In this document: positions 1 through 60,663 of the stretch, piece after piece
How positions within the stretch are numbered: position 1 is the first letter of the stretch
Layout: every line of letters starts with the position of its first letter
Assembly: GCA_030693295.1 (NCBI GenBank)
Contig: JAUYAT010000008.1
Location: 1 to 60,663, forward strand
Source of the DNA: a bacterium
GTDB taxonomy: Bacteria; Patescibacteriota; Patescibacteriia; Patescibacteriales; VMTK01
Direction of reading: 5' to 3'
Length of the DNA stretch: 60,663 bases
Position numbers and translations under genes: made by a program
Notes under the pieces: model-generated
Told to the model about the DNA's origin: nothing
What the model saw: the letters and a program-made list of their open reading frames with translations, nothing else
Databases searched by the model: none

Positions 1-677
1 CCGTAAGGCAGTTCCCACTTGAATTTAACATCATTATTATTATACCAAGCGGCTTGGTCCTGATGGGTTGGCGAAATTATTTCTGGCTTGCCAATGGTTT
101 CTATCGCCTCTTGTTTTTCTTCCGCTTTTTTTTCCGCGGAAGAAGCCGGGGTTGGTTTAGTTTCCGCCGGCGGAGCCGCGGCTTTGGAAATAATCTCGTA
201 ATTGCCGCCGCCCATGCCTGTTAAAATATTTGTCCCCTTGCCGTCGTTGGCTAAAATAGCTCCTGAAGAAAAAACTAAAGGCGCGTTGCCGGCTTGCTTT
301 GCCTTAAAATTCACAGTGATAATTTTTCCGGCTGAACCAATAAAACCCGGATTTAGCGCAATGCCTTCAAAGTTTACCGCGCCTTGCGAGAAAGACGGCT
401 CCTGCACCCATAACGAAACAATGGAGCCGGTTTTAACAATGGAAACCGCTTCTAATTTATCCGCCGGAAAAGAGATTGTTCCTGAAACCGCGTTCATGGC
501 TTGCTCCGCGCTTGAGACATAGACGGACACATTAAAGCTGTCGCCAACTGTATAGGGGCCGGATGAGGGAGAAAAATACAGGGTCGCGGCTGAAGCCGCT
601 GCTGGTAAAAGCAGAGAAGCGCTGATAATAAGCAGAACAACGCAGAATTTAATTATATTTTTCGCGAGCTTTGTCAT
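1..677 (-). CDS. Cohesin-domain surface protein, N-terminal part (gene runs off the left edge)
   Basis: Open-ended, so absent from the ORF track. Reverse-strand ATG at 675-677 reads MTKLAKNIIKFCVVLLIISASLLLPAAASAATLYFSPSSGPYTVGDSFNVSVYVSSAEQAMNAVSGTISFPADKLEAVSIVKTGSIVSLWVQEPSF... This is a signal peptide plus a cohesin-like module, paralogous to 841..1857. Confidence 0.7.
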   Translation of the reverse strand, partial: MTKLAKNIIKFCVVLLIISASLLLPAAASAATLYFSPSSGPYTVGDSFNVSVYVSSAEQAMNAVSGTISFPADKLEAVSIVKTGSIVSLWVQEPSFSQGAVNFEGIALNPGFIGSAGKIITVNFKAKQAGNAPLVFSSGAILANDGKGTNILTGMGGGNYEIISKAAAPPAETKPTPASSAEKKAEEKQEAIETIGKPEIISPTHQDQAAWYNNNDVKFKWELPY

Positions 678-751
678 AAATCCATCTTTTAATCTGCTTT
701 TAACTTTTTAAATCTTCTAAATATGAAAGCATTAAATAATTCCTTCTCTTT

Positions 752-789
752 GTCATTCCCAGCTTGACTGGGAATCCAGGAGTTAGCGG
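752..789. repeat. Solo arm of palindromic repeat family P1 (GTCATTCCC-loop-GGGAATCCAGGAGTTAGCGG)
   Basis: GTCATTCCCAGCTTGACTGGGAATCCAGGAGTTAGCGG is identical to 1877-1914. The internal stem is ATTCCCAG/CTGGGAAT. Confidence 0.8.
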
Positions 790-840
790 CATGAACAAGA
801 AAATAGATAAAAGTATTAAAAATATTAAACCTTTTATTAA

Positions 841-1857
841 TTATTCGCGTTTTTGCGGATCACTCCTGCCTGCCCCGCTGCGCGTTGCGCGGCCGGGGGA
901 TTCCCGCTTTCGCTCGCCTCGCTGAAGCTTTGGCGAAGCGGGCGGGAATGACAGAATTGAATTATTCAACAGTCTAAATACGATGTAAATAAAAATTACT
1001 ATTACTATTATTATACCCCAAACCAAGTATTTTTCATACCATCTCATCGGATATCTCGGCTCAACCACCGCCATTCTTTCATTGCCGGCTTTATCAATCG
1101 CTTTAACATAAACATAGCTCCGCAAATTCTGATCTTCCAATAAATACGGGCTTTCCGCCGCTTTCCACTTTTTCCAAATTCGCGCTCTTTTTTGCTCTTT
1201 TACTTCATAATGGCCTATCCCTGAGCCCTTATCCTGGGTCGCGAAAACCAAAAACCACTTGCCGCCGAACATAGATTCGTTTCGCGCGATTTCAGGCGCG
1301 AAAGATTCCGGCGGCTCATAATCCCGGGCCTTTATCTCAATGGATTCTTCCGGCGCCAAGTCCGCTTCCTTAATTTCAAACTCCAACGGCCGCGTTAAGA
1401 CATCAGCCGGAGTGCCAAGGCCGTCATTTTTCAACGCTCTTATTCCTGAAAACTCAATTTGTCCTTTATTTTTTTCTTTGGGCTCAAAAACCAAAGAAAA
1501 AACCAAACCGTTTTCGCTCTTGAAACCGCCCGGAGTAATCCCTGAAAAAATAATACTGCCGGCTGAATCGCTTCGCGGCCTTTCAACCCAAAAATTAACA
1601 ATAGAATTGCCGTCTTTTATTTCTTTTAATTCAAGAAGTTTTTCCGGAAACAAAATCTTGCCTTCAACCGCGTTAATGCTTTCCTCTTCGGTGTTAAGAA
1701 AAAAACTAACTTCAAACTTGCCGCCCATTTTGATTTCTTGAGCTTGAGAAGTTAAATTTAGTTGAGCTGCCCGTGTCGTTATGGGCAACACTAAACCAAC
1801 GCTAAACAAAACGCAAAACAGACACAAAACTTTTTTAATTTTTTCTTGCTGTATCAT
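841..1857 (-). CDS. Cohesin-domain surface protein with C-terminal TM helix; 3' end reads into repeats
   Basis: ORF-track 841..1881; the likely start is MIQQEKIKKVLCLF at 1857. LNLTSQAQEIKMGGKFEVSFFLNTEEESINAVEGKILFPEKLLELKEI is cohesin-like, and WGIIIVIVIFIYIV is a TM helix. The last ~40 codons (LLNNSILSFPPASPKLQRGERKRESPGRATRSGAGR) are encoded by repeat DNA. Confidence 0.7.
   Translation of the reverse strand: MIQQEKIKKVLCLFCVLFSVGLVLPITTRAAQLNLTSQAQEIKMGGKFEVSFFLNTEEESINAVEGKILFPEKLLELKEIKDGNSIVNFWVERPRSDSAGSIIFSGITPGGFKSENGLVFSLVFEPKEKNKGQIEFSGIRALKNDGLGTPADVLTRPLEFEIKEADLAPEESIEIKARDYEPPESFAPEIARNESMFGGKWFLVFATQDKGSGIGHYEVKEQKRARIWKKWKAAESPYLLEDQNLRSYVYVKAIDKAGNERMAVVEPRYPMRWYEKYLVWGIIIVIVIFIYIVFRLLNNSILSFPPASPKLQRGERKRESPGRATRSGAGRSDPQKRE
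867..970. repeat. GC-rich hairpin (family H) fused to a P1-family arm
   Basis: 867-898 TGCCTGCCCCGCTGCGCGTTGCGCGGCCGGGG is the reverse complement of the hairpin seen in tsaD, valS and the methyltransferase. 898-970 GGATTCCCGCTTTCGCTCGCCTCGCTGAAGCTTTGGCGAAGCGGGCGGGAATGACAGAATTGAATTATTCAAC recurs in inverted orientation at 4029-4088 (the ACAGAATTGAATTATTCAAC tail recurs at 4147-4166) and directly at 52805-52862. Confidence 0.8.
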
Positions 1858-1876
1858 AAAATATTCTCTTCCCCTT

Positions 1877-2319
1877 GTCATTCCCAGCTTGACTGGGAAT
1901 CCAGGAGTTAGCGGTACTTATGTCATATCCAGAAATAAATCTCGCCAAGCAGGATTTTCCTTTTCTATTAATTCTATTTTCCATTGCCGATTCCACTTTT
2001 TCAACTGTTTTTCTCTTTGGATAGCATATTGAATATAACCATAACTTTCATAATACACTAATCTGGTTACATTATATTTTGCTGTAAAACTCTTTGGATT
2101 CTCTTTTAATTTATGTTGAAAACTGCGGCTAAATAAATTATTAGTAACTCCGATGTAGATTGTCCCATTTCTTTTACTGGCCATAATATACACATAATAA
2201 CATTTTTCTTGTTTCATATTAATTTCTTACTATAATAATTATTTTAAAATCCACATTCATACCGCTTCCTCCTGGATTCCCCACCCGCTTTCGCGAGTGC
2301 TAAAGGCCGCGGGAATGAC
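1877..2319. mobile_element. GIY-YIG gene enclosed by inverted P1-family arms (candidate autonomous palindromic element)
   Basis: The left arm ends GGGAATCCAGGAGTTAGCGGTA (to 1916). The right arm starts TACCGCTTCCTCCTGGATTCCC (from 2260). That is a 22-nt inverted repeat with 2 mismatches. The outer ends are GTCATTCCC (1877) and GGGAATGAC (2319). The same two arms abut without an ORF at 4029-4166. Confidence 0.5.
1918..2217 (-). CDS. GIY-YIG nuclease family protein (small UPF0213/YhbQ-like)
   Basis: 99 aa. N-terminal YYVYIMASKRNGTIYIGVTNNL (GIY...YIG motifs), then REKQLKKWNR. Confidence 0.75.
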   Translation of the reverse strand: MKQEKCYYVYIMASKRNGTIYIGVTNNLFSRSFQHKLKENPKSFTAKYNVTRLVYYESYGYIQYAIQREKQLKKWNRQWKIELIEKENPAWRDLFLDMT

Positions 2320-2336
2320 AAAGGTGGCTAACTTCG

Positions 2337-3389
2337 TCAGCCTGTCCAGTAATACGCCATAATGCTGAAATCTATCAAATCAACTTTTCCGTCGCTGTTA
2401 AAATCAACCTTGGCCGGAGGCGACGGCCGTTTATGCCAATAAGCGGCAATTGAAAAATCAACTAAATTTATTCTGTTGTCACAATTTAAATCCGCTTTGC
2501 CGCATTTAGCCGTTTCTTTGGGCGTTGTTTTTGCGCCGACTTGAAAAGTTACCGCCTTGCTGAAAGAACTGATTTCTCCGGCCAGCGCCACTTTTGACTT
2601 GGTAAAATGCTGTCCCATTTCAAGAGGCGAGGTGTCGTAATTATATAAATAAATGCCATCTTTGCCAGCCGGCATCTTAGCAAAAAATTCTTCATCAGAA
2701 TTTATGGAAATGGTAATTTCAGAATTAGGAACCGACTGCCCGAAAATCGCGATATTATCTCCCCGCTTTACTTCGCTCTTGTCAATATCAATTGTCGGCG
2801 CGATAAAAATACCACTCACTTGAGTGGTAGCGCCGGTTGTAATGCTAATGGGGAAAGTTAATAGACTTGAACGAAGCCCTTTGCTGTCTTCGCTATAAAG
2901 AGAAAAAATATAATTTCCGCCAGAAAGGCCGGAAATGCTTATTTGAAAATTAGCGTCCGCGCCGCTAACAGTTGTCGCCGCGACTTGAGCGTCTTTTAAT
3001 AAAGTCACCGTACTTTTAGGATAGGCCCTGCCGGAAAAAATTACTTTGGTTTCTATTAAAGGCGCGACATAACCTCCTCCGCCGCCTCCTCCTCCGCTCG
3101 GTGGTGAAGGAGCAGTGGTAACGCACGCCGAAGTGTTAAATTCGCAAGCGGGGGTACAGGAAAGAACGCCGCCGGTATAGCCCAAGCTCGCGCAGGACCG
3201 GCCGCCTAAATCGCTATTGTCGCATTCCTCCCAGCCCTCTCTAACGCCGTCGCCGCAAACCAATATTTTTACGGTCATTACCACCGCGTTGCTATCCGCC
3301 AAAATATTTTCAGCCAAAATAAAAAAACCGACGGCCAAAACCATTATCAATAAAAGAAAAAAATAAATAATTAAATAATATTTTTTCAT
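2337..3389 (-). CDS. Secreted protein with Cys-rich N-terminal repeat, poly-Gly linker and C-terminal dockerin-like repeats
   Basis: 350 aa with an N-terminal TM/signal. CGDGVREGWEECDNSDLGGRSC is a Cys-rich repeat, followed by GGGGGGGG. The C-terminal pair DLNCDNRINLVDFSI / DFNSDGKVDLIDFSIMAYYW resembles type I dockerin Ca-binding repeats. Confidence 0.65.
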   Translation of the reverse strand: MKKYYLIIYFFLLLIMVLAVGFFILAENILADSNAVVMTVKILVCGDGVREGWEECDNSDLGGRSCASLGYTGGVLSCTPACEFNTSACVTTAPSPPSGGGGGGGGYVAPLIETKVIFSGRAYPKSTVTLLKDAQVAATTVSGADANFQISISGLSGGNYIFSLYSEDSKGLRSSLLTFPISITTGATTQVSGIFIAPTIDIDKSEVKRGDNIAIFGQSVPNSEITISINSDEEFFAKMPAGKDGIYLYNYDTSPLEMGQHFTKSKVALAGEISSFSKAVTFQVGAKTTPKETAKCGKADLNCDNRINLVDFSIAAYWHKRPSPPAKVDFNSDGKVDLIDFSIMAYYWTG

Positions 3390-3403
3390 TCATCACAACA
3401 ATT

Positions 3404-4006
3404 TTATTTCTTTTTTAAATTAACGCCGATATTAAACGAGAAAAATCGGCGGAACAAAGAAATTAACAAAGCCGCGGCAACAACCGCCAAGACGACATAG
3501 CTCCAAGGGGCGTACATATTGCAAAGCGAAGCGGCTCGGTAATAAATCCCGGCAAAAAAATTCGCCGGCGTAACCGTAAAATAAAGCTTCGCGGCCGCGG
3601 CAACGCCAACGCTCGTGCTCCCCTCTTGAATTTTCTTAACCGGAAACCCTTGCAAGAAAGCGAAATAATCCCCGGGTTTGGCGCCCGTTACCGGCAGAGT
3701 TAATTTAATCTGAACAACCTGCACTTGGTCCGGCTCCAGATAAAAATTTAGCGGTTCAAAACTGAACCACTCTTTCAGCGGTCTCATTTCCGGCTGATTT
3801 TCGTGATACTGTATGCCAACCCCGTATTCGGACGGCTCGTCCCCGGTATTTATAACCGTAAGCGGAGGCAGAGTATAAATTAGGCCTGCTTTTAACGGCT
3901 GGTCAACCTGAATCTTGCCTGTTCCCACTCCAACGCCAATCTTTGCCATAACAACAATAGGCAAAAATAAAACAAAACCTAAAATTAAAACAATGGCTTT
4001 TTTCAT
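3404..4006 (-). CDS. Membrane-anchored surface protein (signal peptide, beta-rich ectodomain, C-terminal TM)
   Basis: ORF-track 3404..4174, but codons upstream of MKKAIVLILGFVLFLPIVVMA (ATG at 4006) are repeat DNA. The C-terminal helix is WSYVVLAVVAAALLISLF. Family not recognised. Confidence 0.55.
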   Translation of the reverse strand: MKKAIVLILGFVLFLPIVVMAKIGVGVGTGKIQVDQPLKAGLIYTLPPLTVINTGDEPSEYGVGIQYHENQPEMRPLKEWFSFEPLNFYLEPDQVQVVQIKLTLPVTGAKPGDYFAFLQGFPVKKIQEGSTSVGVAAAAKLYFTVTPANFFAGIYYRAASLCNMYAPWSYVVLAVVAAALLISLFRRFFSFNIGVNLKKK

Positions 4007-4028
4007 AAGTTTAATTTGCCTCCCTGTT

Positions 4029-4166
4029 GTCATTCCCGCCCGCTTCGCCAAAGCTTCAGCGAGGCGAGCGAAAGCGGGAATCCAGGAGTTAGCGCACAGA
4101 ATCTGGATTCCCCACCCGCTTTCGCGAGTGCTAAAGGCCGGGAATGACAGAATTGAATTATTCAAC
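4029..4166. repeat. Composite P1-family palindromic element without an ORF
   Basis: GTCATTCCCGCCCGCTTCGCCAAAGCTTCAGCGAGGCGAGCGAAAGCGGGAATCCAGGAGTTAGCG-CACAGAAT-CTGGATTCCCCACCCGCTTTCGCGAGTGCTAAAGGCCGGGAATGACAGAATTGAATTATTCAAC. The two arms that flank the GIY-YIG gene at 1877-2319 are separated here by only 8 nt. Confidence 0.8.
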
Positions 4167-4183
4167 GCTCTCAATTTATCTAA

Positions 4184-4705
4184 TTAAATGGCGCTTGCTT
4201 GAATAGTGACTGCCGCGCTTTGCTGGGTGAAAACGGTCGGAGTTGCCGGAGTCGTGATTTGCAGTTGGAAAGCGACGGTTTCCGTGTTTGCCACGCTGGC
4301 GTCAAGCGTCGCCGGGCTGGTTGTTAAAGCGGTGTAGTTAGTCGGTGGCGTGGTGCAAAGATTTGTGGTATCTTCGCAAAATTTGTGTATATAATTATTG
4401 CCTGTATTGTCCGCGGCCAAGGTATAGTTGGCAGTACTCGCGCCGTAGATATCAAATTGAGAGGTGCTGCCATTATTAGTAGCGATTATGCCCGCTCCTG
4501 ACCATAGCGTTAATGTGCTTGACGCGACATTGCTACTCATACTTCCATAAGGAAAAGTTTCCTGGTTAAGCGAAACGGCGGAATACATCACAGTAACAGT
4601 TGCCGAAACCGAATCCGTGGCCGCCTGCGCCAGTCCGGCAACCATCATGCCGACTAAAGCAACTAATGTAATTGACGCAATTGAAGAAAAAAATTTTTTC
4701 ATCAT
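4184..4705 (-). CDS. Small secreted protein, paralogous to the C-terminal domain of the 913-aa protein
   Basis: 173 aa with signal peptide ...VAGLAQA. SLNQETFPYGSMSSNVASSTLTLWSGAGIIATNNGS...NNYIHKFCEDTTNLCTTPPTNYTALTTSPATL aligns with residues ~770-913 of 4971..7712. Confidence 0.65.
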   Translation of the reverse strand: MMKKFFSSIASITLVALVGMMVAGLAQAATDSVSATVTVMYSAVSLNQETFPYGSMSSNVASSTLTLWSGAGIIATNNGSTSQFDIYGASTANYTLAADNTGNNYIHKFCEDTTNLCTTPPTNYTALTTSPATLDASVANTETVAFQLQITTPATPTVFTQQSAAVTIQASAI

Positions 4706-4795
4706 ATTTTTTTGTTAATTATTAAAAAATAAAAAATCCAACCTAACAAATTGCAAGATTGGACGCAAATATAAAATTTCTCCCAAATTTATTTC

Positions 4796-4831
<36 letters not shown>

Positions 4832-4970
4832 GAATTTTAGTTATCCACATATTCATATTATAACATATTATTCGCAATAATACTAAAACAAAAATCAAAT
4901 TAAGCTTTGTGTGTTTTCAGCGTCAAGTCAGCGTCCCGAGCACTCGGAATCGGCGTAATTTCAGCGGATA

Positions 4971-7712
4971 TTACGGCGCCGATGCCTGAACAGTCACGAC
5001 AGCGCTTTGCGCGCTAAAATCAGTGGGCGCAGTTGGAGTTGTAAGTTGCAGTTGAAAAGCCCTAGTTCCTGCTGCCGCCACATTGGCTTCAAGCAGAGCG
5101 GGGCTGGTTGTTAAAGCGGTATAGTTTGTCGGTGGTCCTGTGCAAACACTCTCGGTGTCATCGCAAAATTTATGCATATAGTTATTGCCGGAATTATCTA
5201 TATTACTCAATATCCAGCCGCCGCCGGTGCCGCTGGAATTCGCGCCGTAGATGTAAAAGTCCGCGATAGCGCCGCCGTTTGTCGCGATAATTCCCGCTCC
5301 GCTCCAAAGCGAAAGAGTGCTTGAAGCGGTATTATTAGCCATGCTTCCATAAGGAAAATTTTCCCGGTCAAGAGTTACGGAAACAACCGCGGCGGCGTTG
5401 ATTGTAATTGTTCCCGATGAATAGGCGCTTACTTGAGGATTGACGCCGTCAGTAGTTGTCCCATAGACATAATAACTTCCCGGAGTCATGCCAGTTGTAT
5501 CCCAAGAACAAGTCGCGTTTGTTCCTTCAGCCGCCGTGGCGCACGCGCCGGAAATGGTCGTACCGTCAAGACCGGTATTGTTGGTATCGTAATAAAAAGC
5601 CGCTGTTACCACATCGTCAGTGTCGGATAATGTGTAAGTAATGTTATACAAGTCGCCAACTGTTACTGTGTCGCTAACTCCATCCGGCTGGGAAATGGAA
5701 AGAGTCGGCGCGGAGTTGGCCGCCGGGTTTTTCCACGCCACATACCGATAGTTGTTCGTCCCTGAAGTGTTGGTTTCAGCCGCGGTGCCGACAGAGAAAC
5801 CCGTAGCGATGATTGCCGTAATAGCGCCGGTAATTGAAGCAATATTGATAAAAGGCAGAGCGCCGTCTCCTGCTTGACTGCTGGGACGCGAAACTCCCCT
5901 CGTGGCTATGATTGATTTCACCCAAATATTGTCAGGTTGAAAGGCAACAGGAACATTTTTGGCGACCCCGGTACCGCTGTAGGCGCCAACCTCAAAGTTG
6001 GTACCTGATTTGAAAGCAAAAAAGTGATATACACTGGCGGCAGTATTGACATTGGCGGCGGTGCCGACTTGAAAGCCGTCAGTATTGAGTGTCTGAATGA
6101 TATTTGCCGCTTCGGCAGTGGCGGCAAAATAGCTGGACAAATCTCCTGTATGCGCAGAAGTGCGAAAAACGCCAGCGCCAGTACCGTAGTTTTTGACTGC
6201 CACCATATTCGGCTGGAAAGGCAAACGAGTAATGTTTCGGCTGTCAATACCATTGCCGTAATATGCGCCGATAGTGAAGTCAGCGGCGCCGGAATTAGTA
6301 TCGGGATTCCAGGCGTTGCCGTACGCAGTCCAGTAGTAGGTGACAGCATTGGTATTAACCACAACACTCGTCCCCACGGTAAAGCTGTCGGGATTAAGCG
6401 CTGTGATCCCACCGGCAAAGTTAGTCGTTGCTGAATCAAGATACGCGGTGATGTCGCCCGCCATCATCCTCGTTCTGAATGCACCGGCTTGTGTCGTATT
6501 ACCCTTAATGATAACAAGGTCGGGAGAAAATCCCAAGTTGGATATAGTCTGCACTGCCGCGGTGCCGGTATAGGAGCCGGTTGCCATACTGAACGTACCG
6601 CTTGCGGAATGCGCGGCTGACCCGCCAAAGGCGGCGTAAAAGTAAGCAATGTTGGCGCTGTTGACCGTAGCATTTAGCCCAATCTGAAAACCATCGGTTT
6701 GAAGAGCTTGAATCATATCCGGGATATTGGCAGTGGCGGAGAAATAACTAGCACTGTCACCGTATGATTCTTTGACATTGTAGACAGCGGATACCGCGGT
6801 TGGCGCGTTTTTGACGAAAACAAAGTCAGGCACAAAACCAACACCGGCAATGTTGGTGTTGTCGGCGGGAGTGGCGGCGGCGGTGTAGGTGCCGACAGCG
6901 ACAGAACCGGCAACGCTTTTGAATGCGGCGTAGTAGTTAGTTACACCGGTCGGGCTGTTGGTGGCGCCGACGGTAAAGCCGGTAGCGTCAAGCGTGGTGA
7001 AAAGAACGCCGGTGGTATCTTGGATGGTGCCCATAAAATATTGGCCAACATTGGTGCCCATAGCCGAAGAACGCCAAGTGGCGGCTACTGCGGTTGCCGG
7101 TTTTACTATGACCAGATTGGGTGAAAAACCGGTGGTGATGGCTTTTGCCGCGGCAGTGCCTTGATATGAACCAATGCAGAAAACGCCGCTCGCGGTGCAA
7201 TCCGAACCAGTAAACGCAGTCCATGTGTAGCGGACATTGGCGGTATTGGCGGTTGAAGCAACGGTAAAGCCGTCAGAGTTAAGCGTGATAAAACCAGCGG
7301 CGCTGTCAACGGTGGCAGAACCGAGATAGGCGGTATTGAGCACCGGCATAGCGGTGGTTTTGAACACCGCGGCAATGGTGGTGGTATTTGATTTCAAAAC
7401 AATCATCTGCGGAGAAAAGCCGAGGCCGGTGATCGATTTGGACGCGCCGCTGCCGATGTAGGAGCCGGTTTGGATTTGAAAGGTTGCTGCGCGCGCCTTC
7501 TCCACGCGCGGACGCAAAAGATTGACAAGTCCTTTGTCTATCACGTTCGGATCTCTCATCGCATGATAAAGAGAGTCCACGATGTTTCTGTCCGCAATTA
7601 TCTGCCCTATCCGCTCCAAAAGGACAGATGGAGGAAACCCAGCAAGAAAAAGCGCAAGTATGAGCAACATTGTAGTTATCGGCTTGAATGTTTTTTTAAT
7701 TATTCGCCACAT
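4971..7712 (-). CDS. Large surface protein with six ~95-aa tandem repeats and a C-terminal domain shared with 4184..4705
   Basis: 913 aa with an N-terminal signal anchor. The repeats each start G(F/L)xP(D/N/Q)xV(I/F/A)VK and end Y(Y/F)xA(F/Y), e.g. GFSPQMIVLK...YTWTAF, GFSPNLVIVK...YYAAF, GFVPDFVFVK...FYAAF, GFSPDLVIIK...YWTAY, PFQPNMVAVK...HFFAF. Confidence 0.75.
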   Translation of the reverse strand: MWRIIKKTFKPITTMLLILALFLAGFPPSVLLERIGQIIADRNIVDSLYHAMRDPNVIDKGLVNLLRPRVEKARAATFQIQTGSYIGSGASKSITGLGFSPQMIVLKSNTTTIAAVFKTTAMPVLNTAYLGSATVDSAAGFITLNSDGFTVASTANTANVRYTWTAFTGSDCTASGVFCIGSYQGTAAAKAITTGFSPNLVIVKPATAVAATWRSSAMGTNVGQYFMGTIQDTTGVLFTTLDATGFTVGATNSPTGVTNYYAAFKSVAGSVAVGTYTAAATPADNTNIAGVGFVPDFVFVKNAPTAVSAVYNVKESYGDSASYFSATANIPDMIQALQTDGFQIGLNATVNSANIAYFYAAFGGSAAHSASGTFSMATGSYTGTAAVQTISNLGFSPDLVIIKGNTTQAGAFRTRMMAGDITAYLDSATTNFAGGITALNPDSFTVGTSVVVNTNAVTYYWTAYGNAWNPDTNSGAADFTIGAYYGNGIDSRNITRLPFQPNMVAVKNYGTGAGVFRTSAHTGDLSSYFAATAEAANIIQTLNTDGFQVGTAANVNTAASVYHFFAFKSGTNFEVGAYSGTGVAKNVPVAFQPDNIWVKSIIATRGVSRPSSQAGDGALPFINIASITGAITAIIATGFSVGTAAETNTSGTNNYRYVAWKNPAANSAPTLSISQPDGVSDTVTVGDLYNITYTLSDTDDVVTAAFYYDTNNTGLDGTTISGACATAAEGTNATCSWDTTGMTPGSYYVYGTTTDGVNPQVSAYSSGTITINAAAVVSVTLDRENFPYGSMANNTASSTLSLWSGAGIIATNGGAIADFYIYGANSSGTGGGWILSNIDNSGNNYMHKFCDDTESVCTGPPTNYTALTTSPALLEANVAAAGTRAFQLQLTTPTAPTDFSAQSAVVTVQASAP

Positions 7713-8643
7713 AAGTATATGCCGCTTTTGATAACTCTCTCATAATTTCTTGGGCCTTTTCTACCCCGCTGCCGCCTTCTACTTCAATCATAACCGTGAT
7801 GAGATACGGACGCTCGGAAACATATACGATTCCGGAGTCAAGAAATGCCTTAGCCTCAAACGCCTCCCCGATTTTATGAGAAAACAAAACTTCTGATGGA
7901 ACTCCTGCTTTTAGAAATTCGTTAAAACTGGTTTGAGAAAGCCAAGTAAGAATTTTTTGGGAGTTTTCGCGGTTTAGATAACTCGCATTGTACAATGCTC
8001 GGAAAATACGGGAATACTCCTTGGCGGTAATATCATAATTTTTATCAAAAAGCTCTTCCATGCCAAGCGCCTCAAATATATCGGTATAATCCTCGCTTGA
8101 AAGATTGCGCACTAAAATCCTATGACTCGTGTTGTCGGAATTAATCAAGGTCTGTTTAAGCAATTCTTCAATCGTGAACTTGGTGCCGGATGGCTTTTTA
8201 TACAATTCGCCGAACTGCTCATCTTTGTCCTCAGAAAAAAGAACAAGTTCGTTTGCGGGTTTCCACTCCCCTTTCTCTATTTTTTTCATTGCCGCAAAGA
8301 CGGTGGGCATCTTACTTAGAGATGCAGGCCAGAAACGTGTGTCTTGGTTTATGGAAACGTTCGCTCCGGTATTCAAAAACTCAAAATAAACGCCGATGCG
8401 ATTCCCGTTTTTTTCATAATCGGCGACTATCCGCTTCATCTCCTTGCGCATGGGTTCTATAGTGCTAAAAAAGTGCTCTTGAGCAATAAAACTTCTCGCA
8501 GGGTCAATCAGGGGGTACGGATTCTTAAATTGCTTTACTGATTCTGAACGGCTTTTATAAACCAAAAACCCAAGAGTTGCGACATTCGTCGCTATCAGAA
8601 AAATTGCAAAAATGATAAAAAATTTTTGTTTAATTTTTATCAT
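7696..8643 (-). CDS. Serine hydrolase, class A beta-lactamase-like
   Basis: 315 aa with an N-terminal TM. Motifs S-x-x-K (SLSK), SDN (NSDN) and a KTG-like HKIG. Overlaps the 7712 start of the downstream gene by 17 nt. Confidence 0.55.
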   Translation of the reverse strand: MIKIKQKFFIIFAIFLIATNVATLGFLVYKSRSESVKQFKNPYPLIDPARSFIAQEHFFSTIEPMRKEMKRIVADYEKNGNRIGVYFEFLNTGANVSINQDTRFWPASLSKMPTVFAAMKKIEKGEWKPANELVLFSEDKDEQFGELYKKPSGTKFTIEELLKQTLINSDNTSHRILVRNLSSEDYTDIFEALGMEELFDKNYDITAKEYSRIFRALYNASYLNRENSQKILTWLSQTSFNEFLKAGVPSEVLFSHKIGEAFEAKAFLDSGIVYVSERPYLITVMIEVEGGSGVEKAQEIMRELSKAAYTYVANN

Positions 8644-8770
8644 AGTTTAAAAGTTTAAAAAATAAAATTAAAAATAATAATTATTCTGCTTTTATTATAC
8701 CATAAATAGCTGTCACTGAAAAAATCAACGATATTATCAAAAAACCTTTTAAGTTATTTTTAAATACTTT

Positions 8771-9003
8771 CCACATTAAAGTTAATAATTATTCCGCTTT
8801 TATTATAACACTTTTTAAATAAAATATAAAAACAGGCAGTCTGTTTGCCTGGGCTAAAAACTTTATCCACCCCGTTAGAAGCAGATCGCCCAGAGGCGAT
8901 CGTAGCCGTGCCTTCAGCAATGCGGCTTCTAACGGGGTCCGCAATTTAGGGCTTGACACAGATTGATAAACTGCTATACTTAAAATGTAGTTACGATGAA
9001 AAG
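8771..9003. repeat. Segmental duplicate copy 1 (carries a 72-nt hairpin insertion)
   Basis: ...ATTAAAGTTAATAATTATTCCGCTTTTATTATAACACTTTTTAAATAAAATATAAAAACAGGCAGTCTGTTTGCCTGGGCTAAAAACTTTATCC...GCTTGACA..TGCTATACTTAAAATGTA matches 9193-9355 apart from the insertion. Confidence 0.8.
8869..8938. mobile_element. ORF-less hairpin element of family P2 (ACCCCGTTAGAAGC...GCTTCTAACGGGGT), MITE-like
   Basis: 14-nt perfect terminal inverted repeats. The paralogous copy at 9283-9292 reads TTTATCCGCA uninterrupted, whereas here TTTATCC[element]CCGCA. Confidence 0.65.
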
Positions 9004-9150
9004 CCCCCTATGAGATTCTGTTCTCATGGGGTTCTTTTCTTTTAGATATACCCTGAATCTCTTGTAATCCAACTTCCAGCCCATTTCTTTGATGGCTAAA
9101 TATAGATTTTGTCCGTCAATAAACGCGTAATTGTTTAAATCCTGTTTCAT
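8980..9150 (-). pseudogene. Truncated NYN-domain gene copy (56-codon remnant)
   Basis: MKQDLNNYAFIDGQNLYLAIKEMGWKLDYKRFRVYLKEK matches the first ~38 aa of 9359..9874. It then diverges into a hairpin (CCCCATGAGAACAGAATCTCATAGGGGG) and stops. Confidence 0.6.
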
Positions 9151-9192
9151 AATTCTATTTACATTCAGATTAAATTATTTTTTAACATTTTT

Positions 9193-9355
9193 CGCATTAA
9201 AGTTAAAAATTATTCTGCTTTTATTATAACACTTTTTAAATAAAATATAAAAACAGGCAGTTTGTTTGCCTGGGCTAAAAATTTTATCCGCATTTTGGCG
9301 CTTGACATTGTTTTTGATTTTGCTATACTTATAATGTATCTATTACGAAACGTAC
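9193..9355. repeat. Segmental duplicate copy 2 (no insertion)
   Basis: See 8771-9003. Shares the module ending GCTTGACA-N16-TATACT. Confidence 0.8.
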
Positions 9356-9358
9356 TGC

Positions 9359-9874
9359 TTAAGGTTCTGTCCTTAGGTGGTGCGTTTTTTTATATTCTAA
9401 TCTTCCCCGCAACTCATTCATAAACTGTATTCTTTCTCTGGCTGTGTGTGTAAGTAAACTTGAACAAAAATTTTTATCTGGACTTAAAACAACTTCTAAT
9501 TTTTTATTTTCATACAAATATTCAACAAGAGAATAGAAATCTCCGTCATTAGATACAACAACAGCTTTGTTATATTCACTCATTTCAATGACGGCTCGCA
9601 AAACCAAATCAGCATCTATATTACCTTTAATTTTGCCATTTAAATCTGGAATTGTCGGTTTAAACTTAAGAATAAATCCTGCTTCCTGCAAACAATCATA
9701 TAATCCTTGATTAAGAGACACAAACCCAATAAACATATAGGCCTTGCTCACCCCATACTTTTCCTTAAGATAAATACGAAAACGGGCATAGTCCAATTTC
9801 CAACCCAAAATCTGAATACCCAGATTCAGATTTTGGCTATCTATAAACGCAAAATTATTTTCTTTTGAAATCAT
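9359..9874 (-). CDS. NYN-domain (LabA/DUF88-like) putative RNase
   Basis: ORF-track 9359..9943; the likely start is MISKENNFAFIDSQNLNLG at 9874. Followed by ...VVVSNDGDFYSLVEYL. Confidence 0.6.
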   Translation of the reverse strand: MISKENNFAFIDSQNLNLGIQILGWKLDYARFRIYLKEKYGVSKAYMFIGFVSLNQGLYDCLQEAGFILKFKPTIPDLNGKIKGNIDADLVLRAVIEMSEYNKAVVVSNDGDFYSLVEYLYENKKLEVVLSPDKNFCSSLLTHTARERIQFMNELRGRLEYKKTHHLRTEP

Positions 9875-9997
9875 ATTTTTATTAATTCGCCGCCAGCGCT
9901 TTTTGAACTTTCGGCGGGAAATTCCAAACCTGCGGAAAACCACTGAATATCCATGCAGTGATTAATAAAAATATAACTGTAATTTTTATTGATTTTC

Positions 9998-10276
9998 TCA
10001 TATTTTGTCTGCGGCCAGCCCCGTTAGAGAAAGGAAGCGTTTCAAACGATTTTTAAGATAGCGCTTGCCGGGACCGGATTTTAAATACCTTTCTCTCGCA
10101 AAAGCATCGCTTTCGTTTTTACAAGCTTCATAATAAATTAATTCAAAAGGACCTCTGCATTTTGTGGCTATAACCTCACTATTATTGTGTTGTTTGAAAC
10201 GCTTCCGTAAATCATTAGTACATCCGGTATACCATCTATCATCCTTTTTGCTTTGTATTACATAAGTATAAAACAT
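9998..10276 (-). CDS. GIY-YIG nuclease family protein
   Basis: 92 aa: MFYTYVIQSKKDDRWYTGCTNDLRKRFKQHN...RERYLKSGPGKRYLK. Confidence 0.75.
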   Translation of the reverse strand: MFYTYVIQSKKDDRWYTGCTNDLRKRFKQHNNSEVIATKCRGPFELIYYEACKNESDAFARERYLKSGPGKRYLKNRLKRFLSLTGLAADKI

Positions 10277-10294
10277 AGTTTTTCTCTAACGGGG
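10019..10294. mobile_element. GIY-YIG gene bounded by P2-family terminal inverted repeats (candidate autonomous element)
   Basis: CCCCGTTAGAGAAA at 10019-10032 and TTTCTCTAACGGGG at 10281-10294 form a perfect 14-nt inverted repeat. CCAG sits directly outside both ends (10015-10018 and 10295-10298). Confidence 0.55.
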
Positions 10295-10347
10295 CCAGCC
10301 GCTAAAAATCCAGCCCGCTGTCATTGAAAAAATCAGCGACATTATTA

Positions 10348-10414
10348 ACCCCGTTAGAAATATGCCTCTTTTTGATGATTTTGCCATAGTTAGATGTTTA
10401 TTTTCTAACGGGGT
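10348..10414. mobile_element. ORF-less P2-family hairpin element
   Basis: ACCCCGTTAGAAA...TTTCTAACGGGGT, 67 nt, 54 nt from the GIY-YIG-containing copy. Confidence 0.6.
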
Positions 10415-10452
10415 AAAATTATTTTTTAACATTTTTCCCGTTAAAGTTAAAA

Positions 10453-11067
10453 TTATTCAAGGCTGAATTTTATCAGCGCTTTTTTAACCTTTGCGTCGCT
10501 AACTGCAAAACCGGGCGAAAATTCAACTTCTTCTTGATAATCAATGTCTTTAAAGTAAGCCAATTGCTCCCGAAAAATTCTTTCGTTAAACTCATTTTTA
10601 AAAATATCCTTGGATCTTGCGACTATTTTTTTTATAGAATGATATTTATTGATTATAAAATACAAATCAACATAATCTTTCCATTTTGCCCGCCTGCCCA
10701 AAGCGTAAGCTTTCATCGCCGCCAATGTCAACAAATCCGGCATTCTTAAAGTTTTTTCAAAATGCTTTGAAAATTCAATTTTAAACGGGTAATGAAAAAA
10801 AGTGAATTGCACCTTATTCACAAAGAAAGTGAACTGCCCGGCCTCGTCTTTATATACTTTGCCGATCTTATAGCCGCTTTTTATTATCAGCTTCCTGATC
10901 TTGCCGTTATTAAAATCCCTGTTGGAAAACAAATCAAAATCAATTGACCGCCTATGGCCGATCTGCAAAGCGATGGCGGTTCCGCCGACTAAACCAAAAT
11001 CTTTAATAAATTTTTTCACCAGCGGCAATAATTCAGCTTGTTCTTTTGTTAATACTTCTTGGCGCAT
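10453..11067 (-). CDS. Nucleotidyltransferase, AbiEii/AbiGii toxin family-like
   Basis: Likely start MRQEVLTKEQ at 11067. FGLVGGTAIALQIGHRRSIDFDLFS is the family's N-terminal NTase motif. Confidence 0.65.
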   Translation of the reverse strand: MRQEVLTKEQAELLPLVKKFIKDFGLVGGTAIALQIGHRRSIDFDLFSNRDFNNGKIRKLIIKSGYKIGKVYKDEAGQFTFFVNKVQFTFFHYPFKIEFSKHFEKTLRMPDLLTLAAMKAYALGRRAKWKDYVDLYFIINKYHSIKKIVARSKDIFKNEFNERIFREQLAYFKDIDYQEEVEFSPGFAVSDAKVKKALIKFSLE

Positions 11068-11323
11068 ACTTATTAAAATAAAGAGTAAAAAAATGTTTTG
11101 TTTTTTCAATATAATTCTGCCTGCCGATTTCAGACGGTTTTGATTTGGCGCGGAAAATTTTCGCGGTTTTTTTCATTCCCAAAATTTTAATCATTTCCTG
11201 CACGTCGTCCCAATCGCCGTAATTTAAAACATGCTCCACGATTGATTCTTCGGAGAGCTTGTCCAAATTTTTTACGTACCAAATCAAATACGGCCTTTTT
11301 TTTATGAATTCATGGATGGTCAT
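11033..11323 (-). CDS. Small upstream partner of the AbiEii-like NTase (putative antitoxin)
   Basis: 96 aa. Its 3' end overlaps the NTase gene by 35 nt, which suggests translational coupling. No motif recognised. Confidence 0.4.
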   Translation of the reverse strand: MTIHEFIKKRPYLIWYVKNLDKLSEESIVEHVLNYGDWDDVQEMIKILGMKKTAKIFRAKSKPSEIGRQNYIEKTKHFFTLYFNKYAPRSINKRTS

Positions 11324-11343
11324 ACGTTAATTATACTAAAAAT

Positions 11344-14112
11344 TTACGGTAAAATCAACTGCCCTTTTAATTTCGCGAGCTCCTCTTGCCATAATTTCAG
11401 CTTGTCTTTTTCTTGCTTTACAATCCGCGCCGGCGCTTTTTTAATAAACTCTTTATCGGCTAATTTTTTTTCAGTATTAACAATTAATTTTTCTAAATTC
11501 TCACGTTCTTTTTTTATTCTAATTTTTTCTTTTTCTTCATCAACGGCGCCGATTAGATAAATTTCAATATCGGCAACAGCAATATAAATAGCGTCTTTAT
11601 GAACAGGACATTGTCCTGTTCCTACAATATTTAATTCCTTAATTCCTGTTCGCAGATTTTTAATTAAATGCTCCTGGGATTTGATTAATTTAGCATTCTT
11701 TCCTCCGTAAATTACCGCCTTGATTTTCCGCGCCGGCTCAATTTTGTTTTCCGCCCGCGCGTTGCGGATGGCGATGATAATATTTTTAATCAACTCAAAA
11801 TTACCTGAGGGCTTGCCCGCCGTAGCCTTGGCGAAGGCGGGCCATTTTTCAACCATTAATAAACTATCCTTATCCATCTCGCGCCATATCGCTTCCGTCA
11901 CGAACGGCATAAACGGATGCCAAAGCTTTAACAAGTTTTCCAAAACCATTAATAACACTTGCTGTTTCGCTTCGCTTTTTTCAAACTTGCTCGCTTCCAA
12001 ATGCCAATCAGCAAAATCGCTCCAGGTAAATTCCCGCAATTTTTCTCCGGCCTGCGAAAACCTGTAATTACCCAAATCTTCCGAAACATCTTTTATTAAA
12101 TTTTGCAATTTCTCCAATATCCACTCATCGGCAAGCGTTAAATTTTGAATTTTGAATTGCAACTTTGAACTTTGCCTGCCCCGCTGTGCGTTGCGCGGCC
12201 GGGGAACTTTGAACTTTGAACTTTGTAAAACATATCGCGCGATATTCCAAAGCTTATTGGTAAAATTCCTGAAGCCGGCTATTTTTTCCTCGCTTAACCG
12301 CAAATCATTTCCCGGAGTATTTCCGATTACCAAAGACAAGCGAACGGCATCCGTGCCGAATTTCTCAATCACATCAAGCGGATCAATGCCGTTGCCTTTT
12401 GACTTGCTCATTTTCTTGCCATACTTGTCCAAAACCATTCCGTGCAAATAAACATTTTCAAAAGGTATTTCCCGCAAAGCGAATAAAGACATCATTATCA
12501 TGCGCGAAACCCAGAGCGTAAGAATCTCATACCCCGTTTCCAAAACTTGCGTTGGATAAAAACGCGCCAAATCCCCTGACTTTTTTCCATTTTTAAATGT
12601 ATCCGGCCAGCCCAATGTGGAAAAAGTCCACATCCCGGAAGAAAACCAAGTGTCTAATGTATCTTCATCCTGCGCCCACCCTTCTCCTTCCGGCGGTTCA
12701 ACGCCCACATAAATTTCCTGATTTTCTAAATTATTTATTTTATCTTCAACTTTTAACTTTTCACTTTTAACTTTTAACTTATTTCTGTACCATACCGGTA
12801 TCCGATGCCCGAACCAAATCTGCCTGCTAATACACCAATCATGCAAATTTTCCATCCAGTCCAAATATCTTTTTTCAAACTTTTCCGGAATAAATTTAAT
12901 TTCTTTGTTTTTAGCCGCTTCAATCGCTTTTTCTTTTAATGATTTTCCGTTAAACCGCTTTAATTTTTTATTAACATTTACAAACCACTGTTTTGACGGC
13001 AACGGCTCTATGGGAGTATTGCACCTGTAGCAAACAGACAAATTATTTTCTATCTCTTCCTCTTTTTCCAGCAGATTATTTTTTCTTAATTTTTCAATAA
13101 TCATATCCCGCGCTTGTTCAACCGTCTTGCCTGAATATTCTAAAAAATTATTGTTAATTTTTCCATCCTCGCCGATAACTTTTATAATTTCCAAATCATT
13201 CGCTTCCGCCATCTGCCAGTCAGCCATAGAATGCGCCGGAGTAACGCCCAATGCGCCTGTTCCAAAATCCATTTCAACATGCCGATCCGCTATAATTTTC
13301 AGTTTTAATTTTATCCCGACAAAATCCACTTCATAAATCTTGCCAATATATTTTTTGTATCTTTTGTCTTTTGGATTAACCGCCACTGCCGTATCGCCAA
13401 GCTTGGTTTCCGGCCGCGTTGTGGCGATAGCGAAAGGAAAATCATAGCTATATTTGAAAGTGTATAATTTCGCTTTTTGATCCTTGTATTCCACTTCGTC
13501 GTCAGCCAATGTTGAATGGCATCGCGGGCACCAATTAACAACTCGCTCTCCCCTATAAATTACTCCTGCTTCATACATATCAACAAACATTTTTTTAACC
13601 GCTTTTTCTCTTGGCTCATCCAATGTAAACGCTTCGCGCGACCAATCCAAAGAAGCTCCCATTTTTCTTGTTTGGCGCAAAATAATGGATTGCGTCTCTT
13701 TTAAAAATTCCCAAACTCGCTCAAGAAATTTTTCCCTGCCTAAATCATGCCGTGTTTTACCTTCTTCTTTTAATAATTTTTTTTCAACAACATTCTGCGT
13801 GGCAATAGCCGCGTGGTCCGTTCCGGGAAGCCAAAGCGCGCGATATCCTTTCATCCTGTGATAGCGAATCAACAAATCTTCTATGGCAAGCATTGAAGAA
13901 TGCCCCAGATGCAATTTGTCGGTAATGTTTGGCGGCGGTAAAACAATAGTATAGCTTGGCGCGTTTTCAGGCAAATCCAAATTATCCGGATTAAAAAAAC
14001 CGGATTTCTCCCACTTTTTATATATACCATCCTCATATTGAGATGGATCGTACGCTTTTGGCAATTCTTGCTTCATATTTACAACATTACCAAAATTAGC
14101 CATATTTGACAA
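11344..14112 (-). CDS. valS: Valine--tRNA ligase
   Basis: 922 aa with PPPNITDKLHLGHS (HIGH-type) and KMSKSKGN motifs and a C-terminal coiled coil. An alternative start, MKQELPKAYDP, is at 14076. Contains repeat insertions (see repeats). Confidence 0.9.
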   Translation of the reverse strand: MSNMANFGNVVNMKQELPKAYDPSQYEDGIYKKWEKSGFFNPDNLDLPENAPSYTIVLPPPNITDKLHLGHSSMLAIEDLLIRYHRMKGYRALWLPGTDHAAIATQNVVEKKLLKEEGKTRHDLGREKFLERVWEFLKETQSIILRQTRKMGASLDWSREAFTLDEPREKAVKKMFVDMYEAGVIYRGERVVNWCPRCHSTLADDEVEYKDQKAKLYTFKYSYDFPFAIATTRPETKLGDTAVAVNPKDKRYKKYIGKIYEVDFVGIKLKLKIIADRHVEMDFGTGALGVTPAHSMADWQMAEANDLEIIKVIGEDGKINNNFLEYSGKTVEQARDMIIEKLRKNNLLEKEEEIENNLSVCYRCNTPIEPLPSKQWFVNVNKKLKRFNGKSLKEKAIEAAKNKEIKFIPEKFEKRYLDWMENLHDWCISRQIWFGHRIPVWYRNKLKVKSEKLKVEDKINNLENQEIYVGVEPPEGEGWAQDEDTLDTWFSSGMWTFSTLGWPDTFKNGKKSGDLARFYPTQVLETGYEILTLWVSRMIMMSLFALREIPFENVYLHGMVLDKYGKKMSKSKGNGIDPLDVIEKFGTDAVRLSLVIGNTPGNDLRLSEEKIAGFRNFTNKLWNIARYVLQSSKFKVPRPRNAQRGRQSSKLQFKIQNLTLADEWILEKLQNLIKDVSEDLGNYRFSQAGEKLREFTWSDFADWHLEASKFEKSEAKQQVLLMVLENLLKLWHPFMPFVTEAIWREMDKDSLLMVEKWPAFAKATAGKPSGNFELIKNIIIAIRNARAENKIEPARKIKAVIYGGKNAKLIKSQEHLIKNLRTGIKELNIVGTGQCPVHKDAIYIAVADIEIYLIGAVDEEKEKIRIKKERENLEKLIVNTEKKLADKEFIKKAPARIVKQEKDKLKLWQEELAKLKGQLILP
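11815..11842. repeat. GC-rich hairpin inside valS (GCCCGCC-N14-GGCGGGC)
   Basis: GCCCGCCGTAGCCTTGGCGAAGGCGGGC encodes ...AFAKATAGKP.... A related, longer copy lies in the endoQ-like gene at 22084-22173. Confidence 0.7.
12141..12226. repeat. Family H hairpin with heptamer flanks inside valS
   Basis: (AATTTTG)2..(AACTTTG)2-CCTGCCCCGCTGTGCGTTGCGCGGCCGGGG-(AACTTTG)3, with the core at 12173-12204. Translated as KFKVPRPRNAQRGRQSSKLQFKIQN. Confidence 0.85.
12748..12782. repeat. Heptamer tandem array (AACTTTT x5) inside valS
   Basis: AACTTTTAACTTTTCACTTTTAACTTTTAACTTAT, translated as KLKVKSEKLKVED. Confidence 0.85.
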
Positions 14113-14161
14113 GCTGAAAAATATAAGATATATTAGAATACTAATTCAAATTACATTCTTT

Positions 14162-15316
14162 ATGTTAACCCAGGAACAGCAAATTTTTGAACAAATCAAA
14201 AAAGCCAATAACATATTAATCACTTTCCGCAAAACATGGAACGGCGATTCCGTGGCATCCGGCTTGGCTATGTTTTTATTTTTAAAAAAATTGGGCAAAG
14301 AAGTTAACATTGCCGCGGAAAAATTCGACTCGGGCAAGCTGTTTTCTTTTTTGCCCGCGTATAATGAAATAAAAAACTCCATAGATAACCTGCGCAAATT
14401 TATTATTTCTCTGGATATCACCAACACTAAAGTTGACCAGATAAAATACAAAATGGAAGACAACACTCTGAATTTCATCATTTCGCCCAAAGACGGCTTA
14501 TTCACCGAGGATGACATTTCTTCGCGCTCAAGCGGCTTTAAATACGATTTGATCATCGCGCTTGATACGGCTGATTTGGAATCTTTGGGGCAAATTTATG
14601 ACAACGACACCGAGTTTTTCTATAAAACCCCCATTATCAACATTGACCACCATTCCGAAAACGAAGAATTCGGCCAGATTAATTTTATTGAGCTTACCGC
14701 CGTGGCAACCGGCGAAATTTTATTTTCGCTTTTTGAAAGCTATTCCCGCGACTTGATTGACGAAGATGTCGCCACCTGCCTTTTGGCCGGAATGATTTCC
14801 AAAACCAGAAGCTTTAAAACTCCGAACGTAACCCCGAAGGCGCTGCTGACCGCCTCTCAGCTGATTTCAATGGGAGCGCGCCGCGAAGAAATCGTTAATC
14901 ATCTCTACCGCTCGCGGCCGATTAATGTCTTAAAGCTTTGGGGAAGAGTATTGGCGCGTCTGTCCAGCTCCCAGGACGGCAAACTGGTTTGGTCAACCTT
15001 GACTAACATGGATTTCGCCAAAACCGAATCGTGTGAAAAAGATTTGGACGATGTGATTGACGAATTGATTATCAATATTCCGCAGGCCAAAATCGTTGTT
15101 ATAATTTATGAAAAAACAGGCGCGGAAGCAACGGAACCGATAACCAATATTTTGGCGTATTCCGTGAAAAATATCAACTCGCTTAATTTAATAAAAGAAT
15201 ACAATCCGCAAGGGACGAAAGATTTGGCGCTGGCTTCAATCAACAAGCCGATACAGGAAGCGGAAAAGGAAATATTGAAATTAATAGAAGAAAAATTAAG
15301 CAAGCTGCCGATATAG
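14162..15316 (+). CDS. DHH/DHHA1 phosphoesterase (NrnA-like)
   Basis: 384 aa with NIDHHSENEEFG (DHH motif) and an N-terminal ...NGDSVASGLAM motif. Confidence 0.7.
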   Translation: MLTQEQQIFEQIKKANNILITFRKTWNGDSVASGLAMFLFLKKLGKEVNIAAEKFDSGKLFSFLPAYNEIKNSIDNLRKFIISLDITNTKVDQIKYKMEDNTLNFIISPKDGLFTEDDISSRSSGFKYDLIIALDTADLESLGQIYDNDTEFFYKTPIINIDHHSENEEFGQINFIELTAVATGEILFSLFESYSRDLIDEDVATCLLAGMISKTRSFKTPNVTPKALLTASQLISMGARREEIVNHLYRSRPINVLKLWGRVLARLSSSQDGKLVWSTLTNMDFAKTESCEKDLDDVIDELIINIPQAKIVVIIYEKTGAEATEPITNILAYSVKNINSLNLIKEYNPQGTKDLALASINKPIQEAEKEILKLIEEKLSKLPI

Positions 15317-15357
15317 CGGAGCTTGAAAAAAAATAAATTTAGTGGTAAGTTTTAATA

Positions 15358-15384
15358 AAGGATGAGATTATCCTTTTTATTTTT
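15358..15384 (+). terminator. Weak intrinsic terminator after the DHH gene
   Basis: AAGGAT-gagatt-ATCCTT followed by TTTATTTTT. Confidence 0.4.
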
Positions 15385-15390
15385 AACTTC

Positions 15391-15464
15391 GGGCGCATAG
15401 CTCAGCTGGTTAGAGCACGGCTCTTATAAAGCCGGGGTCGATGGTTCGAGTCCATCTGCGCCCA
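15391..15464 (+). tRNA. tRNA-Ile, anticodon UAU
   Basis: Hand-folded cloverleaf: GGGCGCA TA GCTC AGCTGGTTA GAGC A CGGCT CTTATAA AGCCG GGGTC GATGG TTCGAGT CCATC TGCGCCC A. The anticodon loop CT-TAT-AA gives TAT. Confidence 0.8.
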
Positions 15465-15477
15465 CTAAAAAATTCAT

Positions 15478-15506
15478 TTGACATGAATTTATAAAAAATA
15501 TATAAT
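15478..15506 (+). promoter_or_regulatory. Consensus sigma70-type promoter
   Basis: TTGACA (15478-15483), exactly 17 nt, then TATAAT (15501-15506). It lies 27 nt upstream of the 15533 ORF. Confidence 0.7.
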
Positions 15507-15532
15507 TAAAGCATAAAGATAAAATAACTAAA

Positions 15533-15757
15533 ATGTTATTTATGAGTATGGACAAAGAACCGACAAATTACGAAATATTGGAAGCCGTTAATAAATTTGC
15601 GACTCATACCGAAGAGCAATTTCAGGAAATCAAATCGGAAATTGGCGGCATGAAATCGGAAATTGGCAGTATAAAAGCTTTAATGGTAACTAAAGATTAT
15701 TTGGATGAAAAAATATTCACGATGCGCGGCGATATAATCGCGGTGATAAAACAATAA
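15533..15757 (+). CDS. Small coiled-coil protein, function unknown
   Basis: 74 aa with the internal duplication EIKSEIGGMKSEIGSIK. Promoter upstream and terminator downstream. Confidence 0.5.
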   Translation: MLFMSMDKEPTNYEILEAVNKFATHTEEQFQEIKSEIGGMKSEIGSIKALMVTKDYLDEKIFTMRGDIIAVIKQ

Positions 15758-15870
15758 AAACTTCCGCATCAACCACTTGATAAAAATATTATACAAAAAC
15801 GGCGCGCTGAATAAAGATGAAGCTGAAAAGCTGGTTGCGATACAATAAACTTTATCGCGATACAAAAAAA

Positions 15871-15896
15871 CAATCCACCCGAGGCGGATTGTTTTT
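15871..15896 (+). terminator. Intrinsic terminator
   Basis: CAATCCACC-cga-GGCGGATTG followed by TTTTT. Confidence 0.65.
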
Positions 15897-16052
15897 ATTT
15901 TTTATTATTAATTGTCCACTCTAATTTTAAAACTTTCTTTAGCTTGAATCCGCAAATCGCTTTGCGAACTTAAGAAAAGAGAGGATGGTTTTTTTGTTGA
16001 ACCGTTAGCAGAAAGCCCATCCTCTCAAAACTTTACTTTCTGCTTAGAGAGA

Positions 16053-16268
16053 TCAAATGTGATGACCACATTCCTGGCATTCCATTTCTTGCCAAGATTT
16101 TTGCGACAAGAAATTACTGCAATTGTCGCAAAAATCAGCTCCCTTTTGCATCATGGCATAATGTGCCATGATGTCGCCCGAATATTGATTGCCATAGCAA
16201 TCAATTGCAATTGGAGTATTCGGGTGCTCCATTGCCAGCTTATTCATTACATCTGTTATTTTTTTCAT
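16053..16268 (-). CDS. Small zinc-ribbon-like protein (two CxxC pairs)
   Basis: 71 aa with CDNC...CQECGHHI. Strong SD (GGAGGAGAGGAGAG) directly upstream. Confidence 0.55.
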   Translation of the reverse strand: MKKITDVMNKLAMEHPNTPIAIDCYGNQYSGDIMAHYAMMQKGADFCDNCSNFLSQKSWQEMECQECGHHI

Positions 16269-16397
16269 CTCTCCTCTCCTCCTCGCCCCGTGGGGCTTTC
16301 TTATTTTTTTTATTTGACTGCCAATTGAATTTCCAAAACAGCGGAAACTTAATAGGTAGCCAAATTGCTATCTTTCAAATTTTAATTTCAAAGAACA

Positions 16398-16481
16398 TCC
16401 GCTTTCGTCCTGCCGCTTGTCCGCCGAAGCTCGGCGTAGGCGGGGACTCATCAGTCCCGATATACATCGGAAGAGCGGAGG
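16398..16481 (-). ncRNA. Hammerhead self-cleaving ribozyme, type III topology
   Basis: Minus-strand RNA: CCUCCGCUC^UUCCGAU-GUAU-AUCGGGA-CUGAUGA-GUCC..(extended helix II, GCCGA-GCU-UCGGC tip)..GGAC-GAA-AGCGGA. All core positions are present: C3 U4 G5 A6 U7 G8 A9, G12 A13 A14, A15.1:U16.1, C17. Helix I is 7 bp with a GUAU loop. Helix III pairs CCGCU with AGCGG (plus a U-A). Predicted cleavage lies between the complements of 16473 and 16472. Confidence 0.8.
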
Positions 16482-16736
16482 TTTTTCATGGAAAAACCTT
16501 AAACCGTTTTAATAAAGAACCAAACCCCGAAGGGTTGCAGGGCGCCTGACAGAGCTAAACATTATTTAGTTATCAAACGTTATTTTCTTTCCCCAACTTA
16601 CCTGCTGTAATTGAGGACGGATTTGCAGTCATTATATCCGCAACTTCGCATATCCTTTTTAGGACGATATGCTATCCTTGCCAATTCTTTTTCTTTCAAC
16701 ACATCATCAATTGGCGCCAGAGAGGATTTAAAATAA

Positions 16737-17165
16737 TCATAATTTTTTGCAAATCATTTTTAATCTTCTAACGGCAGGGGATAACGCCTCTGTCTGCTGA
16801 AGAATGACTGCCTTCCTTGCCTGAATCTCAACTAATGATCCAGACAAGGGAATATTCGCGACCAGGCCTGGGATTGCGGAAACAATCTCCCTCGCCGCGG
16901 ACAGATTATTCATCTGTCTGACTTCGGGAGATTTTTGGAAGAATGGTTTTAACGCATCCTCCCAAATTTTAATCCGTAGTTTTCTATCAATATCATCTCT
17001 CCAATAATCATGGAGGATAAACATCATGGCCTGCCTGGCATTCTCGTAATCTCCGCCGCAGGCAGGCAGCACATGTTTGCGGAAATAATTCTTAATAACC
17101 CGAGGCTTATCAATCCTCCCTATTTGCGACAATATGTCACTTGCTTTAATTCTTATTGGCTCCAT
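16737..17165 (-). CDS. Hypothetical protein, 142 aa
   Basis: Strong SD (AAGGAAGGAGGAAG) upstream. No motif recognised. The start is overlapped by a 23-codon mini-ORF (17146-17217). Confidence 0.5.
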   Translation of the reverse strand: MEPIRIKASDILSQIGRIDKPRVIKNYFRKHVLPACGGDYENARQAMMFILHDYWRDDIDRKLRIKIWEDALKPFFQKSPEVRQMNNLSAAREIVSAIPGLVANIPLSGSLVEIQARKAVILQQTEALSPAVRRLKMICKKL

Positions 17166-17421
17166 TTTTCTTCCTCCTTCCTTTTGTTTTTATTTTACTG
17201 ATAATTTTTTTACTCATTTTTTCCTCCTTATCTTTTTATTTAAACTGTCAAAAACAGTTTTATGTCAAAGAACAATATCTTACTGAAACCACTATATTAA
17301 ATAATGATCTCGGTGAGATGGGCAGAGTTATTTAAACCCTGCCCAAATAAATCTGAACTTTTTTTGGTGTTGTTTCCCCTTTATCCTAAGCACACCTTTA
17401 CTTAGGAGAGGATAAAAAGAT

Positions 17422-18312
17422 CTATTTCAGCACCGACCGGACATAGTCTAGATCGGCTTTGTCGCCGGTAAGTATCACCCGGAAAGGCGCGCCTGACCCG
17501 AGACCGAAAGTCTGAACTAAATTCAGATCCTTGCGATCGGTGGCTACCACGACGATCGGCTCGTTGTTTTGGGCCGAGGTTGTAGAAACTACGACGACAG
17601 GGGCTTTTTTATAGCCCCTTACCAGCAAGCTAGTTAAGTCAACCCCGCCTTGGCCTTCGGGCACATCCGTGTAAACAACGCCCGGGACCAATTCGGTCAG
17701 CCGGTCAAATGCGGTGTTGGTTGCTACTTCCAGCGCTGGATATATAGCCGCGCGCTTAGTGACGAGTAGTGATTCCACACCGGTTATCAGCTCCTCAATG
17801 AAAGCAGATTGCACTGCTTCAACTGCCTGCCTGTCGCCGTTCTGCAGGGCAACAAGCGCGACCTTAAATGCGGAGTTGTACCGCGTAGATAGCGCGATTG
17901 CCGCATATTCGGTTGGCCGGTCGCAAGCATTAGCCGCTGCGGCCCACTCGGCCGGAACGTCAAAGCCGTACTCGGCCATAAGTGTCGGGCAACTCGGCGC
18001 CGTCGGATCGTATATGAATCGATCGCCGAGAATTTCAGCAAGTGCCTCACCTCCGGCATGATGGTCAATCCACATGACGATGTATTCAGCGTTCCGTCGC
18101 GTCCAATCGAGCGTCGCCTGCGGATTCTTATTATCGACTGCTATGTCGACGATGACTGTCTGGCCGGCGAGATCCGGCAATTTGTGGAGCAAAAACGGTT
18201 GAGTCGTAATTAACTTCCCCTCCGCTCCTGCCTTCCTGCAAACCGCGGCGGCGATTGTTCCGTCGCCGTCGCCATGGGCGATGATAGTTGTTTCTGGTGC
18301 GAATTTTTTCAT
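17422..18312 (-). CDS. Divergent DHH-family phosphoesterase-like protein, GC-rich gene
   Basis: 296 aa with IIAHGDGDGTIAAAV (DHH motifs I/II), VIVDIAV and WIDHHAG (DHH). Visibly more GC-rich than its neighbours. SD AAAGGAGAG upstream. Confidence 0.55.
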   Translation of the reverse strand: MKKFAPETTIIAHGDGDGTIAAAVCRKAGAEGKLITTQPFLLHKLPDLAGQTVIVDIAVDNKNPQATLDWTRRNAEYIVMWIDHHAGGEALAEILGDRFIYDPTAPSCPTLMAEYGFDVPAEWAAAANACDRPTEYAAIALSTRYNSAFKVALVALQNGDRQAVEAVQSAFIEELITGVESLLVTKRAAIYPALEVATNTAFDRLTELVPGVVYTDVPEGQGGVDLTSLLVRGYKKAPVVVVSTTSAQNNEPIVVVATDRKDLNLVQTFGLGSGAPFRVILTGDKADLDYVRSVLK

Positions 18313-18549
18313 TTTTCTCTCCTTTTCTTCTTTTTTTTATTTTACCCAAAGGGCAATGAGCTAAATACCTAAAAAAGATATTCACCTTATTGCCCCTTGT
18401 CGTTTCAAAGAACATCCACTCAACAACCGGATAAAATAATGAAGAAGAATTTTAAATTTTTTGCTATTAACGAGCTTTACTTAATTACTTTATCTCATTA
18501 GCAAGATTTCCATCTCCTCCATTATTTTAGCCGCTTGTTTTAATAAATT

Positions 18550-18578
18550 ACTATATCACATACTTAAAAGTTTGTCAA
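18550..18578 (-). promoter_or_regulatory. Sigma70-type promoter for the three-gene minus-strand operon
   Basis: On the minus strand: TTGACA (18578-18573), 17 nt, TATAGT (18555-18550). About 230 nt upstream of the 18312 start. Confidence 0.6.
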
Positions 18579-18663
18579 GGTTTTTTGGAATAAAAGTAAT
18601 AATTTTTTCTTTGAAATTAGCCAAAAAATAATTTTCTTATTTCTAATATTTTCTCTTATCTTT

Positions 18664-18761
18664 ACCCCAGTTAAATAAAGCCGCTGATGAAGTTGGTGGT
18701 TAAAGATAAGTCGCAGTTGGTGGTCTAAAGCCACCAACAAGCGACACCTATTTAACGGGGT
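18664..18761. mobile_element. P2-related hairpin element (ACCCCAGTTAAATA...TATTTAACGGGGT)
   Basis: 12-bp terminal stem with one bulge. The interior hairpin is GTCGCAGTTGGTGG-tctaaag-CCACCAACAAGCGAC. Lies 42 nt upstream of tRNA-Val. Confidence 0.5.
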
Positions 18762-18802
18762 TTACTTTTCTAAAATATGTGCTAAATTATTAATATGCCT
18801 TG

Positions 18803-18879
<77 letters not shown>

Positions 18880-18889
18880 TTACCGCGTC

Positions 18890-18918
18890 TTGTCTAAATC
18901 CTATAATCATTCTATAAT
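18890..18918 (+). promoter_or_regulatory. Promoter upstream of hsp20
   Basis: TTGTCT, 17 nt, TATAAT. Confidence 0.5.
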
Positions 18919-18950
18919 AATAATTAGATAAATCTTCTAATGTTTTCGGT

Positions 18951-19400
18951 ATGAATAATTTATTTAAAAATCTTATCAAATCCAAAAAGAAAAATGTCGC
19001 GATTAACAATGAACTCGCGGCAGATGAAAACGACCTTGCCAAAGAGTGGCTGGACAGCGGCGATTATGAAGAAGGGCAATTGTCAATTGATGTCTATCAA
19101 ACCGACAAGGACATAATCGTTAAATCCACCATTGCCGGAGTAAAGCCGGAGGATATTGACATTTCTTTGAATAACGATATGCTTACTATCAGGGGCAAAA
19201 GGCAAATGCTGGAAGAAGTTGACGAAGATGATTATTTATACAGAGAATGCTACTGGGGCGCTTTTTCGCGCTCTATAATTTTACCCGTGGAAATCAGAGC
19301 TGATAAAATAGAGGCGGTTTTGGAAAACGGAGTTTTAACGGTTGTTCTGCCAAAAGCGAAAACAGCGAAGCGGACGGAAATTAAAGTTAAGGAGATTTAA
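18951..19400 (+). CDS. Hsp20/alpha-crystallin small heat-shock protein
   Basis: 149 aa: LSIDVYQTDKDIIVKSTIAGVKPEDIDISLNNDMLTIRGKR...GAFSRSIILPVEIRADKIEAVLENGVLTVVLPK. Confidence 0.85.
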   Translation: MNNLFKNLIKSKKKNVAINNELAADENDLAKEWLDSGDYEEGQLSIDVYQTDKDIIVKSTIAGVKPEDIDISLNNDMLTIRGKRQMLEEVDEDDYLYRECYWGAFSRSIILPVEIRADKIEAVLENGVLTVVLPKAKTAKRTEIKVKEI

Positions 19401-19419
19401 TTTGTTATCCTTTTTATTT

Positions 19420-19638
19420 ATGATCATCAAACTTGCCATTGACCGTTTTGAAGGCGATAAAGCTGTTTTAATCGCGGAAAGCGGCGAACAAATAATTTGG
19501 CCTAAAAATAAGCTGATGGAACAAGCCCGCGAGGGCATGGTTTTAAGTTTTAACATCCAAAACAGCGAAGAAGCCGAGAAAGATAAAAAAGAATTGGCGA
19601 AAAATATTTTAAATGAACTATTAAAAGCTGAAAACTAA
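19420..19638 (+). CDS. DUF3006-like small protein
   Basis: Likely start MIIKLAIDRFEGDKAVLIAESGEQIIWPKNKL at 19420. The ORF track extends it upstream to 19342, overlapping hsp20. Confidence 0.55.
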   Translation: MIIKLAIDRFEGDKAVLIAESGEQIIWPKNKLMEQAREGMVLSFNIQNSEEAEKDKKELAKNILNELLKAEN

Positions 19639-19653
19639 ATCACTTTTGTTTTT

Positions 19654-21519
19654 ATGCCTCTAACCAAATCACAAAGTTATATCCCCCGATGGTTGCTTAT
19701 TTTGGCAATCATTTTTTTTATTGTTGCCGCTTCAATTTGCTTGTCATATTTGCTTTTTGAAAAAACTTACCGGAATAAAATTTATCCGGGCGTATATCTT
19801 AACGGCATTGATTTAAGCGGCAAATCCCGGGAACAGGCGCAATATTTAATCAACCAAAAAGTTGACGCGATCCATCAAAAAGGCATAGTGTTTTATACCA
19901 ACAGCCATCGGGTAACTATTTTTCCCGTAATCGCTTCCGCCGGGATGGACCTGGCTTACAATATTATAGATTTTGACGTTGAAGCCGCGGTTGAACAGGC
20001 CTATCTGATCGGCAGGCAAGGCGATTTTTTAAAAAAATCGCGAGATAAAATCAGGGCCGTTTTATATAAAAAACCGATTGAGCCGCTTTGTACCGTTAAT
20101 GAAGACGAGATAAAAAAAATCATCGCGGAAAATTTTTCCCGATTTGAGATTCCGGCGCAAGACGCCAAATTAATAATCGGCCCGGACGGCAAATTTAAAA
20201 TAAAGGAAGAAACGTTTGGAAAAACAGCCGATTACGATAATGGCATCAAACGGTTAAAATCAAATTTAATTTTACTTGATAACGCGCCTATCCAATTATC
20301 CGCCAAAACGGATTACCCGCGGATTTATAAAAAAGACTGCCTCAACATAGAAGTTAAAGCCAACAAAATTTTAGAATTCGCGCCTCTTATTTTGAAATAT
20401 TCCGCATCGTCAAGCCCGGAAAAGAAATGGACGGTTGATAAAAATCTATTGGCTCTCTGGCTGGAATTAAAAGAGAGTTCCAAGCGCATAGGACAAACCG
20501 GCCAAGAAGATAAAATAACAATCGGCCTGAATTTAGAGGAAATAAAAAAATATTTGCAAGAATTAATCGCGCCTGAAATCAACCAAAAGCCGACTGACGC
20601 TAAATTTGAAATTAAAGACGGGCGCGTTATTGAGTTCCAGCAAAGCAAAGACGGCTTGGAATTAAACATTGAAGCGGCTTTGGCTAAAATTGAAAACGAA
20701 TTTATCCAAAATCAAAAAAATGAAATTGAATTGGCGGCCGTGGAGCTAAAAAGCGGGGTTCAAACGGAAAAAATAAACAATTTCGGCATTAAGGAAATTA
20801 TCGGCATCGGGCATTCAAGTTTCGCCGGTTCCCCAACTAATCGCCGCCATAACATTAAAACAGGGGCGCAAGCTCTGAATGGCGTCTTGATTAAGCCCGA
20901 CGAAGAATTTTCCTTGAATAACGCTCTTGGCAAAATTGACGCTTCAACCGGCTATCTGCCCGAATTGGTGATCAAAGGCAACAAAACAATACCTGAATAC
21001 GGCGGCGGGCTTTGCCAAATCGGCACCACCATGTTTCGCGGAGCGCTGGACAGCGGACTGCCTATTACAATGAGGCGCAACCATTCTTATCGGGTTTCAT
21101 ATTATGAGCCGGCCGGCACTGACGCGACTATTTACAACCCTTTGCCGGATCTGCGTTTTATCAACGACACCGGCAATTATATTTTAATCCAATCGCGTAT
21201 TGAAGGCGATAATTTATATTTTGATTTATGGGGCGCGAGTGACGGCCGCGTAGTGGAAAAAACCGAGCCGACTATCTATAACATAGTGAAACCGAGCCCG
21301 ACTAAATACATAGAAACGTTGGACCTGTCGCCGGGCGTTAAAAAATGCACGGAGCGCGCGCACAACGGAGCCGACGCTTATTTTGATTATAAAGTTACTT
21401 ACGCCGGCGGAGAAATAAAAGAAAAAAGGTTTGCTTCCCATTATATACCATGGAGAGAAGTTTGTCTGATCGGTGTGGAAAAGTTAACGGCCACTTCAAC
21501 CGAAGATACAAAAGAATAA
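19654..21519 (+). CDS. VanW-family protein with N-terminal TM
   Basis: 621 aa: GGGLCQIGTTMFRGALDSGLPITMRRNHSYRVSYYEPAGTDATIY. Confidence 0.8.
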   Translation: MPLTKSQSYIPRWLLILAIIFFIVAASICLSYLLFEKTYRNKIYPGVYLNGIDLSGKSREQAQYLINQKVDAIHQKGIVFYTNSHRVTIFPVIASAGMDLAYNIIDFDVEAAVEQAYLIGRQGDFLKKSRDKIRAVLYKKPIEPLCTVNEDEIKKIIAENFSRFEIPAQDAKLIIGPDGKFKIKEETFGKTADYDNGIKRLKSNLILLDNAPIQLSAKTDYPRIYKKDCLNIEVKANKILEFAPLILKYSASSSPEKKWTVDKNLLALWLELKESSKRIGQTGQEDKITIGLNLEEIKKYLQELIAPEINQKPTDAKFEIKDGRVIEFQQSKDGLELNIEAALAKIENEFIQNQKNEIELAAVELKSGVQTEKINNFGIKEIIGIGHSSFAGSPTNRRHNIKTGAQALNGVLIKPDEEFSLNNALGKIDASTGYLPELVIKGNKTIPEYGGGLCQIGTTMFRGALDSGLPITMRRNHSYRVSYYEPAGTDATIYNPLPDLRFINDTGNYILIQSRIEGDNLYFDLWGASDGRVVEKTEPTIYNIVKPSPTKYIETLDLSPGVKKCTERAHNGADAYFDYKVTYAGGEIKEKRFASHYIPWREVCLIGVEKLTATSTEDTKE

Positions 21520-21524
21520 AAAAA

Positions 21525-21644
21525 GACCGACTTGAGCGGGCAGGCAAGAAATTTCCACAAGGGACAATTTAGTATTTATAACACCAAGTTAAGTCCTTGC
21601 TTGAAATCCCCATGCTTGTCGTGCCTGGCCCGCTTAAATCGGCC
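21525..21644. other. Long imperfect palindrome between convergent genes
   Basis: GACCGACTTGAGCGGGCAGGCA... pairs with ...TGCCTGGCCCGCTTAAATCGGCC. The inner stem is CAAGGGAC/GTCCTTG. Confidence 0.5.
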
Positions 21645-21761
21645 TTTAAAATTTGCGCAATGTAATATTTTAGTTTAACATACCCAATTATATTTGTCAA
21701 GCATATCGCAAAAATTTAACTGCATTTTATTTAATATTAGCAAAAATTCTATAAACATTAC

Positions 21762-23099
21762 TTAAAACAGCGCTCGCTGTTTTTCTTTCCCCTTTTCCTT
21801 CTCGCTAAAAATCTTAACCGCGCCGTATTGGCCGTCAAAGCCGGGTTCAATGATTAATTCGCCTTGGCGCGCCCGCCTGATTCCTTCGGCAACCGCCGGC
21901 AAAGCGATTTGTTTTATTTTTTCCAGCGGCTCGTCTATTAAAATCTTTAATTCGGGCCCGAGCCGCTTTATTATATTATTGTACTCGCTCTGCACGGCCC
22001 GCGAATTGCGGGATTTGACGCCAAACGCCTCGGCAATGATTTTATCAAGCTCAACCAATTTAACAAATTTAGCTTGTCCGGTTGGCGGATTTAAGCCCGC
22101 CGGCTTGCCCGCCGACTCGGCCTTCGTAGCCGAAGCTACTTCGGCGAAGGAGGCAGCGAAAGCGTTGGCGGGCCTGTCAGCCAGCTCTTCAACCCGATTC
22201 ACTACGCCGATTGTAAGCGGCTTTTTGCAAACAGGGCAAACGCCCTTGTGTTTCTTGGTTTGTTCGGGAGAAAAACGCGCCCCGCATAAGCGATGGCCAT
22301 CGTAATGGTACATTCCTTCTTCAGGATAAAATTCTATCGTGTATTTTATCTTGCCCGTATCTTTTTGCTTGATCGCGTTATAAATTTCATCGTAACTGAT
22401 TTCATTTAACTCAAAAACATTGGCTTCCCGGCCGATATTGGGCAGGCTGTGCGCGTCTGAATTGGATAGCAAAGTTAAATTATCCAAGGCGGACAGCCGC
22501 CAATTCATTTCCGGATCGGAAGACAGACCTGTTTCATAGGCGTAAATGTCTTTTGCATGATTTCCAAAACATTCTTCCATTGAATTAAAACCTGACTTTG
22601 AGCCGAATACGGAAAACCACGGCGTCCAAATATGGGCCGGATAAATCATAAATTTCGGATGAATGGCAAGGCATAATTTTACCAAATCAGGCGAGCTCAT
22701 TCCCAAAATAGGCCGGCCGTCGGAGCGGATATTGAATTTCTTGTCCAAAAAATCATTTAACTCTTCCGCCGCTTTTATATTCGGCGCGTGGACAACCAAA
22801 TGAATTCGCCTCGCTTTATCTCCCTGCTTATAAATCAAGGCCAATTCCGTTGATAATATAAATTTTATTTTATTATCTTTGGCGGATTTTAATTTATATA
22901 ATCCTAAACCGCTTGTTTCTTCCAATTCATTTTTAATATCAGAAAACCACTGCGGATAAGTAAAATCCCCGGTAGCTATAATATCCACGCCCTTAATCCG
23001 GCAAGTTTTATCAATATTTTCCAATGTCAACGCTCCCGAACAGGCGCGGGAATATTTGGAATGGATATGAAAATCAGCGATTTGGCGCATATTATTCAT
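21762..23099 (-). CDS. PHP-domain endonuclease Q-like protein
   Basis: 445 aa with N-terminal ADFHIHSKYSRACS (PHP) and a Zn-finger-like GVCPVCKKPLTIGV. Carries a repeat-derived insert, AFAASFAEVASATKAESAGKPAGLNPP. Confidence 0.6.
   Translation of the reverse strand: MNNMRQIADFHIHSKYSRACSGALTLENIDKTCRIKGVDIIATGDFTYPQWFSDIKNELEETSGLGLYKLKSAKDNKIKFILSTELALIYKQGDKARRIHLVVHAPNIKAAEELNDFLDKKFNIRSDGRPILGMSSPDLVKLCLAIHPKFMIYPAHIWTPWFSVFGSKSGFNSMEECFGNHAKDIYAYETGLSSDPEMNWRLSALDNLTLLSNSDAHSLPNIGREANVFELNEISYDEIYNAIKQKDTGKIKYTIEFYPEEGMYHYDGHRLCGARFSPEQTKKHKGVCPVCKKPLTIGVVNRVEELADRPANAFAASFAEVASATKAESAGKPAGLNPPTGQAKFVKLVELDKIIAEAFGVKSRNSRAVQSEYNNIIKRLGPELKILIDEPLEKIKQIALPAVAEGIRRARQGELIIEPGFDGQYGAVKIFSEKEKGKEKQRALF
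22084..22173. repeat. GC-rich nested-hairpin insertion inside the endoQ-like gene
   Basis: GGCGGATTTAAGCCCGCCGGCTTGCCCGCCGACTCGGCCTTCGTAGCCGAAGCTACTTCGGCGAAGGAGGCAGCGAAAGCGTTGGCGGGCC. Related to 11815-11842. Confidence 0.7.
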
Positions 23100-24057
23100 T
23101 GATTAAATTATTAATTAAATCCGCCAATTTTTTGCCGTCATGCCTGGCGATATCGCCGGCGGCAGAAAGCAAATCCGCTTTAATTATTGACCTGCCTTCC
23201 CAGAAATTATCTTCATTAAATTCAACCAAACGGGCTTTCTGGCTTTCATATTGCTTTAAAATTTCTTCTTCCGGCTTAGCTGAATTAAAAACAGCCGTAT
23301 CAACTTTTCTGCCGATAAATTGTTCAAGCTTTAATATAAAATCCTTGCCGGTAAAATTATCCGTTTCTCCGAATTTAGTCATAATGTTAACATTATAAAT
23401 CAGTTTTGCCTTTGTCCCGGCGATCGCTTCCTTGACGCCTGATACTAAAAAATTCGGGGTAATACTGGTATACAGATCGCCCGGGCCGATAATAATATAA
23501 TCGGCTTCTTCTATGGCATTAATCACCGGGGGATGGACATTTGTTGAACTGCTATGATGAGGTATTAAGAAAGTTCTTTTGATTTTTTCCCTTTGGTCGC
23601 CTCTCGGTATGTCAATGGCGGCCTCGCCGTAAAGAAAAGAGCCGTCGGTAAGCTCCGCCGCCAAAGTCGCCTTATCGGTTGTCACCGGCAATACGGCTCC
23701 TTTTATGTCCAGCGCCTCGCCCAAGGCCTTCACCCCGTCCGGAAAATTGCCCGCGTATTGGGATAATATGGTTAACAGCATATTTCCCGCGTTGTGGCCC
23801 TTTAATCTGCTTTCGCCGTTAAATCTTTTATGCAAAATATTCCGCGCCGCTTCACGATTGGGAGATAACGCCAAAACGCATTTTAAAATGTCGCCGGGCG
23901 GCAAAACGCCGTATTCATCGCGCAGCCGTCCCGTGCTGCCGCCGCTGTCCACCATGGATACAACAGCGGTAATACCGATATTTTCCAAATCGCGCAAGCC
24001 GGAAAGCAGGACATATTGTCCGCTGCCGCCGCCGATGGTTACGATTTTTTTATACAT
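23092..24057 (-). CDS. YvcK/CofD-like (UPF0052) protein
   Basis: Likely start MYKKIVTIGGGSGQYVLLSGL at 24057. Also contains VSMVDSGGSTGRLRDEYGVLPPGD. Confidence 0.75.
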   Translation of the reverse strand: MYKKIVTIGGGSGQYVLLSGLRDLENIGITAVVSMVDSGGSTGRLRDEYGVLPPGDILKCVLALSPNREAARNILHKRFNGESRLKGHNAGNMLLTILSQYAGNFPDGVKALGEALDIKGAVLPVTTDKATLAAELTDGSFLYGEAAIDIPRGDQREKIKRTFLIPHHSSSTNVHPPVINAIEEADYIIIGPGDLYTSITPNFLVSGVKEAIAGTKAKLIYNVNIMTKFGETDNFTGKDFILKLEQFIGRKVDTAVFNSAKPEEEILKQYESQKARLVEFNEDNFWEGRSIIKADLLSAAGDIARHDGKKLADLINNLINE

Positions 24058-24186
24058 AATTGCAATTAATATAAACCAAAAATTAAATACCAAAAATTAA
24101 ATACAAATACTGAAAAATTCAAAATTTTTTATATTTTTTATATTTATTTTTGGTATTTGGTATTTGATTTTTTATTTTTTTGCATT

Positions 24187-24497
24187 TTATTCCACTGTAA
24201 CGCTCTTCGCTAAATTTCTCCGGCGCAATCGGTATGGGGATGGGCGTTGGCTTCGGACGGCTTGCCGTGCGTTGCCCAGCGCGTATGGGCGATGCCCAGC
24301 CGCCCTGCGATGTTTTTACCCGCGATTTTATTTTCCAATTCCCTGATCTTGCCGGCGGCTTTAACCGCGGCAACATTGTTGTTATTTTTGATAGCAACGC
24401 CGGCGGAGTCGTATCCCCTGTATTCCAATCGCTTCAAGCCGTCAAGCAGGACAGGCAAGGCGTTATTTTTTCCCAGGTAGCCGATAATGCCGCACAT
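24187..24497 (-). pseudogene. glmS: glmS remnant (N-terminal ~93 codons fused out of frame to the last ~12 codons)
   Basis: [12 protein letters not shown]...[15 protein letters not shown]...[21 protein letters not shown], then a stop. A different frame reads [11 protein letters not shown]-stop (24187-24222), the canonical GlmS C-terminus. About 500 codons are missing. Confidence 0.75.
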
Positions 24498-24501
24498 GGA
24501 A

Positions 24502-24537
24502 TTAAAAGTTAAAAATTAAAAGTTAAAAGTTATAAAG
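24502..24537. repeat. Heptamer array (TTAAAAG-type x5), intergenic
   Basis: TTAAAAGTTAAAAATTAAAAGTTAAAAGTTATAAAG. Confidence 0.8.
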
Positions 24538-24562
24538 TGTTTTTTATTCTGCTTCACAAACT

Positions 24563-25309
24563 TTATTTTAATAGCTCCCACAGCCGCGAAAAAATTATTT
24601 TTTGCGTTTCATAAATCATTTTATTTTCAATAATCACTCCGATCGGCATGGCTTTCGCGTCCCTTGAAATAAAAGCGCATTTTCCGAAATAAATAAAAAT
24701 AAAAGTCGCCGATTCTTCGTGCGCGCCAAGCCAGCGGCGCTCGTCAAGGCCATGCGTTTTTCCTCCTTTCGCCAGAGCGATTGCTTTAACGCGAATTTTT
24801 TTTCTGATTCTTTTTTTGGTAAAATCGGGATAGGCATTATTAATGTCATCGCTGGCATTGGTGGCGGAATAAATATAATATTCCCGCTCGTCTTCCTTTT
24901 GCTTTTCCATTACGGACAGCAAATCGTCCAAAATCAGCTTAATGCCGGCTTTTGCTTCGTAAAATTTAACGGTCGGCTTTTCGCCCTTCTTGTCTTGCAG
25001 AGATTTTAATTCGGGAATTAATTCAATAATTTTATTTTTGACTTCGTTTAATTCAATTTCCTTGTCTTTCGCCAGTTTTAACAATCTTTCCGGATCTTCG
25101 GCGACAAATCTCTGCTTGGTTTCATGGTGATAATAGCTTACTAAGCCGACCTCCTGCAGCTTCTTTAATATATCATAAGCCGTCCCTCTGTTTAAGCCGG
25201 TAACTTCCGCCAAGCTCCTGACCGAAGCGGCGCCATACTGCAAAAGTTTTAAATATACGGCTGCTTCCTTGTCGGATAAATTAAGTTTTTTTAATATCGC
25301 AATGTCCAT
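24563..25309 (-). CDS. TrmB-family transcriptional regulator
   Basis: 248 aa: LSDKEAAVYLKLLQYGAASVRSLAEVTGLNRGTAYDILKKLQEVGLV (wHTH). Confidence 0.7.
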   Translation of the reverse strand: MDIAILKKLNLSDKEAAVYLKLLQYGAASVRSLAEVTGLNRGTAYDILKKLQEVGLVSYYHHETKQRFVAEDPERLLKLAKDKEIELNEVKNKIIELIPELKSLQDKKGEKPTVKFYEAKAGIKLILDDLLSVMEKQKEDEREYYIYSATNASDDINNAYPDFTKKRIRKKIRVKAIALAKGGKTHGLDERRWLGAHEESATFIFIYFGKCAFISRDAKAMPIGVIIENKMIYETQKIIFSRLWELLK

Positions 25310-25587
25310 AAAAAGTTAAAGGGAGAGGCGTAATGCTTCTCCCCGTGTTTTTGATCGGTTTTAGAAAGAACTATTCTTTAATATTATTATATACCATATA
25401 AAAATTCTGTCAAGTATTTTTCTGCAATTTTTTTTAATATCACATAATTTATTTAATATTAGTAAAATATTAATAATAACAATGTCAAAAATATTTTTAC
25501 AAAAATATGAATTTTAAAAAGTTATCCACAGGAAAATAAAAACCGCCTATCAGCCGGGATAAAATTTTTAGTATAAAAAACACCATT

Positions 25588-25704
25588 GTTCTGGCGATGG
25601 CCTACTCTCCCGGGGCTTATGCCCAAGTACCATCGGCGCTGAAGGGCTTAACTTCTGAGTTCGGGATGGGATCAGGTGTTGCCCCTTCGCTAAAACCACC
25701 AGAA
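25588..25704 (-). rRNA. rrf: 5S rRNA
   Basis: The reverse complement contains CCUGAUCCCAUCCCGAACUCAGAAGUUAAGCCC...GCGCCGAUGGUACU...GGGAGAGUAGG. Flanked by the complementary AAAAAACACCATTG / CAATGGTGTTTTTT. Confidence 0.9.
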
Positions 25705-25851
25705 CAATGGTGTTTTTTTATTTCAAATCAAAAATGTGGGAAAATCAAACGGCTTATTAGTACTCCTCGGCTCAACCCCTTGCGGGGCTTACACCTAGAG
25801 CCTATCAAGGTCATCGTCTATGACCAGCCTGTGAAACCTAATCTTGGAGAC

Positions 25852-25884
<33 letters not shown>

Positions 25885-26036
25885 TAACCGAAGTTAGCTA
25901 CCCAGCAATGCCCTTGGTAGAACAGCTGGTACACCAGAGCTTCGTCCTTCCCGGTCCTCTCGTACTAAGGAAGGGACTCCTCAAGTTTCCATGACCATAG
26001 TGGATAGGAGACCGACCTGTCTTACGCATTTATTTC

Positions 26037-26768
26037 ACTTGTTGCCAAGTGTATGGACTATACCATCACCCCGGTTGTACCGGGGGGTCGACGTGTTAGC
26101 GCTCCAATTATACTGGAACACTCTCTCCATTTAAGGATCAGTCTCTACGGGGTTAAATTATGTCTTTTACGCTTCTTTGAATAATTCAATTCTCTAAATT
26201 TATCTATTAACTCTGCCAATTTATTAAAATCTTCTCTGCTTTTCACTCTATTTTTCTGGTTTAATATTTTTATCATTAAACCGGCCTGTTCTTTCTTTAA
26301 GATTAAATATGGCTTTATTAATTTCAAGAATTTTATTATTTCATCTCTTCTATTAATGGTATATTCTAATATACCATCATTTCTTTCACGTATATAACCG
26401 CAATCTATTAAAGAGCAAATTTTCTTAAAATTCTCAGATTCTTTTTTGGATTGGAAAAGTATAATATAAGGCGATACCTGAAATCCATACTTGTAAGTAG
26501 GATTTGGTTTCAGTCTTACGTAAATACTTCCGTCGCCATCAAGAAATCCGGCCAAATACGCTCTTTTTGTTGTGGTTATAAGTTTAGACATAATCAACTT
26601 CCCTCGGTATTATCCTAACATATGACAGGTTGAAATGCAAATTTATATGATAGGACTTCACCGATATGAGTCGACTTTTTCAATCCCGCATTACTGCGGG
26701 ATGCCGCCGTTATTGATGTCTCCTCGGGTTCAGATGGTTCAAGAGCCGAATAAAAAATCAGCTTCTGA
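26037..26768 (-). mobile_element. Group I-type intron in 23S rRNA at the I-CreI (L2593-equivalent) site
   Basis: The exon sequence GGGTTCAGACCGT (ending at the complement of 26769) resumes as CGTAAGACAGGTCGGTCTCC (complement of 26036 downward). The joined exons match the conserved GGGTTyAGAACGT|CGTGAGACAGTTCGG block. The 5' exon ends in U and the intron ends in G. Confidence 0.6.
26145..26597 (-). CDS. LAGLIDADG homing endonuclease, single-motif I-CreI family
   Basis: 150 aa. YLAGFLDGDGSIYVRLKPNPTYKY...GYIRERNDG...FLKLIKPYLILKKEQAGLMIKIL parallels I-CreI (YLAGFVDGDGSIIAQIKPNQSYKF...GYVRDRGS...FLTQLQPFLKLKQKQANLVLKII, from memory). Confidence 0.85.
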   Translation of the reverse strand: MIMSKLITTTKRAYLAGFLDGDGSIYVRLKPNPTYKYGFQVSPYIILFQSKKESENFKKICSLIDCGYIRERNDGILEYTINRRDEIIKFLKLIKPYLILKKEQAGLMIKILNQKNRVKSREDFNKLAELIDKFRELNYSKKRKRHNLTP

Positions 26769-26791
26769 ACGGTCTGAACCCAGCTCGCGTG

Positions 26792-26831
<40 letters not shown>

Positions 26832-26835
26832 TCAC

Positions 26836-26868
<33 letters not shown>

Positions 26869-27394
26869 GAACCACGCCGTCGCTGTGGACGCTCGGGCGT
26901 GACTAGCCTGTTATCCCCGGAGTAGCTTTTATCCGATGAGCTTCCGCCGTCCTATATCGCACGGTCGGATCACTAAGTTCCGCTTTCGCGACTGCTCGAC
27001 TAGTAGGTCTTGCAGTAAAGCTGGCTTATGCCTTTACGCTATCTTCCGGATTTCCATCCCGGAATAGCCAACCTTTGTAAACGCCTCCGTTACCTTTTGG
27101 GAGGCATCCGCCCCAGACAAACTACCCACCAGACACTGTCCTCCCGCCTGATTCAAGGCTGGGAGTTAGAATTAAAAGCATACAAGGGTGGTATCTCACT
27201 GTTGAGCCGGTAAACCGGCTCTCCCACCTATGCTGAACATGCATACCCCTAATCCAATGTCAAGCTATAGTAAAGCTTCACGGGGTCTTTTCGTCCAACT
27301 ATGGTTAACGAGCATCTTTACTCGTCCTGCAATTTCGCCGAGTCCTTCGTTGAGACAGTACCCAAGTTGTTAAGCCATTCGTGCAGGTCGGAAG

Positions 27395-27443
<49 letters not shown>

Positions 27444-28176
27444 GCGTTCATCCGCGCTTCGGTTCAAAGCTTCGCCCCGCATTGCTGCGGGACTAACCTC
27501 TCCCCTTAACGTTCGGACACTGGCCAGGCATCGCCCCCTATACATCCTCTTACGAGTTAGCAGGGAGCTGTGTTTTTGATAAACAGTCACTTGAGTTCTT
27601 TAGCTGCGGCCCCGGTAAACCGGGGCAGGCCTTATCTCGAAATTACGGCCGCTGTTTTGCCGAGTTCCTTAACGAAGGTTCTCTCGTACACCTGAGGCTT
27701 CTCGCCTCGCTCACCTGTGTCGGTTTGCGGTACGGTTATTATCGCGTTAGCCCTAGAGGTTTTTCTGGGCAATCTATCAGCTTGAATTGGCTCCGCCGAA
27801 GCTTTGCCTTTTGACAGCCTTGTTTGATTGGTGATCCGGATTTGCCTGAATCATCAAACTTGGCAATCAACGCTCATACCATAAAAACGCTCAAACCTTT
27901 AAATTGCGTCCCCCCATCGGAACACAATAATAGTGCTGGAATATTAACCAGCTCATCCATCGACTACCCGCGCATTACACACGGCTCGCCTTAGGACCGA
28001 CTAACCCTGGGTTGATTTTCATTGCCCAGGAAACCTTAAGCTTTCGGTGAGCCGGTTTCTTACCGGCTTTAATGCTACTCATGCCAACATTCTCTCTTCT
28101 GTCCGCTCCACCATGCCTCGCGACACAGCTTCAACGCCGGACAAAATGCTCCTCTACCACGCCGCTGCTCCGCATT

Positions 28177-28268
28177 GGCACGCTGATGGCACGCTGATGG
28201 CACGCTGACAAAACACTGAAAATAATCAGCGTAAAATCCGCGTTGTAATCGGCGTAAAATCCGCGTGT
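28177..28268. repeat. Tandem-repeat-containing expansion segment inside 23S rRNA
   Basis: GGCACGCTGAT x3 (28177-28208) and ATC(A/G)GCGTAAAATCCGCGT(T)GT(A/C) x2 (28225-28268). The two repeat types are partly complementary (ACGCTGAT/ATCAGCGT). Confidence 0.75.
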
Positions 28269-29720
28269 CAATGCGAAGCAACGACATCCGCATCTTCGGT
28301 AATATGCTTAGCCCCGATAAATTTTCAGCGCGCGGCAACTTGACTAGTGAGCTATTACGCTTTCTTTAAAGGATGGCTGCTTCTAAGCCAACCTCCTAGT
28401 TGTCGCAGTCGCGACACCACTTTTTACACTTAGCATATATTTAGGGACCTTAGATTGCGATTAGGGCTGTTTCCCTTTTGACTGATGGAGCTTAGCCCCC
28501 ATAGTCTGACTCCCGAGCTATAGGCCTAGGTATTCGGAGTTTGGTTGAAGACGGTATCTTGCGACCCGCCCTCATTCAGTGCTCTACCCCCTAGGTTAAA
28601 CGCTCGAGGCTAGCCCAAAAGCTATTTCGAGGAGAACCAGCTATTGCCGAGTTCGATTGGAATTTCTCCGCTAACCACAGCTCATCCCCTAGTGTTGTAC
28701 GACTAGTGGGTTCGGTCCTCCCTCCGATTTTCATCGGAGTTCAACCTGGCCATGGCTAGATCACCCGGCTTCGGGTCTTGTCCATGCGACCGATCGGAAT
28801 TCAGAAATCGTTCCGCGATATGCGGGACGAAATCAGAAATCCGATATACGGGCTATTAACCCTCGCTTTCACTATGGCTCCACTCCAAACGGAGATTAGC
28901 CAAGCCACATAGAACAAACTCGTTGGCTCATTCTTCAATAGGCACGCTGTCACCCCGGTAAACCGAGGCTCCAGCTCCTTGTAAGTATATGGTTTCAGGT
29001 ACTATTTCACCTCCCTCACCGGGATGCTTTTCACCTTTCCCTCACGGTACTTGTTCGCTATCGATCTTAAGAAGTATTTAGTCTTAGGTCATAGTCGACC
29101 TGGATTCCCGCGGGATTTCTCGTGTCCCGCGGTACTTAAGATATGTTGCAGTAAAGCTATAACCCCTTTCACTTACAGGGCTATCACCTGCTCTGGCGGA
29201 GCTTTCCAGCTCGCTTCAATTAGGGAAAGTTATAATTTGTATCTTTACCTTTCTTTGTCTAGGAAGAAAACGCAACTATCTTGCAACTCCAATAAAACAT
29301 ATGGTCCTAGAACCTTCTGACCCAGATAGCAAAAAGCTAACTGAATCGCAGTTTTACGGGTTTAGACTCCTCCCCTTTCGCTCGCCACTACTCAGGGAAT
29401 AAATATTTTTCTCTTTTCCTCCGGCTACTAAGATGTTTCAGTTCGCCGGGTTGTCCACTCACTGTCCTATGTGTTCAGACAGCGGTCGTCCCGACTTCAT
29501 CGGGACGGGTTTCCCCATTCGGAAATCCTCGGGTCAAAGGTTGCTTGCCACCTCGCCGAGGCTTATCGCAGGCTGCTGCGTCCTTCATCGTCTTCTTAAG
29601 TCAGGGCATCCACCATATACTCTTAATGAGATTTTCCCACACTTTTGATTTCAAAAGTGTTTATCTTATTTTGCCAATTGCAAAAGCAAAATAAAATTTT
29701 ATTTAATCTGATTTATTCAA

Positions 29721-29729
29721 TTGTTAAAG
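29721..29729 (-). promoter_or_regulatory. boxA-like antitermination element in the 23S leader
   Basis: The minus strand reads GAACTTTAACAATTG; compare the boxA core CTCTTTAACAA. Confidence 0.35.
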
Positions 29730-29927
29730 TTCAGATTGGAAAGCAATATTTTGAAACATATTCTAAACATTTTTATGCTCCCAAATTCTGATTCCCAATT
29801 TATACAACCAAAAAACCGCCTTTAAGCGGTTTCGCAACACTTAAAAATAGCTAGTGCGTCAACCGCTTATAAATTTATTAATAATTATTTTACTCATAAA
29901 AATATTTATTTTTTTATCCGTTTATAT

Positions 29928-29955
29928 ATTATACAGCACTTAAAAATATTGTCAA
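29928..29955 (-). promoter_or_regulatory. Sigma70-type promoter upstream of the 23S-5S unit
   Basis: On the minus strand: TTGACA (29955-29950), 16 nt, TATAAT (29933-29928). About 290 nt upstream of the mature 23S 5' end. Confidence 0.55.
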
Positions 29956-30001
29956 GATGACATTTTTTGTTTAATATTACGCGACATCTAAGATAAAAAA
30001 A

Positions 30002-31054
30002 TTATTTTTTAACTTTCTCCAATAACTCGGGATTTTCCATCTGGGCCTGCGCGACCTCTTTGTTAATCATCTCATTGTCATATAGTCTTTTTAAATCCTG
30101 GTCCATGCTAACCATTCCTTCCTTAATGCTTGTTTCAATTACGGTTCTAATCTGGGCTATTTTATTTTCCCGGATTAAATTAGCGACCGCCGATGTGTTA
30201 AGCAATATTTCGCGGGCGGCCGCGCGCCCGCCTTGTATTTTAGGCAACAAGCGCTGGGATATCACGCTGGCCAAAACCATAGACAGCTGCAAACGAACTT
30301 GGTTCTGCTGATGCGACGGAAATATATCAATAATACGGTCAACGGTTTGGGCCGCGCTGTAAGTATGCAAAGTCGCTAAAACCAAATGCCCGGTCTCGGC
30401 TAAAGTTATGGTCGTGGCAACGGTTTCCAAATCGCGCATTTCCCCGACCATAACCACGTCAGGGTCCTGCCTTAAAACATGTTTTAAGCCGTTAGCAAAT
30501 GTTTGAATATCACTTCCCAGTTGGCGCTGTATAATAACGCTCTTCTTCGGTTTAAATAAATATTCAATCGGATCTTCAAGAGTGATGATGTGGCAGCAGC
30601 GATTATTGTTAATATAATTAACCATAGCGGCAAGAGTCGTTGATTTGCCGCAGCCGGTAGGCCCCGTGATAAGGACAAGCCCTTGCTTAAGGCCTAACAA
30701 TTGATAAACTATTTCAGGCATTCCGATATCTTCTAACGTAGGCATTTTATCGTTAATGACCCTTGCGACTAAGCCGATATTATTTTTTTCATAAAGCAAA
30801 TTAACTCTGAATCTTGACTTATCTTCTAATTCATAGCTAATATCAAGCTCTCTCTCGGAAATAAATCTTTGTTTTTGATCCTCTGTTAATATTGAAAAAA
30901 TCATTTGCTCCATCGCTTTTTGCGCTATCGGCTTTTCGCTCTCTATATAAACCAATTCGCCGTCAATGCGCAGCACCGGAGGCAGCCCCACGACTAAATG
31001 GAGGTCTGAAGCTTCTTTTTTAACTGCGGCGCTAAAAAGTTCTTTAATGTTCAT
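30002..31054 (-). CDS. pilT: Type IV pilus retraction ATPase PilT
   Basis: 350 aa with Walker A GPTGCGKST, MVGEMRD and ETGHLVLATLHT. Confidence 0.85.
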   Translation of the reverse strand: MNIKELFSAAVKKEASDLHLVVGLPPVLRIDGELVYIESEKPIAQKAMEQMIFSILTEDQKQRFISERELDISYELEDKSRFRVNLLYEKNNIGLVARVINDKMPTLEDIGMPEIVYQLLGLKQGLVLITGPTGCGKSTTLAAMVNYINNNRCCHIITLEDPIEYLFKPKKSVIIQRQLGSDIQTFANGLKHVLRQDPDVVMVGEMRDLETVATTITLAETGHLVLATLHTYSAAQTVDRIIDIFPSHQQNQVRLQLSMVLASVISQRLLPKIQGGRAAAREILLNTSAVANLIRENKIAQIRTVIETSIKEGMVSMDQDLKRLYDNEMINKEVAQAQMENPELLEKVKK

Positions 31055-31089
31055 ATTTTTTGGAAATTATATAATTTATATAAAACAAA

Positions 31090-31782
31090 TTACCAATTTT
31101 TTTTCTTCAAACCCTTGCTTGCCGCGTCAACTTGCGCCTCCTGTTTGGAAGAGCCCTTGCCCCGGGCAACCAATTCTTCGCCCAAAAATAAGCCGATTTC
31201 AAAAATCTTCGCATGGTCGGGGCCGCTCTCGGATAAAACTTTATAATGAGGCGTGGTGCCGAATATCTCCTGCGCCTTTTCCTGAAACTTTGATTTCGGA
31301 TCAATATAAAGCTGATGGGATAAAATATAATCAAACTTAGACAATATTTCATTCTTAATGAACTTTTTGGCGGAGCGCGTGCCCTGATCCAAATAAATCG
31401 CGCCTATCAGGGCCTCAACCGCATTGGCTAAAATATATTGGCGCGCTTTTGAATTTTTATCCTTTGCCTCCCCCTTTGACAAATAAATATAATCTTCCAA
31501 TCCTAATTCGTTCGCCACCTCGGCCAGCATTTTAGAGTTAACCAAACTCGCTCTCCAGTTTGTCAAATCGCCTTCCTGAGTGTCGGGAAAATGATAAAAT
31601 AAATATTCGGTAACAATTATTTCCAAAACAGCGTCACCCAAGAATTCCAAACGTTCATTATGGCCAAGTTTAAAATTAGGGTGTTCATTTAAATAAGAGC
31701 GATGCACCACGGCTTTAACGAGCAAATCTTGATTTTTAAATTTAACGCCAATCCGCTTTTCAAACTTAGAAAAATCTCTCAT
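31090..31782 (-). CDS. rnc: Ribonuclease III
   Basis: Likely start MRDFSKFEKRIG at 31782; the ORF-track extension to 31842 lies in repeat DNA. NERLEFLGDAVLE signature and a C-terminal dsRBD. Confidence 0.85.
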   Translation of the reverse strand: MRDFSKFEKRIGVKFKNQDLLVKAVVHRSYLNEHPNFKLGHNERLEFLGDAVLEIIVTEYLFYHFPDTQEGDLTNWRASLVNSKMLAEVANELGLEDYIYLSKGEAKDKNSKARQYILANAVEALIGAIYLDQGTRSAKKFIKNEILSKFDYILSHQLYIDPKSKFQEKAQEIFGTTPHYKVLSESGPDHAKIFEIGLFLGEELVARGKGSSKQEAQVDAASKGLKKKNW

Positions 31783-31821
31783 CTGATTAAAACTAAGATT
31801 TTTAGGGTGCTTAAGATTTTT

Positions 31822-31905
31822 AGGATTTTTAGGATAACTCAAAATTATCCTAACTATCCTAAACGTCTTAATTGTCCTAATAATCCTAATTATTTTAATA
31901 ATTAT
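31822..31905. repeat. 9-nt-periodic repeat block (ATCCTAANN), copy 1
   Basis: AGGATTTTTAGGATAACTCAAAATTATCCTAACTATCCTAA...AATCCTAATTATTTTAATAATTA is a near-identical inverted copy of 47003-47102. Confidence 0.85.
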
Positions 31906-31920
31906 TTAATAATCGGCCCA

Positions 31921-32370
31921 TTATGCTTCAACTTGCTTCTCTTCTTTTTTGATGGTTTGCGCCATATCCTTATATATCGCCCCCAAAACCCCGTTGACAA
32001 ACTTGCCCGACGACTCCCCGCCGAAAGTCTTGGCGATTTCAATGGCTTCATTAATGGCGACTTTAGCCGGTATGTCTTTGCTAAAAACCAATTCATAAAC
32101 GCCGATGCGCAAAATATTGCGGTCAACTACGGTAATCTGCTCCAGCGGCCATTCCGTGGCGTATTTGGTAATGTACTTGTCAATTTCAGGCAAATTTTTA
32201 ATCACCTCTTTAATTATTTTTTCAACAAAGCCGTGGTCGTTAAATATGGGAGCGAATTGGATGAAATTCTGATTTATAATACTTGTCAAATCCTTTTCTT
32301 GCTTGCCGTTAAAATCCCAGCAAAACAAAGTTTGCATCGCGATGGTGCGGGCCAAGTGTCTATTGGACAT
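31921..32370 (-). CDS. nusB: Transcription antitermination factor NusB
   Basis: 149 aa: [17 protein letters not shown]...ILRIGVYEL...[26 protein letters not shown]. Confidence 0.85.
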
Positions 32371-32374
32371 ATAA

Positions 32375-32408
32375 AAAAGTTAAAAGTTAAAAGTTAAAAG
32401 TTAAAAGT
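32375..32408. repeat. Heptamer array (AAAAGTT x5), intergenic
   Basis: Read directly, immediately upstream of the nusB start. Confidence 0.85.
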
Positions 32409-32446
32409 GATTTCTATGCCACAATCAAACTTTAAATTTAACTTTT

Positions 32447-32647
32447 TTATTTTTTCTCTTTCTTAACTTTACTTTTTATTTTTAAGACTTCGCGGCCTCT
32501 ATAAGTTCCGCAAAAGCCGCAGGCGCGATGGGGCAAAAGCGCTTTGCCGCACTTGGGGCATTTGTTTAAAGTTTTCGGCTTTAAAGCGTGATGAGATCTT
32601 CTTTGGCCAACCGAACTTTTAGTTCGTCTCTTTTTTGGTACGGACAT
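32447..32647 (-). CDS. rpmF: 50S ribosomal protein L32
   Basis: 66 aa: MSVPKKRRTKSSVGQRRSHHALK...CPKCGKALLPHRACGFCGTYRGR. Confidence 0.9.
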   Translation of the reverse strand: MSVPKKRRTKSSVGQRRSHHALKPKTLNKCPKCGKALLPHRACGFCGTYRGREVLKIKSKVKKEKK

Positions 32648-32652
32648 ATTTT

Positions 32653-32687
32653 GATTTTAGATTTCAGATTTTAGATTTCAGATTTAA
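32653..32687. repeat. Heptamer array (GATTTYA x5), intergenic
   Basis: GATTTTAGATTTCAGATTTTAGATTTCAGATTTAA, immediately upstream of the rpmF start. Confidence 0.85.
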
Positions 32688-32768
32688 AAACTGTATGAAA
32701 ATCATAAAACCTGATTCTTGATAAACTCTTAATTCTGATTTTAGTATAACTTAATTTATCTTATTTGG

Positions 32769-33515
32769 TCAAGTTTTTATTTCCCTGCCTCGCGCCCAGG
32801 CGATTTCAAAGATCGGCTTCATTGACTTTGCCAATTCTTCCGATTCAATAATAACGATAAAGGGCTCTTCTCCGAGCGAAGTTATGGCCAGCTTATTTCC
32901 GTAAATGGTAAAGTCCATATTGAAATTTTTTATCTCCGGCAAATATCTCGCGGATTGCCCGATCTTGGAAAACTTTTTCATTACTTCAATATCAAATTTA
33001 TTATTGGGAACCAAATGTTTTCCTTTCAGGGGAATTAATCCCTTTTTGTAATATTCCACCCACTTATCTATTGAGCCGGGGAAATGTTTTTCTATTCTTT
33101 CGTATGAAGAAATAAAAAAACCGTCTTTTGCTTGGTTCATTTCTTCATAGGTGTTCCAAATGCCCTCCTTGGTTTCATGATAAGTAATTTTTGGCCGTTT
33201 CTTTCCTTTATTATGAAGCGTTCTAAAAATGGGCAGCATTGCGATAAAGTTTTTAGCGGTAATTTGCAGTTTACTAAGAATGATTGACGGGTCAATCGCC
33301 TGATAAGTGTTTATTTTAAAATCAGGCAATTCGCTGGCGTATCCTCGCTTTATCAAGCCTTCTAAAATTACATAAATAATCGGACGCTTAAGCTCGGTAA
33401 TTTTGGCTATCTCGGTAACATTGCCCTGCCCAAGTTCAAGCAATGCCAAATAAACACTTGCTTCTTTTTCCGTAAAGCCGGTTTGTTCTAAAAGTTTTAT
33501 TAATCCATTATCCAT
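32769..33515 (-). CDS. TrmB-family transcriptional regulator (second copy)
   Basis: 248 aa: FTEKEASVYLALLELGQGNVTEIAKITELKRPIIYVILEGLIKRGY. Confidence 0.7.
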   Translation of the reverse strand: MDNGLIKLLEQTGFTEKEASVYLALLELGQGNVTEIAKITELKRPIIYVILEGLIKRGYASELPDFKINTYQAIDPSIILSKLQITAKNFIAMLPIFRTLHNKGKKRPKITYHETKEGIWNTYEEMNQAKDGFFISSYERIEKHFPGSIDKWVEYYKKGLIPLKGKHLVPNNKFDIEVMKKFSKIGQSARYLPEIKNFNMDFTIYGNKLAITSLGEEPFIVIIESEELAKSMKPIFEIAWARGREIKT

Positions 33516-33699
33516 ATTAAAATTGTAGCAAAATATTCTTAATTTGTCAATATTTTTGATGAATGATATTAATCATTCTCTAAAATTAGCTAAAATTAAA
33601 TTAAATAATTATCAATATTATTGACATTTTGTATAAATTATTTTATTGTATAATGTTCTATCGGTCTTTGAAAATTAAATAAAAAAAGGAGGAAAAGTT

Positions 33700-34428
33700 A
33701 TGGATCATGCTGGCTTACTTATTAAACTCATTAAGGGTACGTGTTTAGGGTATATCCATTCCAATGATATTAAAAGTGAAAGTGGTTTTGGAAGGGCGGC
33801 TGCCTACATGGCATTAACCGCAGAAAGGATTAAGGAAGAGCAGTTCCAAGTAAAGGCAGAGTACTGGAAGATAATGCGAGAGTTAGAAGAAACTGCATCT
33901 AAACTGCCGCTCCAACATCGAATAATTGAGGATTATTTAGGAAATCTCGTTGGAGTGAGTGAGTGGTACGAGGATCCGGTACAGAAAAGAGTCATTGAGC
34001 TTGGTAAGGGATTTTTTTTTCCAGGATTAAAAAAAGAAGGACTTCCAATCTTAGGACTCCGACAGATAGTAACAGCAAACGGATATTATCGTGGCTTTAG
34101 TTACCCGACTATCTATGATCTCGACAATGGGAAGAAATTGATAGAGCTGTACAAAAAATTCGCGAGGTCACGGAAGAAATTTCTAACCGGGCTGCTGTCA
34201 TCTCTAGTTGCTATACCTGTTGCGCTCTTAACTGACAATGCATTCGTGACAATAGGTATTATGGTAATTGCCGGGGGGTATGCCTTTAAACACCTTTTTG
34301 GGATGGTGTTTCGCATAGGAAATGCGATAGAAAAAATTAAACCGCTATTTCAAGGAGATGCAGCGCTAGAATTCTTCAAGCTCCATCCGGAATACGCGGA
34401 GATAATAAAAAAAGCGGAGGTAAAATAA
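33700..34428 (+). CDS. Hypothetical membrane protein
   Basis: 242 aa with strong SD AAAGGAGGAAAAG. C-terminal TM segments LLSSLVAIPVALL / VTIGIMVIAGGYAF. Confidence 0.5.
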   Translation: MDHAGLLIKLIKGTCLGYIHSNDIKSESGFGRAAAYMALTAERIKEEQFQVKAEYWKIMRELEETASKLPLQHRIIEDYLGNLVGVSEWYEDPVQKRVIELGKGFFFPGLKKEGLPILGLRQIVTANGYYRGFSYPTIYDLDNGKKLIELYKKFARSRKKFLTGLLSSLVAIPVALLTDNAFVTIGIMVIAGGYAFKHLFGMVFRIGNAIEKIKPLFQGDAALEFFKLHPEYAEIIKKAEVK

Positions 34429-34429
34429 A

Positions 34430-34789
34430 ATGCGAAAAATAATTACTAATATAATTATTGGGATTGCCTGTTTGATGATAGTTGTTACAGTTGTTATGGT
34501 GGCTTTTAAACAATCTGAAAAGAATCATATCGATGCTTTCTATCGCCCATTTCGCCCGGTAATGCGAAAAACATTTTATCCAATTCACCCAACGGGTAAA
34601 TTTATATTTGTAAAAAACCACTCAACCGAACCGGAACTGATAATTGTTCAAAGAAATGACGGATTTTTCTTTGCCGTTAGAAATCCGGGACTTGCTAAAA
34701 TTGTTCCGGGAAAAGAAGTAAAGGTTACGATAATTCAGTATTTCACCGGCATGGGCTGGGAAACTTCGTATCTTGAACTTAAACAATAA
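34430..34789 (+). CDS. Hypothetical membrane-anchored protein
   Basis: 119 aa. The start abuts the previous stop. N-terminal TM IIIGIACLMIVVTVVMVAF. Confidence 0.5.
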   Translation: MRKIITNIIIGIACLMIVVTVVMVAFKQSEKNHIDAFYRPFRPVMRKTFYPIHPTGKFIFVKNHSTEPELIIVQRNDGFFFAVRNPGLAKIVPGKEVKVTIIQYFTGMGWETSYLELKQ

Positions 34790-34824
34790 AGGAGGGAAAT
34801 AAATAAAAAAGTGGTGAAAGCTAA

Positions 34825-34856
34825 AAGGCGGGGACTTGAATGGAACCGCCTTTTTT
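34825..34856 (+). terminator. Intrinsic terminator
   Basis: AAGGCGG-14 nt-CCGCCTT followed by TTTT. Confidence 0.6.
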
Positions 34857-34886
34857 ATTTGCGAAAATTCAAAAGGATTAATAAGA

Positions 34887-35978
34887 TCAAACAATCAGCA
34901 TCGCGTCGCCGTAGCTGTAAAAACGGTATTTGTTTTTAATCGCGATTTTATACGCCTTATCAATATTTTTCTTGCCGGCAAACGCGGAAACGAGCATAAG
35001 CAAAGTGGATTTAGGCAGATGAAAATTTGTAATCATCGCATCAACAATTTTAAATTCATAGCCAGAGTAAATAAATATATCAGTTTTGAATTTGTAATTT
35101 TGAATTTGTAATTTATTTGGAATTTGTAATTTTGAATTTGTGATTTGAAAAGCAGCCGCTTCCAACGTTCTGACGCTTGTCGTTCCCACCGCAATTACCC
35201 GCCTGCCCTCCTGTTTCGCTTTGATGACTTTTTTAATAACAGAGTTTTTAACTTCAACCCACTCGGCATGCATCTTATGCTTCGTGATATCATCGGCTTT
35301 TACCGGCGCGAACGTGCCCAAGCCGACATGCAATGTTATATATTCAATTCGCGCGCCCTTGGCTTTTAGCTTCTTGATTAATTCCGGCGTAAAATGAAAG
35401 CCGGCTGTCGGCGCCGCCACAGAGCCGACTTTTTTATCATCGGCATAGACCGTCTGGTAATTAATTTTATCATTTGCCTGTTTTGGGATTTGTGATTTGT
35501 GATTTGTGATTTGTTTTATATACGGAGGCAGCGGCGTATATCCTATCCTGCCGACTGTATCCATCAAACTTTTGCCGCTCTTGTTAAACCGCGCCTCCCA
35601 TGTCCCGTCATTATTATTTTTAACAATTTCGCATCGCAAGCCGAGGCCGAACTCAACTTCCAAACCTTCCTTTCCGCCATGCCCGCCTAAAAGGCACTGC
35701 CATAGCGCGCCCCTGATCCGTTTTAGCAAAAACACCTCAATCTTTCCGCCGATGCCCGCTTTTTTCCCAATCAGACGGGCAGGAAATACTTTTGAATTAT
35801 TTAAAACTAAAACATCGCCTTTATTTAAATAATCAACAATGTCGTAAAAATGCTTATGTTTTATTTCGCCGGTTTTTTTGTCCAGCGCCAAAAGCCGCGA
35901 ATGGTCTCGCGGCTTTACCGGCCGTTGAGCTATCAGCTCTTTAGGCAAATTGTAGTCAAAGTCTTTCAGATGAAGCAT
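34887..35978 (-). CDS. queA: S-adenosylmethionine:tRNA ribosyltransferase-isomerase
   Basis: Likely start MLHLKDFDYNLPKELIAQRPVKPRDHSRLL at 35978; the ORF-track start at 36020 is a TTG. Contains two heptamer-array inserts. Confidence 0.85.
   Translation of the reverse strand: MLHLKDFDYNLPKELIAQRPVKPRDHSRLLALDKKTGEIKHKHFYDIVDYLNKGDVLVLNNSKVFPARLIGKKAGIGGKIEVFLLKRIRGALWQCLLGGHGGKEGLEVEFGLGLRCEIVKNNNDGTWEARFNKSGKSLMDTVGRIGYTPLPPYIKQITNHKSQIPKQANDKINYQTVYADDKKVGSVAAPTAGFHFTPELIKKLKAKGARIEYITLHVGLGTFAPVKADDITKHKMHAEWVEVKNSVIKKVIKAKQEGRRVIAVGTTSVRTLEAAAFQITNSKLQIPNKLQIQNYKFKTDIFIYSGYEFKIVDAMITNFHLPKSTLLMLVSAFAGKKNIDKAYKIAIKNKYRFYSYGDAMLIV
35084..35150. repeat. Heptamer/14-mer array inside queA
   Basis: TTTTGAATTTGTAA repeated with variants, translated as FQITNSKLQIPNKLQIQNYKFKT. 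Confidence 0.85.
35487..35514. repeat. Heptamer array (GATTTGT x4) inside queA
   Basis: Translated as QITNHKSQIPKQ. Confidence 0.85.
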
Positions 35979-36027
35979 AAAAGATGATTTTATCTTACAT
36001 CTTTTATTTAATCTTTTCAAATAAACA

Positions 36028-36056
36028 TTGACAATCAGGTAAAAATTTGCTAAGAT
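36028..36056 (+). promoter_or_regulatory. Sigma70-type promoter
   Basis: TTGACA, 17 nt, TAAGAT. About 30 nt upstream of 36087. Confidence 0.5.
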
Positions 36057-36086
36057 GCAATCTTATTTAACAGTTAACTAAAAAGA

Positions 36087-36296
36087 ATGTTAAGCGCGAT
36101 GAAAAAAGCATTATTTATCGGAATCGGCATCGGCCTGTTTATTATTGGCTTTATCGGGCTTGCTCTTCCGATTTTGCCGGGATTTATTCTGTTGTTCATA
36201 GGATTTACTTTTTTAAACAAAGAATTGAGTTGGCTTGAAAAATTGAATTTGCGGAAAGATAAATTAATTAATAAGCTAAAAAAATTTTACATTTAA
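36087..36296 (+). CDS. Small two-TM membrane protein
   Basis: 69 aa: ALFIGIGIGLFIIGFIGLALPILPGFILLFIGFTF. Confidence 0.5.
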   Translation: MLSAMKKALFIGIGIGLFIIGFIGLALPILPGFILLFIGFTFLNKELSWLEKLNLRKDKLINKLKKFYI

Positions 36297-36400
36297 TTAA
36301 GGCGTAATTGGCGTAATTGATTACTGATTAAATTTGACTTTTTTCGCAATAAAGTTTATAATTTTTTTAGTCCTTGGACAGGGCTATTATTTTTTTTAAC

Positions 36401-36475
36401 GCGCCGCTATCGTCTAATGGTCAGCCCGCCTCGACTCGCGGAGCTCGTCGACGCGAGGCGGGGACACCAGGTTTT
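36401..36475 (+). pseudogene. tRNA-Glu-like 5' half, interrupted by a GC hairpin and truncated at the anticodon loop
   Basis: GCGCCGCTATCGTCTAATGGTCAG[CCCGCCTCG..CGAGGCGGG]GACACCAGGTTTT parallels GGCCCCATCGTCTAATGGTTAG-GACACCAGCTTTTCAAGCTG of the intact tRNA-Glu 330 nt downstream. No 3' half follows. Confidence 0.5.
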
Positions 36476-36727
36476 ATGGAGTTTATATTATATTGGTTAG
36501 TAAGTAATGATTTTAAATACACATACATAGGGTTTACTGATAATATTAAAAGGAGGATTATTGAACATCAAAGAGGCAAGGTAAAAACCACCAAGAGCTT
36601 TAATGGATTTAGATGTTTTGTAATCGAAAAAGTTATTACTATTCAGGAGACTAGAAAAAGAGAAAAATATTGGAAATCAGCAGCAGGAAGAAAGAAATTA
36701 AAAGAATATTTTAATAAAATTAAATAA
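36476..36727 (+). CDS. GIY-YIG nuclease family protein
   Basis: Likely start MEFILYWLVSNDFKYTYIGFTDNIKRRIIEHQRGK at 36476. The ORF-track extension to 36374 reads through the tRNA fragment. Confidence 0.7.
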   Translation: MEFILYWLVSNDFKYTYIGFTDNIKRRIIEHQRGKVKTTKSFNGFRCFVIEKVITIQETRKREKYWKSAAGRKKLKEYFNKIK

Positions 36728-36731
36728 GTAT

Positions 36732-36803
36732 GGCCCCATCGTCTAATGGTTAGGACACCAGCTTTTCAAGCTGAGAATCGGGGTTCGATTCCCCGTGGGG
36801 CTA
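36732..36803 (+). tRNA. tRNA-Glu, anticodon UUC
   Basis: GGCCCCA TC GTC TAATGGTTAG GAC A CCAGC TTTTCAA GCTGA GAAT CGGGG TTCGATT CCCCG TGGGGCT A. Confidence 0.85.
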
Positions 36804-36812
36804 CAAAAATAA

Positions 36813-36848
36813 AATACCTCCGATGCAAATCGGGGGTATTTTATTTTT
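36813..36848 (+). terminator. Intrinsic terminator after tRNA-Glu
   Basis: 12-bp stem AATACCTCCGAT-gcaa-ATCGGGGGTATT followed by TTATTTTT. Confidence 0.75.
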
Positions 36849-36905
36849 GTATTAATTCGTATAAAATGTTATAATAAACGCAACCCAAAGACTGATGTTT
36901 TTATT

Positions 36906-39539
36906 ATGAAAAAATTTATAAACAAACAAATAGGCATAAAGATTAAAGGAATAATTTGTTTGTTGTTTGTTTTTTTATTATTAACGCCGATCAATTCAAT
37001 AAAAGCCGGTGATTTAACAAGTAGATTAAAGGGAAAAATTTTACTTCAAGTGCAAAGCCACGGTGAAGCTTGGTATGTCCATCCTGACACCGGAGAAGGA
37101 TATTATTTAGGCAGACCCGCTGACGCTTTTCGCATTATGAGGGAGTTGGGCCTGGGAATATCCAATAAAGATTTTGATTCTTTTAAGGGCGCGGCCCCCA
37201 AAAGATTAAGCGGTAAAATATTGCTTAAAATTGAAGACAAAGGCAAAGCCTATTATGTTAATCCCGTTGATTTGAAGATGCATTATTTGGGCCGTCCCGC
37301 CGACGCATTTGGAATAATGAGAAAGTTGGGTTTAGGGATTTCAAATGCCGATTTATCTGAAATACCTGTTGCCGGAGAAGGTAGTACTGCTGCGGAAGGA
37401 AATACTACTTTATTAAAATCATATCGCCTCTTGGTGTTCACGAAAATTAATGGCGCCTGGCCGACCAAAGACGGCGGTTATATTGTTTCCGGCGCGACTG
37501 ATCCCAATATTATGTTTATTCCGCCGGACGGATTCGTGGCCAAGCTTGACCAGCAAGGAAATATTCAATGGCTTAAATTTTTGAAAACCACAAATTCCGC
37601 CGGCGTTGGTAATCTTCTGGGCGATGAAGATGTCCAATCAATTATTGAGTTGAAAAACGGCGGATATTTAATGGCTTCCAAGGTGTGGGGTTTTATCAAG
37701 GCCGCGGAATGGAACGCGGACGATATAGAATTAAATAAAATAATGCTTACCAAATTAGACAAAAACGGCAATATGATTTGGAACAAGTCTTTCACCGCGT
37801 TCGCGGAGGACGCAAGAAATTCTTTATTGGAAACCGCTGACCGCGGTTTTTTATTTTACGCGAATATCCTTAATTCGGATCCGGATGAAAGAGGAGAAGA
37901 CGCAGATGTTTATCTTGATCAACCTTACGCCTCGCTTAAAGTTTTTAAGTTTGATCAAAATGGCAATATTCAATGGTCAAAGAATATTAAAAATTTTATT
38001 GCTCGCAAAAGCGAGACATATCTCACCGCTACGGCTGACGGCGGCTATGCTTTGGCGGGAAATTTAACGGAGATAAATCCGGAAAAGGAGCTGCCTTATA
38101 ATTTTGATACTTATCCGGGACTGGCTAAATTTGATAAAAATTTTAACTTTGAATGGGCGAAAAGCATGGAGGGTACGCCGTTAGATATGGCGGCGGCCAT
38201 TCCTAAGCCGGGCGGCGGGTTTGAGTTGGGATGGAAAAAAGTGCGGCAAGGGGCGATTATTACCAAAGGCATGGCGCGGACCGAAGATAACGGTTATCTT
38301 GTTTTAGGACAATGGTCCGGGGGTTTGTCCTTAATGTCAGACAGTTTGGATTTAAAATCACCCGTGAAAGGTTATCTTATAGCGTTTAAATTCAGTTCTT
38401 CAGGCAACTTGGAGTGGGTTAAAAAAATGACTTTAAGTTTTAATGAGTTCACCGCGCCGATGATAGATTTTTCCGTTTCCTTGACAACTGACAACAAAAT
38501 GTTGATGGTTGGTCCGATTACTTGGGCTGATTATGACTATGGAGAAAAAAATAAAACTGCCAGTGATCAAATTAAATGGTATAATGAAAAATACGGGGAA
38601 GCGGAAATGTCAAAAGAGGATAGTGAAAAATCTAAAGAGTCGCTACAGGATTATAAAAAAGTTCAGGCGGCTCTTAAAATAACTCAAGACGCTTTTCGCA
38701 AGGGCATTTTTATGATGAAAATGGATAGCGAATTAAACGCCGGCTGGGCAAAAATAATTAATCCGCAACGGGAGGCCGCCAACTATGTGACACGAGCGAC
38801 CGCGGATAACGGCGCCTTGATTGCCGGCGAATATACTTCCACTGACATCCAATCGGTTATATTGGATAGCATTACTTATTATAAAGACGGTTTTTTAATG
38901 AAATTGGACGCGAGCGGCAATGTTAAAGATAATAAAAATTGGATTATAAATTATAGCGGAAACATTATTACGGAATTGATGACGCCATACGCGGTTTCTA
39001 ACGATTTGAACGCGCAGACAGAACCTTATTCAATTAATTTAACTGATCGCAAGCCGGAATTTTCTCTTTACAAAAATGCCAAGACGGCCGTTTATGCTCC
39101 CTTCGCGAGTTATAAAGATCTTTTACCGCCAGTAGCGCCCTTAGTTTCCGCTTATGATACACCGCTGCAAAATTCATCCGGCGCTTCAACCGCGGCAAGA
39201 ACTTGGCCGCAAATTAATTATGAAAAAGCGATCCCGGCCGAACTGATTAATGGCAAGAGTCAAACTGTTCACGGCGAGCTCCTGCCGATTTTAAATCAGC
39301 TTTACAATAATCAAGTCAAGATGACGGACAATATGGACGGGGCGATGCTTTATTACGTATTTGATCGCATTATAACCAAAGACGATATAACCGCGGTAAA
39401 AAATTATCTTGAGGGCCTTGGTTATAAAACACAGGACGAAGGGCTTTATGAATTAACGACGTATAAGCCGGGCTATTTTTTGATTTTAACTTTTTCCACG
39501 GGTAATGCCTACAAATCGTTTTTAAAGATAACTTATTAA
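36906..39539 (+). CDS. Large secreted protein: two N-terminal ~50-aa modules plus a repetitive beta-rich body
   Basis: 877 aa with a signal peptide. LKGKILLQVQSHGEAWYVHPDTGEGYYLGRPADAFRIMRELGLGISNKDF and LSGKILLKIEDKGKAYYVNPVDLKMHYLGRPADAFGIMRKLGLGISNADL. Recurrent xxDGGYxxxG motifs follow. Confidence 0.65.
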   Translation: MKKFINKQIGIKIKGIICLLFVFLLLTPINSIKAGDLTSRLKGKILLQVQSHGEAWYVHPDTGEGYYLGRPADAFRIMRELGLGISNKDFDSFKGAAPKRLSGKILLKIEDKGKAYYVNPVDLKMHYLGRPADAFGIMRKLGLGISNADLSEIPVAGEGSTAAEGNTTLLKSYRLLVFTKINGAWPTKDGGYIVSGATDPNIMFIPPDGFVAKLDQQGNIQWLKFLKTTNSAGVGNLLGDEDVQSIIELKNGGYLMASKVWGFIKAAEWNADDIELNKIMLTKLDKNGNMIWNKSFTAFAEDARNSLLETADRGFLFYANILNSDPDERGEDADVYLDQPYASLKVFKFDQNGNIQWSKNIKNFIARKSETYLTATADGGYALAGNLTEINPEKELPYNFDTYPGLAKFDKNFNFEWAKSMEGTPLDMAAAIPKPGGGFELGWKKVRQGAIITKGMARTEDNGYLVLGQWSGGLSLMSDSLDLKSPVKGYLIAFKFSSSGNLEWVKKMTLSFNEFTAPMIDFSVSLTTDNKMLMVGPITWADYDYGEKNKTASDQIKWYNEKYGEAEMSKEDSEKSKESLQDYKKVQAALKITQDAFRKGIFMMKMDSELNAGWAKIINPQREAANYVTRATADNGALIAGEYTSTDIQSVILDSITYYKDGFLMKLDASGNVKDNKNWIINYSGNIITELMTPYAVSNDLNAQTEPYSINLTDRKPEFSLYKNAKTAVYAPFASYKDLLPPVAPLVSAYDTPLQNSSGASTAARTWPQINYEKAIPAELINGKSQTVHGELLPILNQLYNNQVKMTDNMDGAMLYYVFDRIITKDDITAVKNYLEGLGYKTQDEGLYELTTYKPGYFLILTFSTGNAYKSFLKITY

Positions 39540-39616
39540 ATTGTGGCGGAGTTATCCGCATAATATCAAAGGTCGAAAATAACAAACTTTATTTACTTTT
39601 AACAAATAAAACGGAT

Positions 39617-40255
39617 ATGAATAAAAAAACTATCATAATAATTCTGGCCGCCATCGTCGTAGTCGGCGGCGTGTCTTACGGCGTCAATCGCTGGCGCCAA
39701 CAACAGCTGGCCAATCAAATTTTAAAAGGAATGTATGGCGTTGACGCAGGTTTGCTGGGCAAAATAACCGGCGGCGGAGGAAATATTACCAATCAAATAG
39801 CGCAGGAAATGGCCAAAGAAGCGGCTAAAGATGAAGCTCAACAGAAGAAAGATGAAGCCAAAGAGGCCGCCAAAACACCGGAAGACAGATACGATGAAAT
39901 TGAGGAAGCGGAGACTTACGACGCTGATTCCAAAGCCGCGGTAAGCGAAACCAAAAAAATCGTTGAAAAGGTATTTGGCAAAGCCAAATTAACTTCTATT
40001 TACACCAGCACGTATGGATCCGAAGATGTTCAGTCCAGTATGATGGAATTTGAAATTGCCCGTCTTGTAACCGGAGCGGATTTGGGCGCGCTCAATAAAG
40101 CGCTTACCGACAAGGGTCTGCCGATTATACAAAGCAGCATATCGGATAAAACCGCTATGGTTGTGGCCGGCAGCAATGAAACTGTTGTGTACTCCTTTGG
40201 TTTTGAAATTGACGGGCAGACCGTGGGTGTCAATATCATGAAAACCAGCCAATAA
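39617..40255 (+). CDS. Membrane-anchored hypothetical protein with a Lys/Glu-rich linker
   Basis: 212 aa with N-terminal TM IIIILAAIVVVGGVSYGV. Confidence 0.5.
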   Translation: MNKKTIIIILAAIVVVGGVSYGVNRWRQQQLANQILKGMYGVDAGLLGKITGGGGNITNQIAQEMAKEAAKDEAQQKKDEAKEAAKTPEDRYDEIEEAETYDADSKAAVSETKKIVEKVFGKAKLTSIYTSTYGSEDVQSSMMEFEIARLVTGADLGALNKALTDKGLPIIQSSISDKTAMVVAGSNETVVYSFGFEIDGQTVGVNIMKTSQ

Positions 40256-40285
40256 TTTTAATTCTTAATTCTTAATTTAATTCTT

Positions 40286-40618
40286 ATGGAACAAAATACT
40301 CCAATAATCGGCGGAAGTAAAAATACCGCGATGGCGGTTATAGCGTATATTTTATTTTTTATTCCGCTTTTAACCGGCGACGCCAAAAAAGACGCCTTCG
40401 TGAAATATCATACCAAGCAAGGTTTAGTGCTGTTTTTACTGGTGGTGTTGTTAAATATTGTGGATCGGATTATGCCGTTCTATTTTTGGTGGACAATCAA
40501 TTGGATTTTAAGTTTGGGGACACTGGTATTATTGATTATCGGCATCAGTAACGCCGTGGGCGGCAAGCAACAGCCATTACCTCTTGTTGGCAAGTTTTCG
40601 GACTTTTTTAAATTTTAA
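40286..40618 (+). CDS. DUF4870-like small membrane protein
   Basis: 110 aa: AVIAYILFFIPLLTGDAKKDAFVKYHTKQGLVLFLL. Confidence 0.55.
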   Translation: MEQNTPIIGGSKNTAMAVIAYILFFIPLLTGDAKKDAFVKYHTKQGLVLFLLVVLLNIVDRIMPFYFWWTINWILSLGTLVLLIIGISNAVGGKQQPLPLVGKFSDFFKF

Positions 40619-40680
40619 GTAAAGAGCTGCAAAAAACAAAACGCCGAGATTTTGCTCGGCGTTTTGCATATATTGAAATT

Positions 40681-41841
40681 ATGATTATTTTAGGCATAGA
40701 AACAAGCTGTGATGAAACCGCGGCGGCAATAGCGCGCGGGCAAGGAGATAAAATTGAAATTTTATCCAATGTTGTTTCATCGCAAATTGAAATACATAAA
40801 AAATACGGCGGCGTGGTGCCGGAGGTGGCGGCGCGCGAGCACGTATTAAACATCCTGCCTGTTGTTAACGAGGCGTTGGAAAAAGCGGGAATAAAAAGAG
40901 GAAATGCCGGAAAAAAAATTAACGCCATCGCGGTTACCGTCGGGCCGGGGCTTATTACTTCTTTAATTGTCGGTGTTGAAACCGCTAAAGTTTTGTCGTA
41001 TGTTTGGAATGTTCCGGTTATTGGCGTTAATCATATAGAAGGACACATCTACGCCAATTGGCTGAGGCCAATTGGCGCAAATTACAAATTACCCCGGCCG
41101 CGCACCGCGCAGCGGGGCAGGCAAATTACAAATTACAAAAAAATTCCAAATTCCAAATTCCAAATTCCAAAAATTAATTTCCCGGCTGTGGTTTTAACTG
41201 TATCCGGCGGGCATACGATGCTGGTGCTAATGGAGGGCCATGGCAAATATAAAATTATCGGCGAAACCAGGGACGACGCGGCCGGCGAAGCGTTTGACAA
41301 AGCGGCGAAACTGCTTAAACTTGGTTATCCTGGGGGGCCTGAAATTGCTAAATACGCGGAAAATTTTTTAAATCAAAAATCAAAAATATCTTTGCCTCGC
41401 CCGATGATTTATTCCAAGGATTATGATTTTTCTTTTTCCGGACTGAAGACTGCTTTATTATATGAAATAAGAAAAGATAAAGATTATAAATCGCGAATTT
41501 CCGAATACTGTTATGAATTTCAGCAAGCTGTGATTGATGTTTTAATTCATAAGACGGTTAAAGCCGCCGAAGAGTACGGGGTTAAAACCATTATGTTAGC
41601 GGGCGGGGTGGCGGCTAACAAAGAACTGCGAAGCCAACTTAAACAAGCCGTAAAAAAATCTGTTCCATGTTCCCCCGGCCGCGCACCGCGCAGCGGGGCA
41701 GGCATGTTTTATGTTCCACGGTTAGAATACACGACTGACAACGCGGCCATGGTGGCGGCCGCCGGTTATTACAAAGCGCTCAAGAATAATTTTACGCCGT
41801 GGCGAAAATTAAAAGTTGACGCGAATTTGGAACTTAAATAA
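40681..41841 (+). CDS. tsaD: tRNA N6-adenosine threonylcarbamoyltransferase TsaD
   Basis: 386 aa: MIILGIETSCDETAAAI, GVNHIEGHIYAN, SGGHTMLV, DNAAMVAAAG. Two family-H insertions. Confidence 0.9.
   Translation: MIILGIETSCDETAAAIARGQGDKIEILSNVVSSQIEIHKKYGGVVPEVAAREHVLNILPVVNEALEKAGIKRGNAGKKINAIAVTVGPGLITSLIVGVETAKVLSYVWNVPVIGVNHIEGHIYANWLRPIGANYKLPRPRTAQRGRQITNYKKIPNSKFQIPKINFPAVVLTVSGGHTMLVLMEGHGKYKIIGETRDDAAGEAFDKAAKLLKLGYPGGPEIAKYAENFLNQKSKISLPRPMIYSKDYDFSFSGLKTALLYEIRKDKDYKSRISEYCYEFQQAVIDVLIHKTVKAAEEYGVKTIMLAGGVAANKELRSQLKQAVKKSVPCSPGRAPRSGAGMFYVPRLEYTTDNAAMVAAAGYYKALKNNFTPWRKLKVDANLELK
41078..41175. repeat. Family H hairpin with heptamer flanks inside tsaD (copy 1)
   Basis: (CAAATTA)2-CCCCGGCCGCGCACCGCGCAGCGGGGCAGG-(CAAATTA)2-CAAAAAAATTC-(CAAATTC)3, with the core at 41092-41123. 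Translated as ANYKLPRPRTAQRGRQITNYKKIPNSKFQIPK. Confidence 0.9.
41661..41718. repeat. Family H hairpin inside tsaD (copy 2)
   Basis: TGTTCCATGTTC-CCCCGGCCGCGCACCGCGCAGCGGGGCAGGCA-TGTTTTATGTTCCA, with the core at 41673-41704. Translated as VPCSPGRAPRSGAGMFYVP. Confidence 0.9.
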
Positions 41842-41868
41842 AGCTTTTAGTTTAAGGATAACTTATAT

Positions 41869-42237
41869 CTAAAAAATATCACTTAACCGTTCTAACGCTA
41901 TTCTGTTCATATTATTATCATTGTAATTATCTGCATGGGCAACTATGCATAAAAACCCTATTTTTATTCCCTGCGCGCAAAACCACATTCTTGGAAACTG
42001 GTTTGGCCTCAAGCCCGACTTAGGCATAACAAGTTCAATTTTCCATAAGCCCCAAATATCATTTTGCGTGATTCTATGAAGTTTTGCCGGCGCTATTACT
42101 CTTTGCGGGTTAATAGGGTGAAACTGGACTTCGCATAATCTTTTAAAGGACTTTAATCCTTCTTGTATATTACAAAATCGCCGTTTTAAGCCGGCGATTT
42201 CTTTTTCAAATTTAGTATGATGAATAAAATCAAGCAT
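41869..42237 (-). CDS. Putative toxin partner of the Panacea-domain protein
   Basis: 122 aa, 11 nt downstream of 42249..42734. Family not recognised. Confidence 0.45.
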   Translation of the reverse strand: MLDFIHHTKFEKEIAGLKRRFCNIQEGLKSFKRLCEVQFHPINPQRVIAPAKLHRITQNDIWGLWKIELVMPKSGLRPNQFPRMWFCAQGIKIGFLCIVAHADNYNDNNMNRIALERLSDIF

Positions 42238-42248
42238 AATAGACTTGT

Positions 42249-42734
42249 CTAATTAAAATCTGTTCCGCGATAAAAAGATAATTCATAAGGAATTTCTTTT
42301 TTGTCTTCCGCGCCTATGTATGGAGCCTCGGAATGAGTTAAATTTTCAAGTTCTTTTCCGTTCAAACATCCGTATTTTTTTATAACTCTATCTATCATCT
42401 TTTTTTCCTCGGGAGAAAATATGGAAACATCCGGCTTTCCTAATATTTTATATACTTCTGTCGGATTATATCCGTCCCACTCATTAATTTTTCCTATAAC
42501 AAGCTGTTTTTTCTCTGCCATTTCAGCTGTTATCTTTTCTAATGAAACCGGAAAAGGCCCCATTGGCAGTTTTTTATATGTTTCTCCGGTAAAATATTTT
42601 TGGTATTTTTCATAATAATCAAAATCAAGGTAATACAAAAGCTTTGCTAGCTTTTTCTTGCCGCGAATTTCTTTGCCTAATTTCCAGCAAAAATAAAGTA
42701 TCGCTTGCTGGTATTTTTTTCTATGTAAAGCCAT
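42249..42734 (-). CDS. Panacea/DUF4065 (SocA/GepA-like) antitoxin-domain protein
   Basis: 161 aa: KKKLAKLLYYLDFDYYEKYQKYFTGETYKKLPMGPFPVSLEKI. Confidence 0.6.
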   Translation of the reverse strand: MALHRKKYQQAILYFCWKLGKEIRGKKKLAKLLYYLDFDYYEKYQKYFTGETYKKLPMGPFPVSLEKITAEMAEKKQLVIGKINEWDGYNPTEVYKILGKPDVSIFSPEEKKMIDRVIKKYGCLNGKELENLTHSEAPYIGAEDKKEIPYELSFYRGTDFN

Positions 42735-42778
42735 ATTCTTATTGTTAGTATAGCAAAAAGGGGTAAAAATAACAATTA

Positions 42779-42934
42779 TTATTTTATCTCTGCCACATCA
42801 ATCTTTCTTATATCGCTATTCGTAATTCCAAGCCCCAATTCCCGCATTACCCTAAACGCGTCCGCGGGTCGTCCGAGATAATGCGCTTTTTTGTCTTTGA
42901 GGTAGATATTTTTATTTTTTCTTAATTTTAACAA
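42779..42934 (-). pseudogene. Orphan fragment of the ~50-aa N-terminal surface module
   Basis: The minus strand reads (TTG)LKLRKNKNIYLKDKKAHYLGRPADAFRVMRELGLGITNSDIRKIDVAEIK-stop. Matches the modules in 36906..39539 and 43404..44576. No ATG and no signal peptide. Confidence 0.45.
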
Positions 42935-42948
42935 AAGCCCCAAATATA

Positions 42949-43287
42949 TTATTCAAATATCTGTGGCGTATTCAATGACCATCTTCCTAATTTATCATTT
43001 GTCATCACATCAAAAAAAACTACACTACTTTTGCCAATTTTTTCCCATCTTTCACCAAAAGTTTTAAGAAAATTTATTTTATCTTCTCTTGTTGATACCA
43101 TCCACACTTCACGTTGAATATAAAGATAAAGTAATTCATCTTCCACTCCTGTTATCTCATATTTAATAATAAAACCTGTATCTTTCATCTGATCAATTAA
43201 GGCCTTAAGCTCTACGGTCGCTGCCAGTTGCTCGGCATTCTCTTGCGCTGTTTCTGGCTGTTGTTTTTCTTGCACTGTTAAGGACAT
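42949..43287 (-). CDS. Hypothetical protein, 112 aa
   Basis: Intact ORF. No motif recognised. Confidence 0.4.
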   Translation of the reverse strand: MSLTVQEKQQPETAQENAEQLAATVELKALIDQMKDTGFIIKYEITGVEDELLYLYIQREVWMVSTREDKINFLKTFGERWEKIGKSSVVFFDVMTNDKLGRWSLNTPQIFE

Positions 43288-43403
43288 TTTTTAGTTTTTT
43301 CTTCGGGCATAATTTTATACAATCCTAAACCATAAAATTTTATAATTCAAGATATGGTTAATAATTATAATTTCATCGCGTTTTCTCGCGAATAATAATT
43401 TTA

Positions 43404-44576
43404 TTAAGGCAAACTCTCGCAAGCCACGCCATCGCCATCCATATCTAACTTATGGACATCGCTTCCAACTTTTTTAACACAACAATCATGCGCTGCTTGA
43501 GCTTCCGCGCGAGTTGAATAATCAGAACAATTATAAATATTGCCGCTACAATTACATTCTGTAATGGTTGCTGCTTCGTCTTCATTGTTAGCGCTTTTCT
43601 CGGGATTATAATTATCGCATGCTCCATCTGCCCAAAAGCCTCTTTTATTTTCTCTCGCAAATTGCTCCGCCTGCTTAAATTCATTTTGATATTTACAAGG
43701 AACACTATATGCATATTCATAAGCATAGCCCTCGCTAATCATCAACTTATTAAAATTTGTTCCATCTTCTAAAAACACATATCGTAATAATCTATCATAT
43801 TTATCTCTCTCGCCCTGCGCGCTGTCGTTTTCTAATCCAACTCTTTCGCCATTGAGCAGTTCCTTGGCTTTATTAGACGCTTCTTGCCCAAAGCATTCTA
43901 CTGGTTCGCGGGGATCAACAGTTTCAGGCGTGTTAATGCCAATAAGCCGCAAAACTTCATTCACGCCATTAATCTTAACTGCAATAGTATCTCCATCAAT
44001 AACTTTTACAACACTATATAATTGCTGTTTCGGCTGTTCATCATTAAAAATTTCTTTTTCTATCCCTTTAACAATTACACTATCTGATTGCGGCAAAGTT
44101 GAATCGTTTGAAATCTTAATTTCACTTAAATTATCATCGCCAATCCCCAACCCCAGCTCTCTCATCACCCTAAAAGCGTCAGCCGGCCTGCCTAAAAAAT
44201 GCATTTTCAAATCCGCTGGGTTAACATAATACGCCTTTCCGCTATCCTCAACTTTAAGCAAAATTTTTCCCAACAATCTGTTCGGCGCTTTGTTGTTCCA
44301 CAAATCAAAATCTTTGTTGGAAACTCCCAAGCCCAATTCGCGCATTACATTAAAAGCGTCCGCCGGCCTGCCGAGATAATATCTTTTTTCGTTATCCGGA
44401 TTAACATACCAGGCCTCGCCTTTTGATTCTACTTGCAATAAAATTTTTCCTTTTAACCGGCCTGCTAAACCTTGAGCGTTAGAAAAATTAACCGGCGCTA
44501 ACCCCAAAACAAAAACCAAAATTAATAATAATGTAAGTTGTTTTCTCATGGGATTGTTGCTGTTTAAGTATGTCAT
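43404..44576 (-). CDS. Secreted staphylococcal-nuclease-like thermonuclease with two N-terminal ~50-aa modules and a C-terminal excalibur-like Cys-rich domain
   Basis: VIDGDTIAVKINGVNEVLRLIGINTPE...ERDKYDRLLRYVFLEDGTNFNKLMISEGYAYEY is the SNase fold. CSDYSTRAEAQAAHDCC...DMDGDGVACE is excalibur-like. Start at 44576 or 44549; the ORF-track GTG start at 44624 lies inside a structured leader. Confidence 0.75.
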   Translation of the reverse strand: MTYLNSNNPMRKQLTLLLILVFVLGLAPVNFSNAQGLAGRLKGKILLQVESKGEAWYVNPDNEKRYYLGRPADAFNVMRELGLGVSNKDFDLWNNKAPNRLLGKILLKVEDSGKAYYVNPADLKMHFLGRPADAFRVMRELGLGIGDDNLSEIKISNDSTLPQSDSVIVKGIEKEIFNDEQPKQQLYSVVKVIDGDTIAVKINGVNEVLRLIGINTPETVDPREPVECFGQEASNKAKELLNGERVGLENDSAQGERDKYDRLLRYVFLEDGTNFNKLMISEGYAYEYAYSVPCKYQNEFKQAEQFARENKRGFWADGACDNYNPEKSANNEDEAATITECNCSGNIYNCSDYSTRAEAQAAHDCCVKKVGSDVHKLDMDGDGVACESLP

Positions 44577-44585
44577 AATATCTAC

Positions 44586-44690
44586 AAAAAAGGTCTCCCG
44601 TCGGCGGTAACCCTTTCGGATCACCCGATGCCCTTTCGGGCAAAGACCACTTGCATAGCGCCGATCAGAAGACCGTCTCTATGCAAGTGG
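44586..44690 (-). promoter_or_regulatory. Structured 5' leader (attenuator or riboswitch-like) ending in a U6 tract
   Basis: Minus-strand RNA: a 12-bp hairpin CCACUUGCAUAG-N20-CUAUGCAAGUGG, then GGUCU-[GCCC GAAA GGGC]-[UCGG GUGAUCC GAAA GGGUUAC CG CCGA]-CGGG-AGACC-UUUUUU. The first hairpin's loop contains a second GGUCU. Confidence 0.4.
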
Positions 44691-44724
44691 ATTTTCAACC
44701 ATGCCTTAAACAAGGGTTAGGTTT

Positions 44725-44758
44725 ACCCTGTTAGATAATTCATCATATCTAATAGGGT
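44725..44758. mobile_element. Miniature P2-related hairpin (ACCCTGTTAGATA-N8-TATCTAATAGGGT)
   Basis: 13-nt arms with one mismatch. The terminal motif resembles ACCCCGTTAGA. Confidence 0.4.
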
Positions 44759-44773
44759 TGATTAAATTTTATA

Positions 44774-44959
44774 TTATTTGCAATCGCAACACTGGCAACA
44801 GCTTGCCGCTCCTGCTTTGCCAAACTTCCTATCGTATCTTTTAACTAGATCCAACTGATCTTTATTCGCCTCGCCGGCAACCTCGCTCATTATCTTTTCC
44901 TGCTCCTTGACTGGCAACTTAAAAAAACTATCCAAATCTAATTTTTTATCATTCTTCAT
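44774..44959 (-). CDS. Small protein with a Cys-rich C-terminus
   Basis: 61 aa ending AGAASCCQCCDCK. Starts 3 nt after the zeta-like gene. Confidence 0.45.
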   Translation of the reverse strand: MKNDKKLDLDSFFKLPVKEQEKIMSEVAGEANKDQLDLVKRYDRKFGKAGAASCCQCCDCK

Positions 44960-44962
44960 ATT

Positions 44963-45532
44963 TTATTTTTTAATAATTGATTTAATTTTTATAACATTTT
45001 TTCTTGCGTTAATGAACGCTTCAATAAACGCTTTTTTAGGCACCATCCTGCCTTCTAACTTTTCCCGTTTTTTAGTGAACGCCCAAGCAACTAACGGATC
45101 TTGATAAATATAGCAAATCATTACTTCCCTGTTTTTATCAATTGACCTTTCAACATTGCGGTAAACAATATCAAATTTCGCAAAAGTGCCGTCTAACAAT
45201 AAATTGTATTTATTTTTTAAAGCGTGGCTATAAAGTATATCAACAGCTATGGAAGCCGCGCCCTGAACCACATCTGAATTAGCGCCATTATATTGCGGAA
45301 TGATTTGTCTAATATCATCAGCGTCAATTCTTATCATGTCGCTATTAAATTTTTCAATAAATCTTTTAGAATATTCTGTCTTGCCCGCACCCGGAGAGCC
45401 GGCCATAAACAAGGAAATGGGTTTTTCATTCGGCTTATAAATTTTATCGCTCGCGAATTTTTCAAACAGCAAACGCTTATTCTTTTTTATAAATTCTTTG
45501 GCGCGCTCGCTGTCTGTTAATGGATTATTCAT
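44963..45532 (-). CDS. Zeta-toxin-like P-loop kinase
   Basis: Likely start MNNPLTDSERAKEF at 45532. Walker A FMAGSPGAGKTEYS, then LLLDGTF. Confidence 0.6.
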   Translation of the reverse strand: MNNPLTDSERAKEFIKKNKRLLFEKFASDKIYKPNEKPISLFMAGSPGAGKTEYSKRFIEKFNSDMIRIDADDIRQIIPQYNGANSDVVQGAASIAVDILYSHALKNKYNLLLDGTFAKFDIVYRNVERSIDKNREVMICYIYQDPLVAWAFTKKREKLEGRMVPKKAFIEAFINARKNVIKIKSIIKK

Positions 45533-45536
45533 AAGG

Positions 45537-45809
45537 TTATGATAATAAATGATCAGCAACATCGGTTAGGCGCATTTTACCGTCAGGAGCTGCCATTTTC
45601 AACTGTCCGATTTTTTCGGACACTTCGCTTCCTTCCTGTTTCAACTTTGTTTTAAGGTCATTCCAGTATTTCCTAGGCCTCTCGTTGCCGGTTAAAATTC
45701 TAATAACATCAACAACCGAAAAATACCACTCTTCTTTTTTATCATCCCATTCGCGTCGCACAGATTGATTATTAAAAATTACAATTGATTTATCTTGTTT
45801 TTTAACCAT
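45537..45809 (-). CDS. Bro-N-like DNA-binding domain protein
   Basis: 90 aa: FNNQSVRREWDDKKEEWYFSVVDVIRILTG...QLKMAAPDGKMRLTDVA. Confidence 0.5.
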   Translation of the reverse strand: MVKKQDKSIVIFNNQSVRREWDDKKEEWYFSVVDVIRILTGNERPRKYWNDLKTKLKQEGSEVSEKIGQLKMAAPDGKMRLTDVADHLLS

Positions 45810-46011
45810 GCATTTAAAAAAATTTAGGGGTTAGGTTAATTAAATTATTTTGTTGTTAACTATAAATTAGCAAAAAATACGGAAAAAGTCAACGAATCAA
45901 CTTTCTATATCCTCGGCGCAACTGTTAAGCGCATTTTCCTTTACAAATTAATTTTTGCCCTAAAAAATATTTCAGGTTTACATATTATAAATTTAGCTTT
46001 ATAATAGGAAT

Positions 46012-47004
46012 ATGATTAAAGAAAGCAAAAAAATAGTTTTTTCAGGGGTCCAGCCCAGCGGGGATCTGCATTTAGGCAATTACCTCGGCGCGATTTTGCA
46101 ATGGGCGGAAATGCAGGATAAATACAGCTGCATTTTTTGCGTGGTGGATTATCATGCCATTACGGTTAAGCAGGATCCGGCTGTTTTGCGGGACAGAATA
46201 ATTGAAACCGCCAAGATGTATTTGGCCGCGGGCATCAATCCGGAAAAATCAATTATTTTTCAGCAGTCTGATGTAAGCGCGCACGCCGAGCTGGCATGGA
46301 TTTTAAACTGCTCGGCCAGAATAGCCGATTTGAATAAGATGACGCAATTTAAAGAAAAGGCGGGCAAAAATCAGGAAACCGTCAGTATCGGACTTTATGA
46401 TTACCCTGTTTTAATGGCGGCTGACATACTGCTTTACAATACCGACACGGTGCCGGTTGGCGAAGACCAGATTCAGCATGTTGAGCTTTGCCGCGATTTG
46501 GCGCAAAGATTTAACCGGCAATTCGGCGAAACATTCAAAATTCCCGAATTGGTTATCAAAAAAGAAGCGGCGCGCGTCATGGGCTTGGACGATCCGGCCA
46601 AAAAAATGAGCAAGAGCGCGGCCAGTCCGGCCAATTATATCGCCTTGGCCGATAAGCCGGAAGAAGCGGCTAAAAAAATCATCAAAGCGGTTACCGATTC
46701 GGGCAAAGAAATTATATTTAACAAAGAGCTTAAACCGGCGATTTCCAATCTTTTGACCATTTATTCCCTGTTGTCGGATGAATCCATCAAAGATTTGGAA
46801 AGGCGCTACAAGGGCAAAGGCTATGGCGAATTTAAGGAAGATCTGGCGGAAGTGGTGAAAGAATTTTTAACGGATTTTCAGGAGCGGCTTTACAAAATAA
46901 AAAACAGCGATGTAAAAGACTTTCTGCGCGCCGGCGCGGAAAGAGCAAAGCCGATCGCCGATGAAACATTAAGGAGAGTTAAGGAGAGAGTGGGGGTAAA
47001 GTAA
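46012..47004 (+). CDS. trpS: Tryptophan--tRNA ligase
   Basis: 330 aa: SGVQPSGDLHLGNYLGA and KMSKS. Confidence 0.9.
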   Translation: MIKESKKIVFSGVQPSGDLHLGNYLGAILQWAEMQDKYSCIFCVVDYHAITVKQDPAVLRDRIIETAKMYLAAGINPEKSIIFQQSDVSAHAELAWILNCSARIADLNKMTQFKEKAGKNQETVSIGLYDYPVLMAADILLYNTDTVPVGEDQIQHVELCRDLAQRFNRQFGETFKIPELVIKKEAARVMGLDDPAKKMSKSAASPANYIALADKPEEAAKKIIKAVTDSGKEIIFNKELKPAISNLLTIYSLLSDESIKDLERRYKGKGYGEFKEDLAEVVKEFLTDFQERLYKIKNSDVKDFLRAGAERAKPIADETLRRVKERVGVK

Positions 47005-47102
47005 TAATTAAGATAATTAGGATGATTAGGATAATTAAAATAATTAGGATTATTAAGACAATTAGGATAGTTAGGATAATTTTGAGTTATCCTAAAAATC
47101 CT
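47003..47102. repeat. 9-nt-periodic repeat block (ATTAGGATN), copy 2
   Basis: ATAATTAGG ATGATTAGG ATAATTAAA ATAATTAGG ATTATTAAG ACAATTAGG ATAGTTAGG ATAATTTTG AGTTATCCT AAAAATCCT. Inverted copy of 31822-31905. Confidence 0.85.
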
Positions 47103-47111
47103 ATTTAAGGT

Positions 47112-48344
47112 ATGTCTAATCAATTTAAAGAAGCGCTGGCCCAGCTTAACAAAACATGCGAAATCATGAATGTTGAGCATGATGAAGTGGAAATTTTAAA
47201 ATCGCCGCAAAAGGTAATTGAGGTTTCCATACCGGTAAAAATGGACGGCGGCGATTTAAAAGTTTTCACCGGCTTTCGCGTGCAATACAATAACGCGCGC
47301 GGCCCTTTTAAAGGCGGCCTTCGCTACCATCCTCAAGTAAATTTGGACGAGGTGCAGGCGCTGGCATTCTGGATGACGATTAAATGCGCGGTCGCCGACA
47401 TTCCTTACGGAGGATCAAAGGGCGGAATTACCGTTGACATAAAGCAGTTAAGCAAAGGCGAATTGGAAAGATTGACAAGAGGTTATGTCCGGGCGATTGC
47501 CGAATTCGTAGGCCCTTATAAGGACATACCGGCGCCGGATGTTTGCACCAACCCGCAGATTATGGCCTGGTTTATGGATGAATACAGCAGAATAAAAGGC
47601 CAAAACGAACCGGCGGTTGTTACGGGCAAGCCGGTGGAAATCGGCGGCTCTTTGGGCCGCGACACGGCCACGGCGCAAGGCGGTTTTTATGTTTTGGAAA
47701 ATATCCTGAAAAAATTAAAATTAAAGAATGATATCACAATCGCTATCCAGGGATTTGGCAATGCCGGAATGAATTTCGCTAAAATCGCTTCTGAGCATAA
47801 CTACAAAGTCGCGGCGGTGTCCGATTCCAAAGGCGGAATTTTTAATCCTAAAGGGCTTGATATGGCAAAAGTCATAGAGCATAAAAATAAAACCGGCTCT
47901 GTAACGGATTTTGCCGGAACGCAAAATGTTTCCAATGAAGAATTGTTGGAATTGCCGGTAAAAATTTTGGTACCGGCCGCTCTGGAAGCCGTCATCACCA
48001 AAGACAACGCGGACAAGATTAAAGCGAGCATTGTTTTGGAATTGGCAAACGGGCCGACAACAATTGAAGCGGGTGAAAAGTTATATGAGAAAGCCGTTTT
48101 GGTCGTGCCTGATGTGCTTGCCAATTCGGGCGGAGTTATCGTGTCTTACTTTGAATGGGTGCAGAATTTAAGGCATTATTACTGGGAGCTTCCCAAAGTC
48201 CGGGCCAATTTGGATAAACAGATAAACAGGGCAACGGATTTGGTCTGGCAATATATGAAAGATTACAATGTGGATATGCGCGCGGCCGCTTATATTATCG
48301 CGATTGAGAAGATAGTTAAAGCGCTAAAAATAAGAGGAGTGTAA
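47112..48344 (+). CDS. Glutamate dehydrogenase (Glu/Leu/Phe/Val dehydrogenase family)
   Basis: 410 aa: ARGPFKGGLRYHP, GGSKGG, and the Rossmann motif IQGFGNAG. Confidence 0.85.
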   Translation: MSNQFKEALAQLNKTCEIMNVEHDEVEILKSPQKVIEVSIPVKMDGGDLKVFTGFRVQYNNARGPFKGGLRYHPQVNLDEVQALAFWMTIKCAVADIPYGGSKGGITVDIKQLSKGELERLTRGYVRAIAEFVGPYKDIPAPDVCTNPQIMAWFMDEYSRIKGQNEPAVVTGKPVEIGGSLGRDTATAQGGFYVLENILKKLKLKNDITIAIQGFGNAGMNFAKIASEHNYKVAAVSDSKGGIFNPKGLDMAKVIEHKNKTGSVTDFAGTQNVSNEELLELPVKILVPAALEAVITKDNADKIKASIVLELANGPTTIEAGEKLYEKAVLVVPDVLANSGGVIVSYFEWVQNLRHYYWELPKVRANLDKQINRATDLVWQYMKDYNVDMRAAAYIIAIEKIVKALKIRGV

Positions 48345-48347
48345 AAA

Positions 48348-48368
48348 AATTTCTAATTTCTAATTTCT
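48348..48368. repeat. Heptamer array (AATTTCT x3), intergenic
   Basis: Read directly between two convergent genes. Confidence 0.8.
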
Positions 48369-48378
48369 AAAAACGAAT

Positions 48379-49758
48379 CTATTCTCTTATAATTTTCAAT
48401 ACTTCGTCTCTTTTTTCTTCCATTAATTCTTTTGTTTTTGCTTCCAAATTCAGTCTTAATTTCGGCTCGGTATTGGAGCCGCGGACATTGAACCAAAAAT
48501 CCGAATATTCAACCGTGATGCCGTCCAGTTTGTTAATTTCTCCGTCTCCGTATTTTTTTTCAATTTTTTTAATCACTTCTTCTTGGTTTTTTACCGTTGA
48601 ATTGATTTCGCCCGAATGAAAATATTTTTGGTATGGTTTTATATATTCTGAAATTGGCTTGTTGCTTTCGGAAAATTCCCGCAATAATTTTAAAATCATA
48701 ATTACAGGCGCTTCAAAACAGCCGATATCCATATTCAAAAAAAAGTGGCCGGAAGATTCGCCGGCAAAATAAGCGTTTTCTTTAAGCGCTTGTTCTTTTA
48801 TTAAAGAATGTCCGACACGAGTCACGATCGGAATGCCGCCATTTTCTTCAATCATGTCGCGGGTGATGCGGCCCGGCCTGATGTCATAGCAAATTTTAGA
48901 ACCCGGTTTTTCTCTTAAAAATATCATTGATAAAATTCCCCTGATTATGGATTGGTCAATGGTTTTGCCTTTTTCATCAATAAAAAATATCCTGTCGCCG
49001 TCGCCGTCAATGGCAATGCCTAAATCCGCGTTTTCTTCAATCACTTTCTTTTTTAAATCTTCCAAGTTTTCTTCTTTCAAGGGATCGGCTTCGTGCGCCG
49101 GAAACGCGCCGTCTAAATCAAAATTCATTTTAATTAATCGGCAAGGCAAATGCTTAAACAATTCTTCAATATATTGCGCTCCCATGCCGTTGGCCGGATC
49201 AACCGCGATTTTAAGCGGTTTGATTTTATTTAAATCAACAAATCGCAAGTCGTGTTCAGTTTGAATTTCTAAAACATCGCCTTTTTTAATAGTTTCGCCG
49301 CGCTTTTTAAGCGGCCCGGGCGCTTGCGGGGCGGTCAGACCGCCCATTGCCATATCGCGCAATTCATACAAACCCGTTTCTCCGCTAATCGGTATGGCTT
49401 TTTCGCGGACTAATTTAAATCCGTTCCATTCTTTAGGATTGTGCGAGGCGGTAATTATTAAGCCGCCGCCATAGTTAAAATAAGCGACGGCGAAATAAAA
49501 TGTCGGAGTTGAGGCAAGGCCGATGTCAACCGCATTGGCTCCGGCTTCAGTTATGCCCTTGATCAGCGACTGCTTAAGCCGCGGCGACGACAATCGCATG
49601 TCTTCGGCAACAACAATATTTAATTCGCCTGCTTTGCCGTCTTGGCGGCTAAACTTAACATAAGCCCTGCCCAAGCGATAAGCGGTTTCTTCATCCAAGT
49701 CTTGGCCGTAAATGCCGCGGATATCGTATGCTTTAAAAATATTAGGGTTGGTTTGCAT
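48379..49758 (-). CDS. Phosphomannomutase/phosphoglucomutase family protein
   Basis: 459 aa: ITASHNPKEWNGFK (active-site Ser), DGDGDR, GESSGH. Confidence 0.85.
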   Translation of the reverse strand: MQTNPNIFKAYDIRGIYGQDLDEETAYRLGRAYVKFSRQDGKAGELNIVVAEDMRLSSPRLKQSLIKGITEAGANAVDIGLASTPTFYFAVAYFNYGGGLIITASHNPKEWNGFKLVREKAIPISGETGLYELRDMAMGGLTAPQAPGPLKKRGETIKKGDVLEIQTEHDLRFVDLNKIKPLKIAVDPANGMGAQYIEELFKHLPCRLIKMNFDLDGAFPAHEADPLKEENLEDLKKKVIEENADLGIAIDGDGDRIFFIDEKGKTIDQSIIRGILSMIFLREKPGSKICYDIRPGRITRDMIEENGGIPIVTRVGHSLIKEQALKENAYFAGESSGHFFLNMDIGCFEAPVIMILKLLREFSESNKPISEYIKPYQKYFHSGEINSTVKNQEEVIKKIEKKYGDGEINKLDGITVEYSDFWFNVRGSNTEPKLRLNLEAKTKELMEEKRDEVLKIIRE

Positions 49759-49779
49759 ATTACAAAATAGAATTTATTT

Positions 49780-50919
49780 TTAACTCTTTCTAAAATACAG
49801 CCAGATTCCGCCCAGTCCCCACCATGCGGCAACAAGGCAAAACAGCCAGCCGATATACGGCAGGGAGCAGATTATCCAGACAGCCGCGATACCTATAACC
49901 ATCGCCCAAATCATAGACTCTTTTTGTTTTGGCAAAAATCTGCCAAGCAAACCGCGGCCGACCAAAATACCGACTAAAATCTTGCTGATTAACAAGGCGA
50001 TCAGCCACACTCCCATTAAAATAAAAGCCAGAGGCAAGCCGATTAAAGTTATCAATAACAGTATTGCCGCGATCGGCGTTAAAAACATAATAACAGCTCC
50101 CCAGCCGATTGAAACGCCGGCTTTGTCTAACATTTTATCGGTTAATTTTTTAATTTCATCGCGCCATAAGCTGATTAAAACCAAGCCGATTACCAATGCG
50201 GAAAAAATGGAATACAATCTGCCCCAGGCCCAGCCAAGCGTTTTTTGCTTTTTTGTTATTGAAATTTTAGGCAGATTATGAGTAACCGCGCCGGCAATGC
50301 TCGCGCCTTCCGCGATGGAGGCTTCATTTTTACCGGTGTAAGTTACACTGCCGTTGATTATCGCTTCATTAGCGATTATCAAGCCACTGTCTTTTTTGTT
50401 TTGATTGTCTATTCTAAGATTGACGTTTTTGCCGACTTCGCCCGCTATTGTGGCATTTGCCGCGCCGCCATGCAGATCGCGGCCGATTTTCCCCCTGATT
50501 TCCGCTGTCGCGGCGCCTACAAGCATATCCCAGCCCACTTCGGCGGATTTCCCCAAGTAAACGCCGGCGCCGAATGCCATAACATTGCGCGCGATACGGC
50601 CGTTAATATTGACATTGTTGCTTGCCGCGCGGACGCTGCCATTAACTGCGCCGTTGATGTTGATTGACTGTCCGGCGCAAATAACATCTCCTTCAACGGT
50701 TCCGTTGATGTTGATTGACTGTCCGGCGCAGATGACATCGCCGGTTACCGCGCCGTCAATAGTGATGGTTGAACCGGCGGCGAATAAATTTCCTTCAACG
50801 GTTTCGCCTTGGGCCACATAAACCGAATTGTCGGTTTTAACCGTAAAGGCATGGGCTGTTGCCGGCGCAACTAACAGAAGCGCAAAGCAAGTAATAATCA
50901 GAAGTCTTGTTTTTGTCAT
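49780..50919 (-). CDS. Beta-helix (bactofilin-like repeat) protein with signal peptide and C-terminal multi-TM region
   Basis: Likely start MTKTRLLIITCFALLLVAPATAHA at 50919. Repeats GDVICAGQSININGTVEGDVICAGQSININGAVNG. The ORF-track N-terminal extension to 51186 overlaps the divergent gene. Confidence 0.5.
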   Translation of the reverse strand: MTKTRLLIITCFALLLVAPATAHAFTVKTDNSVYVAQGETVEGNLFAAGSTITIDGAVTGDVICAGQSININGTVEGDVICAGQSININGAVNGSVRAASNNVNINGRIARNVMAFGAGVYLGKSAEVGWDMLVGAATAEIRGKIGRDLHGGAANATIAGEVGKNVNLRIDNQNKKDSGLIIANEAIINGSVTYTGKNEASIAEGASIAGAVTHNLPKISITKKQKTLGWAWGRLYSIFSALVIGLVLISLWRDEIKKLTDKMLDKAGVSIGWGAVIMFLTPIAAILLLITLIGLPLAFILMGVWLIALLISKILVGILVGRGLLGRFLPKQKESMIWAMVIGIAAVWIICSLPYIGWLFCLVAAWWGLGGIWLYFRKS

Positions 50920-50965
50920 AAATTTATGGTTAAGTATTAATAATATACTTATTTTATCATACTTT

Positions 50966-52660
50966 ATGCAAAAAGCAATAAGAGAGCTGTTAAAATTAAA
51001 CATAAAATCCCGCGATGATTTAATGATGGCTAAACGAAAAATCGCCAAGAAATATAATATTGGAATTTTGCGGAATTCGGATATTTTAAAGGAATATAAT
51101 AAATTAATCGCCGTAGGGGCATTGCGCGCAATGCCCCTACTTGAAAAAATCTTGCGCAAGCGCGCGGTCCGGACAATGTCGGGCATCGCGCCGGTTGCGG
51201 TTTTAACCGCGGCTTATCCCTGCCCGGGCAAGTGCGCTTACTGCCCGACCGAAAAAAATGTGCCGCAAAGCTATCTGTCAAACGAGCCGGCTGTTATGCG
51301 CGCCATTCGCTGCGATTATAATCCTTACTTGCAGACACAAATGCGTTTAAGCGCTTTGGAAGCAAATGGCCATAAACCGGAAAAAATTGAATTGATTGTT
51401 ATCGGAGGAACATGGAGCGTTTTGCCGGAGAAGTATAAATATTGGTTTATAGCACAGTGTTTTAAAGCGGCAAATGATTTTCGCTCTGTCATTCTGAGGG
51501 CGCAGCCCGAAGAATCTCAGGTTAATCAATACAAAACACTTAATATGGTAAATACTAAATCTATATTAACTAACCAGAGATCCTTCGCTGCGCTCAGGAT
51601 GACAACATTAATAAAAGAACAGAGAAAAAATGAGAAGGCTAAATATAAAATTATCGGGCTTACTCTTGAAACAAGGCCGGATTATATTAATGAAGAAGAA
51701 TTATTGCAAATGCGGGAGCTGGGGTGCACAAGAGTTGAGCTCGGCGTACAAGCGATTGACGATAAAATATTAAAACTAAACAAGCGCGGCCATGGCGTTG
51801 ATGAAATCGCGCGCGCCACCGAGTTGCTAAAAAATTACGGCTTTAAAGTTACTTATCATATAATGCCGGGACTGCCCGGAGCAACGCCGGCCAAAGATTT
51901 AAAAATGTTTAAACAGCTTTTTAGCGATGAGCGATTCCAGCCGGACCAGATAAAATTTTACCCCACGGTAGTTACGCGCGGCAGTTTGTTATACAAATGG
52001 TGGAAAGCGGGAAAATACAAGCCCTATGGCGATAAGCCGTTGCGCGAATTAATTATTGGCTGCAAAAAAGTGGTGCCGCCGTATGTTCGTATTATAAGAT
52101 TAATACGGGATATTCCAAGAGAATCAATTGTCGCCGGCAATATGATTACCAATCTGCGTCAGGTGATGAAAGACGCGGGAGCGGAATGCAGGTGCATTCG
52201 CTGTCGTGAATGCAGGAACGAGGCATTGCCTCGTTCAGTTCGTCCAATATTACGAATTATTAAATATAAAGCGTCAGGAGGGGAAGAATATTTTATCAGT
52301 TTTGAAAGCAAGGATGGAAAAATTCTTTATGGGTTTTGCAGATTAAGGACACAAAACATGGAACACAAAACATGGAACAAGCTTAATTTTTTTAATAACA
52401 CAGCGTTGATTAGGGAATTGCATGTTTATGGCGAGTTGGTGCCGGTCGGTGAAAATAAAAAAATTCAACACTCCGGATTGGGCAAAAAATTAATGGCCGA
52501 GGCGGAAAAAATCGCGCGCGAGAACGGATATAAAAAAATAGCCGTGATATCAGGCATCGGCGCGAGAGATTATTACAGAAAATTGGGATACAGGTTAAAA
52601 GAAAGCTATATGATTAAAGCGGACGCGACGCAACAGCGGCGCGTACGCGATCGCGATTAG
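50966..52660 (+). CDS. Elp3-like radical-SAM/GNAT tRNA modification enzyme
   Basis: Likely start MQKAIRELLKLN at 50966. Radical-SAM CPGKCAYCP, and C-terminal GNAT RELHVYG...QHSGLGKKLM. Several repeat insertions. Confidence 0.8.
   Translation: MQKAIRELLKLNIKSRDDLMMAKRKIAKKYNIGILRNSDILKEYNKLIAVGALRAMPLLEKILRKRAVRTMSGIAPVAVLTAAYPCPGKCAYCPTEKNVPQSYLSNEPAVMRAIRCDYNPYLQTQMRLSALEANGHKPEKIELIVIGGTWSVLPEKYKYWFIAQCFKAANDFRSVILRAQPEESQVNQYKTLNMVNTKSILTNQRSFAALRMTTLIKEQRKNEKAKYKIIGLTLETRPDYINEEELLQMRELGCTRVELGVQAIDDKILKLNKRGHGVDEIARATELLKNYGFKVTYHIMPGLPGATPAKDLKMFKQLFSDERFQPDQIKFYPTVVTRGSLLYKWWKAGKYKPYGDKPLRELIIGCKKVVPPYVRIIRLIRDIPRESIVAGNMITNLRQVMKDAGAECRCIRCRECRNEALPRSVRPILRIIKYKASGGEEYFISFESKDGKILYGFCRLRTQNMEHKTWNKLNFFNNTALIRELHVYGELVPVGENKKIQHSGLGKKLMAEAEKIARENGYKKIAVISGIGARDYYRKLGYRLKESYMIKADATQQRRVRDRD
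51113..51140. repeat. Perfect 28-nt palindrome inside the Elp3-like gene
   Basis: GTAGGGGCATTGCG/CGCAATGCCCCTAC, translated as VGALRAMPLL. Confidence 0.9.
51488..51603. repeat. Palindromic element (GTCATTCTGAGGGCG...CGCTCAGGATGAC) inside the Elp3-like gene
   Basis: The terminal inverted repeats enclose an AT-rich centre. Translated as SVILRAQPEESQVNQYKTLNMVNTKSILTNQRSFAALRMTT. Confidence 0.8.
52216..52236. repeat. 21-nt hairpin inside the Elp3-like gene
   Basis: GAACGAGGCA-T-TGCCTCGTTC, translated as NEALPRS. Confidence 0.8.
52349..52376. repeat. 14-nt tandem duplication inside the Elp3-like gene
   Basis: ACACAAAACATGGA x2, translated as TQNMEHKTWN. Confidence 0.85.
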
Positions 52661-52690
52661 TTTTTCAGATCGTCCGAAAACTATCTCCTT

Positions 52691-52862
52691 GTCATTCCCA
52701 ACTTGATTGGGAATCCAGGCGAGAGCCATAGGAATATGTTTATTAGTTAAAGGTAAGTGAAAATTGATAATTTTAATCTGCTATATATATTTTTGCCATT
52801 CACCCCTGGATTCCCGCTTTCGCTCGCCTCGCTGAAGCTTCGGCGAAGCGGGCGGGAATGAC
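52691..52862. repeat. P1-family palindromic element with a 85-nt AT-rich centre
   Basis: The left arm GTCATTCCCAACTTGATTGGGAATCCAGG ends at 52719. The right arm CCTGGATTCCCGCTTTCGCTCGCCTCGCTGAAGCTTCGGCGAAGCGGGCGGGAATGAC starts at 52805. Confidence 0.8.
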
Positions 52863-52987
52863 AAGAAGGCGTTAAAAATGTATATTTTTCGGACGGTCTG
52901 GCCATCGGCTGGCGCGCAAATCCTTGACAAAGCAGAGGCTAATTGTTAAAATGAAAACATAATTTTTTATAAAAAAGGGAGGAAATT

Positions 52988-53383
52988 ATGACAAAAATAA
53001 TCATAGCATCGGGTCCGGTAATAGTTGAAAATAGCAAGGTTCTCTTAAACAAACATGGCGACACGGCTTTCTGGAAGTTTTGCGGCGGAAGGGTAGAGGA
53101 TTTTTCAACTGATTTAATTGATAATGCTAAAAGGGAAGTCAAAGAAGAAATGGGCATTGGAATAAACATTTTAAACGAAGAGCCGTTTATAACCTTTGCC
53201 AGAAAAGAAACTCCGGAAGGAATAATTGATATTATTTTGGTTCATTTTTTGGCCGAACGGATCGGTGAAATTAAACCGGGAGAGGATATTAGAGAATGGA
53301 AATGGATTGATATTAATAATTTACCCGAAGATTTAGGTCCGAATATTATACCAGCGTTAAAACATTTTGGATTTTTAAAATAA
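52988..53383 (+). CDS. NUDIX hydrolase
   Basis: 131 aa with the Nudix box GGRVEDFSTDLIDNAKREVKEEMGI. SD GGGAGGA upstream. Confidence 0.8.
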   Translation: MTKIIIASGPVIVENSKVLLNKHGDTAFWKFCGGRVEDFSTDLIDNAKREVKEEMGIGINILNEEPFITFARKETPEGIIDIILVHFLAERIGEIKPGEDIREWKWIDINNLPEDLGPNIIPALKHFGFLK

Positions 53384-53402
53384 AATTATCAAGGAGGACG
53401 AC

Positions 53403-53603
53403 ATGACAAGATACCGCACCAATGTTGAGATAATACTGGTTGATATGGAAACCGACCTGGCGGTGGCAAAATATCGCTTTAATTCTTTTTTCTCTCACTC
53501 TCAACTTTGTTTGAAAAAAGAAAAATTACTTAAGACGAGATTGCCCGCAAACTTGCGGTCAAAAAATCTGAAGAAGACAAACAAAAAAAGAAAGGGGGGA
53601 TAA
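53403..53603 (+). CDS. Hypothetical small basic protein
   Basis: 66 aa with SD AAGGAGGA 7 nt upstream. Confidence 0.4.
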   Translation: MTRYRTNVEIILVDMETDLAVAKYRFNSFFSHSQLCLKKEKLLKTRLPANLRSKNLKKTNKKRKGG

Positions 53604-53605
53604 AA

Positions 53606-53755
53606 ATGTTTTATGCGCACATCTCTCTTGACTTCATCTTGCCGAATTTAGTTGAGTTATATAGTCGGCGAATTATTGTTCAAGATGAATTGAGAAAAAA
53701 AGATGAGTGTATGAGCATTACAAACCCGTCTTGGCCGCAGGAAGAGGGATCCTGA
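53606..53755 (+). CDS. Hypothetical 49-aa ORF (below the ORF-track cutoff)
   Basis: The ATG lies 2 nt after the previous stop, preceded by AAGGGGGGA. Reads MFYAHISLDFILPNLVELYSRRIIVQDELRKKDECMSITNPSWPQEEGS. Confidence 0.3.
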   Translation: MFYAHISLDFILPNLVELYSRRIIVQDELRKKDECMSITNPSWPQEEGS

Positions 53756-53807
53756 TTAGGCTAAAAACAAGATGGGGCCCGCAGTAAGAGAGTTGCTGGG
53801 GCAAAAT

Positions 53808-53839
53808 GGGGGCTGACGCCAAGATCGGCCCCCTTTTTT
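53808..53839 (+). terminator. Intrinsic terminator
   Basis: GGGGGC-N14-GCCCCC followed by TTTTTT. Confidence 0.7.
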
Positions 53840-53864
53840 ATTATATTTGAAATAAAAAATTATT

Positions 53865-53893
53865 TTGACAGATTGGTTTAATTATCATATTAT
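53865..53893 (+). promoter_or_regulatory. Sigma70-type promoter upstream of glyA
   Basis: TTGACA, 17 nt, TATTAT. 37 nt upstream of the ATG. Confidence 0.55.
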
Positions 53894-53929
53894 AAAAACA
53901 TATTAATTGTTTAATAATAACATAATTTT

Positions 53930-55177
53930 ATGTTAAATTATCAAAATTTATTAAAACAAGATCCGGAAATAATGGACGCGGTCAGGCGCGAGACGGAGAG
54001 GCAAAGCCAGGGTATGGAATTGATCGCTTCGGAAAATTATGTGTCGCGGGCGGTGCTGGAAGCGATGGCGACTGTTTTGACCAATAAATACAGCGAAGGA
54101 TATCCGGGCAAGAGATATTACGGCGGCCAGGAATACGTGGATGTTGTGGAAAGCATAGCCATTGAGCGAGCGAAAAAATTGTTTAATGCCGAACATGTCA
54201 ATGTCCAGCCGCTTTCCGGTTCGCCGGCTAACGCGGCTGTTTATTTCGCCTTTATAAAACCGGGCGACAAAGTGCTCGGGCTTAAGCTTGACCATGGCGG
54301 ACATTTGTCGCACGGGCATCCGGTTAATTTTTCCGGCATGCTTTATAATTTTGTCCAATACGAGGTTGGCGAAGAAACAGAACGGATTGATATGGAAAAA
54401 GTAAGAGAAATCGCTTTGCGGGAAAAGCCGAAAATGATTGTTGCCGGCTTTAGCGCTTATTCGCGCGAAATTGAATGGCAAAAATTCAAAGAAATCGCCG
54501 ATGAAGTCGGGGCTTTCACCTTCGCCGACATCGCCCATACGGCCGGCTTGATCGCGGCCGGCGAAATGGCAAATCCGGTTCCGTTGTTTGATGTCGTTTC
54601 AACAACAACGCATAAAACCTTGCGCGGCCCCAGAGGCGCGATTATTATGTGCAAAGAAAAATACGCCAAGCAGATTGATCGCGCTGTTTTTCCCGGCATG
54701 CAGGGCGGTCCGCACGAGCATATTATCGCGGCCAAAGCGGTCGCGTTCAAAGAAGCTTTGCAAGACGACTTTAAAGAATATGCCAAACAGGTAATAAAAA
54801 ATGCGAAAACTTTGGCCGGAGAATTTATAAATATGGGATATCGCGTAATTTCAGGCGGCACGGACAACCATTTAATGGTAGTTGATATGGCTTTAAAGGA
54901 ATTGTCAGGCAAAGACGCGGAAATTGTTTTAGATAAAGTGGGAATTTCGGTCAGCCGCTCAACCATACCAAACGATCCCAATCCGCCGATGAATCCGTCC
55001 GGCGTCCGTTTTGGCTCGCCGGCGATAACGACTCGCGGAATGAAAGAGGAGGAAATTAAAAAAATCGCGGTTTGGATAAATAGCGCGATTGAGCATAAAG
55101 ACGAACCGGAAATTTTGGAAAAAATCAAGGAACAAGTGAAAGAGATGTGCCTGGAATACCCGATACCGAGCGTGTAA
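53930..55177 (+). CDS. glyA: Serine hydroxymethyltransferase
   Basis: 415 aa: LIASENYVSRAVLEA, VVSTTTHKTLRGPRGA. Confidence 0.9.
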   Translation: MLNYQNLLKQDPEIMDAVRRETERQSQGMELIASENYVSRAVLEAMATVLTNKYSEGYPGKRYYGGQEYVDVVESIAIERAKKLFNAEHVNVQPLSGSPANAAVYFAFIKPGDKVLGLKLDHGGHLSHGHPVNFSGMLYNFVQYEVGEETERIDMEKVREIALREKPKMIVAGFSAYSREIEWQKFKEIADEVGAFTFADIAHTAGLIAAGEMANPVPLFDVVSTTTHKTLRGPRGAIIMCKEKYAKQIDRAVFPGMQGGPHEHIIAAKAVAFKEALQDDFKEYAKQVIKNAKTLAGEFINMGYRVISGGTDNHLMVVDMALKELSGKDAEIVLDKVGISVSRSTIPNDPNPPMNPSGVRFGSPAITTRGMKEEEIKKIAVWINSAIEHKDEPEILEKIKEQVKEMCLEYPIPSV

Positions 55178-55258
55178 ATAGTTTAACAATATTAAGTACG
55201 CGTTAAAAGTTGGTAAGAACAACGAGATTGTTGTGAGTAAAAACGTGTTTGTATCGTT

Positions 55259-55363
55259 CCTTCCTCTTGGATAAGAGGAAGGGCAGGATGGAGTTTGAAA
55301 AATGTTAAAAAATATTTTAATTTTTAACTCCACCCTATCCCTCCTCTTAAAACAAGAGGAGGG
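55259..55363. repeat. Triple-hairpin intergenic element
   Basis: CCTTCCTCTT-ggat-AAGAGGAAGG, then GGATGGAGTT...AACTCCACCC, then CCCTCCTCTT-aaaac-AAGAGGAGGG. Confidence 0.8.
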
Positions 55364-55414
55364 GACGAGAGGGAGAAACTTTTATTAAATATGAAGTTAG
55401 TGCGTTAAAGGCTT

Positions 55415-56281
55415 ATGGTAAAATTAATAGATGGAAAACAACTGGCCGAAAAAATCAAAGACGAAATCGTTAAAGAAATAATTAAATTGAATGGAGGATT
55501 AACGGTTGCCGCTAAGCGCCCCAATCTGGCTATTGTTTTAATCGGCGAACGGGAAGATTCCAAACTGTACGTCAGCTTGAAAGAAAAAGAGGCGAAAAAA
55601 GTCGGCATAGACACGCATTTATATGAATGTCCGGAAAATATAAGCGAAGGCGAGGTATTGGATATGATTAAATGCCTGAATAATGATGACGCGATTGACG
55701 CGATTTTAACACAATTGCCTTTGCCAACCGGTTTTGACACTGATAAGATTATTCGGGCGATTGATCCGAAAAAAGACGTTGACGGTTTTCATCCTGATAA
55801 TCTGGCAATACTTTTTAAAACATGCGACCACGGCCGTGTAATGCCGCCGATTTTTGAAGCAATCTTGGAAATGCTTAAAAGCATAAAGTATGAATTAAAA
55901 GGCAAGCAAGTTTGCGTCATCTCCAATTCAAAAATCTTCGGCAAAGCGCTATCGCGAGTTTTGGAATGCAGACAGGCGAAAGCCGCGGCAATACGCGCCG
56001 ATGACACGGACTTAAAAAATAAAACAAGCCAAGCCGATTTACTGATAACGGCCGTTGGCAAACCAAAGTTTATCAAGAAAGACATGATTAAAAAAGGCGC
56101 GGTGGTTATTGATATCGGCATAACAAAAAAGGACGGCAAGGTCCGCGGCGATGTTGATTTTGAAGATGTAAAAAACAAAGCGAGTTTCATTACTCCCGTG
56201 CCCGGCGGAGTCGGGCCGATGACCATCGCCATGGCGCTTAAGAATACTTTGGAGCTGTATAAAAGAAGGCAGAACAAGTAA
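55415..56281 (+). CDS. folD: Bifunctional methylenetetrahydrofolate dehydrogenase/cyclohydrolase
   Basis: 288 aa: KLIDGKQLAEKIK, VLIGEREDSKLYV, TPVPGGVGPMTIAML-like. Confidence 0.9.
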   Translation: MVKLIDGKQLAEKIKDEIVKEIIKLNGGLTVAAKRPNLAIVLIGEREDSKLYVSLKEKEAKKVGIDTHLYECPENISEGEVLDMIKCLNNDDAIDAILTQLPLPTGFDTDKIIRAIDPKKDVDGFHPDNLAILFKTCDHGRVMPPIFEAILEMLKSIKYELKGKQVCVISNSKIFGKALSRVLECRQAKAAAIRADDTDLKNKTSQADLLITAVGKPKFIKKDMIKKGAVVIDIGITKKDGKVRGDVDFEDVKNKASFITPVPGGVGPMTIAMALKNTLELYKRRQNK

Positions 56282-56340
56282 ACAAATAACAAAAAACTAT
56301 AAATAATAAAACGCTCACCGAGTAAAAAGGGGAGCGTTTG

Positions 56341-57198
56341 TTATTTTTTTATAAAATTTTGAACAATTTTTTGAGGGGCAAGCGGCTTGGCTAAAAACAT
56401 GCTGGAAAAAAATACTGCTTGGGCTCCGCTATTAAAAAAATCATAGCAATCACTTTCAGTGTCAATGCCGCCGCCGCCGATAATTGGTATATCAACGCTA
56501 TCCGCAATTTCAGAAACCGCGGCAAGGGCAAATTCCTTGATCCCACGGCCGGATTTTCCACAAATCCCAAAACCATTAATATTAACAGGAATTGTGTTAA
56601 TGGCGCTTATGGCGTTAATGCCGCAATCTTCCGCTATTTTTGCTTTACGCGCAAGATTACTATCCATGGCTCCCAATTTTACAATAAGCGAATGATTGCT
56701 CAACTTAACGGCTTGGGTAAAAAATTGGCTTAATTTTTTTAAATCATTGCGGAAAATAATTTTTACATGCGGGCAAGAAATATTTAATTCAACTGCCAAA
56801 ACATTAATTTTATTAAGCATGGCAATCATAATTAAAAATTCCCGGGGGCTTTTCAAGGCGCCGATTGATGGAATAAGATTATTAAGCTTAATAGCGGGAT
56901 AGAATTTATCAATAAACTCTTTAATACCGCAGTTATTCCACCCAAATCGATTAATATAACCATCTTGAATTTTGCGCAAAACCTTCCATGGTTTATACCA
57001 TCTGTAGTTTCCTTTTCGCGGATCTATTGTAATGGTTTTAGTTATTACTCCTCCAAAAAGCTCGGGTTTAATTAAATGCGTTTTAAACAAAATACAGTTT
57101 AACGGATTTTCATAAATATTATATCCATTGCCGTATTTCGCCGGTCCGGAACCGATAAAAAAACGATTTTTTACTCTTATGCCGTTTAAATCTATCAT
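56341..57198 (-). CDS. Dihydroorotate dehydrogenase-family TIM-barrel protein
   Basis: 285 aa: FFIGSGPAK, RFGWNNCG, ELNISCPH, IIGGGGI. The substrate is not assignable from sequence alone. Confidence 0.55.
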   Translation of the reverse strand: MIDLNGIRVKNRFFIGSGPAKYGNGYNIYENPLNCILFKTHLIKPELFGGVITKTITIDPRKGNYRWYKPWKVLRKIQDGYINRFGWNNCGIKEFIDKFYPAIKLNNLIPSIGALKSPREFLIMIAMLNKINVLAVELNISCPHVKIIFRNDLKKLSQFFTQAVKLSNHSLIVKLGAMDSNLARKAKIAEDCGINAISAINTIPVNINGFGICGKSGRGIKEFALAAVSEIADSVDIPIIGGGGIDTESDCYDFFNSGAQAVFFSSMFLAKPLAPQKIVQNFIKK

Positions 57199-57289
57199 GG
57201 TCCCTCCTATGTTTTATAATGAGCGTTTTGACTATACTCTCTTTGTTTGTTAATCTTAAATTAGTCTATTGGATTAATTTTGTCAAATT

Positions 57290-59434
57290 ATGGATAATAT
57301 ACCCAAACGAAAACAACAAATTTTGGAACTGCTTAAAATCCATTACGGTTTTGATTCGTTCCGGCCCGGGCAGGAAAAAGTGATTGATAATATTCTGGCG
57401 GGAAAATCAACCGTGGTGATAATGCCCACCGGCGGCGGCAAATCGCTCTGCTATCAATTGCCAGCTTTGGTTTTGGATGGCATAACAATCGTCATTTCGC
57501 CCTTAATCGCTTTAATGAAAGACCAGGTTGACGGGCTGGAGCGCATAGGCATTCCGGCGACTTTTATCAACAGCTCCATCCCGCCGGCCGAAACATACAA
57601 ACGGCTTGAAGCGATTAAACAGGGCGCTTACAAACTGCTCTATGTCGCTCCGGAAAGATTTTATGATAATAATTTCATTCAAGCTTTATCCGGCATTGAA
57701 ATAAGCTTGTTCGCCGTTGACGAGGCGCACTGCATCAGCCAATGGGGCCATGATTTCCGCCCCAGCTATGTAAAACTGCGCGGCGCGGTTGAAAATCTCG
57801 GCAATCCGCCGGTCGCGGCCCTAACCGCCACTGCCACGGCTGAAGTAAGAAAGGATATAATAAAACAGCTTGGCTTGGCGAGCCCGGAATCGGTTATAAC
57901 CGGCTTTAGCCGGCCGAATCTGCAGTTCGGAGTAATTCAAGCCAATGAGGCGGCAAAGCCGCAGTTCGTTATTGACGCCGTTCAAAACGCGCCTGGCGGC
58001 TCCGGCATAATTTATGTCGGCACTCGCGCCCGGGTTGATGGACTGCTGCAGACTTTGCTTGAGCATAGTATTAAGGCGGTGAGCTATCACGCCGGCATGG
58101 AAGCCGAAGACCGCAAATGGGTGCAAGACAATTTTATGAGCGGCAAAGCCAAAGTGATTATCGCCACCAATGCTTTTGGCTTGGGCATTGATAAATCAGA
58201 CATTAGATTTGTTATTCATTACGATATGCCCGGCACGATTGAAGCTTACTACCAGGAAGCGGGCCGGGCGGGCCGGGATGGCAAACAAAGTTTTTGTTTA
58301 ATGCTTTACAGCCCGCGCGACAGGCATCTGCAGGAATTTTTTATTAAAGGCGACAATCCTCCTCCCGAAGTTGTCTTGGAGATTTATGAAGTTTTAACAA
58401 ATCACGAAAGCGATACGGTTTTAATTACTTACAGCGAGTTAGCCGGCATGATTTCAGAATCAGTGCCGGACATGGCGATCGGCACGGCTTTAAAAATTTT
58501 GGAGCGCGAAGGATATATTTCAAGGTCCCATGAAAAAAGCGGCAACGGCTATTTAAAATTGCTCGGCGATTTTGAAAAAGCCGTAAATTCAATCAGCAAG
58601 AGAGCGAAAGTCCAGCATGAAATTATGGCCAAGCTTAAAGAACGGTTTGAAAACGAGCTTAAAACCGGCTGGCAGGTTAATTTTGATGAAATCGCGGAAA
58701 TAATCGGAGTAAAAAAAGAATCTCTAGTCCGTTTAATCAGAAATTTAGCCGACCAAGGAATTTTGGAATATCAGCCTCCTTTTAAAGGCACGGAGATCAA
58801 TATTTTAAAAAGAGTTGATAAAAATGAAATTGATATTGACTTTACCGGCCTGAAGGAAAAATTAAAAAACGCTTACAAAAAATTAGAGAAAGTGGAAGAC
58901 TATGTTTATCATCATGGCTGCCGGCAGAAATATATTCTGGATTATTTCAATGATATTACCGCCAAAGAATGCGGCAAATGCGACAACTGCTTGGTTGGCA
59001 ACGGCTATAAAAGAAAAACAAACGCTCCACACCCGCGGACCGCGAAAAAAGAATATTTAAGTTTTGATAAAATTGATGATGGCGATGAAGATGAAGATTA
59101 TGAGATAGCGGAGCCGAAACAAAAAGTTAAACTGTCCACAAAATTAACCCAGCTGGAAACCTTTGATTTATGCAATAAAGGCATAAGCATCGCGGAAATG
59201 GCGCAAGCGCGCGGCTTGACAAAAGGAACGATAATCCAGCATCTTTGCTTTTTAATGGAAAAAAAACTGCCAGTTGATATAAACAAACTCGTCAGCCCGG
59301 CTAAGCAGAAAAAAATAAAAGCCGCCATCGCGAAAGTGGGGGGCAATAAATTAACGCCGATTAAAGAGGAGCTGGGCGATGAGGTTAGTTGGGATGAGAT
59401 TAAATTGGCGCTGGCCGGGTTGAAAATTAATTAA
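57290..59434 (+). CDS. recQ: ATP-dependent DNA helicase RecQ
   Basis: 714 aa: [44 protein letters not shown], and Zn-binding [10 protein letters not shown]...CGKCDNC. Confidence 0.9.
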
Positions 59435-59446
59435 CAAGTGCGTTCT

Positions 59447-60247
59447 ATGGATAAACAAACTCAAAAAAAATTATTGGAGATAGTGAAGCGCAATTACGAA
59501 GAGATTGCCGAGGATTTTAGCGAAACCAGAAAAAAGCATTTATGGCCGGAGCTGTTGCAATTAACTCAGGACATAAAAAACGGCGATAAAATTTTAGATG
59601 TTGGCTGCGGCAGCGGCAGACTGTTAGAAGTTTTTAAAGATAGGGATATCAAATATATCGGTATTGACAGTAGTGAAAAGCTGATTGATATAGCTCAAAA
59701 ATCAAAAATCCCCGGCCACGCAGCGCGCAGCGGGGCAGGCAAAAATCAAAAATCAAAATTTATTATCTGCGATATTTTGGAATTAAGCAAAATTCCGGAG
59801 ATTAGTTTTGATTATGTATTCTCCGTCGCGGTTTTGCATCATCTGCCAGGGGAAGACTTGCGCGTCGCGGCTTTAAAACAGCTCAAAAATAAAATTAAGC
59901 CTGAGGGTAAAATCATTATAACGGTCTGGAATTTATGGAGCCAGAAAAAATTCAGAAAAATTATCATTAGAACAGAGCTGTTAAAATTGTTTAATAAATT
60001 AAAACTAATGTTCCGCCGAAAGCGCTCCGGAAAAAGCCAAATTGCCGAATGCCGAGCGCTTAGTATTTCCGGCGATTTCGGCGATATTATATTTGACTGG
60101 AAAAACAGCAAAGGCGAAAAAACGAGCCGGCGCTATTATCACGCGTTTAGAAAAAGGGAGCTGAAAAAAATAACAAAAAAGGCGGGATTGCGAATTGAAA
60201 AAATATATAATGACAAATTTAATTATTACGCAATTTTAAAAAAATGA
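59447..60247 (+). CDS. Class I SAM-dependent methyltransferase (Trm9-like by weak resemblance)
   Basis: ILDVGCGSGR motif. The ORF-track start at 59438 is a GTG; the first ATG is at 59447. Contains a family-H insertion. Confidence 0.7.
   Translation: MDKQTQKKLLEIVKRNYEEIAEDFSETRKKHLWPELLQLTQDIKNGDKILDVGCGSGRLLEVFKDRDIKYIGIDSSEKLIDIAQKSKIPGHAARSGAGKNQKSKFIICDILELSKIPEISFDYVFSVAVLHHLPGEDLRVAALKQLKNKIKPEGKIIITVWNLWSQKKFRKIIIRTELLKLFNKLKLMFRRKRSGKSQIAECRALSISGDFGDIIFDWKNSKGEKTSRRYYHAFRKRELKKITKKAGLRIEKIYNDKFNYYAILKK
59696..59760. repeat. Family H hairpin with heptamer flanks inside the methyltransferase gene
   Basis: (CAAAAAT)2-CCCCGGCCACGCAGCGCGCAGCGGGGCAGG-(CAAAAAT)2-CAAAATT, with the core at 59710-59741. 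Translated as QKSKIPGHAARSGAGKNQKSKF. Confidence 0.9.
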
Positions 60248-60618
60248 AAATATCAAAAGAGGAATTTGAAAATTTAGTGGCGGAAGCAATGGAAAATTTG
60301 CCGGAAAAATTTAAAACCAAACTGCATAACGTAGCCGTAATTGCAGAAGACCGCCCCACAAAAGAACAGCTTCGCGGGGCAGGCAGAACAAGCAGGGATT
60401 ATACGCTATTCGGCTTGTTTGAAGGATACTGCCAGGCCAGACGAGCCAATATCGGGCCTGTTTTGCCGGATAAAATTACCATTTTCCGGCAGCCAATTTG
60501 CGATTTTTGCTCAAGTGAAGATGAAATAAAAAAAAGGATAACAAGCACGGTAAAGCACGAAATAGCCCATCATTTCGGCTCTGATGAAAAAGGAGCGAGA
60601 AAAGCGAGCAAAAATTAA
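60244..60618 (+). CDS. Zinicin-like (DUF1025-type) metallopeptidase family protein
   Basis: 124 aa with HEIAHHFG (HExxH). The start overlaps the previous stop (ATGA). Confidence 0.6.
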   Translation: MKISKEEFENLVAEAMENLPEKFKTKLHNVAVIAEDRPTKEQLRGAGRTSRDYTLFGLFEGYCQARRANIGPVLPDKITIFRQPICDFCSSEDEIKKRITSTVKHEIAHHFGSDEKGARKASKN

Positions 60619-60663
60619 GCTTGATTTTTTTATAATATTATGTTAACATAAATTTGAACTCCG

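What the first reader, a model, noticed from the sequence alone, without database searches (positions are those of the whole stretch)
16398..16481. Complete type III hammerhead ribozyme between two genes of one operon
The minus-strand RNA reads CCUCCGCUC^UUCCGAUGUAUAUCGGGACUGAUGAGUCCCCGCCUACGCCGAGCUUCGGCGGACAAGCGGCAGGACGAAAGCGGAUG.

- Every invariant hammerhead core nucleotide is in place: CUGAUGA, GAA, the A15.1-U16.1 pair, and C17 in a CUC cleavage triplet.
- Helix I: UUCCGAU/AUCGGGA, closed by a GUAU loop.
- Helix II: a long three-segment stem (GUCC/GGAC, CCGC/GCGG, GCCGA/UCGGC).
- Helix III: open, pairing CCGCU with AGCGG plus a further U-A pair.

The ribozyme lies 255 nt downstream of the 142-aa gene and about 130 nt upstream of the 71-aa zinc-ribbon gene. 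Self-cleavage would therefore separate the distal cistron from the polycistronic mRNA. I did not expect a hammerhead in what looks like a CPR-type genome, in a non-phage-looking cassette.
Basis: partly seen in the sequence, partly recalled or inferred. Interest (0 to 1): 0.85.

Follow-up and report, generated by a model that had tools for sequence, protein, structure and literature searches.

The report
Hammerhead ribozyme in variable gene cassette
A textbook-complete self-cutting RNA (a type III hammerhead ribozyme) sits in front of a small orphan gene in a variable gene cassette. It belongs to a sizeable group of look-alikes, found mostly in ultra-small CPR bacteria, that the standard RNA database fails to flag.

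Summary
Window 16398-16479 (minus strand) has every invariant hammerhead nucleotide, C17 in a CUC triplet, and three helices in type III topology. The motif is unique in the window, absent from 300 shuffles, and is also the minimum-free-energy fold.

Rfam gives no hammerhead hit, not even at E<=10. That is a model limitation caused by the 41-nt helix II. A covariance model built from 29 other loci, without the window, finds the element full-length at 52.1 bits (E about 2e-16).

The element belongs to a family of at least 63 distinct type III hammerheads:
- 27 of the 40 genome-derived copies are in CPR/Patescibacteria MAGs.
- Helix II is long, and an unpaired A precedes GGAC.
- About 69% have a hairpin abutting helix III. 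The window has one at 16480-16499.

Both flanking ORFs are orphans. All three cassette genes share a repeated leader, and the hammerhead fills the slot where the first gene carries a 118-nt 5' hairpin. Compared with a related contig, the segment holding the ribozyme is a 1.4-kb insertion.

The most likely role is self-cleavage that gives the 71-aa mRNA a structured 5'-OH end and leaves the upstream RNA capped by a hairpin. Cleavage and co-transcription are untested. I rate it a new member of a known kind, of moderate interest.

The parts
16398..16479 (-). Type III hammerhead ribozyme, 82 nt, from the helix III 5' strand to the helix III 3' strand
   Evidence: Sequence. Unique descriptor hit, 0 in 300 shuffles. 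MFE equals the hammerhead fold. Family model R1 scores it 52.1 bits, E 2e-16.
16472..16473 (-). Predicted scissile bond: 3' of C17 (16473), 5' of U1.1 (16472). Expected products are ...CUC>p (2',3'-cyclic phosphate) and 5'-OH-UUCCGAU...
   Evidence: Position follows from hammerhead numbering applied. The chemistry comes from established knowledge of the class and was not tested.
16455..16472 (-). Helix I (7 bp, UUCCGAU/AUCGGGA) closed by loop GUAU (16462-16465)
   Evidence: In the family all 7 pairs covary, and U at position 1.7 is kept in 59 of 67 scored copies.
16448..16454 (-). Core C3-A9: CUGAUGA
   Evidence: Invariant in alignments A1 and A2, although the search pattern fixed it.
16407..16447 (-). 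Extended helix II (41 nt). It has a 4-bp base GUCC/GGAC (G10.1-C11.1), a 3' CA bulge whose A directly precedes GGAC, then CCGC/GCGG, an internal loop, and CGCCGA/UCGGCG with loop GCU
   Evidence: The A before GGAC is present in 60 of 63 family members. The distal part varies across the family.
16398..16406 (-). G12 A13 A14 (16406-16404) plus the helix III 3' strand AGCGGA (16403-16398). A15.1 (16403) pairs with U16.1 (16474)
   Evidence: The 15.1-16.1 pair is U-A in 77 of 78 aligned family members.
16480..16499 (-). Upstream hairpin 'P0' (GGUUUUUC-CAU-GAAAAACC, 8-9 bp), which abuts the helix III 5' strand with no spacer
   Evidence: A comparable hairpin ends within 4 nt of helix III in 69% of 62 unique family members. 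Mean dG is -10.5 versus -4.9 for a downstream control (P = 1e-6) and -8.2 for a far-upstream control (P = 0.008).
16510..16543 (-). Terminator-like hairpin (AACCC-UUCG-GGGUU) with a U-rich tail, lying between the 142-aa ORF and P0/hammerhead
   Evidence: Consensus scan only.
16599..16677 (-). Conserved non-coding stretch of about 80 nt downstream of the 142-aa ORF, predicted to form two hairpins
   Evidence: 87.5% identical to L138 1155-1234, whereas the adjacent coding DNA is 71% identical. An indel breaks the local 34-aa ORF. Fold. No Rfam hit.
16386..16397 (-). Leader box A (UGUUCUUUGAAA), immediately 3' of helix III. It is the first element of the leader shared by all three cassette genes
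   Evidence: Exact copies occur only at 16386-16397, 17263-17274 and 18403-18414.
16269..16385 (-). Remainder of the 71-aa gene leader: two hairpins, box B (AGUCAAAUAAAAAAAA, 16304-16319), a GCCCC/GGGGC hairpin and a purine-rich Shine-Dalgarno run (16269-16284)
16053..16268 (-). 71-aa orphan ORF with CxxC...CxxC zinc-ribbon-like motifs. It is the distal cistron. NCBI annotates a 64-aa version
   Evidence: Weak zinc-ribbon/C1 Pfam hits, all below cut-off. No homologs apart from itself.
16737..17165 (-). 142-aa orphan ORF upstream of the ribozyme
   Evidence: No Pfam or PHROG hit. Only itself among 5.8 billion clusters. Two remote relatives in the full HMMER search: P0035 at 56% over 92 aa, and P0036.
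17422..18312 (-). 296-aa DHH-like ORF, GC 53-57% against about 38% around it. It is the first gene of the cassette
   Evidence: Pfam DHH hit below cut-off. 33 homologs, none with a hammerhead nearby.
18422..18578 (-). Promoter-like site (TTGACA-17-TATAGT, 18578-18550) followed by a 118-nt hairpin (18539-18422). This hairpin fills the same leader slot as the hammerhead and precedes box A at 18403-18414
   Evidence: z = -7.4. 87.8% identical to L003 73-327.
15877..15889 (-). Terminator-like hairpin downstream of the 71-aa ORF, the likely end of the transcription unit
   Evidence: Consensus scan only.

Best explanation
**What it is.** Window 16398-16479 (minus strand) encodes a genuine type III hammerhead self-cleaving ribozyme. 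It belongs to a family of type III hammerheads found mostly in CPR/Patescibacteria genomes. The family is marked by:
- a 6-7 bp helix I with a short loop;
- a 4-bp GUCC/GGAC helix II base;
- a conserved unpaired A before GGAC;
- a long, variable distal helix II;
- usually, a hairpin (P0) stacked against the open helix III.

**How it probably works (inferred).** Transcripts start at the promoter-like site at 18578-18550 and read through the 296-aa and 142-aa genes. They fold into the hammerhead co-transcriptionally and cut between C16473 and U16472.
- The upstream RNA then ends in the P0 hairpin plus 6-7 nt carrying a 2',3'-cyclic phosphate.
- The downstream RNA begins with a 5'-OH buried in helix I of the compact ribozyme. 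Box A, the shared leader, the Shine-Dalgarno sequence and the 71-aa ORF follow.

The ribozyme would thus give the 71-aa mRNA a structured, monophosphate-free 5' end. The 118-nt hairpin in the homologous leader slot would do the same job for the primary transcript of the first gene. Cleavage would also uncouple the stability and translation of the distal cistron from the upstream ones.

**Shown:** the motif, its statistics, family membership, the P0 hairpin, the leader homology and the cassette mosaic.
**Inferred:** cleavage activity, co-transcription, and the stabilising or insulating effect.
For: **Motif**
- Complete core and topology.
- One hit in the window and 0 in 300 shuffles.
- The MFE and centroid keep the fold in 90-nt and 481-nt contexts.

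**Family membership**
- Model R1, built without the window, scores it 52.1 bits, E 2e-16. The next-best hit scores 12.9 bits.
- The family is real. 73 of 114 core-pattern hits have helices I and III against 4.5 expected from shuffled flanks. Under strict criteria it is 65 against 0.26.
- Helices I and III covary: 96% of cells are paired, against 30-51% when partners are slid.

**P0 hairpin**
- It is enriched next to helix III across the family.

**Position and arrangement**
- 59 of 63 family members lie outside any same-strand ORF of at least 100 aa, usually 30-150 nt after a co-directional ORF.
- Several loci carry 2-3 copies on one strand flanking small genes. This matches the arrangement shown to self-cleave in Perreault et al. 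2011 (PMC3088659).

**Leader homology**
- Leader homology places the hammerhead in the slot held by a 5' hairpin in the first gene.

**Literature**
- The 2019 NAR review (PMC6765202) gives processing of polycistronic transcripts into pieces with different stability or translation as the leading, still untested, idea for bacterial hammerheads.
Against: - There are no cleavage or transcript data.
- Rfam RF00008 reports nothing for this copy.
- A terminator-like hairpin with a U-rich tail (16543-16510) lies 30-65 nt upstream. Little transcript may therefore reach the ribozyme.
- The two flanking ORFs are orphans, so they are not proven genes.
- No second, independent copy of this particular ribozyme was found. 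L001 is 100% identical, and the one contig with a 142-aa homolog ends before the equivalent position. Conservation is therefore shown at family level only.
- The helix and covariation counts are partly circular. Sequences were selected for pairing, and alignment A3 was fitted to the model.
- The stabilising role of the 5'-OH end and the 3' hairpin is inferred from model bacteria. The RNase set of this organism is unknown.
Confidence: 0.75

Rival explanations
1. The ribozyme is mainly a feature of a mobile or exchangeable gene cassette, and operon fine-tuning is secondary. It marks or serves the boundary of a small-gene cassette that is swapped between related genomes. It may ensure cassette-autonomous expression wherever the cassette lands, or play some part in cassette turnover.
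For: - Relative to L003, window 17425-16043 is a 1383-nt insertion carrying the 142-aa gene, the ribozyme and the 71-aa gene. L003 instead has unrelated 165/85/96-aa genes inserted at a box A junction.
- Every gene has the same leader module.
- The cargo ORFs are orphans.
- The array lies between two tRNA genes.
- The first gene has foreign GC content.
- Known bacterial hammerheads cluster in prophage or mobile DNA (PMC3088659).
Against: - No integrase, transposase or phage gene lies within about 5 kb.
- There are no flanking direct repeats suggesting att sites.
- Box A does not fit the integron attC core.
- Only one of the three junctions has a ribozyme, and none of nine related contigs has one. 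The ribozyme therefore cannot be required for exchange.
- This reading is compatible with the best explanation and does not exclude it.
Confidence: 0.35
2. The ribozyme acts chiefly as a 3'-end-forming device for the upstream transcript, a 'ribozyme terminator'. P0 plus cleavage gives a hairpin-capped 3' end. The 71-aa gene is transcribed from its own promoter in or after box A, which contains the -35-like TTGAAA.
For: - P0 abuts the cleavage site across the family.
- Box A contains TTGAAA or TTGACA in all three leaders.
- The hammerhead follows a terminator-like hairpin.
Against: - No acceptable -10 element lies at the right spacing after any box A (reading; the scan lists none).
- In the 296-aa leader, box A lies about 130 nt downstream of a near-consensus promoter. 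It is therefore inside the transcript and not a promoter.
- In 10 family members helix III ends 0-12 nt before the start codon of an ORF of at least 100 aa. There the ribozyme must be part of the downstream mRNA.
Confidence: 0.15
3. The long helix II is a sensor, making this an allosteric or protein-dependent ribozyme. Cleavage would respond to a ligand or protein and so control the 71-aa gene.
For: - Helix II is 41 nt with internal loops.
- Long helix II elements define the whole family.
Against: - The distal helix II varies in length (26-53 nt), sequence and shape among relatives. Only the 4-bp base and the adjacent A are conserved. That is not how a conserved aptamer behaves.
- The active fold is already the MFE.
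Confidence: 0.05
4. It is a chance look-alike or a decayed, inactive relic.
For: - No Rfam hit.
- No independent ortholog of this exact copy.
Against: - 0 of 300 shuffles contain such a motif.
- E about 2e-16 with an independent model.
- Every invariant core nucleotide is intact, and all three helices are fully paired.
Confidence: 0.04

Closest known systems
Type III hammerhead ribozymes (Rfam RF00008, clan CL00010)
   Same: - Identical catalytic core: C3-A9, G12-A14, the A15.1-U16.1 pair, the G10.1-C11.1 pair and C17.
- Helices I and II are closed and helix III is open.
- Helix I is 7 bp with a loop, and the helix II base is 4 bp followed by an unpaired A. To my knowledge this is the format of tertiary-stabilised natural hammerheads (own knowledge, not tested).
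   Different: - Helix II is 41 nt with bulges, not about 4 bp plus a short loop. RF00008 therefore gives no hit here and only 34.9 of 48.5 bits for a relative.
- An extra hairpin abuts helix III.
Bacterial and prophage hammerheads flanking single genes in polycistronic transcripts (Perreault et al. 2011, PMC3088659)
   Same: - The position is intergenic, between co-directional small genes in accessory DNA.
- Relatives occur as 2-3 copies on one strand flanking small ORFs.
- The proposed role is the same: processing long transcripts into gene-length mRNAs.
   Different: - Those examples are mostly type II, use pseudoknot contacts, and sit in recognisable prophages.
- This one is a single type III copy with no phage genes nearby.
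- Its subfamily is nearly absent from viral contigs.
Synthetic ribozyme insulators such as RiboJ (an sTRSV hammerhead plus a hairpin placed in a 5' UTR; own knowledge)
   Same: A type III hammerhead upstream of a ribosome-binding site cuts off variable upstream RNA. This leaves a defined, structured 5'-OH end on the mRNA.
   Different: - RiboJ is engineered, and its extra hairpin lies 3' of the ribozyme.
- Here the extra hairpin lies 5' of the cleavage site and stays with the upstream fragment.
- No insulating effect has been tested here.
5'-terminal stabilising stem-loops of bacterial mRNAs (own knowledge)
   Same: The homologous leader of the first gene starts with a 118-nt hairpin right after the promoter. 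The ribozyme occupies the same leader slot and would leave a 5'-terminal helix after cleavage.
   Different: With the ribozyme, the 5' end arises by self-cleavage and carries a 5'-OH. It does not arise by transcription initiation with a 5'-triphosphate.

Membership tests
Hammerhead ribozyme, type III | Core strand C3 U4 G5 A6 N7 G8 A9 | tested here: met
   CUGAUGA at 16454-16448.
Hammerhead ribozyme, type III | Core strand G12 A13 A14 | tested here: met
   GAA at 16406-16404.
Hammerhead ribozyme, type III | A15.1-U16.1 and G10.1-C11.1 closing pairs | tested here: met
   A16403-U16474 and G16447-C16407. The 15.1-16.1 pair is U-A in 77 of 78 relatives.
Hammerhead ribozyme, type III | Cleavage-site nucleotide 17 is not G, within an NUH triplet | tested here: met
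   C16473 in CUC. CUC occurs in 57 of 63 family members.
Hammerhead ribozyme, type III | Three helices around the core, with I and II closed by loops and III open | tested here: met
   Helices of 7 bp, 4 bp plus extension, and 6 bp. The descriptor hit is unique, and the MFE gives the same fold.
Hammerhead ribozyme, type III | Helices supported by covariation in related sequences | tested here: met
   On A3 (78 sequences), 7 of 7 helix I pairs and 4 of 5 helix III pairs change on both sides. 96% of cells are paired, against 30-51% when partners are slid. Caveats: sequences were chosen for pairing and the alignment was fitted to the model. The non-circular support is the shuffled-flank null of 73 observed against 4.5 expected.
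Hammerhead ribozyme, type III | Scores at or above the Rfam RF00008 gathering threshold (48.5 bits) | tested here: not met
   No hit at gathering score or at E<=10. Relative L021 scores 34.9 bits, and none of 18 related loci passed. I attribute this to the long helix II insertion. It is a limit of the curated model and is not a defining property of the ribozyme class.
Hammerhead ribozyme, type III | Mg2+-dependent site-specific self-cleavage giving 2',3'-cyclic phosphate and 5'-OH ends | not testable with these tools
   Needs an in vitro transcription and cleavage assay with core mutants.
Hammerhead ribozyme, type III | Tertiary contact between the helix I loop and the helix II loop or bulge, needed for activity at physiological Mg2+ | not testable with these tools
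   The format fits. Helix I is 7 bp with U at 1.7 (59 of 67 scored copies). The helix II base is 4 bp followed by an unpaired A (60 of 63 members). The contact itself cannot be shown here.
Long-helix-II, CPR-enriched type III subfamily (defined here by model R1) | Full-length match to a covariance model built from other members | tested here: met
   52.1 bits, E 2e-16, model positions 1-68 of 68. The window was not in the seed.
Long-helix-II, CPR-enriched type III subfamily (defined here by model R1) | Hairpin ending within 4 nt of the helix III 5' strand | tested here: met
   P0 at 16499-16480 with no spacer. Present in 69% of 62 unique members.
Long-helix-II, CPR-enriched type III subfamily (defined here by model R1) | Host is a CPR/Patescibacteria genome | tested here: inconclusive
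   NCBI names the source only 'MAG: bacterium'. Homologs of the 296-aa protein are named Falkowbacteria and Minisyncoccia. I made no phylogenetic placement.
Integron gene-cassette array (considered for the context) | Adjacent IntI integrase, and attC sites with a GTTRRRY core between cassettes | tested here: not met
   No integrase among ORFs from 11.3 to 21.5 kb. Box A (TGTTCTTTGAMA) does not fit GTTRRRY on either strand (reading). The rest of the window was not screened for intI.

The most novel reading that the evidence does not exclude
P0 plus a long-helix-II type III hammerhead could be an undescribed, self-contained 'punctuation' module. It would be characteristic of CPR/Patescibacteria and invisible to Rfam thresholds. 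These reduced genomes would use it to define mRNA ends without an RNase: a hairpin-capped 3' end upstream and a ribozyme-capped 5'-OH end downstream. In a subset it would also free a Shine-Dalgarno sequence held in helix III.
Probability: 0.3. Interest if true: 0.6.

Novelty: new member of a known kind. Interest (0 to 1): 0.42.

Why it matters
The biological role of hammerheads encoded in bacterial genomes is still an open question (PMC6765202). This copy offers an unusually clean natural comparison. Three genes share one leader design. In the same leader slot, one gene has a plain 5' hairpin and another has a self-cleaving ribozyme.

At family level the work shows three things:
- At least 63 distinct type III hammerheads, mostly in CPR genomes, fall below the Rfam gathering score. 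Routine annotation therefore under-counts ribozymes in these lineages.
- A hairpin stacked on helix III recurs as an accessory feature.
- In a subset, helix III sits directly on the ribosome-binding region of sizeable genes (adenylosuccinate-synthetase-like, glycosyltransferase family 2).

Some Saccharibacteria can be cultured with their hosts (own knowledge). Family members in that lineage could therefore make the function testable in vivo.

Tried and rejected
- **Rfam.** Gathering and E<=10 scans gave no hammerhead call for the window. None of 18 related loci passed the gathering score.
- **Exact copy.** A 56-nt exact search in representative genomes found 0 hits.
- **Flanking ORFs as a route to orthologous loci.** The 142-aa and 71-aa proteins are orphans. 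The full HMMER search gave only two remote relatives. The one contig obtained (L138) ends before the ribozyme position.
- **Linkage to the DHH-like 296-aa gene.** Rejected. Nine homolog contigs carry no hammerhead by descriptor, Rfam or R1. The apparent DHH-like protein upstream of relative L076 is only marginally similar (E = 0.009) and has no Pfam hit.
- **L001 as an independent copy.** Rejected. It is 100% identical to the window.
- **Phage or plasmid origin.**
  - No blastn match in the phage or plasmid collections.
  - The single viral hit of the long-helix-II pattern is not a hammerhead.
  - Only 2 of 10 viral hits with a short helix II share this geometry.
- **The 80-nt conserved element.** No match in viral contigs.
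- **First MAFFT alignment of all 62 relatives (A1).** It misregistered helix I and helix III, so I did not use it for modelling.
- **Box A as a promoter.** Rejected for lack of a -10 element, and because it lies inside the transcript of the first gene.
- **Integron-like array.** No integrase and no attC core.
- **Literature.** Searches joining hammerhead with CPR lineage names found nothing relevant.
- **LOOT RNA as a lineage marker.** The paper's main text gave no lineage information.
Full report
**1. The observation**

On the minus strand, window 16479-16398 reads UCCGCUC UUCCGAU GUAU AUCGGGA CUGAUGA GUCC...GGAC GAA AGCGGA. In hammerhead numbering:

| Element | Sequence | Window coordinates |
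|---|---|---|
| Helix III 5' strand | UCCGCU | 16479-16474 |
| C17 | C | 16473 |
| Helix I 5' strand | UUCCGAU | 16472-16466 |
| Helix I loop | GUAU | 16465-16462 |
| Helix I 3' strand | AUCGGGA | 16461-16455 |
| Core C3-A9 | CUGAUGA | 16454-16448 |
| Helix II | GUCC...GGAC | 16447-16407 |
| G12-A14 | GAA | 16406-16404 |
| Helix III 3' strand | AGCGGA | 16403-16398 |

A15.1-U16.1 and G10.1-C11.1 are both in place. The predicted cut lies between 16473 and 16472.

- A type III descriptor finds only this site on both strands of the window. The descriptor requires CUGANGA, a closed helix II, GAA, a closed helix I, a non-G at position 17 and an open helix III. It found none in 300 dinucleotide-preserving shuffles.
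- The unconstrained MFE of the 90-nt segment is exactly the three-way junction (-36 kcal/mol, z = -2.7).
- The fold persists in the MFE and centroid of the whole 481-nt intergenic region.

**2. Why Rfam is silent**

There is no hammerhead hit at gathering score or at E<=10 on 16300-16600. I do not read this as evidence against a hammerhead, for three reasons:
- RF00008 is a 54-position model with a short helix II, whereas this helix II is 41 nt.
- On a clear relative with a 33-nt helix II (L021), RF00008 reaches only 34.9 bits against a gathering score of 48.5.
- None of 18 related loci was called at gathering score.

**3. Relatives**

Flanking proteins did not lead to orthologous loci.
- The 142-aa and 71-aa ORFs are orphans.
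- A full HMMER search found only two remote relatives of the 142-aa ORF.
- The 296-aa DHH-like protein has 33 homologs. Nine of their contigs carry no hammerhead by descriptor, Rfam or my own model.
- L001 is a 100% identical copy from another assembly, so it adds nothing.

A direct DNA search was productive. I used the core plus the proximal helix II, requiring a long helix II: CTGATGAGTCC N18-45 GGACGAAAG.

| Collection | Loci found |
|---|---|
| Representative genomes | 52 |
| Metagenome contigs | 65 |
| Viral contigs | 1 (not a hammerhead) |

- Of 118 pattern hits, 75 (63 distinct sequences, counting the window) have a complete helix I hairpin, a non-G at position 17 and helix III in type III topology.
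- With shuffled upstream flanks the expectation is 4.5 against 73 observed. Under strict criteria it is 0.26 against 65. These are real ribozymes and not chance pattern matches.
- Of the 40 complete copies in representative genomes, 27 are in MAGs named as CPR/Patescibacteria. The names include Saccharibacteria, Magasanikbacteria, Daviesbacteria, Kaiserbacteria, Vogelbacteria, Gracilibacteria and Parcubacteria.
- To my own knowledge CPR makes up only a few percent of the bases in such a collection. I did not compute the denominator.

**4. Independent membership test**

I built covariance model R1 from 29 relatives with uniform geometry. The window was left out.
- With filters off, R1 finds window 16398-16479 full-length at 52.1 bits, E about 2e-16. 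The next-best hit in the window scores 12.9 bits.
- Across the loci R1 recovers all descriptor-positive copies.
- R1 also finds extra copies with a short helix II on the same strand of the same contigs: three in L103, three in L027, and two each in L021, L054 and L115. In L103 they flank small ORFs.
- This is the arrangement that Perreault et al. 2011 showed to self-cleave in bacterial polycistronic RNAs (PMC3088659).
- On the model-fitted alignment, all 7 helix I pairs and 4 of 5 helix III pairs change on both sides. 96% of cells are paired, against 30-51% when partners are slid. The 15.1-16.1 pair is U-A in 77 of 78.
- These counts are descriptive only. The sequences were chosen for pairing and the alignment was fitted to the model.

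**5. Features of the subfamily that the window shares**

- **Helix I.** 7 bp in 44 of 63 members, with a 3-4 nt loop. The closest relatives have loop GUGU, and the window has GUAU.
- **Helix II.** A 4-bp GUCC/GGAC base was fixed by my pattern. An unpaired nucleotide directly 5' of GGAC is A in 60 of 63 members. The distal stem varies in length (26-53 nt overall), sequence and shape.
- **Reading of the A.** The conserved A at that position and the conserved U at 1.7 fit the loop-loop contact format of natural type III hammerheads. This rests on my own knowledge. The contact cannot be tested here.
- **Hairpin P0.** It ends within 4 nt of the helix III 5' strand in 69% of 62 unique members. It is more stable than control segments: mean -10.5 against -4.9 kcal/mol downstream (P = 1e-6) and -8.2 far upstream (P = 0.008).
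  - In the window P0 is GGUUUUUC-CAU-GAAAAACC (16498-16480), with no spacer before helix III. It resembles the P0 of L026 and L078.
  - I found no description of this feature in the papers I could search.
- **Position.** 59 of 63 lie outside any same-strand ORF of at least 100 aa. Most sit 30-150 nt after a co-directional ORF.
- **Start-codon proximity.** In 10 members helix III (AGGGA-type 3' strand) ends 0-12 nt before the start codon of an ORF of at least 100 aa.
  - These ORFs include adenylosuccinate-synthetase-like and family 2 glycosyltransferase genes. There the ribosome-binding region is part of helix III.
  - The window's copy is not of this type. Its helix III ends 129 nt before the ATG.

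**6. Context in the window**

The three minus-strand genes (296 aa, 142 aa and 71 aa) lie between tRNA-Val(GAC) and tRNA-Ile(UAU).
- A near-consensus promoter-like site at 18578-18550 and a terminator-like site at 15889-15877 bracket them.
- A further terminator-like hairpin with a U-rich tail lies at 16543-16510.

A repeat scan and an alignment show that all three genes share one leader design: a strongly structured slot, box A (UGUUCUUUGAMA), a hairpin, box B (AGUMAAAUAAAAA...GAA), the Shine-Dalgarno sequence, then ATG.
- Exact box A copies occur only at these three places in the window. Box B behaves the same way.
- The slot differs between genes:

| Gene | Content of the leader slot |
|---|---|
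| 296 aa | 118-nt hairpin (18539-18422, z = -7.4) starting just after the promoter |
| 142 aa | Two hairpins |
| 71 aa | P0 plus the hammerhead |

- The hammerhead's helix III 3' strand, AGCGGA, aligns with AGUGGA of the first leader.

L003 is a contig from another sample whose DHH-like protein is 82% identical. Comparison with it shows a mosaic:

| Window | L003 | Identity | Content |
|---|---|---|---|
| 18665-18422 | 73-327 | 87.8% | Promoter plus the 118-nt hairpin |
| 18421-18334 | 1389-1477 | 95.5% | Box A leader, there in front of an unrelated 96-aa gene |
| 18361-17426 | 1967-2903 | 78.9% | The DHH-like gene with its proximal leader |
| 16042-16000 | 2911-2947 | 83.7% | Terminal region |

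- Window 17425-16043 (1383 nt) is therefore an insertion relative to L003. It holds the 142-aa cassette, an 80-nt conserved element, the terminator-like hairpin, P0, the hammerhead, the leader and the 71-aa gene.
- L003 carries other small genes at a box A junction instead.
- L138, with the only real homolog of the 142-aa ORF, also has a box A variant upstream.
- No integrase or phage gene lies nearby, and box A does not fit an integron attC core.

The ribozyme thus sits in a variable array of small-gene cassettes with conserved leaders.

**7. Most likely mechanism**

*Shown:*
- a complete hammerhead in the sense orientation of three co-directional genes;
- a hairpin abutting the cleavage-site strand;
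- the ribozyme occupying the leader slot where the first gene has a 5'-terminal hairpin.

*Inferred:*
- Transcripts that reach the site cleave themselves between C16473 and U16472.
- The upstream RNA ends in P0 plus 6-7 nt carrying a 2',3'-cyclic phosphate.
- The downstream RNA starts with a 5'-OH inside helix I, followed by box A, the leader and the 71-aa ORF.
- By analogy with model bacteria and with engineered ribozyme insulators (own knowledge), both ends should resist end-dependent decay. The distal cistron would also become independent of upstream sequence.
- P0 may additionally stabilise the short helix III by stacking on it.

This is the untested hypothesis that the field already holds for bacterial hammerheads (PMC6765202). 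The leader homology adds an internal argument for the 5'-cap part.

*Main uncertainties:*
- whether enough transcription passes the terminator-like hairpin;
- whether the orphan ORFs are expressed;
- activity itself.

**8. Rivals**

- **The ribozyme is a property of an exchangeable cassette.** This is compatible with the account above. The mosaic supports it. The absence of recombinase genes counts against it, as does the absence of ribozymes at other junctions.
- **Pure 3'-end formation, with a separate promoter in box A.** Disfavoured. Box A lies inside the first gene's transcript and no -10 element follows it.
- **Helix II as a sensor.** Disfavoured by its variability across the family.
- **Chance or relic.** Rejected on the statistics and the intact core.

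**9. Comparison with what is known, and novelty**

It works like a type III hammerhead and meets every sequence and topology criterion for one. The one criterion not met is the Rfam gathering score, which is a property of the curated model. Catalysis cannot be tested here.

The intergenic, intercistronic setting is already described for bacteria (PMC3088659). The following may be new:
- the size and CPR bias of the long-helix-II type III group;
- its invisibility to Rfam thresholds;
- the recurrent P0 hairpin;
- the leader-slot equivalence in this cassette array.

I found no paper linking hammerheads with CPR lineages in the searchable library. That library is incomplete. The large 2011 dataset may already contain such sequences.

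**10. Verdict**

A genuine hammerhead: a new member of a known kind, belonging to an under-annotated subfamily. Interest is moderate.

Noticed in passing
window 16599-16677 (minus strand); L138 1155-1234: A non-coding stretch of about 80 nt downstream of the 142-aa ORF is 87.5% identical to the region downstream of that ORF's only real homolog, whereas the coding DNA is 71% identical. An indel breaks the local 34-aa ORF. Two hairpins are predicted. There is no Rfam, phage, plasmid or viral-contig match.
   Followed up: partly
window 16269-16397, 17166-17274, 18313-18414 (minus strand); L003 1389-1512 and 1905-2016; L138 about 380: A repeated leader module precedes each small gene of the cassette, and unrelated genes in two other contigs. 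It consists of box A (UGUUCUUUGAMA), a hairpin, box B (AGUMAAAUAAAAA) and the Shine-Dalgarno sequence. The junctions of the window/L003 mosaic fall at box A. This looks like a variable small-gene cassette array with conserved leaders and no recombinase in sight.
   Followed up: partly
window 18422-18539 (minus strand): A very stable 118-nt hairpin (27-nt arms 85% complementary; fold z = -7.4) starts a few bases after a near-consensus promoter-like site at 18578-18550. It is 87.8% conserved in L003.
   Followed up: partly
window 16340-16345 versus 16474-16479 (minus strand): The hexamer UCCGCU of the helix III 5' strand recurs 52 nt downstream of the ribozyme, inside a UUUCC/GGAAA hairpin. After cleavage it could in principle re-pair with AGCGGA. 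A 6-mer recurring within 130 nt has roughly a 3% chance, so this may be coincidence.
   Followed up: no
L017 5962-6042, L043 4329-4410, L055 6598-6668, L124 651-738: In these four loci the family hammerhead lies 0-6 nt upstream of the start codon of an adenylosuccinate-synthetase-like gene. Pfam PF00709 scores E 5e-42 for L017. The ribosome-binding region lies inside helix III. The L017 copy (Daviesbacteria MAG) and the L043 copy (MAG labelled Gammaproteobacteria) encode clearly similar proteins, judged by eye without computing identity.
   Followed up: partly
L011, L070, L077, L080, L085, L090, L096, L102, L105, L110, L112, L113, L117, L118: A conserved GC-rich soil motif, seen in a Gaiellaceae MAG and many soil metagenome contigs, contains CUGAUGAGUCC...GGACGAAAG enclosed by a long outer helix (GCCGAGC.CGGG / CCCGGCUCGGC). 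It does not fit the type III descriptor. R1 scores L011 at only 23.6 bits. It may be a different topology or a hammerhead-like variant.
   Followed up: no
L103 482-533, 1420-1501, 1783-1835 (minus strand); also L027, L021, L054, L115: Two or three type III hammerheads lie on one strand of a contig, mixing long and short helix II forms. In L103 they flank small ORFs. One L103 copy has CUGACGA (C at position 7).
   Followed up: partly
window 44606-44723 (minus strand): LOOT RNA (RF03000) scores 72.6 bits, above its gathering score.
   Followed up: no
window 15391-15465 (plus strand): A tRNA-Ile with anticodon UAU. To my knowledge most bacteria decode AUA with a lysidine-modified CAU tRNA, so a UAU tRNA-Ile is uncommon.
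   Followed up: no
window 17422-18312: The 296-aa DHH-like gene has 53-57% GC against about 38% in its surroundings. Its homologs sit in varied contexts, for example between the type IV pilus genes pilB-like and pilC-like in L005-L008. This suggests a horizontally moving gene.
   Followed up: partly

Follow-up and report, generated by a model that had tools for sequence, protein, structure and literature searches.

At one point in the genome of a member of the Patescibacteriales, a gene for a small GIY-YIG protein begins inside the anticodon of a truncated tRNA-Glu gene and ends just before a complete one. How was this arrangement formed, and is it peculiar to this locus? The window (the whole stretch of DNA analyzed, 60,663 nucleotides) had been examined once before, in a sequence-only reading that listed a tRNA stump, a 38-nt hairpin, an 83-aa GIY-YIG ORF and an intact tRNA-Glu. 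All four were found again, and they are given below with the signals that surround them.

Anatomy of the locus

36334..36362, + strand: putative promoter of the sigma-70 type (TTGACT-17 nt-TATAAT), matching 11 of 12 consensus positions and belonging to the resident tRNA-Glu unit
36368..36396, + strand: leader hairpin followed by a T-run (TAGTCCTTGGACAGGGCTA TTATTTTTTT), scored as terminator-like; part of the resident tRNA-Glu leader
36403..36424, + strand: resident tRNA-Glu(UUC) stump, tRNA positions 1-22 (GCCGCTATCGTCTAATGGTCAG), comprising the acceptor 5' strand GCCGCTA and the D-arm
36425..36462, no strand assigned: 38-nt GC-rich palindromic hairpin (CCCGCCTCG...CGAGGCGGG), between D-arm positions 22 and 23
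36463..36475, + strand: second part of the stump, tRNA positions 23-35 (GACACCAGGTTTT), terminating within the anticodon
36476..36727 including the stop codon, + strand: single-domain GIY-YIG nuclease gene, 83 aa (Pfam PF01541, E 7e-12)
36732..36804, + strand: complete tRNA-Glu(UUC), acceptor GGCCCCA/TGGGGCT (ARAGORN; Rfam tRNA, 63.2 bits)
36804..36849, + strand: predicted intrinsic terminator (20-pair stem, then a T-run) that closes the transcription unit

The ATG of the ORF, at 36476, falls between anticodon positions 35 and 36, and only 4 nt separate its stop codon from the intact tRNA; no other ORF lies between the stump and that tRNA. The hairpin folds with a 9-bp perfect outer stem (CCCGCCTCG paired with CGAGGCGGG) and an inner stem. 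According to ARAGORN, the tRNA-Glu(UUC) at 36732-36804 is the sole copy in the assembled genome. These features establish the anatomy of the unit at 36334-36849, which is probably a single transcription unit with the resident promoter driving the whole cassette. The element measures about 330 nt; its right-hand insertion junction is not definable.

Two alleles of tRNA-Glu(UUC)

The stump had been described as the 5' half of a tRNA-Glu gene. With the hairpin removed, 27 of 29 nucleotides agreed over tRNA positions 7-35 (score 48); 2000 shuffles gave a mean score of 11.4 (sd 2.1) and a maximum of 26, placing the likeness beyond chance. Among the genome's 43 tRNAs, the adjoining tRNA-Glu(UUC) was the best match to the stump.

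One of the possibilities raised in the earlier reading was that a GIY-YIG element had invaded a tRNA-Glu gene, with repair by duplication. The entry of the element into a tRNA-Glu gene was upheld, and comparison with relatives located the resident-type tRNA-Glu unit in uninterrupted form, with neither hairpin nor nuclease gene. The cassette-free module of promoter, leader and GCCGCTA-type tRNA-Glu(UUC) was found in a genome of the same family (G004, locus L219) and in three distinct metagenome contigs (L220-L223); at all of these, a -35/-10 module like that at 36334-36362 lies upstream of the uninterrupted gene. The leader element AGTCCTT...GGACT/GGGCT and its T-run were kept at five of the five loci with the common promoter. 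The acceptor strand GCCGCTA is common to the stump, G004 and the metagenome loci; the working tRNA begins GGCCCCA. Likewise, the anticodon stem of the stump, CCAGG, is that of the cassette-free relatives, and the working tRNA has CCAGC. At the break point, resident-type genes run on from GGTTTT into CATCCTGG. The working tRNA shares its GGCCCCA acceptor 5' strand with a tRNA-Glu that is linked to a cassette on an unrelated Parcubacteria contig (L188). By these comparisons, the resident allele survives in the stump, and the working tRNA represents another allele (GGCCCCA/CCAGC). Because of that difference, the resident gene appears to have been replaced by an imported copy instead of being rebuilt from its own sequence, and the notion of repair by duplication was dropped.

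The flanking genes (queA, a small PGPGW membrane protein and an 877-aa protein) did not have a conserved order at any tRNA-Glu locus of the family relatives or metagenome contigs, and the same-genus genome G001 (91% complete) contained no tRNA-Glu(UUC) match. The cassette-free loci belong to other genera or to metagenome contigs without common flanking genes; they therefore show what the tRNA unit looked like ancestrally, and not that the cassette was gained recently at precisely this place in the chromosome.

A second case was present in the same assembly, in which contigs C3 and C20 are two versions of one locus (91-94% identical). Their tRNA-Ser(UGA) genes are identical at 87 of 88 positions. 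For tRNA-Ser(GCU), which in C3 adjoins a GIY-YIG gene, only 71 of 93 positions agree between the two contigs.

The GIY-YIG protein

Residues 4-74 of the 83-aa protein matched the Pfam GIY-YIG family (PF01541) with 45.9 bits against a cut-off of 22.6 (E 7e-12). Y6, Y17, G19, R27, H31, E63 and K67 are all present, and these residues are 99-100% conserved across 90 homologues. The profile search returned no second domain or separate DNA-binding domain. TIGR01453 (group I intron endonuclease) reached 18 bits against a cut-off of 56, in the catalytic part only, and the single PDB sequence match was a weak one, to 1zg2 (UPF0213; E 0.18). The dN/dS values relative to the closest homologues were 0.17-0.24, with synonymous sites saturated. 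As judged from these comparisons, the gene is intact and under purifying selection, and the encoded nuclease would be functional.

The closest characterized relatives are, by profile comparison, the Ssn hairpin nucleases: hhalign against the SRM-flanked GIY-YIG clade of the same genome gave a probability of 98.6% (E 5e-16). In the protein tree, the 83-aa protein is located in a clade separate from the SRM-flanked genes.

Recurrence across the order

This locus is one among many: it belongs to a widespread family, which the sequence-only reading had missed. The survey covered 41 genomes of the order and yielded 90 full-length GIY-YIG genes; homologues occurred in 28 of the genomes, most genomes had several copies, and 13 had none. 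For 45 of the 90 genes, a tRNA gene on the same strand was found no more than 60 nt downstream. The chance of such adjacency is about 0.2%, a rough estimate from 43 tRNAs in 1.06 Mb. In 35 of these 45 cases the same tRNA is also represented upstream of the nuclease gene, by a 5' copy that a hairpin interrupts and that begins at position 1 or close to it, within the first 10 positions. A GC hairpin sits in nearly all of the upstream copies, at the D-, anticodon- or T-loop position and usually a few to about 25 tRNA nucleotides before the homology ends. Thus, the nuclease-tRNA layout is general, repeating at many tRNA identities across the order. A literature search for GIY-YIG cassettes in tRNA genes retrieved no description of them.

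All four members of the closest nuclease group (C45, L002, L003 and L188) are associated with tRNA-Glu. Over the 49 rows of the protein tree, tRNA identity changed 27 times; shuffling gave a mean of 34.8 changes and a minimum of 30, which suggests that nuclease lineages carry target information. With switches this frequent, simple allele-specific homing cannot be the whole story. At one locus (L181), the block of 5' fragment, hairpin and nuclease gene occurs twice in tandem before a tRNA-Val, and the units are identical at 322 of 326 positions. This tandem would represent re-invasion of a working copy.

Inserts without a nuclease gene, in which one tRNA is nested inside another, were also observed in the genome that contains the present locus.

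Proposed mechanism

The arrangement was probably produced by a selfish "break and replace" cassette of nuclease and hairpin that took over the resident tRNA-Glu(UUC) unit; nuclease activity, target and mobility are what we infer in this reading. In the order of transcription, the unit would consist of the resident promoter, the leader and the first 35 nt of the resident tRNA, the nuclease gene, the imported tRNA-Glu(UUC) and the terminator. The stump would be disabled both by its truncation inside the anticodon and by the 38-nt hairpin in its D-arm. Nuclease and tRNA would be co-transcribed from the tRNA promoter, and cleavage by RNase P would release the tRNA, which lies at the 3' end of the transcript, so that neither an intron nor splicing would be needed.

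The nuclease may recognize the hairpin and cut nearby DNA, as its Ssn relatives do, or it may cut cassette-free tRNA genes at a loop position. Repair of the break would then use a copy with the cassette as template. Its two homology arms would be the partial tRNA upstream and the full tRNA downstream, and the hairpin, the nuclease gene and the replacement tRNA sequence would consequently all be copied in. With its sole working tRNA linked to the cassette, the host could not easily lose it. The model does not account for the sparing of the downstream working tRNA from cutting.

Alternative explanations

The hairpin bears most directly on the strongest alternative. A hairpin identical at 38 of 38 positions is present in Ca. 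Parcubacteria SURF_51 (L188), at another D-loop position. The rest of that cassette is 72% identical to the present one, and at 72% the chance of a 38/38 match is about 4e-6; on this ground, the hairpin is likely to be either constrained or independently mobile. A further copy, in inverted orientation and identical at 36 of 38 positions, was found in G036 (L003). In the genome itself, BLAST located no second copy of the hairpin or of the half-tRNA, and a census of its GC-rich hairpins found only 40 perfect ones of at least 8 bp, with no high-copy family like the 38-nt hairpin. When the pattern CCCGCCTCG-N18-22-CGAGGCGGG was searched in all GTDB species, 101 of 120 loci among the matches listed were in GC-rich genomes and had unrelated inner sequence, leaving the 19 low-GC loci as the informative ones; 16 of these 19 had no adjacent nuclease gene. 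Since the hairpins mostly lack an adjacent nuclease and the present one is single-copy, the link between nuclease and hairpin is circumstantial.

The hairpin could accordingly be an independent miniature palindromic element that gathers in dead tRNA copies; the nuclease-tRNA block would then spread when DNA is taken up and recombined in the ordinary way, and the nuclease would target neither a hairpin nor a tRNA specifically. Among the matches listed, solo members of this hairpin family do occur in coding regions, in intergenic DNA and at the tips of further repeats, in what are labelled as several phyla, and one nuclease clade has its hairpin at differing D-loop positions and in both orientations. 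This explanation is nevertheless unlikely. It sits poorly with the near-universal presence of hairpins in the upstream copies and with their usual placement shortly before the end of homology. It is also opposed by the tree: 11 genes of the 13-gene clade that contains the present copy share the CCYGCC...GGCRGG hairpin type, and hairpin class changed 23 times (shuffled mean 30.6, minimum 25). In addition, the characterized Ssn relatives act via just such hairpins (PMC11893778).

A second alternative, which we regard as distinctly improbable, makes the small GIY-YIG protein a host gene situated by tRNA genes, with a role in DNA repair at highly transcribed tRNA loci or in tRNA metabolism; the half-tRNAs would be relics of local duplication, and nothing would currently be mobile. 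Purifying selection on the protein is compatible with this explanation (a dN/dS below 1 would be expected of a host-useful protein no less than of a selfish one), as are the several copies in most genomes of the order and the apparent co-transcription of the nuclease gene with an essential tRNA, and the mobility of the cassette is itself deduced from sequence. Yet local duplication is at odds with a stump and a working tRNA that are different alleles, of which the stump is the one that matches relatives. A resident host gene is also hard to reconcile with the difference between the near-identical contigs C3 and C20 at the same locus, the unrelated chromosomal contexts of the closest homologues, the 13 of 41 searched genomes without a homologue and the tandem re-invasion at L181, and it leaves the consistent position of the hairpin in the dead copy unexplained.

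Two other explanations can be dismissed quickly. A functional split or intron-containing tRNA-Glu, in which the upstream half would be joined or spliced to a 3' half to give a second tRNA, might be suggested by a well-preserved 5' half and a break in the anticodon loop (the usual intron region), but it is extremely improbable given that a genome-wide search of the assembly located no 3' half of the stump's type, that the stump's GCCGCTA cannot pair with the downstream TGGGGCT (two of seven pairs mismatched, by inspection) and that the D-arm is disrupted by the hairpin. ARAGORN, run in intron mode and with relaxed thresholds, with or without the hairpin, called no tRNA on the stump; an Rfam search of 36200-37000 (E<=10) returned the tRNA at 36732-36804 only, with no stump tRNA and no ribozyme or intron family. 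The degenerate tRNA intron entertained in the sequence-only reading was abandoned because it lacks a 3' exon, matches no ribozyme or intron family and yields no tRNA in intron mode. An assembly or binning artefact that fused reads of two strains is almost certainly not the explanation either: the two versions of the other locus (C3 and C20) do indicate strain mixing in the bin, but the same architecture is found in dozens of independent assemblies, and the present locus is 36 kb inside a 60.7-kb contig.

Comparison with known systems

Group I introns with homing endonuclease genes occupy the anticodon loops of bacterial tRNAs, such as cyanobacterial tRNA-Leu(UAA) and tRNA-fMet. The present cassette resembles them in being inserted in the anticodon loop and transcribed with the tRNA; it differs in supplying a second full tRNA gene, presumably released by RNase P, in place of splicing. 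As a group I intron it was rejected, since Rfam found no ribozyme and the insert is not followed by a 3' exon. Genomic islands and prophages with integration sites in tRNA genes extend over kilobases and use a recombinase of the tyrosine or serine type; the 3' part of the tRNA is what they duplicate, and the gene is regenerated. Like the cassette, they are bounded by an incomplete copy of the tRNA on one side and a whole tRNA gene on the other. However, the cassette spans about 330 nt, encodes a GIY-YIG nuclease only and displaces the 5' part of the tRNA; no tyrosine or serine recombinase gene is located between stump and tRNA, and an integrase-mediated island was rejected.

SegB of phage T4 is a multi-domain protein of about 220 aa that includes a DNA-binding part. 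A Seg-type homing endonuclease, with a GIY-YIG domain and a separate DNA-binding domain, was rejected for the 83-aa protein. The earlier suggestion of a seg-like, free-standing homing endonuclease therefore holds by analogy only, and fails in that the protein is a bare catalytic domain. Copying of such a gene, along with flanking markers, into an allele that it has cut would find indirect support in the replaced tRNA alleles beside the nuclease gene and in the tandem at L181. SegB is described as a free-standing GIY-YIG homing endonuclease in a tRNA gene cluster; by cutting the rival allele, it favours the transmission of its gene together with the tRNA region around it (PMC2330249). The likeness consists of an intron-free GIY-YIG nuclease gene among tRNA genes. 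The SegB arrangement, unlike the present one, is not known to include a truncated tRNA copy, a hairpin or tRNA replacement, and it concerns a phage gene rather than a cellular chromosome.

The mobile endonuclease ORFs (mORFs) of fungal mitochondria, which create gene hybrids (atp6 in Allomyces; atp6, atp9, cox2 and nad3 in Glomus; PMC3630166), also pair an endonuclease ORF with a foreign replacement for the displaced part; the native part stays alongside and matches close relatives, and the inserted part is divergent (PMC3630166). The same pattern was found here, in a native stump like that of relatives and a working tRNA with other acceptor and anticodon stems, a likeness that is architectural only. 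The mORFs differ in protein family, in residing in mitochondria and in protein-coding genes, in duplicating the 3' (C-terminal) end and in having larger endonucleases. The present cassette is in a bacterium and a tRNA gene, displaces the native 5' end, supplies a complete tRNA and contains a GC hairpin.

The Ssn system is closest. SsnA binds its own hairpin and cleaves single-stranded DNA close to it (Chenal et al. 2025, PMC11893778), and the authors of that paper likened the repeat-gene-repeat layout to insertion sequences (PMC11893778). In both systems a tiny single-domain GIY-YIG protein (83 aa here, 94 aa for SsnA, about 90-100 aa in the family, cd10448) is encoded next to an inverted-repeat hairpin of 20-50 nt. 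Here, however, the hairpin has another sequence, is on the upstream side only and is single-copy in the genome, and the gene belongs to a tRNA transcription unit in which the resident tRNA is truncated and another replaces it; the term tRNA has no occurrence in the Ssn paper (PMC11893778). The published SRM pattern (PMC11893778) had 45 matches genome-wide (1-4 in shuffles); none was within 400 nt of any of the genome's six GIY-YIG genes, and the motif did not match the hairpins by the tRNA-embedded nucleases.

Significance

We tentatively entertain the broader possibility, which we would not yet call probable, that these cassettes constitute a previously undescribed, gene-drive-like bacterial class. 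A minimal hairpin-guided GIY-YIG nuclease would break a resident tRNA gene at a loop and install itself and a replacement tRNA under the resident promoter, making the host dependent; the nested tRNAs without a nuclease gene would be non-autonomous derivatives that depend on this machinery for movement or maintenance.

If the proposed mechanism is correct, the tRNA genes of ultra-small CPR/Patescibacteria would be routinely overwritten by selfish cassettes of about 330 nt that bring their own tRNA. This would explain the differing tRNA alleles in near-identical strains, as well as the half-tRNAs and nested tRNAs in these genomes. It would provide an intron-free way of life for an endonuclease gene within an essential RNA gene, by duplication or replacement of the gene and release by RNase P, and it would supply a concrete selfish life-style for the Ssn-type hairpin nucleases, which were described only recently. 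The 83-aa nucleases and their short cognate hairpins are candidate compact DNA cutters with sequence or structure specificity. Annotation pipelines will overlook the stumps and may mis-call the tRNA complements of such genomes.

Structure of the tRNA-Glu unit

The genome carrying the window (contig C45) comprises 1.06 Mb in 62 contigs (40% GC), and related loci are labeled Parcubacteria/Patescibacteria. The tRNA-Glu unit of the window was resolved into the following features.

Features of the tRNA-Glu unit
36334-36362, + strand: near-consensus promoter, TTGACT-17-TATAAT
36368-36396, + strand: leader hairpin with T-run
36403-36424, + strand: first piece of the stump (interrupted 5' piece of tRNA-Glu), GCCGCTATCGTCTAATGGTCAG
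36425-36462: GC palindrome of 38 nt, CCCGCCTCGACTCGCGGAGCTCGTCGACGCGAGGCGGG
36463-36475, + strand: second piece of the stump, GACACCAGGTTTT
36476-36727, + strand: ORF of 83 codons, stop included in the span
36728-36731: gap of 4 nt between the ORF and the working tRNA
36732-36804, + strand: working copy of tRNA-Glu(UUC) (ARAGORN; Rfam, 63.2 bits)
36804-36849, + strand: strong intrinsic terminator

The ORF encodes a GIY-YIG domain (Pfam, E 7e-12), and its ATG starts between anticodon positions 35 and 36. After deletion of the palindrome, the stump could be aligned with the downstream tRNA over positions 7-35 of the latter, with 27/29 identities and a score of 48, against a mean of 11.4 and a maximum of 26 in 2000 shuffles; this tRNA-Glu(UUC) was also its best match among the 43 tRNAs of the genome. 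No tRNA was called on the stump by ARAGORN (intron mode, relaxed thresholds, hairpin deleted), and no intron or other RNA family was found there by Rfam. The sequence-only reading, which had described a truncated 5' half of tRNA-Glu with a hairpin in its D-loop, an ORF starting in the anticodon and a 4-nt gap before an intact tRNA-Glu, was therefore correct in every detail.

The leader hairpin and T-run are conserved between promoter and tRNA-Glu in all five promoter-sharing loci (the window and L219-L222). The hairpin resembles a terminator and may therefore serve the tRNA unit as an attenuator or as a signal for its processing.

Origin of the working tRNA

A search for the promoter and leader in continuity with the first bases of the stump covered 316 genomes of the order and a metagenome collection. 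Matches came from one genome of the same family (G004) and from four metagenome contigs, of which three were distinct. In all of these, a TTGAC(T/A)-17-TATAAT promoter, an AGTCCTT...GGACT/GGGCT leader hairpin and a T-run were followed by an uninterrupted tRNA-Glu(UUC), with no hairpin in the tRNA and no nuclease gene. The resident-type tRNA of the metagenome contigs reads GCCGCTATCGTCTA(A/G)TGGTTAGGACA(C/T)CAGGTTTTCATCCTG...CGTAGCGGTAC, with correct pairing between its acceptor strands. Since promoter, leader and acceptor strand are common to the uninterrupted loci, the stump represents the initial 35 nt of a resident transcription unit that is conserved.

No 3' half of a tRNA follows the ORF, as had been noted from the sequence, and no resident-type 3' half is left anywhere in the assembled genome, the only tRNA-Glu(UUC) of which is the working copy. 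That copy differs from the stump in the acceptor strand (GGCCCCA vs. GCCGCTA) and in the anticodon stem (CCAGC vs. CCAGG). Its acceptor 5' strand, GGCCCCA, is shared by the cassette-linked tRNA-Glu(UUC) of L188 (Ca. Parcubacteria SURF_51), an unrelated contig that has different flanking genes and the same kind of cassette (stump, hairpin, nuclease gene and working tRNA). It had been proposed that a GIY-YIG element invaded a tRNA-Glu gene, with repair by duplication. The invasion is supported; the duplication is not, because stump and working tRNA are different alleles. By these comparisons, the resident tRNA-Glu was replaced by an imported allele; the working copy is not a duplicate of the resident one.

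At the cassette-free tRNA-Glu(UUC) of L219 (G004:C105, 1544-1616), the resident-type 5' acceptor strand GCCGCTA faces the non-matching 3' strand TAGGGCT, with two of seven pairs mismatched in our reading. A second 3'-end copy, TTCCCCTTAGGGCT, is located ~170 nt downstream, after GC-rich hairpins. This arrangement suggests that the gene either is damaged or had its 3' side replaced.

Recurrence of the layout

On contig C3 of the same assembly, a tRNA-Ser(GCU) copy extending to the T-loop and carrying a double hairpin is followed by a GIY-YIG gene and then by an intact tRNA-Ser(GCU). C3 (10.9 kb) and the first ~1.3 kb of contig C20 are two versions of one locus, 91-94% identical; tRNA-Ser(UGA) is identical at 87/88 positions, and the nuclease-adjoining tRNA-Ser(GCU) of C3 matches the C20 gene at only 71/93. 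This duplicate suggests that the MAG is a mixture of strains or species, and is both a useful natural comparison and a caveat for copy-number statements.

GIY-YIG homologues were present in 28 of 41 genomes of the order, usually several per genome, and the layout was scored in all 90 full-length genes from the 41 genomes. A same-strand tRNA was located ≤60 nt downstream of 45/90, with the stop codon often 10-23 nt inside the tRNA; upstream of 35 of these 45 was a copy of the same tRNA that started within its first 10 positions, at position 1 or close to it. A tRNA was directly upstream of 4/90, and 41/90 had no adjoining tRNA, some of these being at contig ends. The chance rate of such adjacency was roughly estimated at ~0.2% from 43 tRNAs in 1.06 Mb. 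Gapped alignment revealed a constant order: tRNA from position 1 to X, a GC hairpin at the D-loop, anticodon-loop or T-loop position, more tRNA bases (typically a few to about 25), and an ATG, usually ≤ ~20 nt and sometimes up to ~60 nt from the end of tRNA homology. Fourteen tRNA identities occur among the cassettes. The layout is that of a family, not an accident. At L181, before a tRNA-Val, stump, hairpin and nuclease gene occur twice in tandem (units 322/326 identical), a pattern to be expected if the working copy had been invaded again.

Nuclease phylogeny

A quick maximum-likelihood tree of the GIY-YIG proteins was calculated from 88 columns, with many forks unresolved. The 83-aa protein of the window was grouped with those of L002 and L003 (SH-aLRT 96), and the L188 ORF is a similarly close homologue (~61% nucleotide identity); all four belong to tRNA-Glu cassettes that have a D-arm hairpin. 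Also present were a second Glu clade (support 99), in which the anticodon loop carries the hairpin, a Val clade (97), and a clade with a T-loop break in tRNA-Ser, -Arg and -Gln (96). Label tests with 300 shuffles each gave 27 changes for tRNA identity (shuffled mean 34.8, minimum 30), 15 for tRNA-embedded vs. not (30.2, 22) and 23 for a crude hairpin class (30.6, 25); these are indications rather than proofs, because descent alone can make related sequences beat shuffles. The many identity switches on the tree show frequent changes of tRNA host by the cassettes.

All near-invariant residues are kept in the window's nuclease (Y6, Y17, G19, R27, H31, E63, K67), and dN/dS against its closest homologues was 0.17-0.24, with synonymous sites saturated. 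Judged by these measures, the gene is intact and under purifying selection.

The window has a second GIY-YIG gene (10043-10270, - strand, 92 aa), which has no neighboring tRNA. Inverted copies of another motif, GCCCCGTTAGAGAAA / TTTCTCTAACGGGGC, enclose it, with two further copies immediately upstream; contig L194, labeled Phycisphaerae, contains a closely similar motif.

The 38-nt hairpin

The hairpin is single-copy in this genome. That of L188 is identical at 38/38 positions, at D-loop position 15/16 instead of 22/23, and the remainder of the two cassettes is only 72% identical; at that level, the chance of 38/38 identity is ~4e-6. In L003, a 36/38-identical hairpin occupies the same D-arm site in the opposite orientation. 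Related hairpins (CCCGCCTCGACTCGC...GTCGACGCGAGGCGGG) occur as solitary elements within coding sequence, between genes and at the tips of other repeats, in MAGs labeled Patescibacteria, Gammaproteobacteria and Phycisphaerae. Thus, the hairpin is either under very strong sequence constraint or independently mobile. A nuclease gene adjoins a related hairpin in only 3/19 low-GC loci among the matches listed, and the hairpin-nuclease link, though regular, is circumstantial.

Other rearranged tRNA genes

Outside the window, complete tRNA genes are nested in broken copies of the same tRNA at C8:12098-12286, C12:18527-18694 and C8:~33050-33257. A second tRNA-Val has a Val(UAC) gene inserted in its anticodon loop, and its outer halves can still be paired; a second tRNA-Thr is interrupted in its D-arm by a Thr(CGU) gene; and behind an Arg(CCU) gene come positions 22-73 of another copy. 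Two inserts terminate in CCTGCCCGCC...GGCAGGCGGGG, which is the hairpin class of the window's nuclease clade; none of the three contains a nuclease gene.

Two same-family genomes provide a filled/empty pair for a nested tRNA-Glu: L090 (G002, 1427-1650) and L091 (G003, reverse strand, 1501-1573). Promoter and outer tRNA (GGTCCCT...AGGGACTAC) are common to both, and the latter is intact in G003. In G002, anticodon-loop position 35 is followed by an inserted second tRNA-Glu(UUC), complete and carried on a stalk whose inverted ends are CGCACCAC/GTGGTGCG.

Spare 3'-end copies follow intact tRNAs Ser GCU, Ser UGA, Gly CCC and Gln UUG (C20:~500-830, C12:18394-18470, C12:~9700-9750), with GC hairpins in or beside the T-loop (TTCG^AATCC in both Ser copies); one also repeats 30 nt of downstream flank. 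A 36-nt double hairpin is identical in the tRNA-Ser(UGA) spare of C20 and the tRNA-Ser(GCU) stump of C3.

Known systems and a possible cycle

The Ssn proteins are ~94-aa single-domain GIY-YIG nucleases that bind a hairpin repeat (SRM) and cut single-stranded DNA beside it; their genes typically have the repeat on both flanks, and tRNA is mentioned nowhere in their description (PMC11893778). In this genome, the published SRM motif had 45 matches (1-4 in shuffles), ~43 of them copies of TGTCATTCCCGCGAAAGCGGGAATCCAG, often in inverted pairs ~73 nt apart (e.g., C1:17843/17916, C8:16965/17037, C20:2374/2447), and a GIY-YIG gene at C18:~1744-2049 is flanked by ~55-nt inverted copies of a TGTCATTCCCGCGAAAGCGGGAATCCAG variant. 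These features resemble those of a canonical Ssn/SRM system, here in a CPR genome. The tRNA-embedded and SRM-flanked clades are clearly homologous (hhalign 98.6%, E 5e-16); however, they are separate on the tree, and the hairpins of the tRNA-embedded clade do not fit the published SRM motif.

Literature searches returned no description of a GIY-YIG cassette arrangement in tRNA genes. SegB of T4 is larger than the 83-aa protein, has several domains, and is not known to have a tRNA stump or a hairpin. The enzyme is a functional counterpart located among tRNA genes (PMC2330249). In logic, the cassette is closest to the fungal mitochondrial mobile endonuclease ORFs, which insert with a foreign replacement for the displaced gene end while the native end, matching relatives, stays beside them (PMC3630166).

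A cycle may be proposed in which a single transcript is made from the tRNA promoter and the tRNA is freed by RNase P. The cut made by the nuclease would fall in the hairpin, close to it, or in a loop of a tRNA gene. Repair would use a copy that bears the cassette as its template, the partial and the full tRNA copies providing the homology arms, and the host would come to depend on the cassette-linked tRNA.

Follow-up and report, generated by a model that had tools for sequence, protein, structure and literature searches.

A 30-nt palindromic repeat within heptanucleotide microsatellites of essential genes: a probable mobile element of Patescibacteria

The 60,663-nt Patescibacteria contig JAUYAT010000008.1 (the window, taken here at its full length) carries five copies of a 30-nt GC-rich palindromic core, four of which lie inside in-frame arrays of tandem heptanucleotides in tsaD (two copies), valS and a methyltransferase gene. 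The insertions are clean, occurred independently in different genomes, entered arrays that already existed, and fall in loops of the host proteins. We consider it probable that the core is a selfish palindromic element resembling REP, SRM and Rickettsia palindromic elements (RPEs), with heptanucleotide microsatellites as its landing pads. A literature search of incomplete coverage returned no description of the core, or of in-frame hairpin/heptamer insertions, in CPR genomes.

A pattern search found the five core copies at no more than two mismatches, compared with none in 100 dinucleotide shuffles, and recovered at agreeing coordinates all five sites listed in an earlier note on this DNA. The flanks also proved to be as that note described them, namely CAAATTA (2+2 units on the two sides of the core), CAAAGTT (3+2), CAAAAAT (2+3) and CATGTTC (approximately 2+2), with open reading frames that translate as PRPR(T/N)AQRGRQ or PG(R/H)A(P/A/T)RSGAG; the copy at 869-898 is without heptamers. 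The five copies, and an example of the predicted translation of an insert region, are as follows:

41092..41121, plus strand: core of tsaD site A, CCCCGGCCGCGCACCGCGCAGCGGGGCAGG, translated PRPRTAQRGR(Q), inside the segment 132-162 with pLDDT<50
41673..41702, plus strand: core of tsaD site D, PGRAPRSGAG, between CATGTTC-type units at 41660-41672 and 41703-41716
12175..12204, minus strand: core of valS, PRPRNAQRGRQ, an inserted segment by comparison with 1gax, the ValRS of T. thermophilus
59710..59739, plus strand: core of the class I methyltransferase gene, PGHAARSGAG, 2 mismatches
869..898, minus strand: core in the 3' tail of an NTS-like hairpin, GGGAATC^CAGGAG, terminal codons of ORF 841-1881
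Example peptide of an insert region (predicted translation): LPRPRTAQRGRQ

In all copies the palindrome CCCCG...CGGGG is followed by CAGG, and the core is invariably 30 nt long between heptamer units that remain in phase. Its hairpin consists of 5-bp and 4-bp stems and a 3-nt loop, which contains the most variable position (14). The fold energy is no better than that of composition-matched shuffles (z of -0.4 as DNA and -0.75 as RNA), and the opposite strand folds somewhat better (z of -1.8). All six frames of the core are free of stop codons, and its 30 nt correspond to 10 codons. Each of the five window copies shares its orientation with its host gene and with the local GC skew; since the skew is confounded by gene orientation and n = 5, this observation was not used as evidence on the replication strand.

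The nearest relative, L013, provides the empty counterparts of two filled sites. At tsaD site A its CAAATTA array continues uninterrupted and contains no core, and at site D it reads CATATTC CATGTTC CATGTTC, with a length difference from the window of exactly 30 nt; at both sites the two genomes have equal unit counts and differ in length by exactly 30 nt. Because the arrays of L013 are uninterrupted, the core is an exact 30-nt insertion between repeat units, made without target duplication, and as far as the sequences of two genomes can tell, the change between them may be either an insertion in the window or a precise excision in L013. The copy at 869-898 likewise differs by an exact 30 nt, at GGGAATC^CAGG, from two paralogous uninterrupted hairpins at 4029-4082(+) and 52809-52862(-). 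Of 19 copies, 18 have C as the first base on the 3' side of the core, and in 16 this C begins a CA dinucleotide; the 5' flank varies. With equal unit counts and a difference of exactly 30 nt, we rejected a 7-bp target duplication as the explanation of the two tsaD sites and of the NTS site.

Heptamer arrays are a separate trait of this genome and its clade, and the landing site of the core rather than a part of the element. Strict period-7 arrays number seven in the window and 0.0 in shuffles, with all other periods at background, so that period 7 is the sole over-represented tandem-repeat period; TRF reports at least 15 such arrays. More than 10 of the window arrays are core-free, and arrays with and without the core occur in genes as well as between them. 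Although they make up 0.9% of the window, the arrays hold four of the five core copies, for which a binomial estimate gives approximately 3e-8. The arrays discussed here are:

41078..41175, plus strand: heptamer tract of tsaD site A, CAAATTA x2, core, CAAATTA x2, CAAAAAAATT, CCAAATT x3-4, missing from T. maritima TsaD
41370..41387, plus strand: core-free AAATCAA heptamer array of tsaD site B; the same loop holds a core in the KR13_N2.mb.53 MAG
12141..12225, minus strand: heptamer tract of valS, CAAAGTT x3, core, CAAAGTT x2, CAAAATT-type units
59695..59758, plus strand: heptamer tract of the methyltransferase gene, CAAAAAT x2, core, CAAAAAT x2.7, that is, a 33-nt array and a 30-nt core
12748..12780, minus strand: core-free 33-nt AAAAGTT array in valS, one unit AAAAGTG
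35084..35146, minus strand: core-free 63-nt CAAATTC/AAAATTA array in queA, an insertion relative to QueA 1vky
35482..35514, minus strand: core-free 33-nt CAAATCA heptamer array in queA
32375..32408, plus strand: intergenic AAAAGTT x4.9 array, given as an example
24502-24538, 32653-32685, 40253-40286 and 48348-48370: further intergenic arrays

The earlier note had treated the heptamer flanks as part of the architecture of the element, which is not upheld: arrays are abundant without a core, and both tsaD arrays of L013 are uninterrupted with the same number of units. The sequences suggest that the tract at tsaD site A predates the core. The statement of the earlier note that the heptamers are free of stops in the sense orientation only is true of CAAATTA, CAAAGTT and CAAAAAT; CATGTTC is an exception, since its complement, GAACATG, is stop-free as well. 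In the core-free valS array the deviating AAAAGTG unit is found at the exact spot where a perfect array would place an in-frame TAA, and we count this as support for selection for an open frame. Heptamer arrays occupy the same hot spots in dozens of TsaD and ValS homologues from Patescibacteria; for instance, approximately 45 of 120 TsaD homologues have an insertion of at least five residues at site A, and many of these insertions are heptamer-array peptides.

The view of the segments as lineage-specific in-frame insertions is supported. The close tsaD orthologues in L012 and L013 are core-free, and T. maritima TsaD, T. thermophilus ValRS and T. maritima QueA do not contain the segments, which appear as gaps against the solved structures. 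A placement in surface loops, which the earlier note had expected an AlphaFold model to reveal, is what the model of TsaD displays: it is otherwise confident, and its only segments with pLDDT<50, residues 132-162 and 336-339, are those of the two tsaD inserts. The core sites are thus placed by prediction in surface loops of essential enzymes, and translation probably continues through the core, which would then form a disordered loop.

Related genomes add to the evidence for independent insertion. The window and the fetched loci together yield 19 independent copies, most with 0-2 differences; the core-bearing genomes have approximately 81-88% DNA identity in shared genes, and their core copies occupy non-orthologous sites. 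The identical 30-mer is present in independent assemblies from NCBI, JGI and ENA, and L014 contains a decayed copy with 6 mismatches. Exact core matches were found at six loci in GTDB species representatives and five in JGI metagenome contigs, and this rarity in public data keeps the census small. A search of viral contigs gave 0 matches, and hence no sign of a phage vector. Searches at the protein level did not extend the census: a protein-word search with the concatenated core peptides returned no candidates, and a core-peptide profile run against 1.84 billion representative proteins gave two matches, both to low-complexity flank only.

The window copies all lie inside ORFs in the sense orientation, as the earlier note had stated, and the rule does not extend to related genomes. 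There the core is antisense within a helicase gene (L005) and in homologues of the window ORF 841-1881 (L007/L010), and no long ORF passes through the second copy of L001 or those of L004, L009, L011 and L020; the strict sense orientation is thereby lost. Nevertheless, approximately 11 of the 19 copies are sense within an ORF and two are antisense, so that the core is neither mostly intergenic nor equally divided between the orientations. Where it does lie in ORFs, it is read in all three sense frames and in antisense; together with the six stop-free frames, this usage indicates that the core acts as DNA and not as a peptide.

Hairpins of other families also occur inside arrays (in L013, L015, L016, L017, L018 and L020). 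At the valS hot spot, the position of the core is occupied in the KR13 MAG (KR13_N2.mb.53, GCA_018896595.1, L019) by an inverted pair of GTCATTC-type hairpins and in L020 by a different hairpin. The GTCATTC-type hairpins of the KR13 MAG resemble the NTS-like hairpins of the window.

One such NTS-like hairpin received the fifth core copy. The earlier note had assigned this copy to the 3' end of the cohesin gene, and it does occupy the terminal codons; it lies not in the gene body, however, and interrupts another repeat, the GTCATTCCC...GGGAATC hairpin that forms the last approximately 45 codons of ORF 841-1881. The homologues of this ORF stop without a tail derived from the hairpin. The relevant features are:

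899..952, minus strand: NTS/SRM-like hairpin that received the core, GTCATTCCCGCC...GCGGGAATC
752-776, 1877-1901, 2275-2319, 4029-4082(+), 4106-4148, 52691-52715 and 52809-52862(-): other NTS-like hairpins, eight in total with 899-952
1918..2217, minus strand: single-domain GIY-YIG nuclease ORF, Ssn-like, with inverted NTS-like hairpins on both sides
9998-10276(-) and 36476-36727(+): further GIY-YIG ORFs

The three ORFs consist of the GIY-YIG domain only (83-99 aa) and are candidate hairpin-specific nucleases, with a putative link to the core. The hairpins on either side of ORF 1918-2217 are of the GTCATTCCC type, not the core, and the core flanks none of the GIY-YIG genes; a regular-expression search for GIY-YIG genes beside cores found none in the fetched loci and recovered one GIY-YIG ORF of the window only. 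The GIY-YIG ORF has no NCBIfam match above the curated cutoff, and a search of solved structures was uninformative. The published degenerate SRM pattern gave 0 matches in the window; since it also misses the obvious NTS-like hairpins, it is a weak discriminator here. A hairpin upstream of ORF 36476-36727 was considered as an SRM variant on account of its GTCA/CCAGG ends and rejected, because these ends belong to the D arm and the anticodon stem of a tRNA-Glu-like fragment. No transposase or RAYT is encoded by any of the window ORFs scanned or read by eye.

The mechanism that we propose separates two processes, microsatellite turnover and hairpin insertion, the latter depending on the former. 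The microsatellites would most likely originate and turn over by replication slippage, and those within genes would be retained only where a surface loop is permissive, the orientation is free of stops and the length leaves the frame intact. The core would belong with REP, NTS/SRM and Rickettsia palindromic elements in one functional class, as a mobile palindrome of Patescibacteria that is GC-rich, non-autonomous and very short. It would enter as an exact 30-nt unit directly 5' of CA, without target-site duplication and with a strong preference for pre-existing A/T-rich heptanucleotide microsatellites. Its toleration in essential genes would be due to its 10 codons, the lack of a stop in any of the six frames, and arrays that mark permissive loops. 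Movement may proceed by way of a single-stranded DNA hairpin that is cleaved by a nuclease specific for such structures; the three Ssn-type GIY-YIG genes are the sole candidates for it in the window.

Among the alternatives, the one that deserves most attention, although we judge it unlikely, is that the element makes the arrays, either by a 7-bp target duplication followed by excision that leaves the duplicate behind, or by stalling replication at the hairpin and thus causing slippage, in which case the core-free arrays would be footprints. The strong co-localisation of cores and other hairpins with arrays is consistent with this, as are the L007/L010 copies, which hold the core and heptamer-like units of approximately 18 nt at a position occupied by one CCAAATTC in the window orthologue, one L020 variant that lies between imperfect direct repeats of approximately 12 nt, and the clustering of array lengths at 33-35 nt, a pattern not expected from simple slippage. 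However, filled and empty tsaD sites do not differ in unit count once the 30 nt are set aside, the NTS-like hairpin was entered without duplication, and the arrays to the left and right of a core share the same unit in continuous phase. Arrays far outnumber those that bear hairpins, with a recognisable GC-hairpin peptide in approximately nine of the 45 TsaD site A inserts; moreover, heptanucleotide repeats are the top class of long simple repeats in many bacteria without such elements, insofar as Mrazek 2007 is reported in PMC4679880.

The remaining readings assign the core a function or deny its reality. A hairpin with A-rich flanks might be a selected RNA or DNA signal, such as a ribosome pause or a signal for co-translational folding, a protein-binding site or a segment excised from the mRNA, and the near-invariance of the core across diverged genomes, an RNA hairpin of -15.6 kcal/mol between unstructured repeats, and intergenic arrays that abut start codons (32653-32685 before rpmF; 40253-40286), much like the TAACTGA repeats proposed for translational control (PMC4679880), would suit such a role. 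We nevertheless regard it as distinctly improbable: different genomes carry the core at non-orthologous sites, close relatives are core-free, the core occurs in both orientations and between genes, its fold does not exceed that of shuffles, single stem changes are uncompensated, and a length divisible by three with stop-free frames would be needless in an excised segment. In addition, Rfam gives no match at the core sites, its matches in the window being to rRNA, tRNA and LOOT RNA elsewhere. Selection for the Arg/Pro-rich peptide PRPRTAQRGRQ, for instance as an RNA-binding patch on tRNA-handling enzymes, is less probable still. In its favour, the peptide is basic, and enzymes that act on tRNA (TsaD, ValRS) or are methyltransferases make up three of the four hosts; yet the same DNA yields unrelated peptides in three frames and antisense, a usage that contradicts this reading, the core is also intergenic, the profile search returned low-complexity matches, and disorder is predicted for the segments. 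A short, GC-rich sequence identical between copies in an AT-rich MAG might raise the suspicion of an artefact of sequencing or assembly, for instance an adapter or chimeric join; we find this scarcely credible in view of the same 30-mer in independently produced assemblies, host frames that always stay open and the decayed copy in L014.

If the core is a mobile palindromic element, as we favour, its filled and empty site pairs and its target rule (^CA, no duplication, exactly 30 nt) limit the possible mechanisms and suggest the involvement of single-strand nucleases specific for hairpins. The case is also a concrete and testable one of conserved essential enzymes of ultra-small CPR bacteria gaining loop residues: homologues in the clade measure 337 to 449 aa for TsaD and 867 to over 1100 aa for ValRS, and much of the TsaD length variation resides in a few hot spots that hold heptamer-array and hairpin-derived peptides. 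Such inserts inflate 'low-complexity' and 'hypothetical' annotation and distort the marker-gene alignments and phylogenies of CPR. A broader proposal, which we offer tentatively and hold to be rather doubtful, is that Patescibacteria possess an undescribed class of 30-42 nt palindromic mobile elements with a ...GGCAGG 3' end, duplication-free insertion at ^CA and heptanucleotide landing pads, which are mobilised as ssDNA by Ssn-type GIY-YIG nucleases and, with the microsatellites, remodel surface loops of essential proteins. If correct, it would describe a general mechanism of protein-length evolution in CPR and supply the first evidence for Ssn/SRM-type systems as true transposable elements.

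Several known systems share features with the core. RPEs measure approximately 100-150 bp, fall into the sequence families RPE-1 to RPE-8 and, to our knowledge, have no association with microsatellites. Work by Ogata and colleagues from 2000 reportedly described them as palindromic repeats inserted in frame within conserved Rickettsia genes, lineage-specific and located in fold-neutral surface regions. The likeness to RPEs drawn in the earlier note is fair as an analogy, both being in-frame palindromes in conserved genes of a reduced-genome bacterium that are missing from orthologues; compared by length and description, the core differs in being 30 nt long and in belonging to another phylum, and a resemblance in sequence is not expected. 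The GC clusters of yeast mitochondria are short mobile GC-rich palindromes in an AT-rich genome, found in frame in var1; however, they are organellar and eukaryotic, and their sequence families and flanking signatures are different. For the heptamers, the STRR repeats of cyanobacteria are one parallel. Another is given by the TAACTGA heptamer repeats of Beggiatoaceae and Cyanobacteria (PMC4679880). Heptanucleotide repeats as surveyed by Mrazek 2007, to the extent that PMC4679880 relates, are, like the window arrays, tandem 7-nt units in few copies, over-represented, often upstream of start codons and limited by stops in their genic orientation; set against these and the TAACTGA repeats as so described, the window arrays vary in unit by locus, lie in many cases in frame in essential genes, and host GC hairpins.

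Coxiella QMITE1/2, MITEs whose insertions lengthen or break ORFs in frame, are likewise non-autonomous repeats that add residues to annotated proteins, but they are 150-400 bp long and have terminal inverted repeats and 2-11-nt direct repeats (PMC5896051). REP/REPIN sequences are closer in form: they too are imperfect palindromes, GC-rich and 20-40 nt long, which occur in many copies and without target duplication, and they are thought to move as single-stranded hairpins (PMC3733652, PMC3337134). REPs, however, are marked at one end by a GTAG or CGTC tag, lie outside genes, usually form inverted doublets and accompany a RAYT (IS200/IS605-like Y1 transposase) gene, whereas the core starts with CCCC, has no tag, occurs mostly as single copies inside ORFs, and has no RAYT among the window ORFs that were scanned or read. 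Elements derived from IS200/IS605 share the duplication-free insertion beside a short specific target; their target lies 5' of the element and they have distinct left-end and right-end subterminal hairpins, in contrast to the ^CA on the 3' side of the core and its single hairpin.

The NTS/SRM repeats, like the core, are oriented hairpins of approximately 30 nt with a C right after the palindrome. The Ssn enzymes are ssDNA nucleases made of a single GIY-YIG domain (cd10448). In Neisseria, SsnA requires GTCATTCCC/GGGAAT and the C immediately 3' of the palindrome, and the NTS consensus, CGTCATTCCCGCGMAVGCGGGAATCYRG, is found in an NTS-ssnA-NTS architecture (PMC11893778). The core has no GTCATTCCC/GGGAAT, does not match the consensus and is not beside a GIY-YIG gene. 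The NTS ends, GTCATTCCC...GGGAATCCAGG, are those of the NTS-like hairpins of the window, into one of which the core was inserted.

The 60.7-kb window, which derives from a CPR (Patescibacteria) MAG, carries 23S and 5S rRNA genes of the bacterial type and, at the 5' end of ORF 43404-44624, a LOOT RNA (Rfam RF03000, 72.6 bits; 44606-44723, minus strand). Five copies of the GC-rich core CCCCGGCCGCGCAMCGCGCAGCGGGGCAGG (two mismatches or fewer) are present, versus none in 100 shuffles; this pattern search confirmed the five positions reported in the earlier note. Translations likewise bear out that the reading frame stays open through the core in all host genes, and four of the five copies are surrounded, as described, by heptamers whose unit differs by locus:

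tsaD, site A (41092-41121): core in a CAAATTA array
tsaD, site D (41673-41702): core in a CATGTTC array
valS: core in a CAAAGTT array
class I methyltransferase gene: core in a CAAAAAT array

Arrays covering 0.9% of the window hold these four cores, for which we estimate a chance probability of about 3 in 10^8. The core forms a hairpin with a 5 + 4 bp stem and a 3-nt loop that includes its most variable position, shows no gain in stability over same-composition shuffles, and has no stop codon in any of the six frames.

The heptamer flanks had been viewed as part of the element architecture; however, the arrays constitute a separate feature, and many of them lack the core. According to Tandem Repeats Finder the window has at least 15 arrays of period 7, and a strict count gives seven versus 0.0 in dinucleotide shuffles, with other periods within 5-15 represented by 0-1 arrays. 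The core-free arrays are:

12748-12780: valS
35084-35146: queA
35482-35514: queA
41141-41171: tsaD
41370-41387: tsaD
24502-24538: intergenic
32375-32408: intergenic
32653-32685: intergenic
40253-40286: intergenic
48348-48370: intergenic

Start codons lie immediately 3' of some of the intergenic ones. Genic arrays other than CATGTTC have their A-rich strand as sense, and the proposal that the heptamers are stop-free only in the sense orientation holds for three of the four but fails for the fourth. Selection on the frame is visible in the core-free valS array, in which a unit AAAAGTG occupies the place where a perfect (AAAAGTT)n would produce an in-frame TAA. Heptanucleotide repeats outnumber all other classes of long simple repeats in many bacteria, and polymerase slippage has been named as their source (Mrazek 2007, as cited in PMC4679880). 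Array lengths bunch at 33-35 nt (~5 units) in genic and intergenic regions alike (12748-12780, 32375-32408, 32653-32685, 35482-35514, 40253-40286, 59695-59758), although simple slippage would be expected to give a broader spread. Arrays of 9-nt units (AATTATCCT and ATAATTAGG types) are found at 31797-31913 and 47004-47081, and one of them encodes the N-terminus of an RNase III ORF (31090-31842; LSYPKNPKNLKHPKNL).

Among the 120 TsaD homologues nearest to the window protein (57-77% identity, 337 to 449 aa; those with names nearly all from the Patescibacteria group), insertions concentrate at a few hot spots and are of two kinds, namely heptamer-array peptides (QIPNSK, QITNYK, KIQNPKS and similar) and GC-hairpin peptides (PPLLKGG, AKGGSASGGK, PACHRLCLGQMAGRQ and similar). 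ValRS homologues display the same pattern. Other in-frame GC-hairpin peptides in the window are FAKATAGKP in ValRS (~11790-11830), ASFAEVASATKAESAGKPAG in a PHP-domain protein (ORF 21762-23099), and VILRAQPEES...RSFAALRMTT in a radical-SAM/GNAT ELP3-like gene (ORF 50828-52660), the last being encoded by two GTCATTCTGAG-type hairpins in inverted orientation.

We aligned the window tsaD with the DNA of three relatives, L013 (encoding P0002, the closest insertion-bearing homologue), L012, and L002. The L013 gene has arrays at both window core sites but not the core: site A reads TAAATTC CAAATTA CAAATTA CAAATTA versus CAAATTA CAAATTA [core] CAAATTA CAAATTA in the window, and site D reads CATATTC CATGTTC CATGTTC versus CATGTTC [core] CATGTTT TATGTTC, so that unit numbers are the same and the length gap is exactly 30 nt. 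In L012, site A contains only (CAAATGT)x4, and sites B and D are empty. The absence of the core from the window sites in L013 and L012 agrees with the suggestion that the insertions are lineage-specific. In the KR13_N2.mb.53 MAG (L002), the identical core sits in a third loop, site B, which in the window contains an AAATCAA array only. A neighbouring CCAATAT array of L013 holds another, 42-nt hairpin (CCCGCCTGCC...GGCGGGCAGG); its window counterpart is a plain CCAAATT array. The valS hot spot is occupied by the core within a CAAAGTT array in the window, by one CAAAGTT followed by an inverted pair of GTCATTC...GAATC hairpins in the KR13 MAG (88% DNA identity), and by yet another hairpin, within a CAGATTT array, in L020. 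The fifth window core is represented by exactly 30 extra nucleotides at GGGAATC^CAGG relative to two paralogous GTCATTCCC...GGGAATCCAGG hairpins. Based on these tsaD, valS, and hairpin comparisons, we conclude that the arrays are older than the core, that the core was inserted as a unit of exactly 30 nt (or was precisely excised from the relative) without duplicating its target, and that different lineages acquired it independently. At site C, a perfect 33-nt CAAATTA array of L013 takes up exactly the position of 33 nt of window coding sequence that is not repetitive (~41490-41525; 21/33 bases identical), suggesting that an old decayed array was homogenised in place rather than inserted.

An AlphaFold model of the window TsaD (built with 61 homologues; mean pLDDT 88, pTM 0.86) has pLDDT below 50 only at residues 132-162 and 336-339. 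These are the two inserts, both located between regular secondary-structure elements, in keeping with the predicted loop location. The inserts correspond to gaps against the solved T. maritima TsaD, as do the valS insert against T. thermophilus ValRS and the queA arrays against T. maritima QueA. Because the frame is strictly kept and stops are avoided, we infer that the inserts are probably retained in mRNA and protein.

Beyond the window, the motif was found in six loci of the GTDB species set, five from the KR13 MAG and one from a contig binned as Gammaproteobacteria, and in five loci of JGI metagenome contigs; none was found in the viral contigs searched. Fuzzy matching in all fetched DNA yielded 19 independent copies, which are followed by C in 18 and by CA in 16 cases and preceded by variable A/T-rich sequence. 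Most copies are 0-2 bases off the consensus, while their host genomes are far more diverged; a decayed copy with six changed positions resides in a GAATTTC array at TsaD site A of L014. The strict sense orientation claimed previously does not extend to these genomes: in L005 it lies antisense within a helicase ORF (peptide PAPLRGARPG; the sense strand carries AACAAGG units), the L007/L010 homologues of window ORF 841-1881 likewise contain it in antisense, and at least four copies are intergenic or in uncertain context. The core is sense in LepA of L008, in the third frame, and in a MiaB-like and a thymidylate kinase-dUTPase ORF of L001. Given the varied orientation and six stop-free frames, the core is an element at the DNA level rather than a selected peptide. 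In L006, L009, and L011, a second hairpin ending in ...GAATG(C/G)GG(C/G)A precedes the core and CATG(C/T)GAAT follows it, which suggests a larger composite repeat unit in these lineages.

The arrays might instead be produced by the element, via target duplication or hairpin-induced slippage. The L007/L010 loci, the flanks in L020, and the 33-35-nt length mode favor this explanation; however, it is contradicted, though not everywhere, by the equal unit counts of filled and empty sites and by the insertion into an NTS-like hairpin without duplication. That the hairpin serves as an RNA or DNA signal is contradicted by its occurrence at sites that are not orthologous, by its presence in both orientations, and by a lack of covariation. 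The usage of different frames contradicts a selected peptide motif, and the presence of the core in independent assemblies, together with the decayed copy, contradicts an artefact.

Small palindromic repeats, in-frame palindromic insertions such as RPE, and heptanucleotide microsatellites are known ingredients. Our literature search found no description of a 30-nt element cleanly and preferentially entering heptamer microsatellites, of several such hairpin families with a common GGCAGG-type 3' end, or of such families together filling hot spots in the loops of essential CPR proteins.

The copies compared here show that exactly 30 nt are inserted without duplication, that the target is ^CA, that heptamer arrays are preferred, and that insertion has recurred independently. 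By analogy with REP/RAYT and IS200/IS605 elements, the core may move as a single-stranded hairpin, for which A/T-rich microsatellites, easily melted and prone to slippage, would be accessible targets. No transposase was found among the scanned ORFs and other translations of the window read by eye; three single-domain GIY-YIG ORFs (83-99 aa) are present:

1918-2217, minus strand
9998-10276, minus strand
36476-36727, plus strand

The last ORF lies between a tRNA-Glu-like 5' fragment (36400-36470), interrupted at the D arm/anticodon stem junction by a 38-nt palindrome (CCCGCCTCG...CGAGGCGGG), and an intact tRNA-Glu gene (36732-36804). Toxin-antitoxin or defence-like genes (NYN domain, AbiEii, SocA/Panacea antitoxin, zeta toxin) occupy 9359-11109 and 41869-45809. 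In eight hairpins the inner stem varies, but the outer part is that of the Neisseria NTS/dRS3 repeat (GTCATTCCC...GGGAATCCAGG):

752-776
899-952
1877-1901
2275-2319
4029-4082
4106-4148
52691-52715
52809-52862

MITE-like inverted pairs with ~80-nt spacers are formed at 750-953 and 52691-52862. ORF 1918-2217 is located between such inverted hairpins, which is the NTS-ssnA-NTS layout reported for site-specific ssDNA nucleases of the Ssn family (PMC11893778). The core resembles NTS in size, orientation, and the C straight after the palindrome (tail CAGG versus CCAGG), and it has hot spots in common with NTS-like hairpins, one of which received the core; however, it lacks the sequence that SsnA needs and flanks no GIY-YIG gene. 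A link between the core and the Ssn system is possible but less likely than not.
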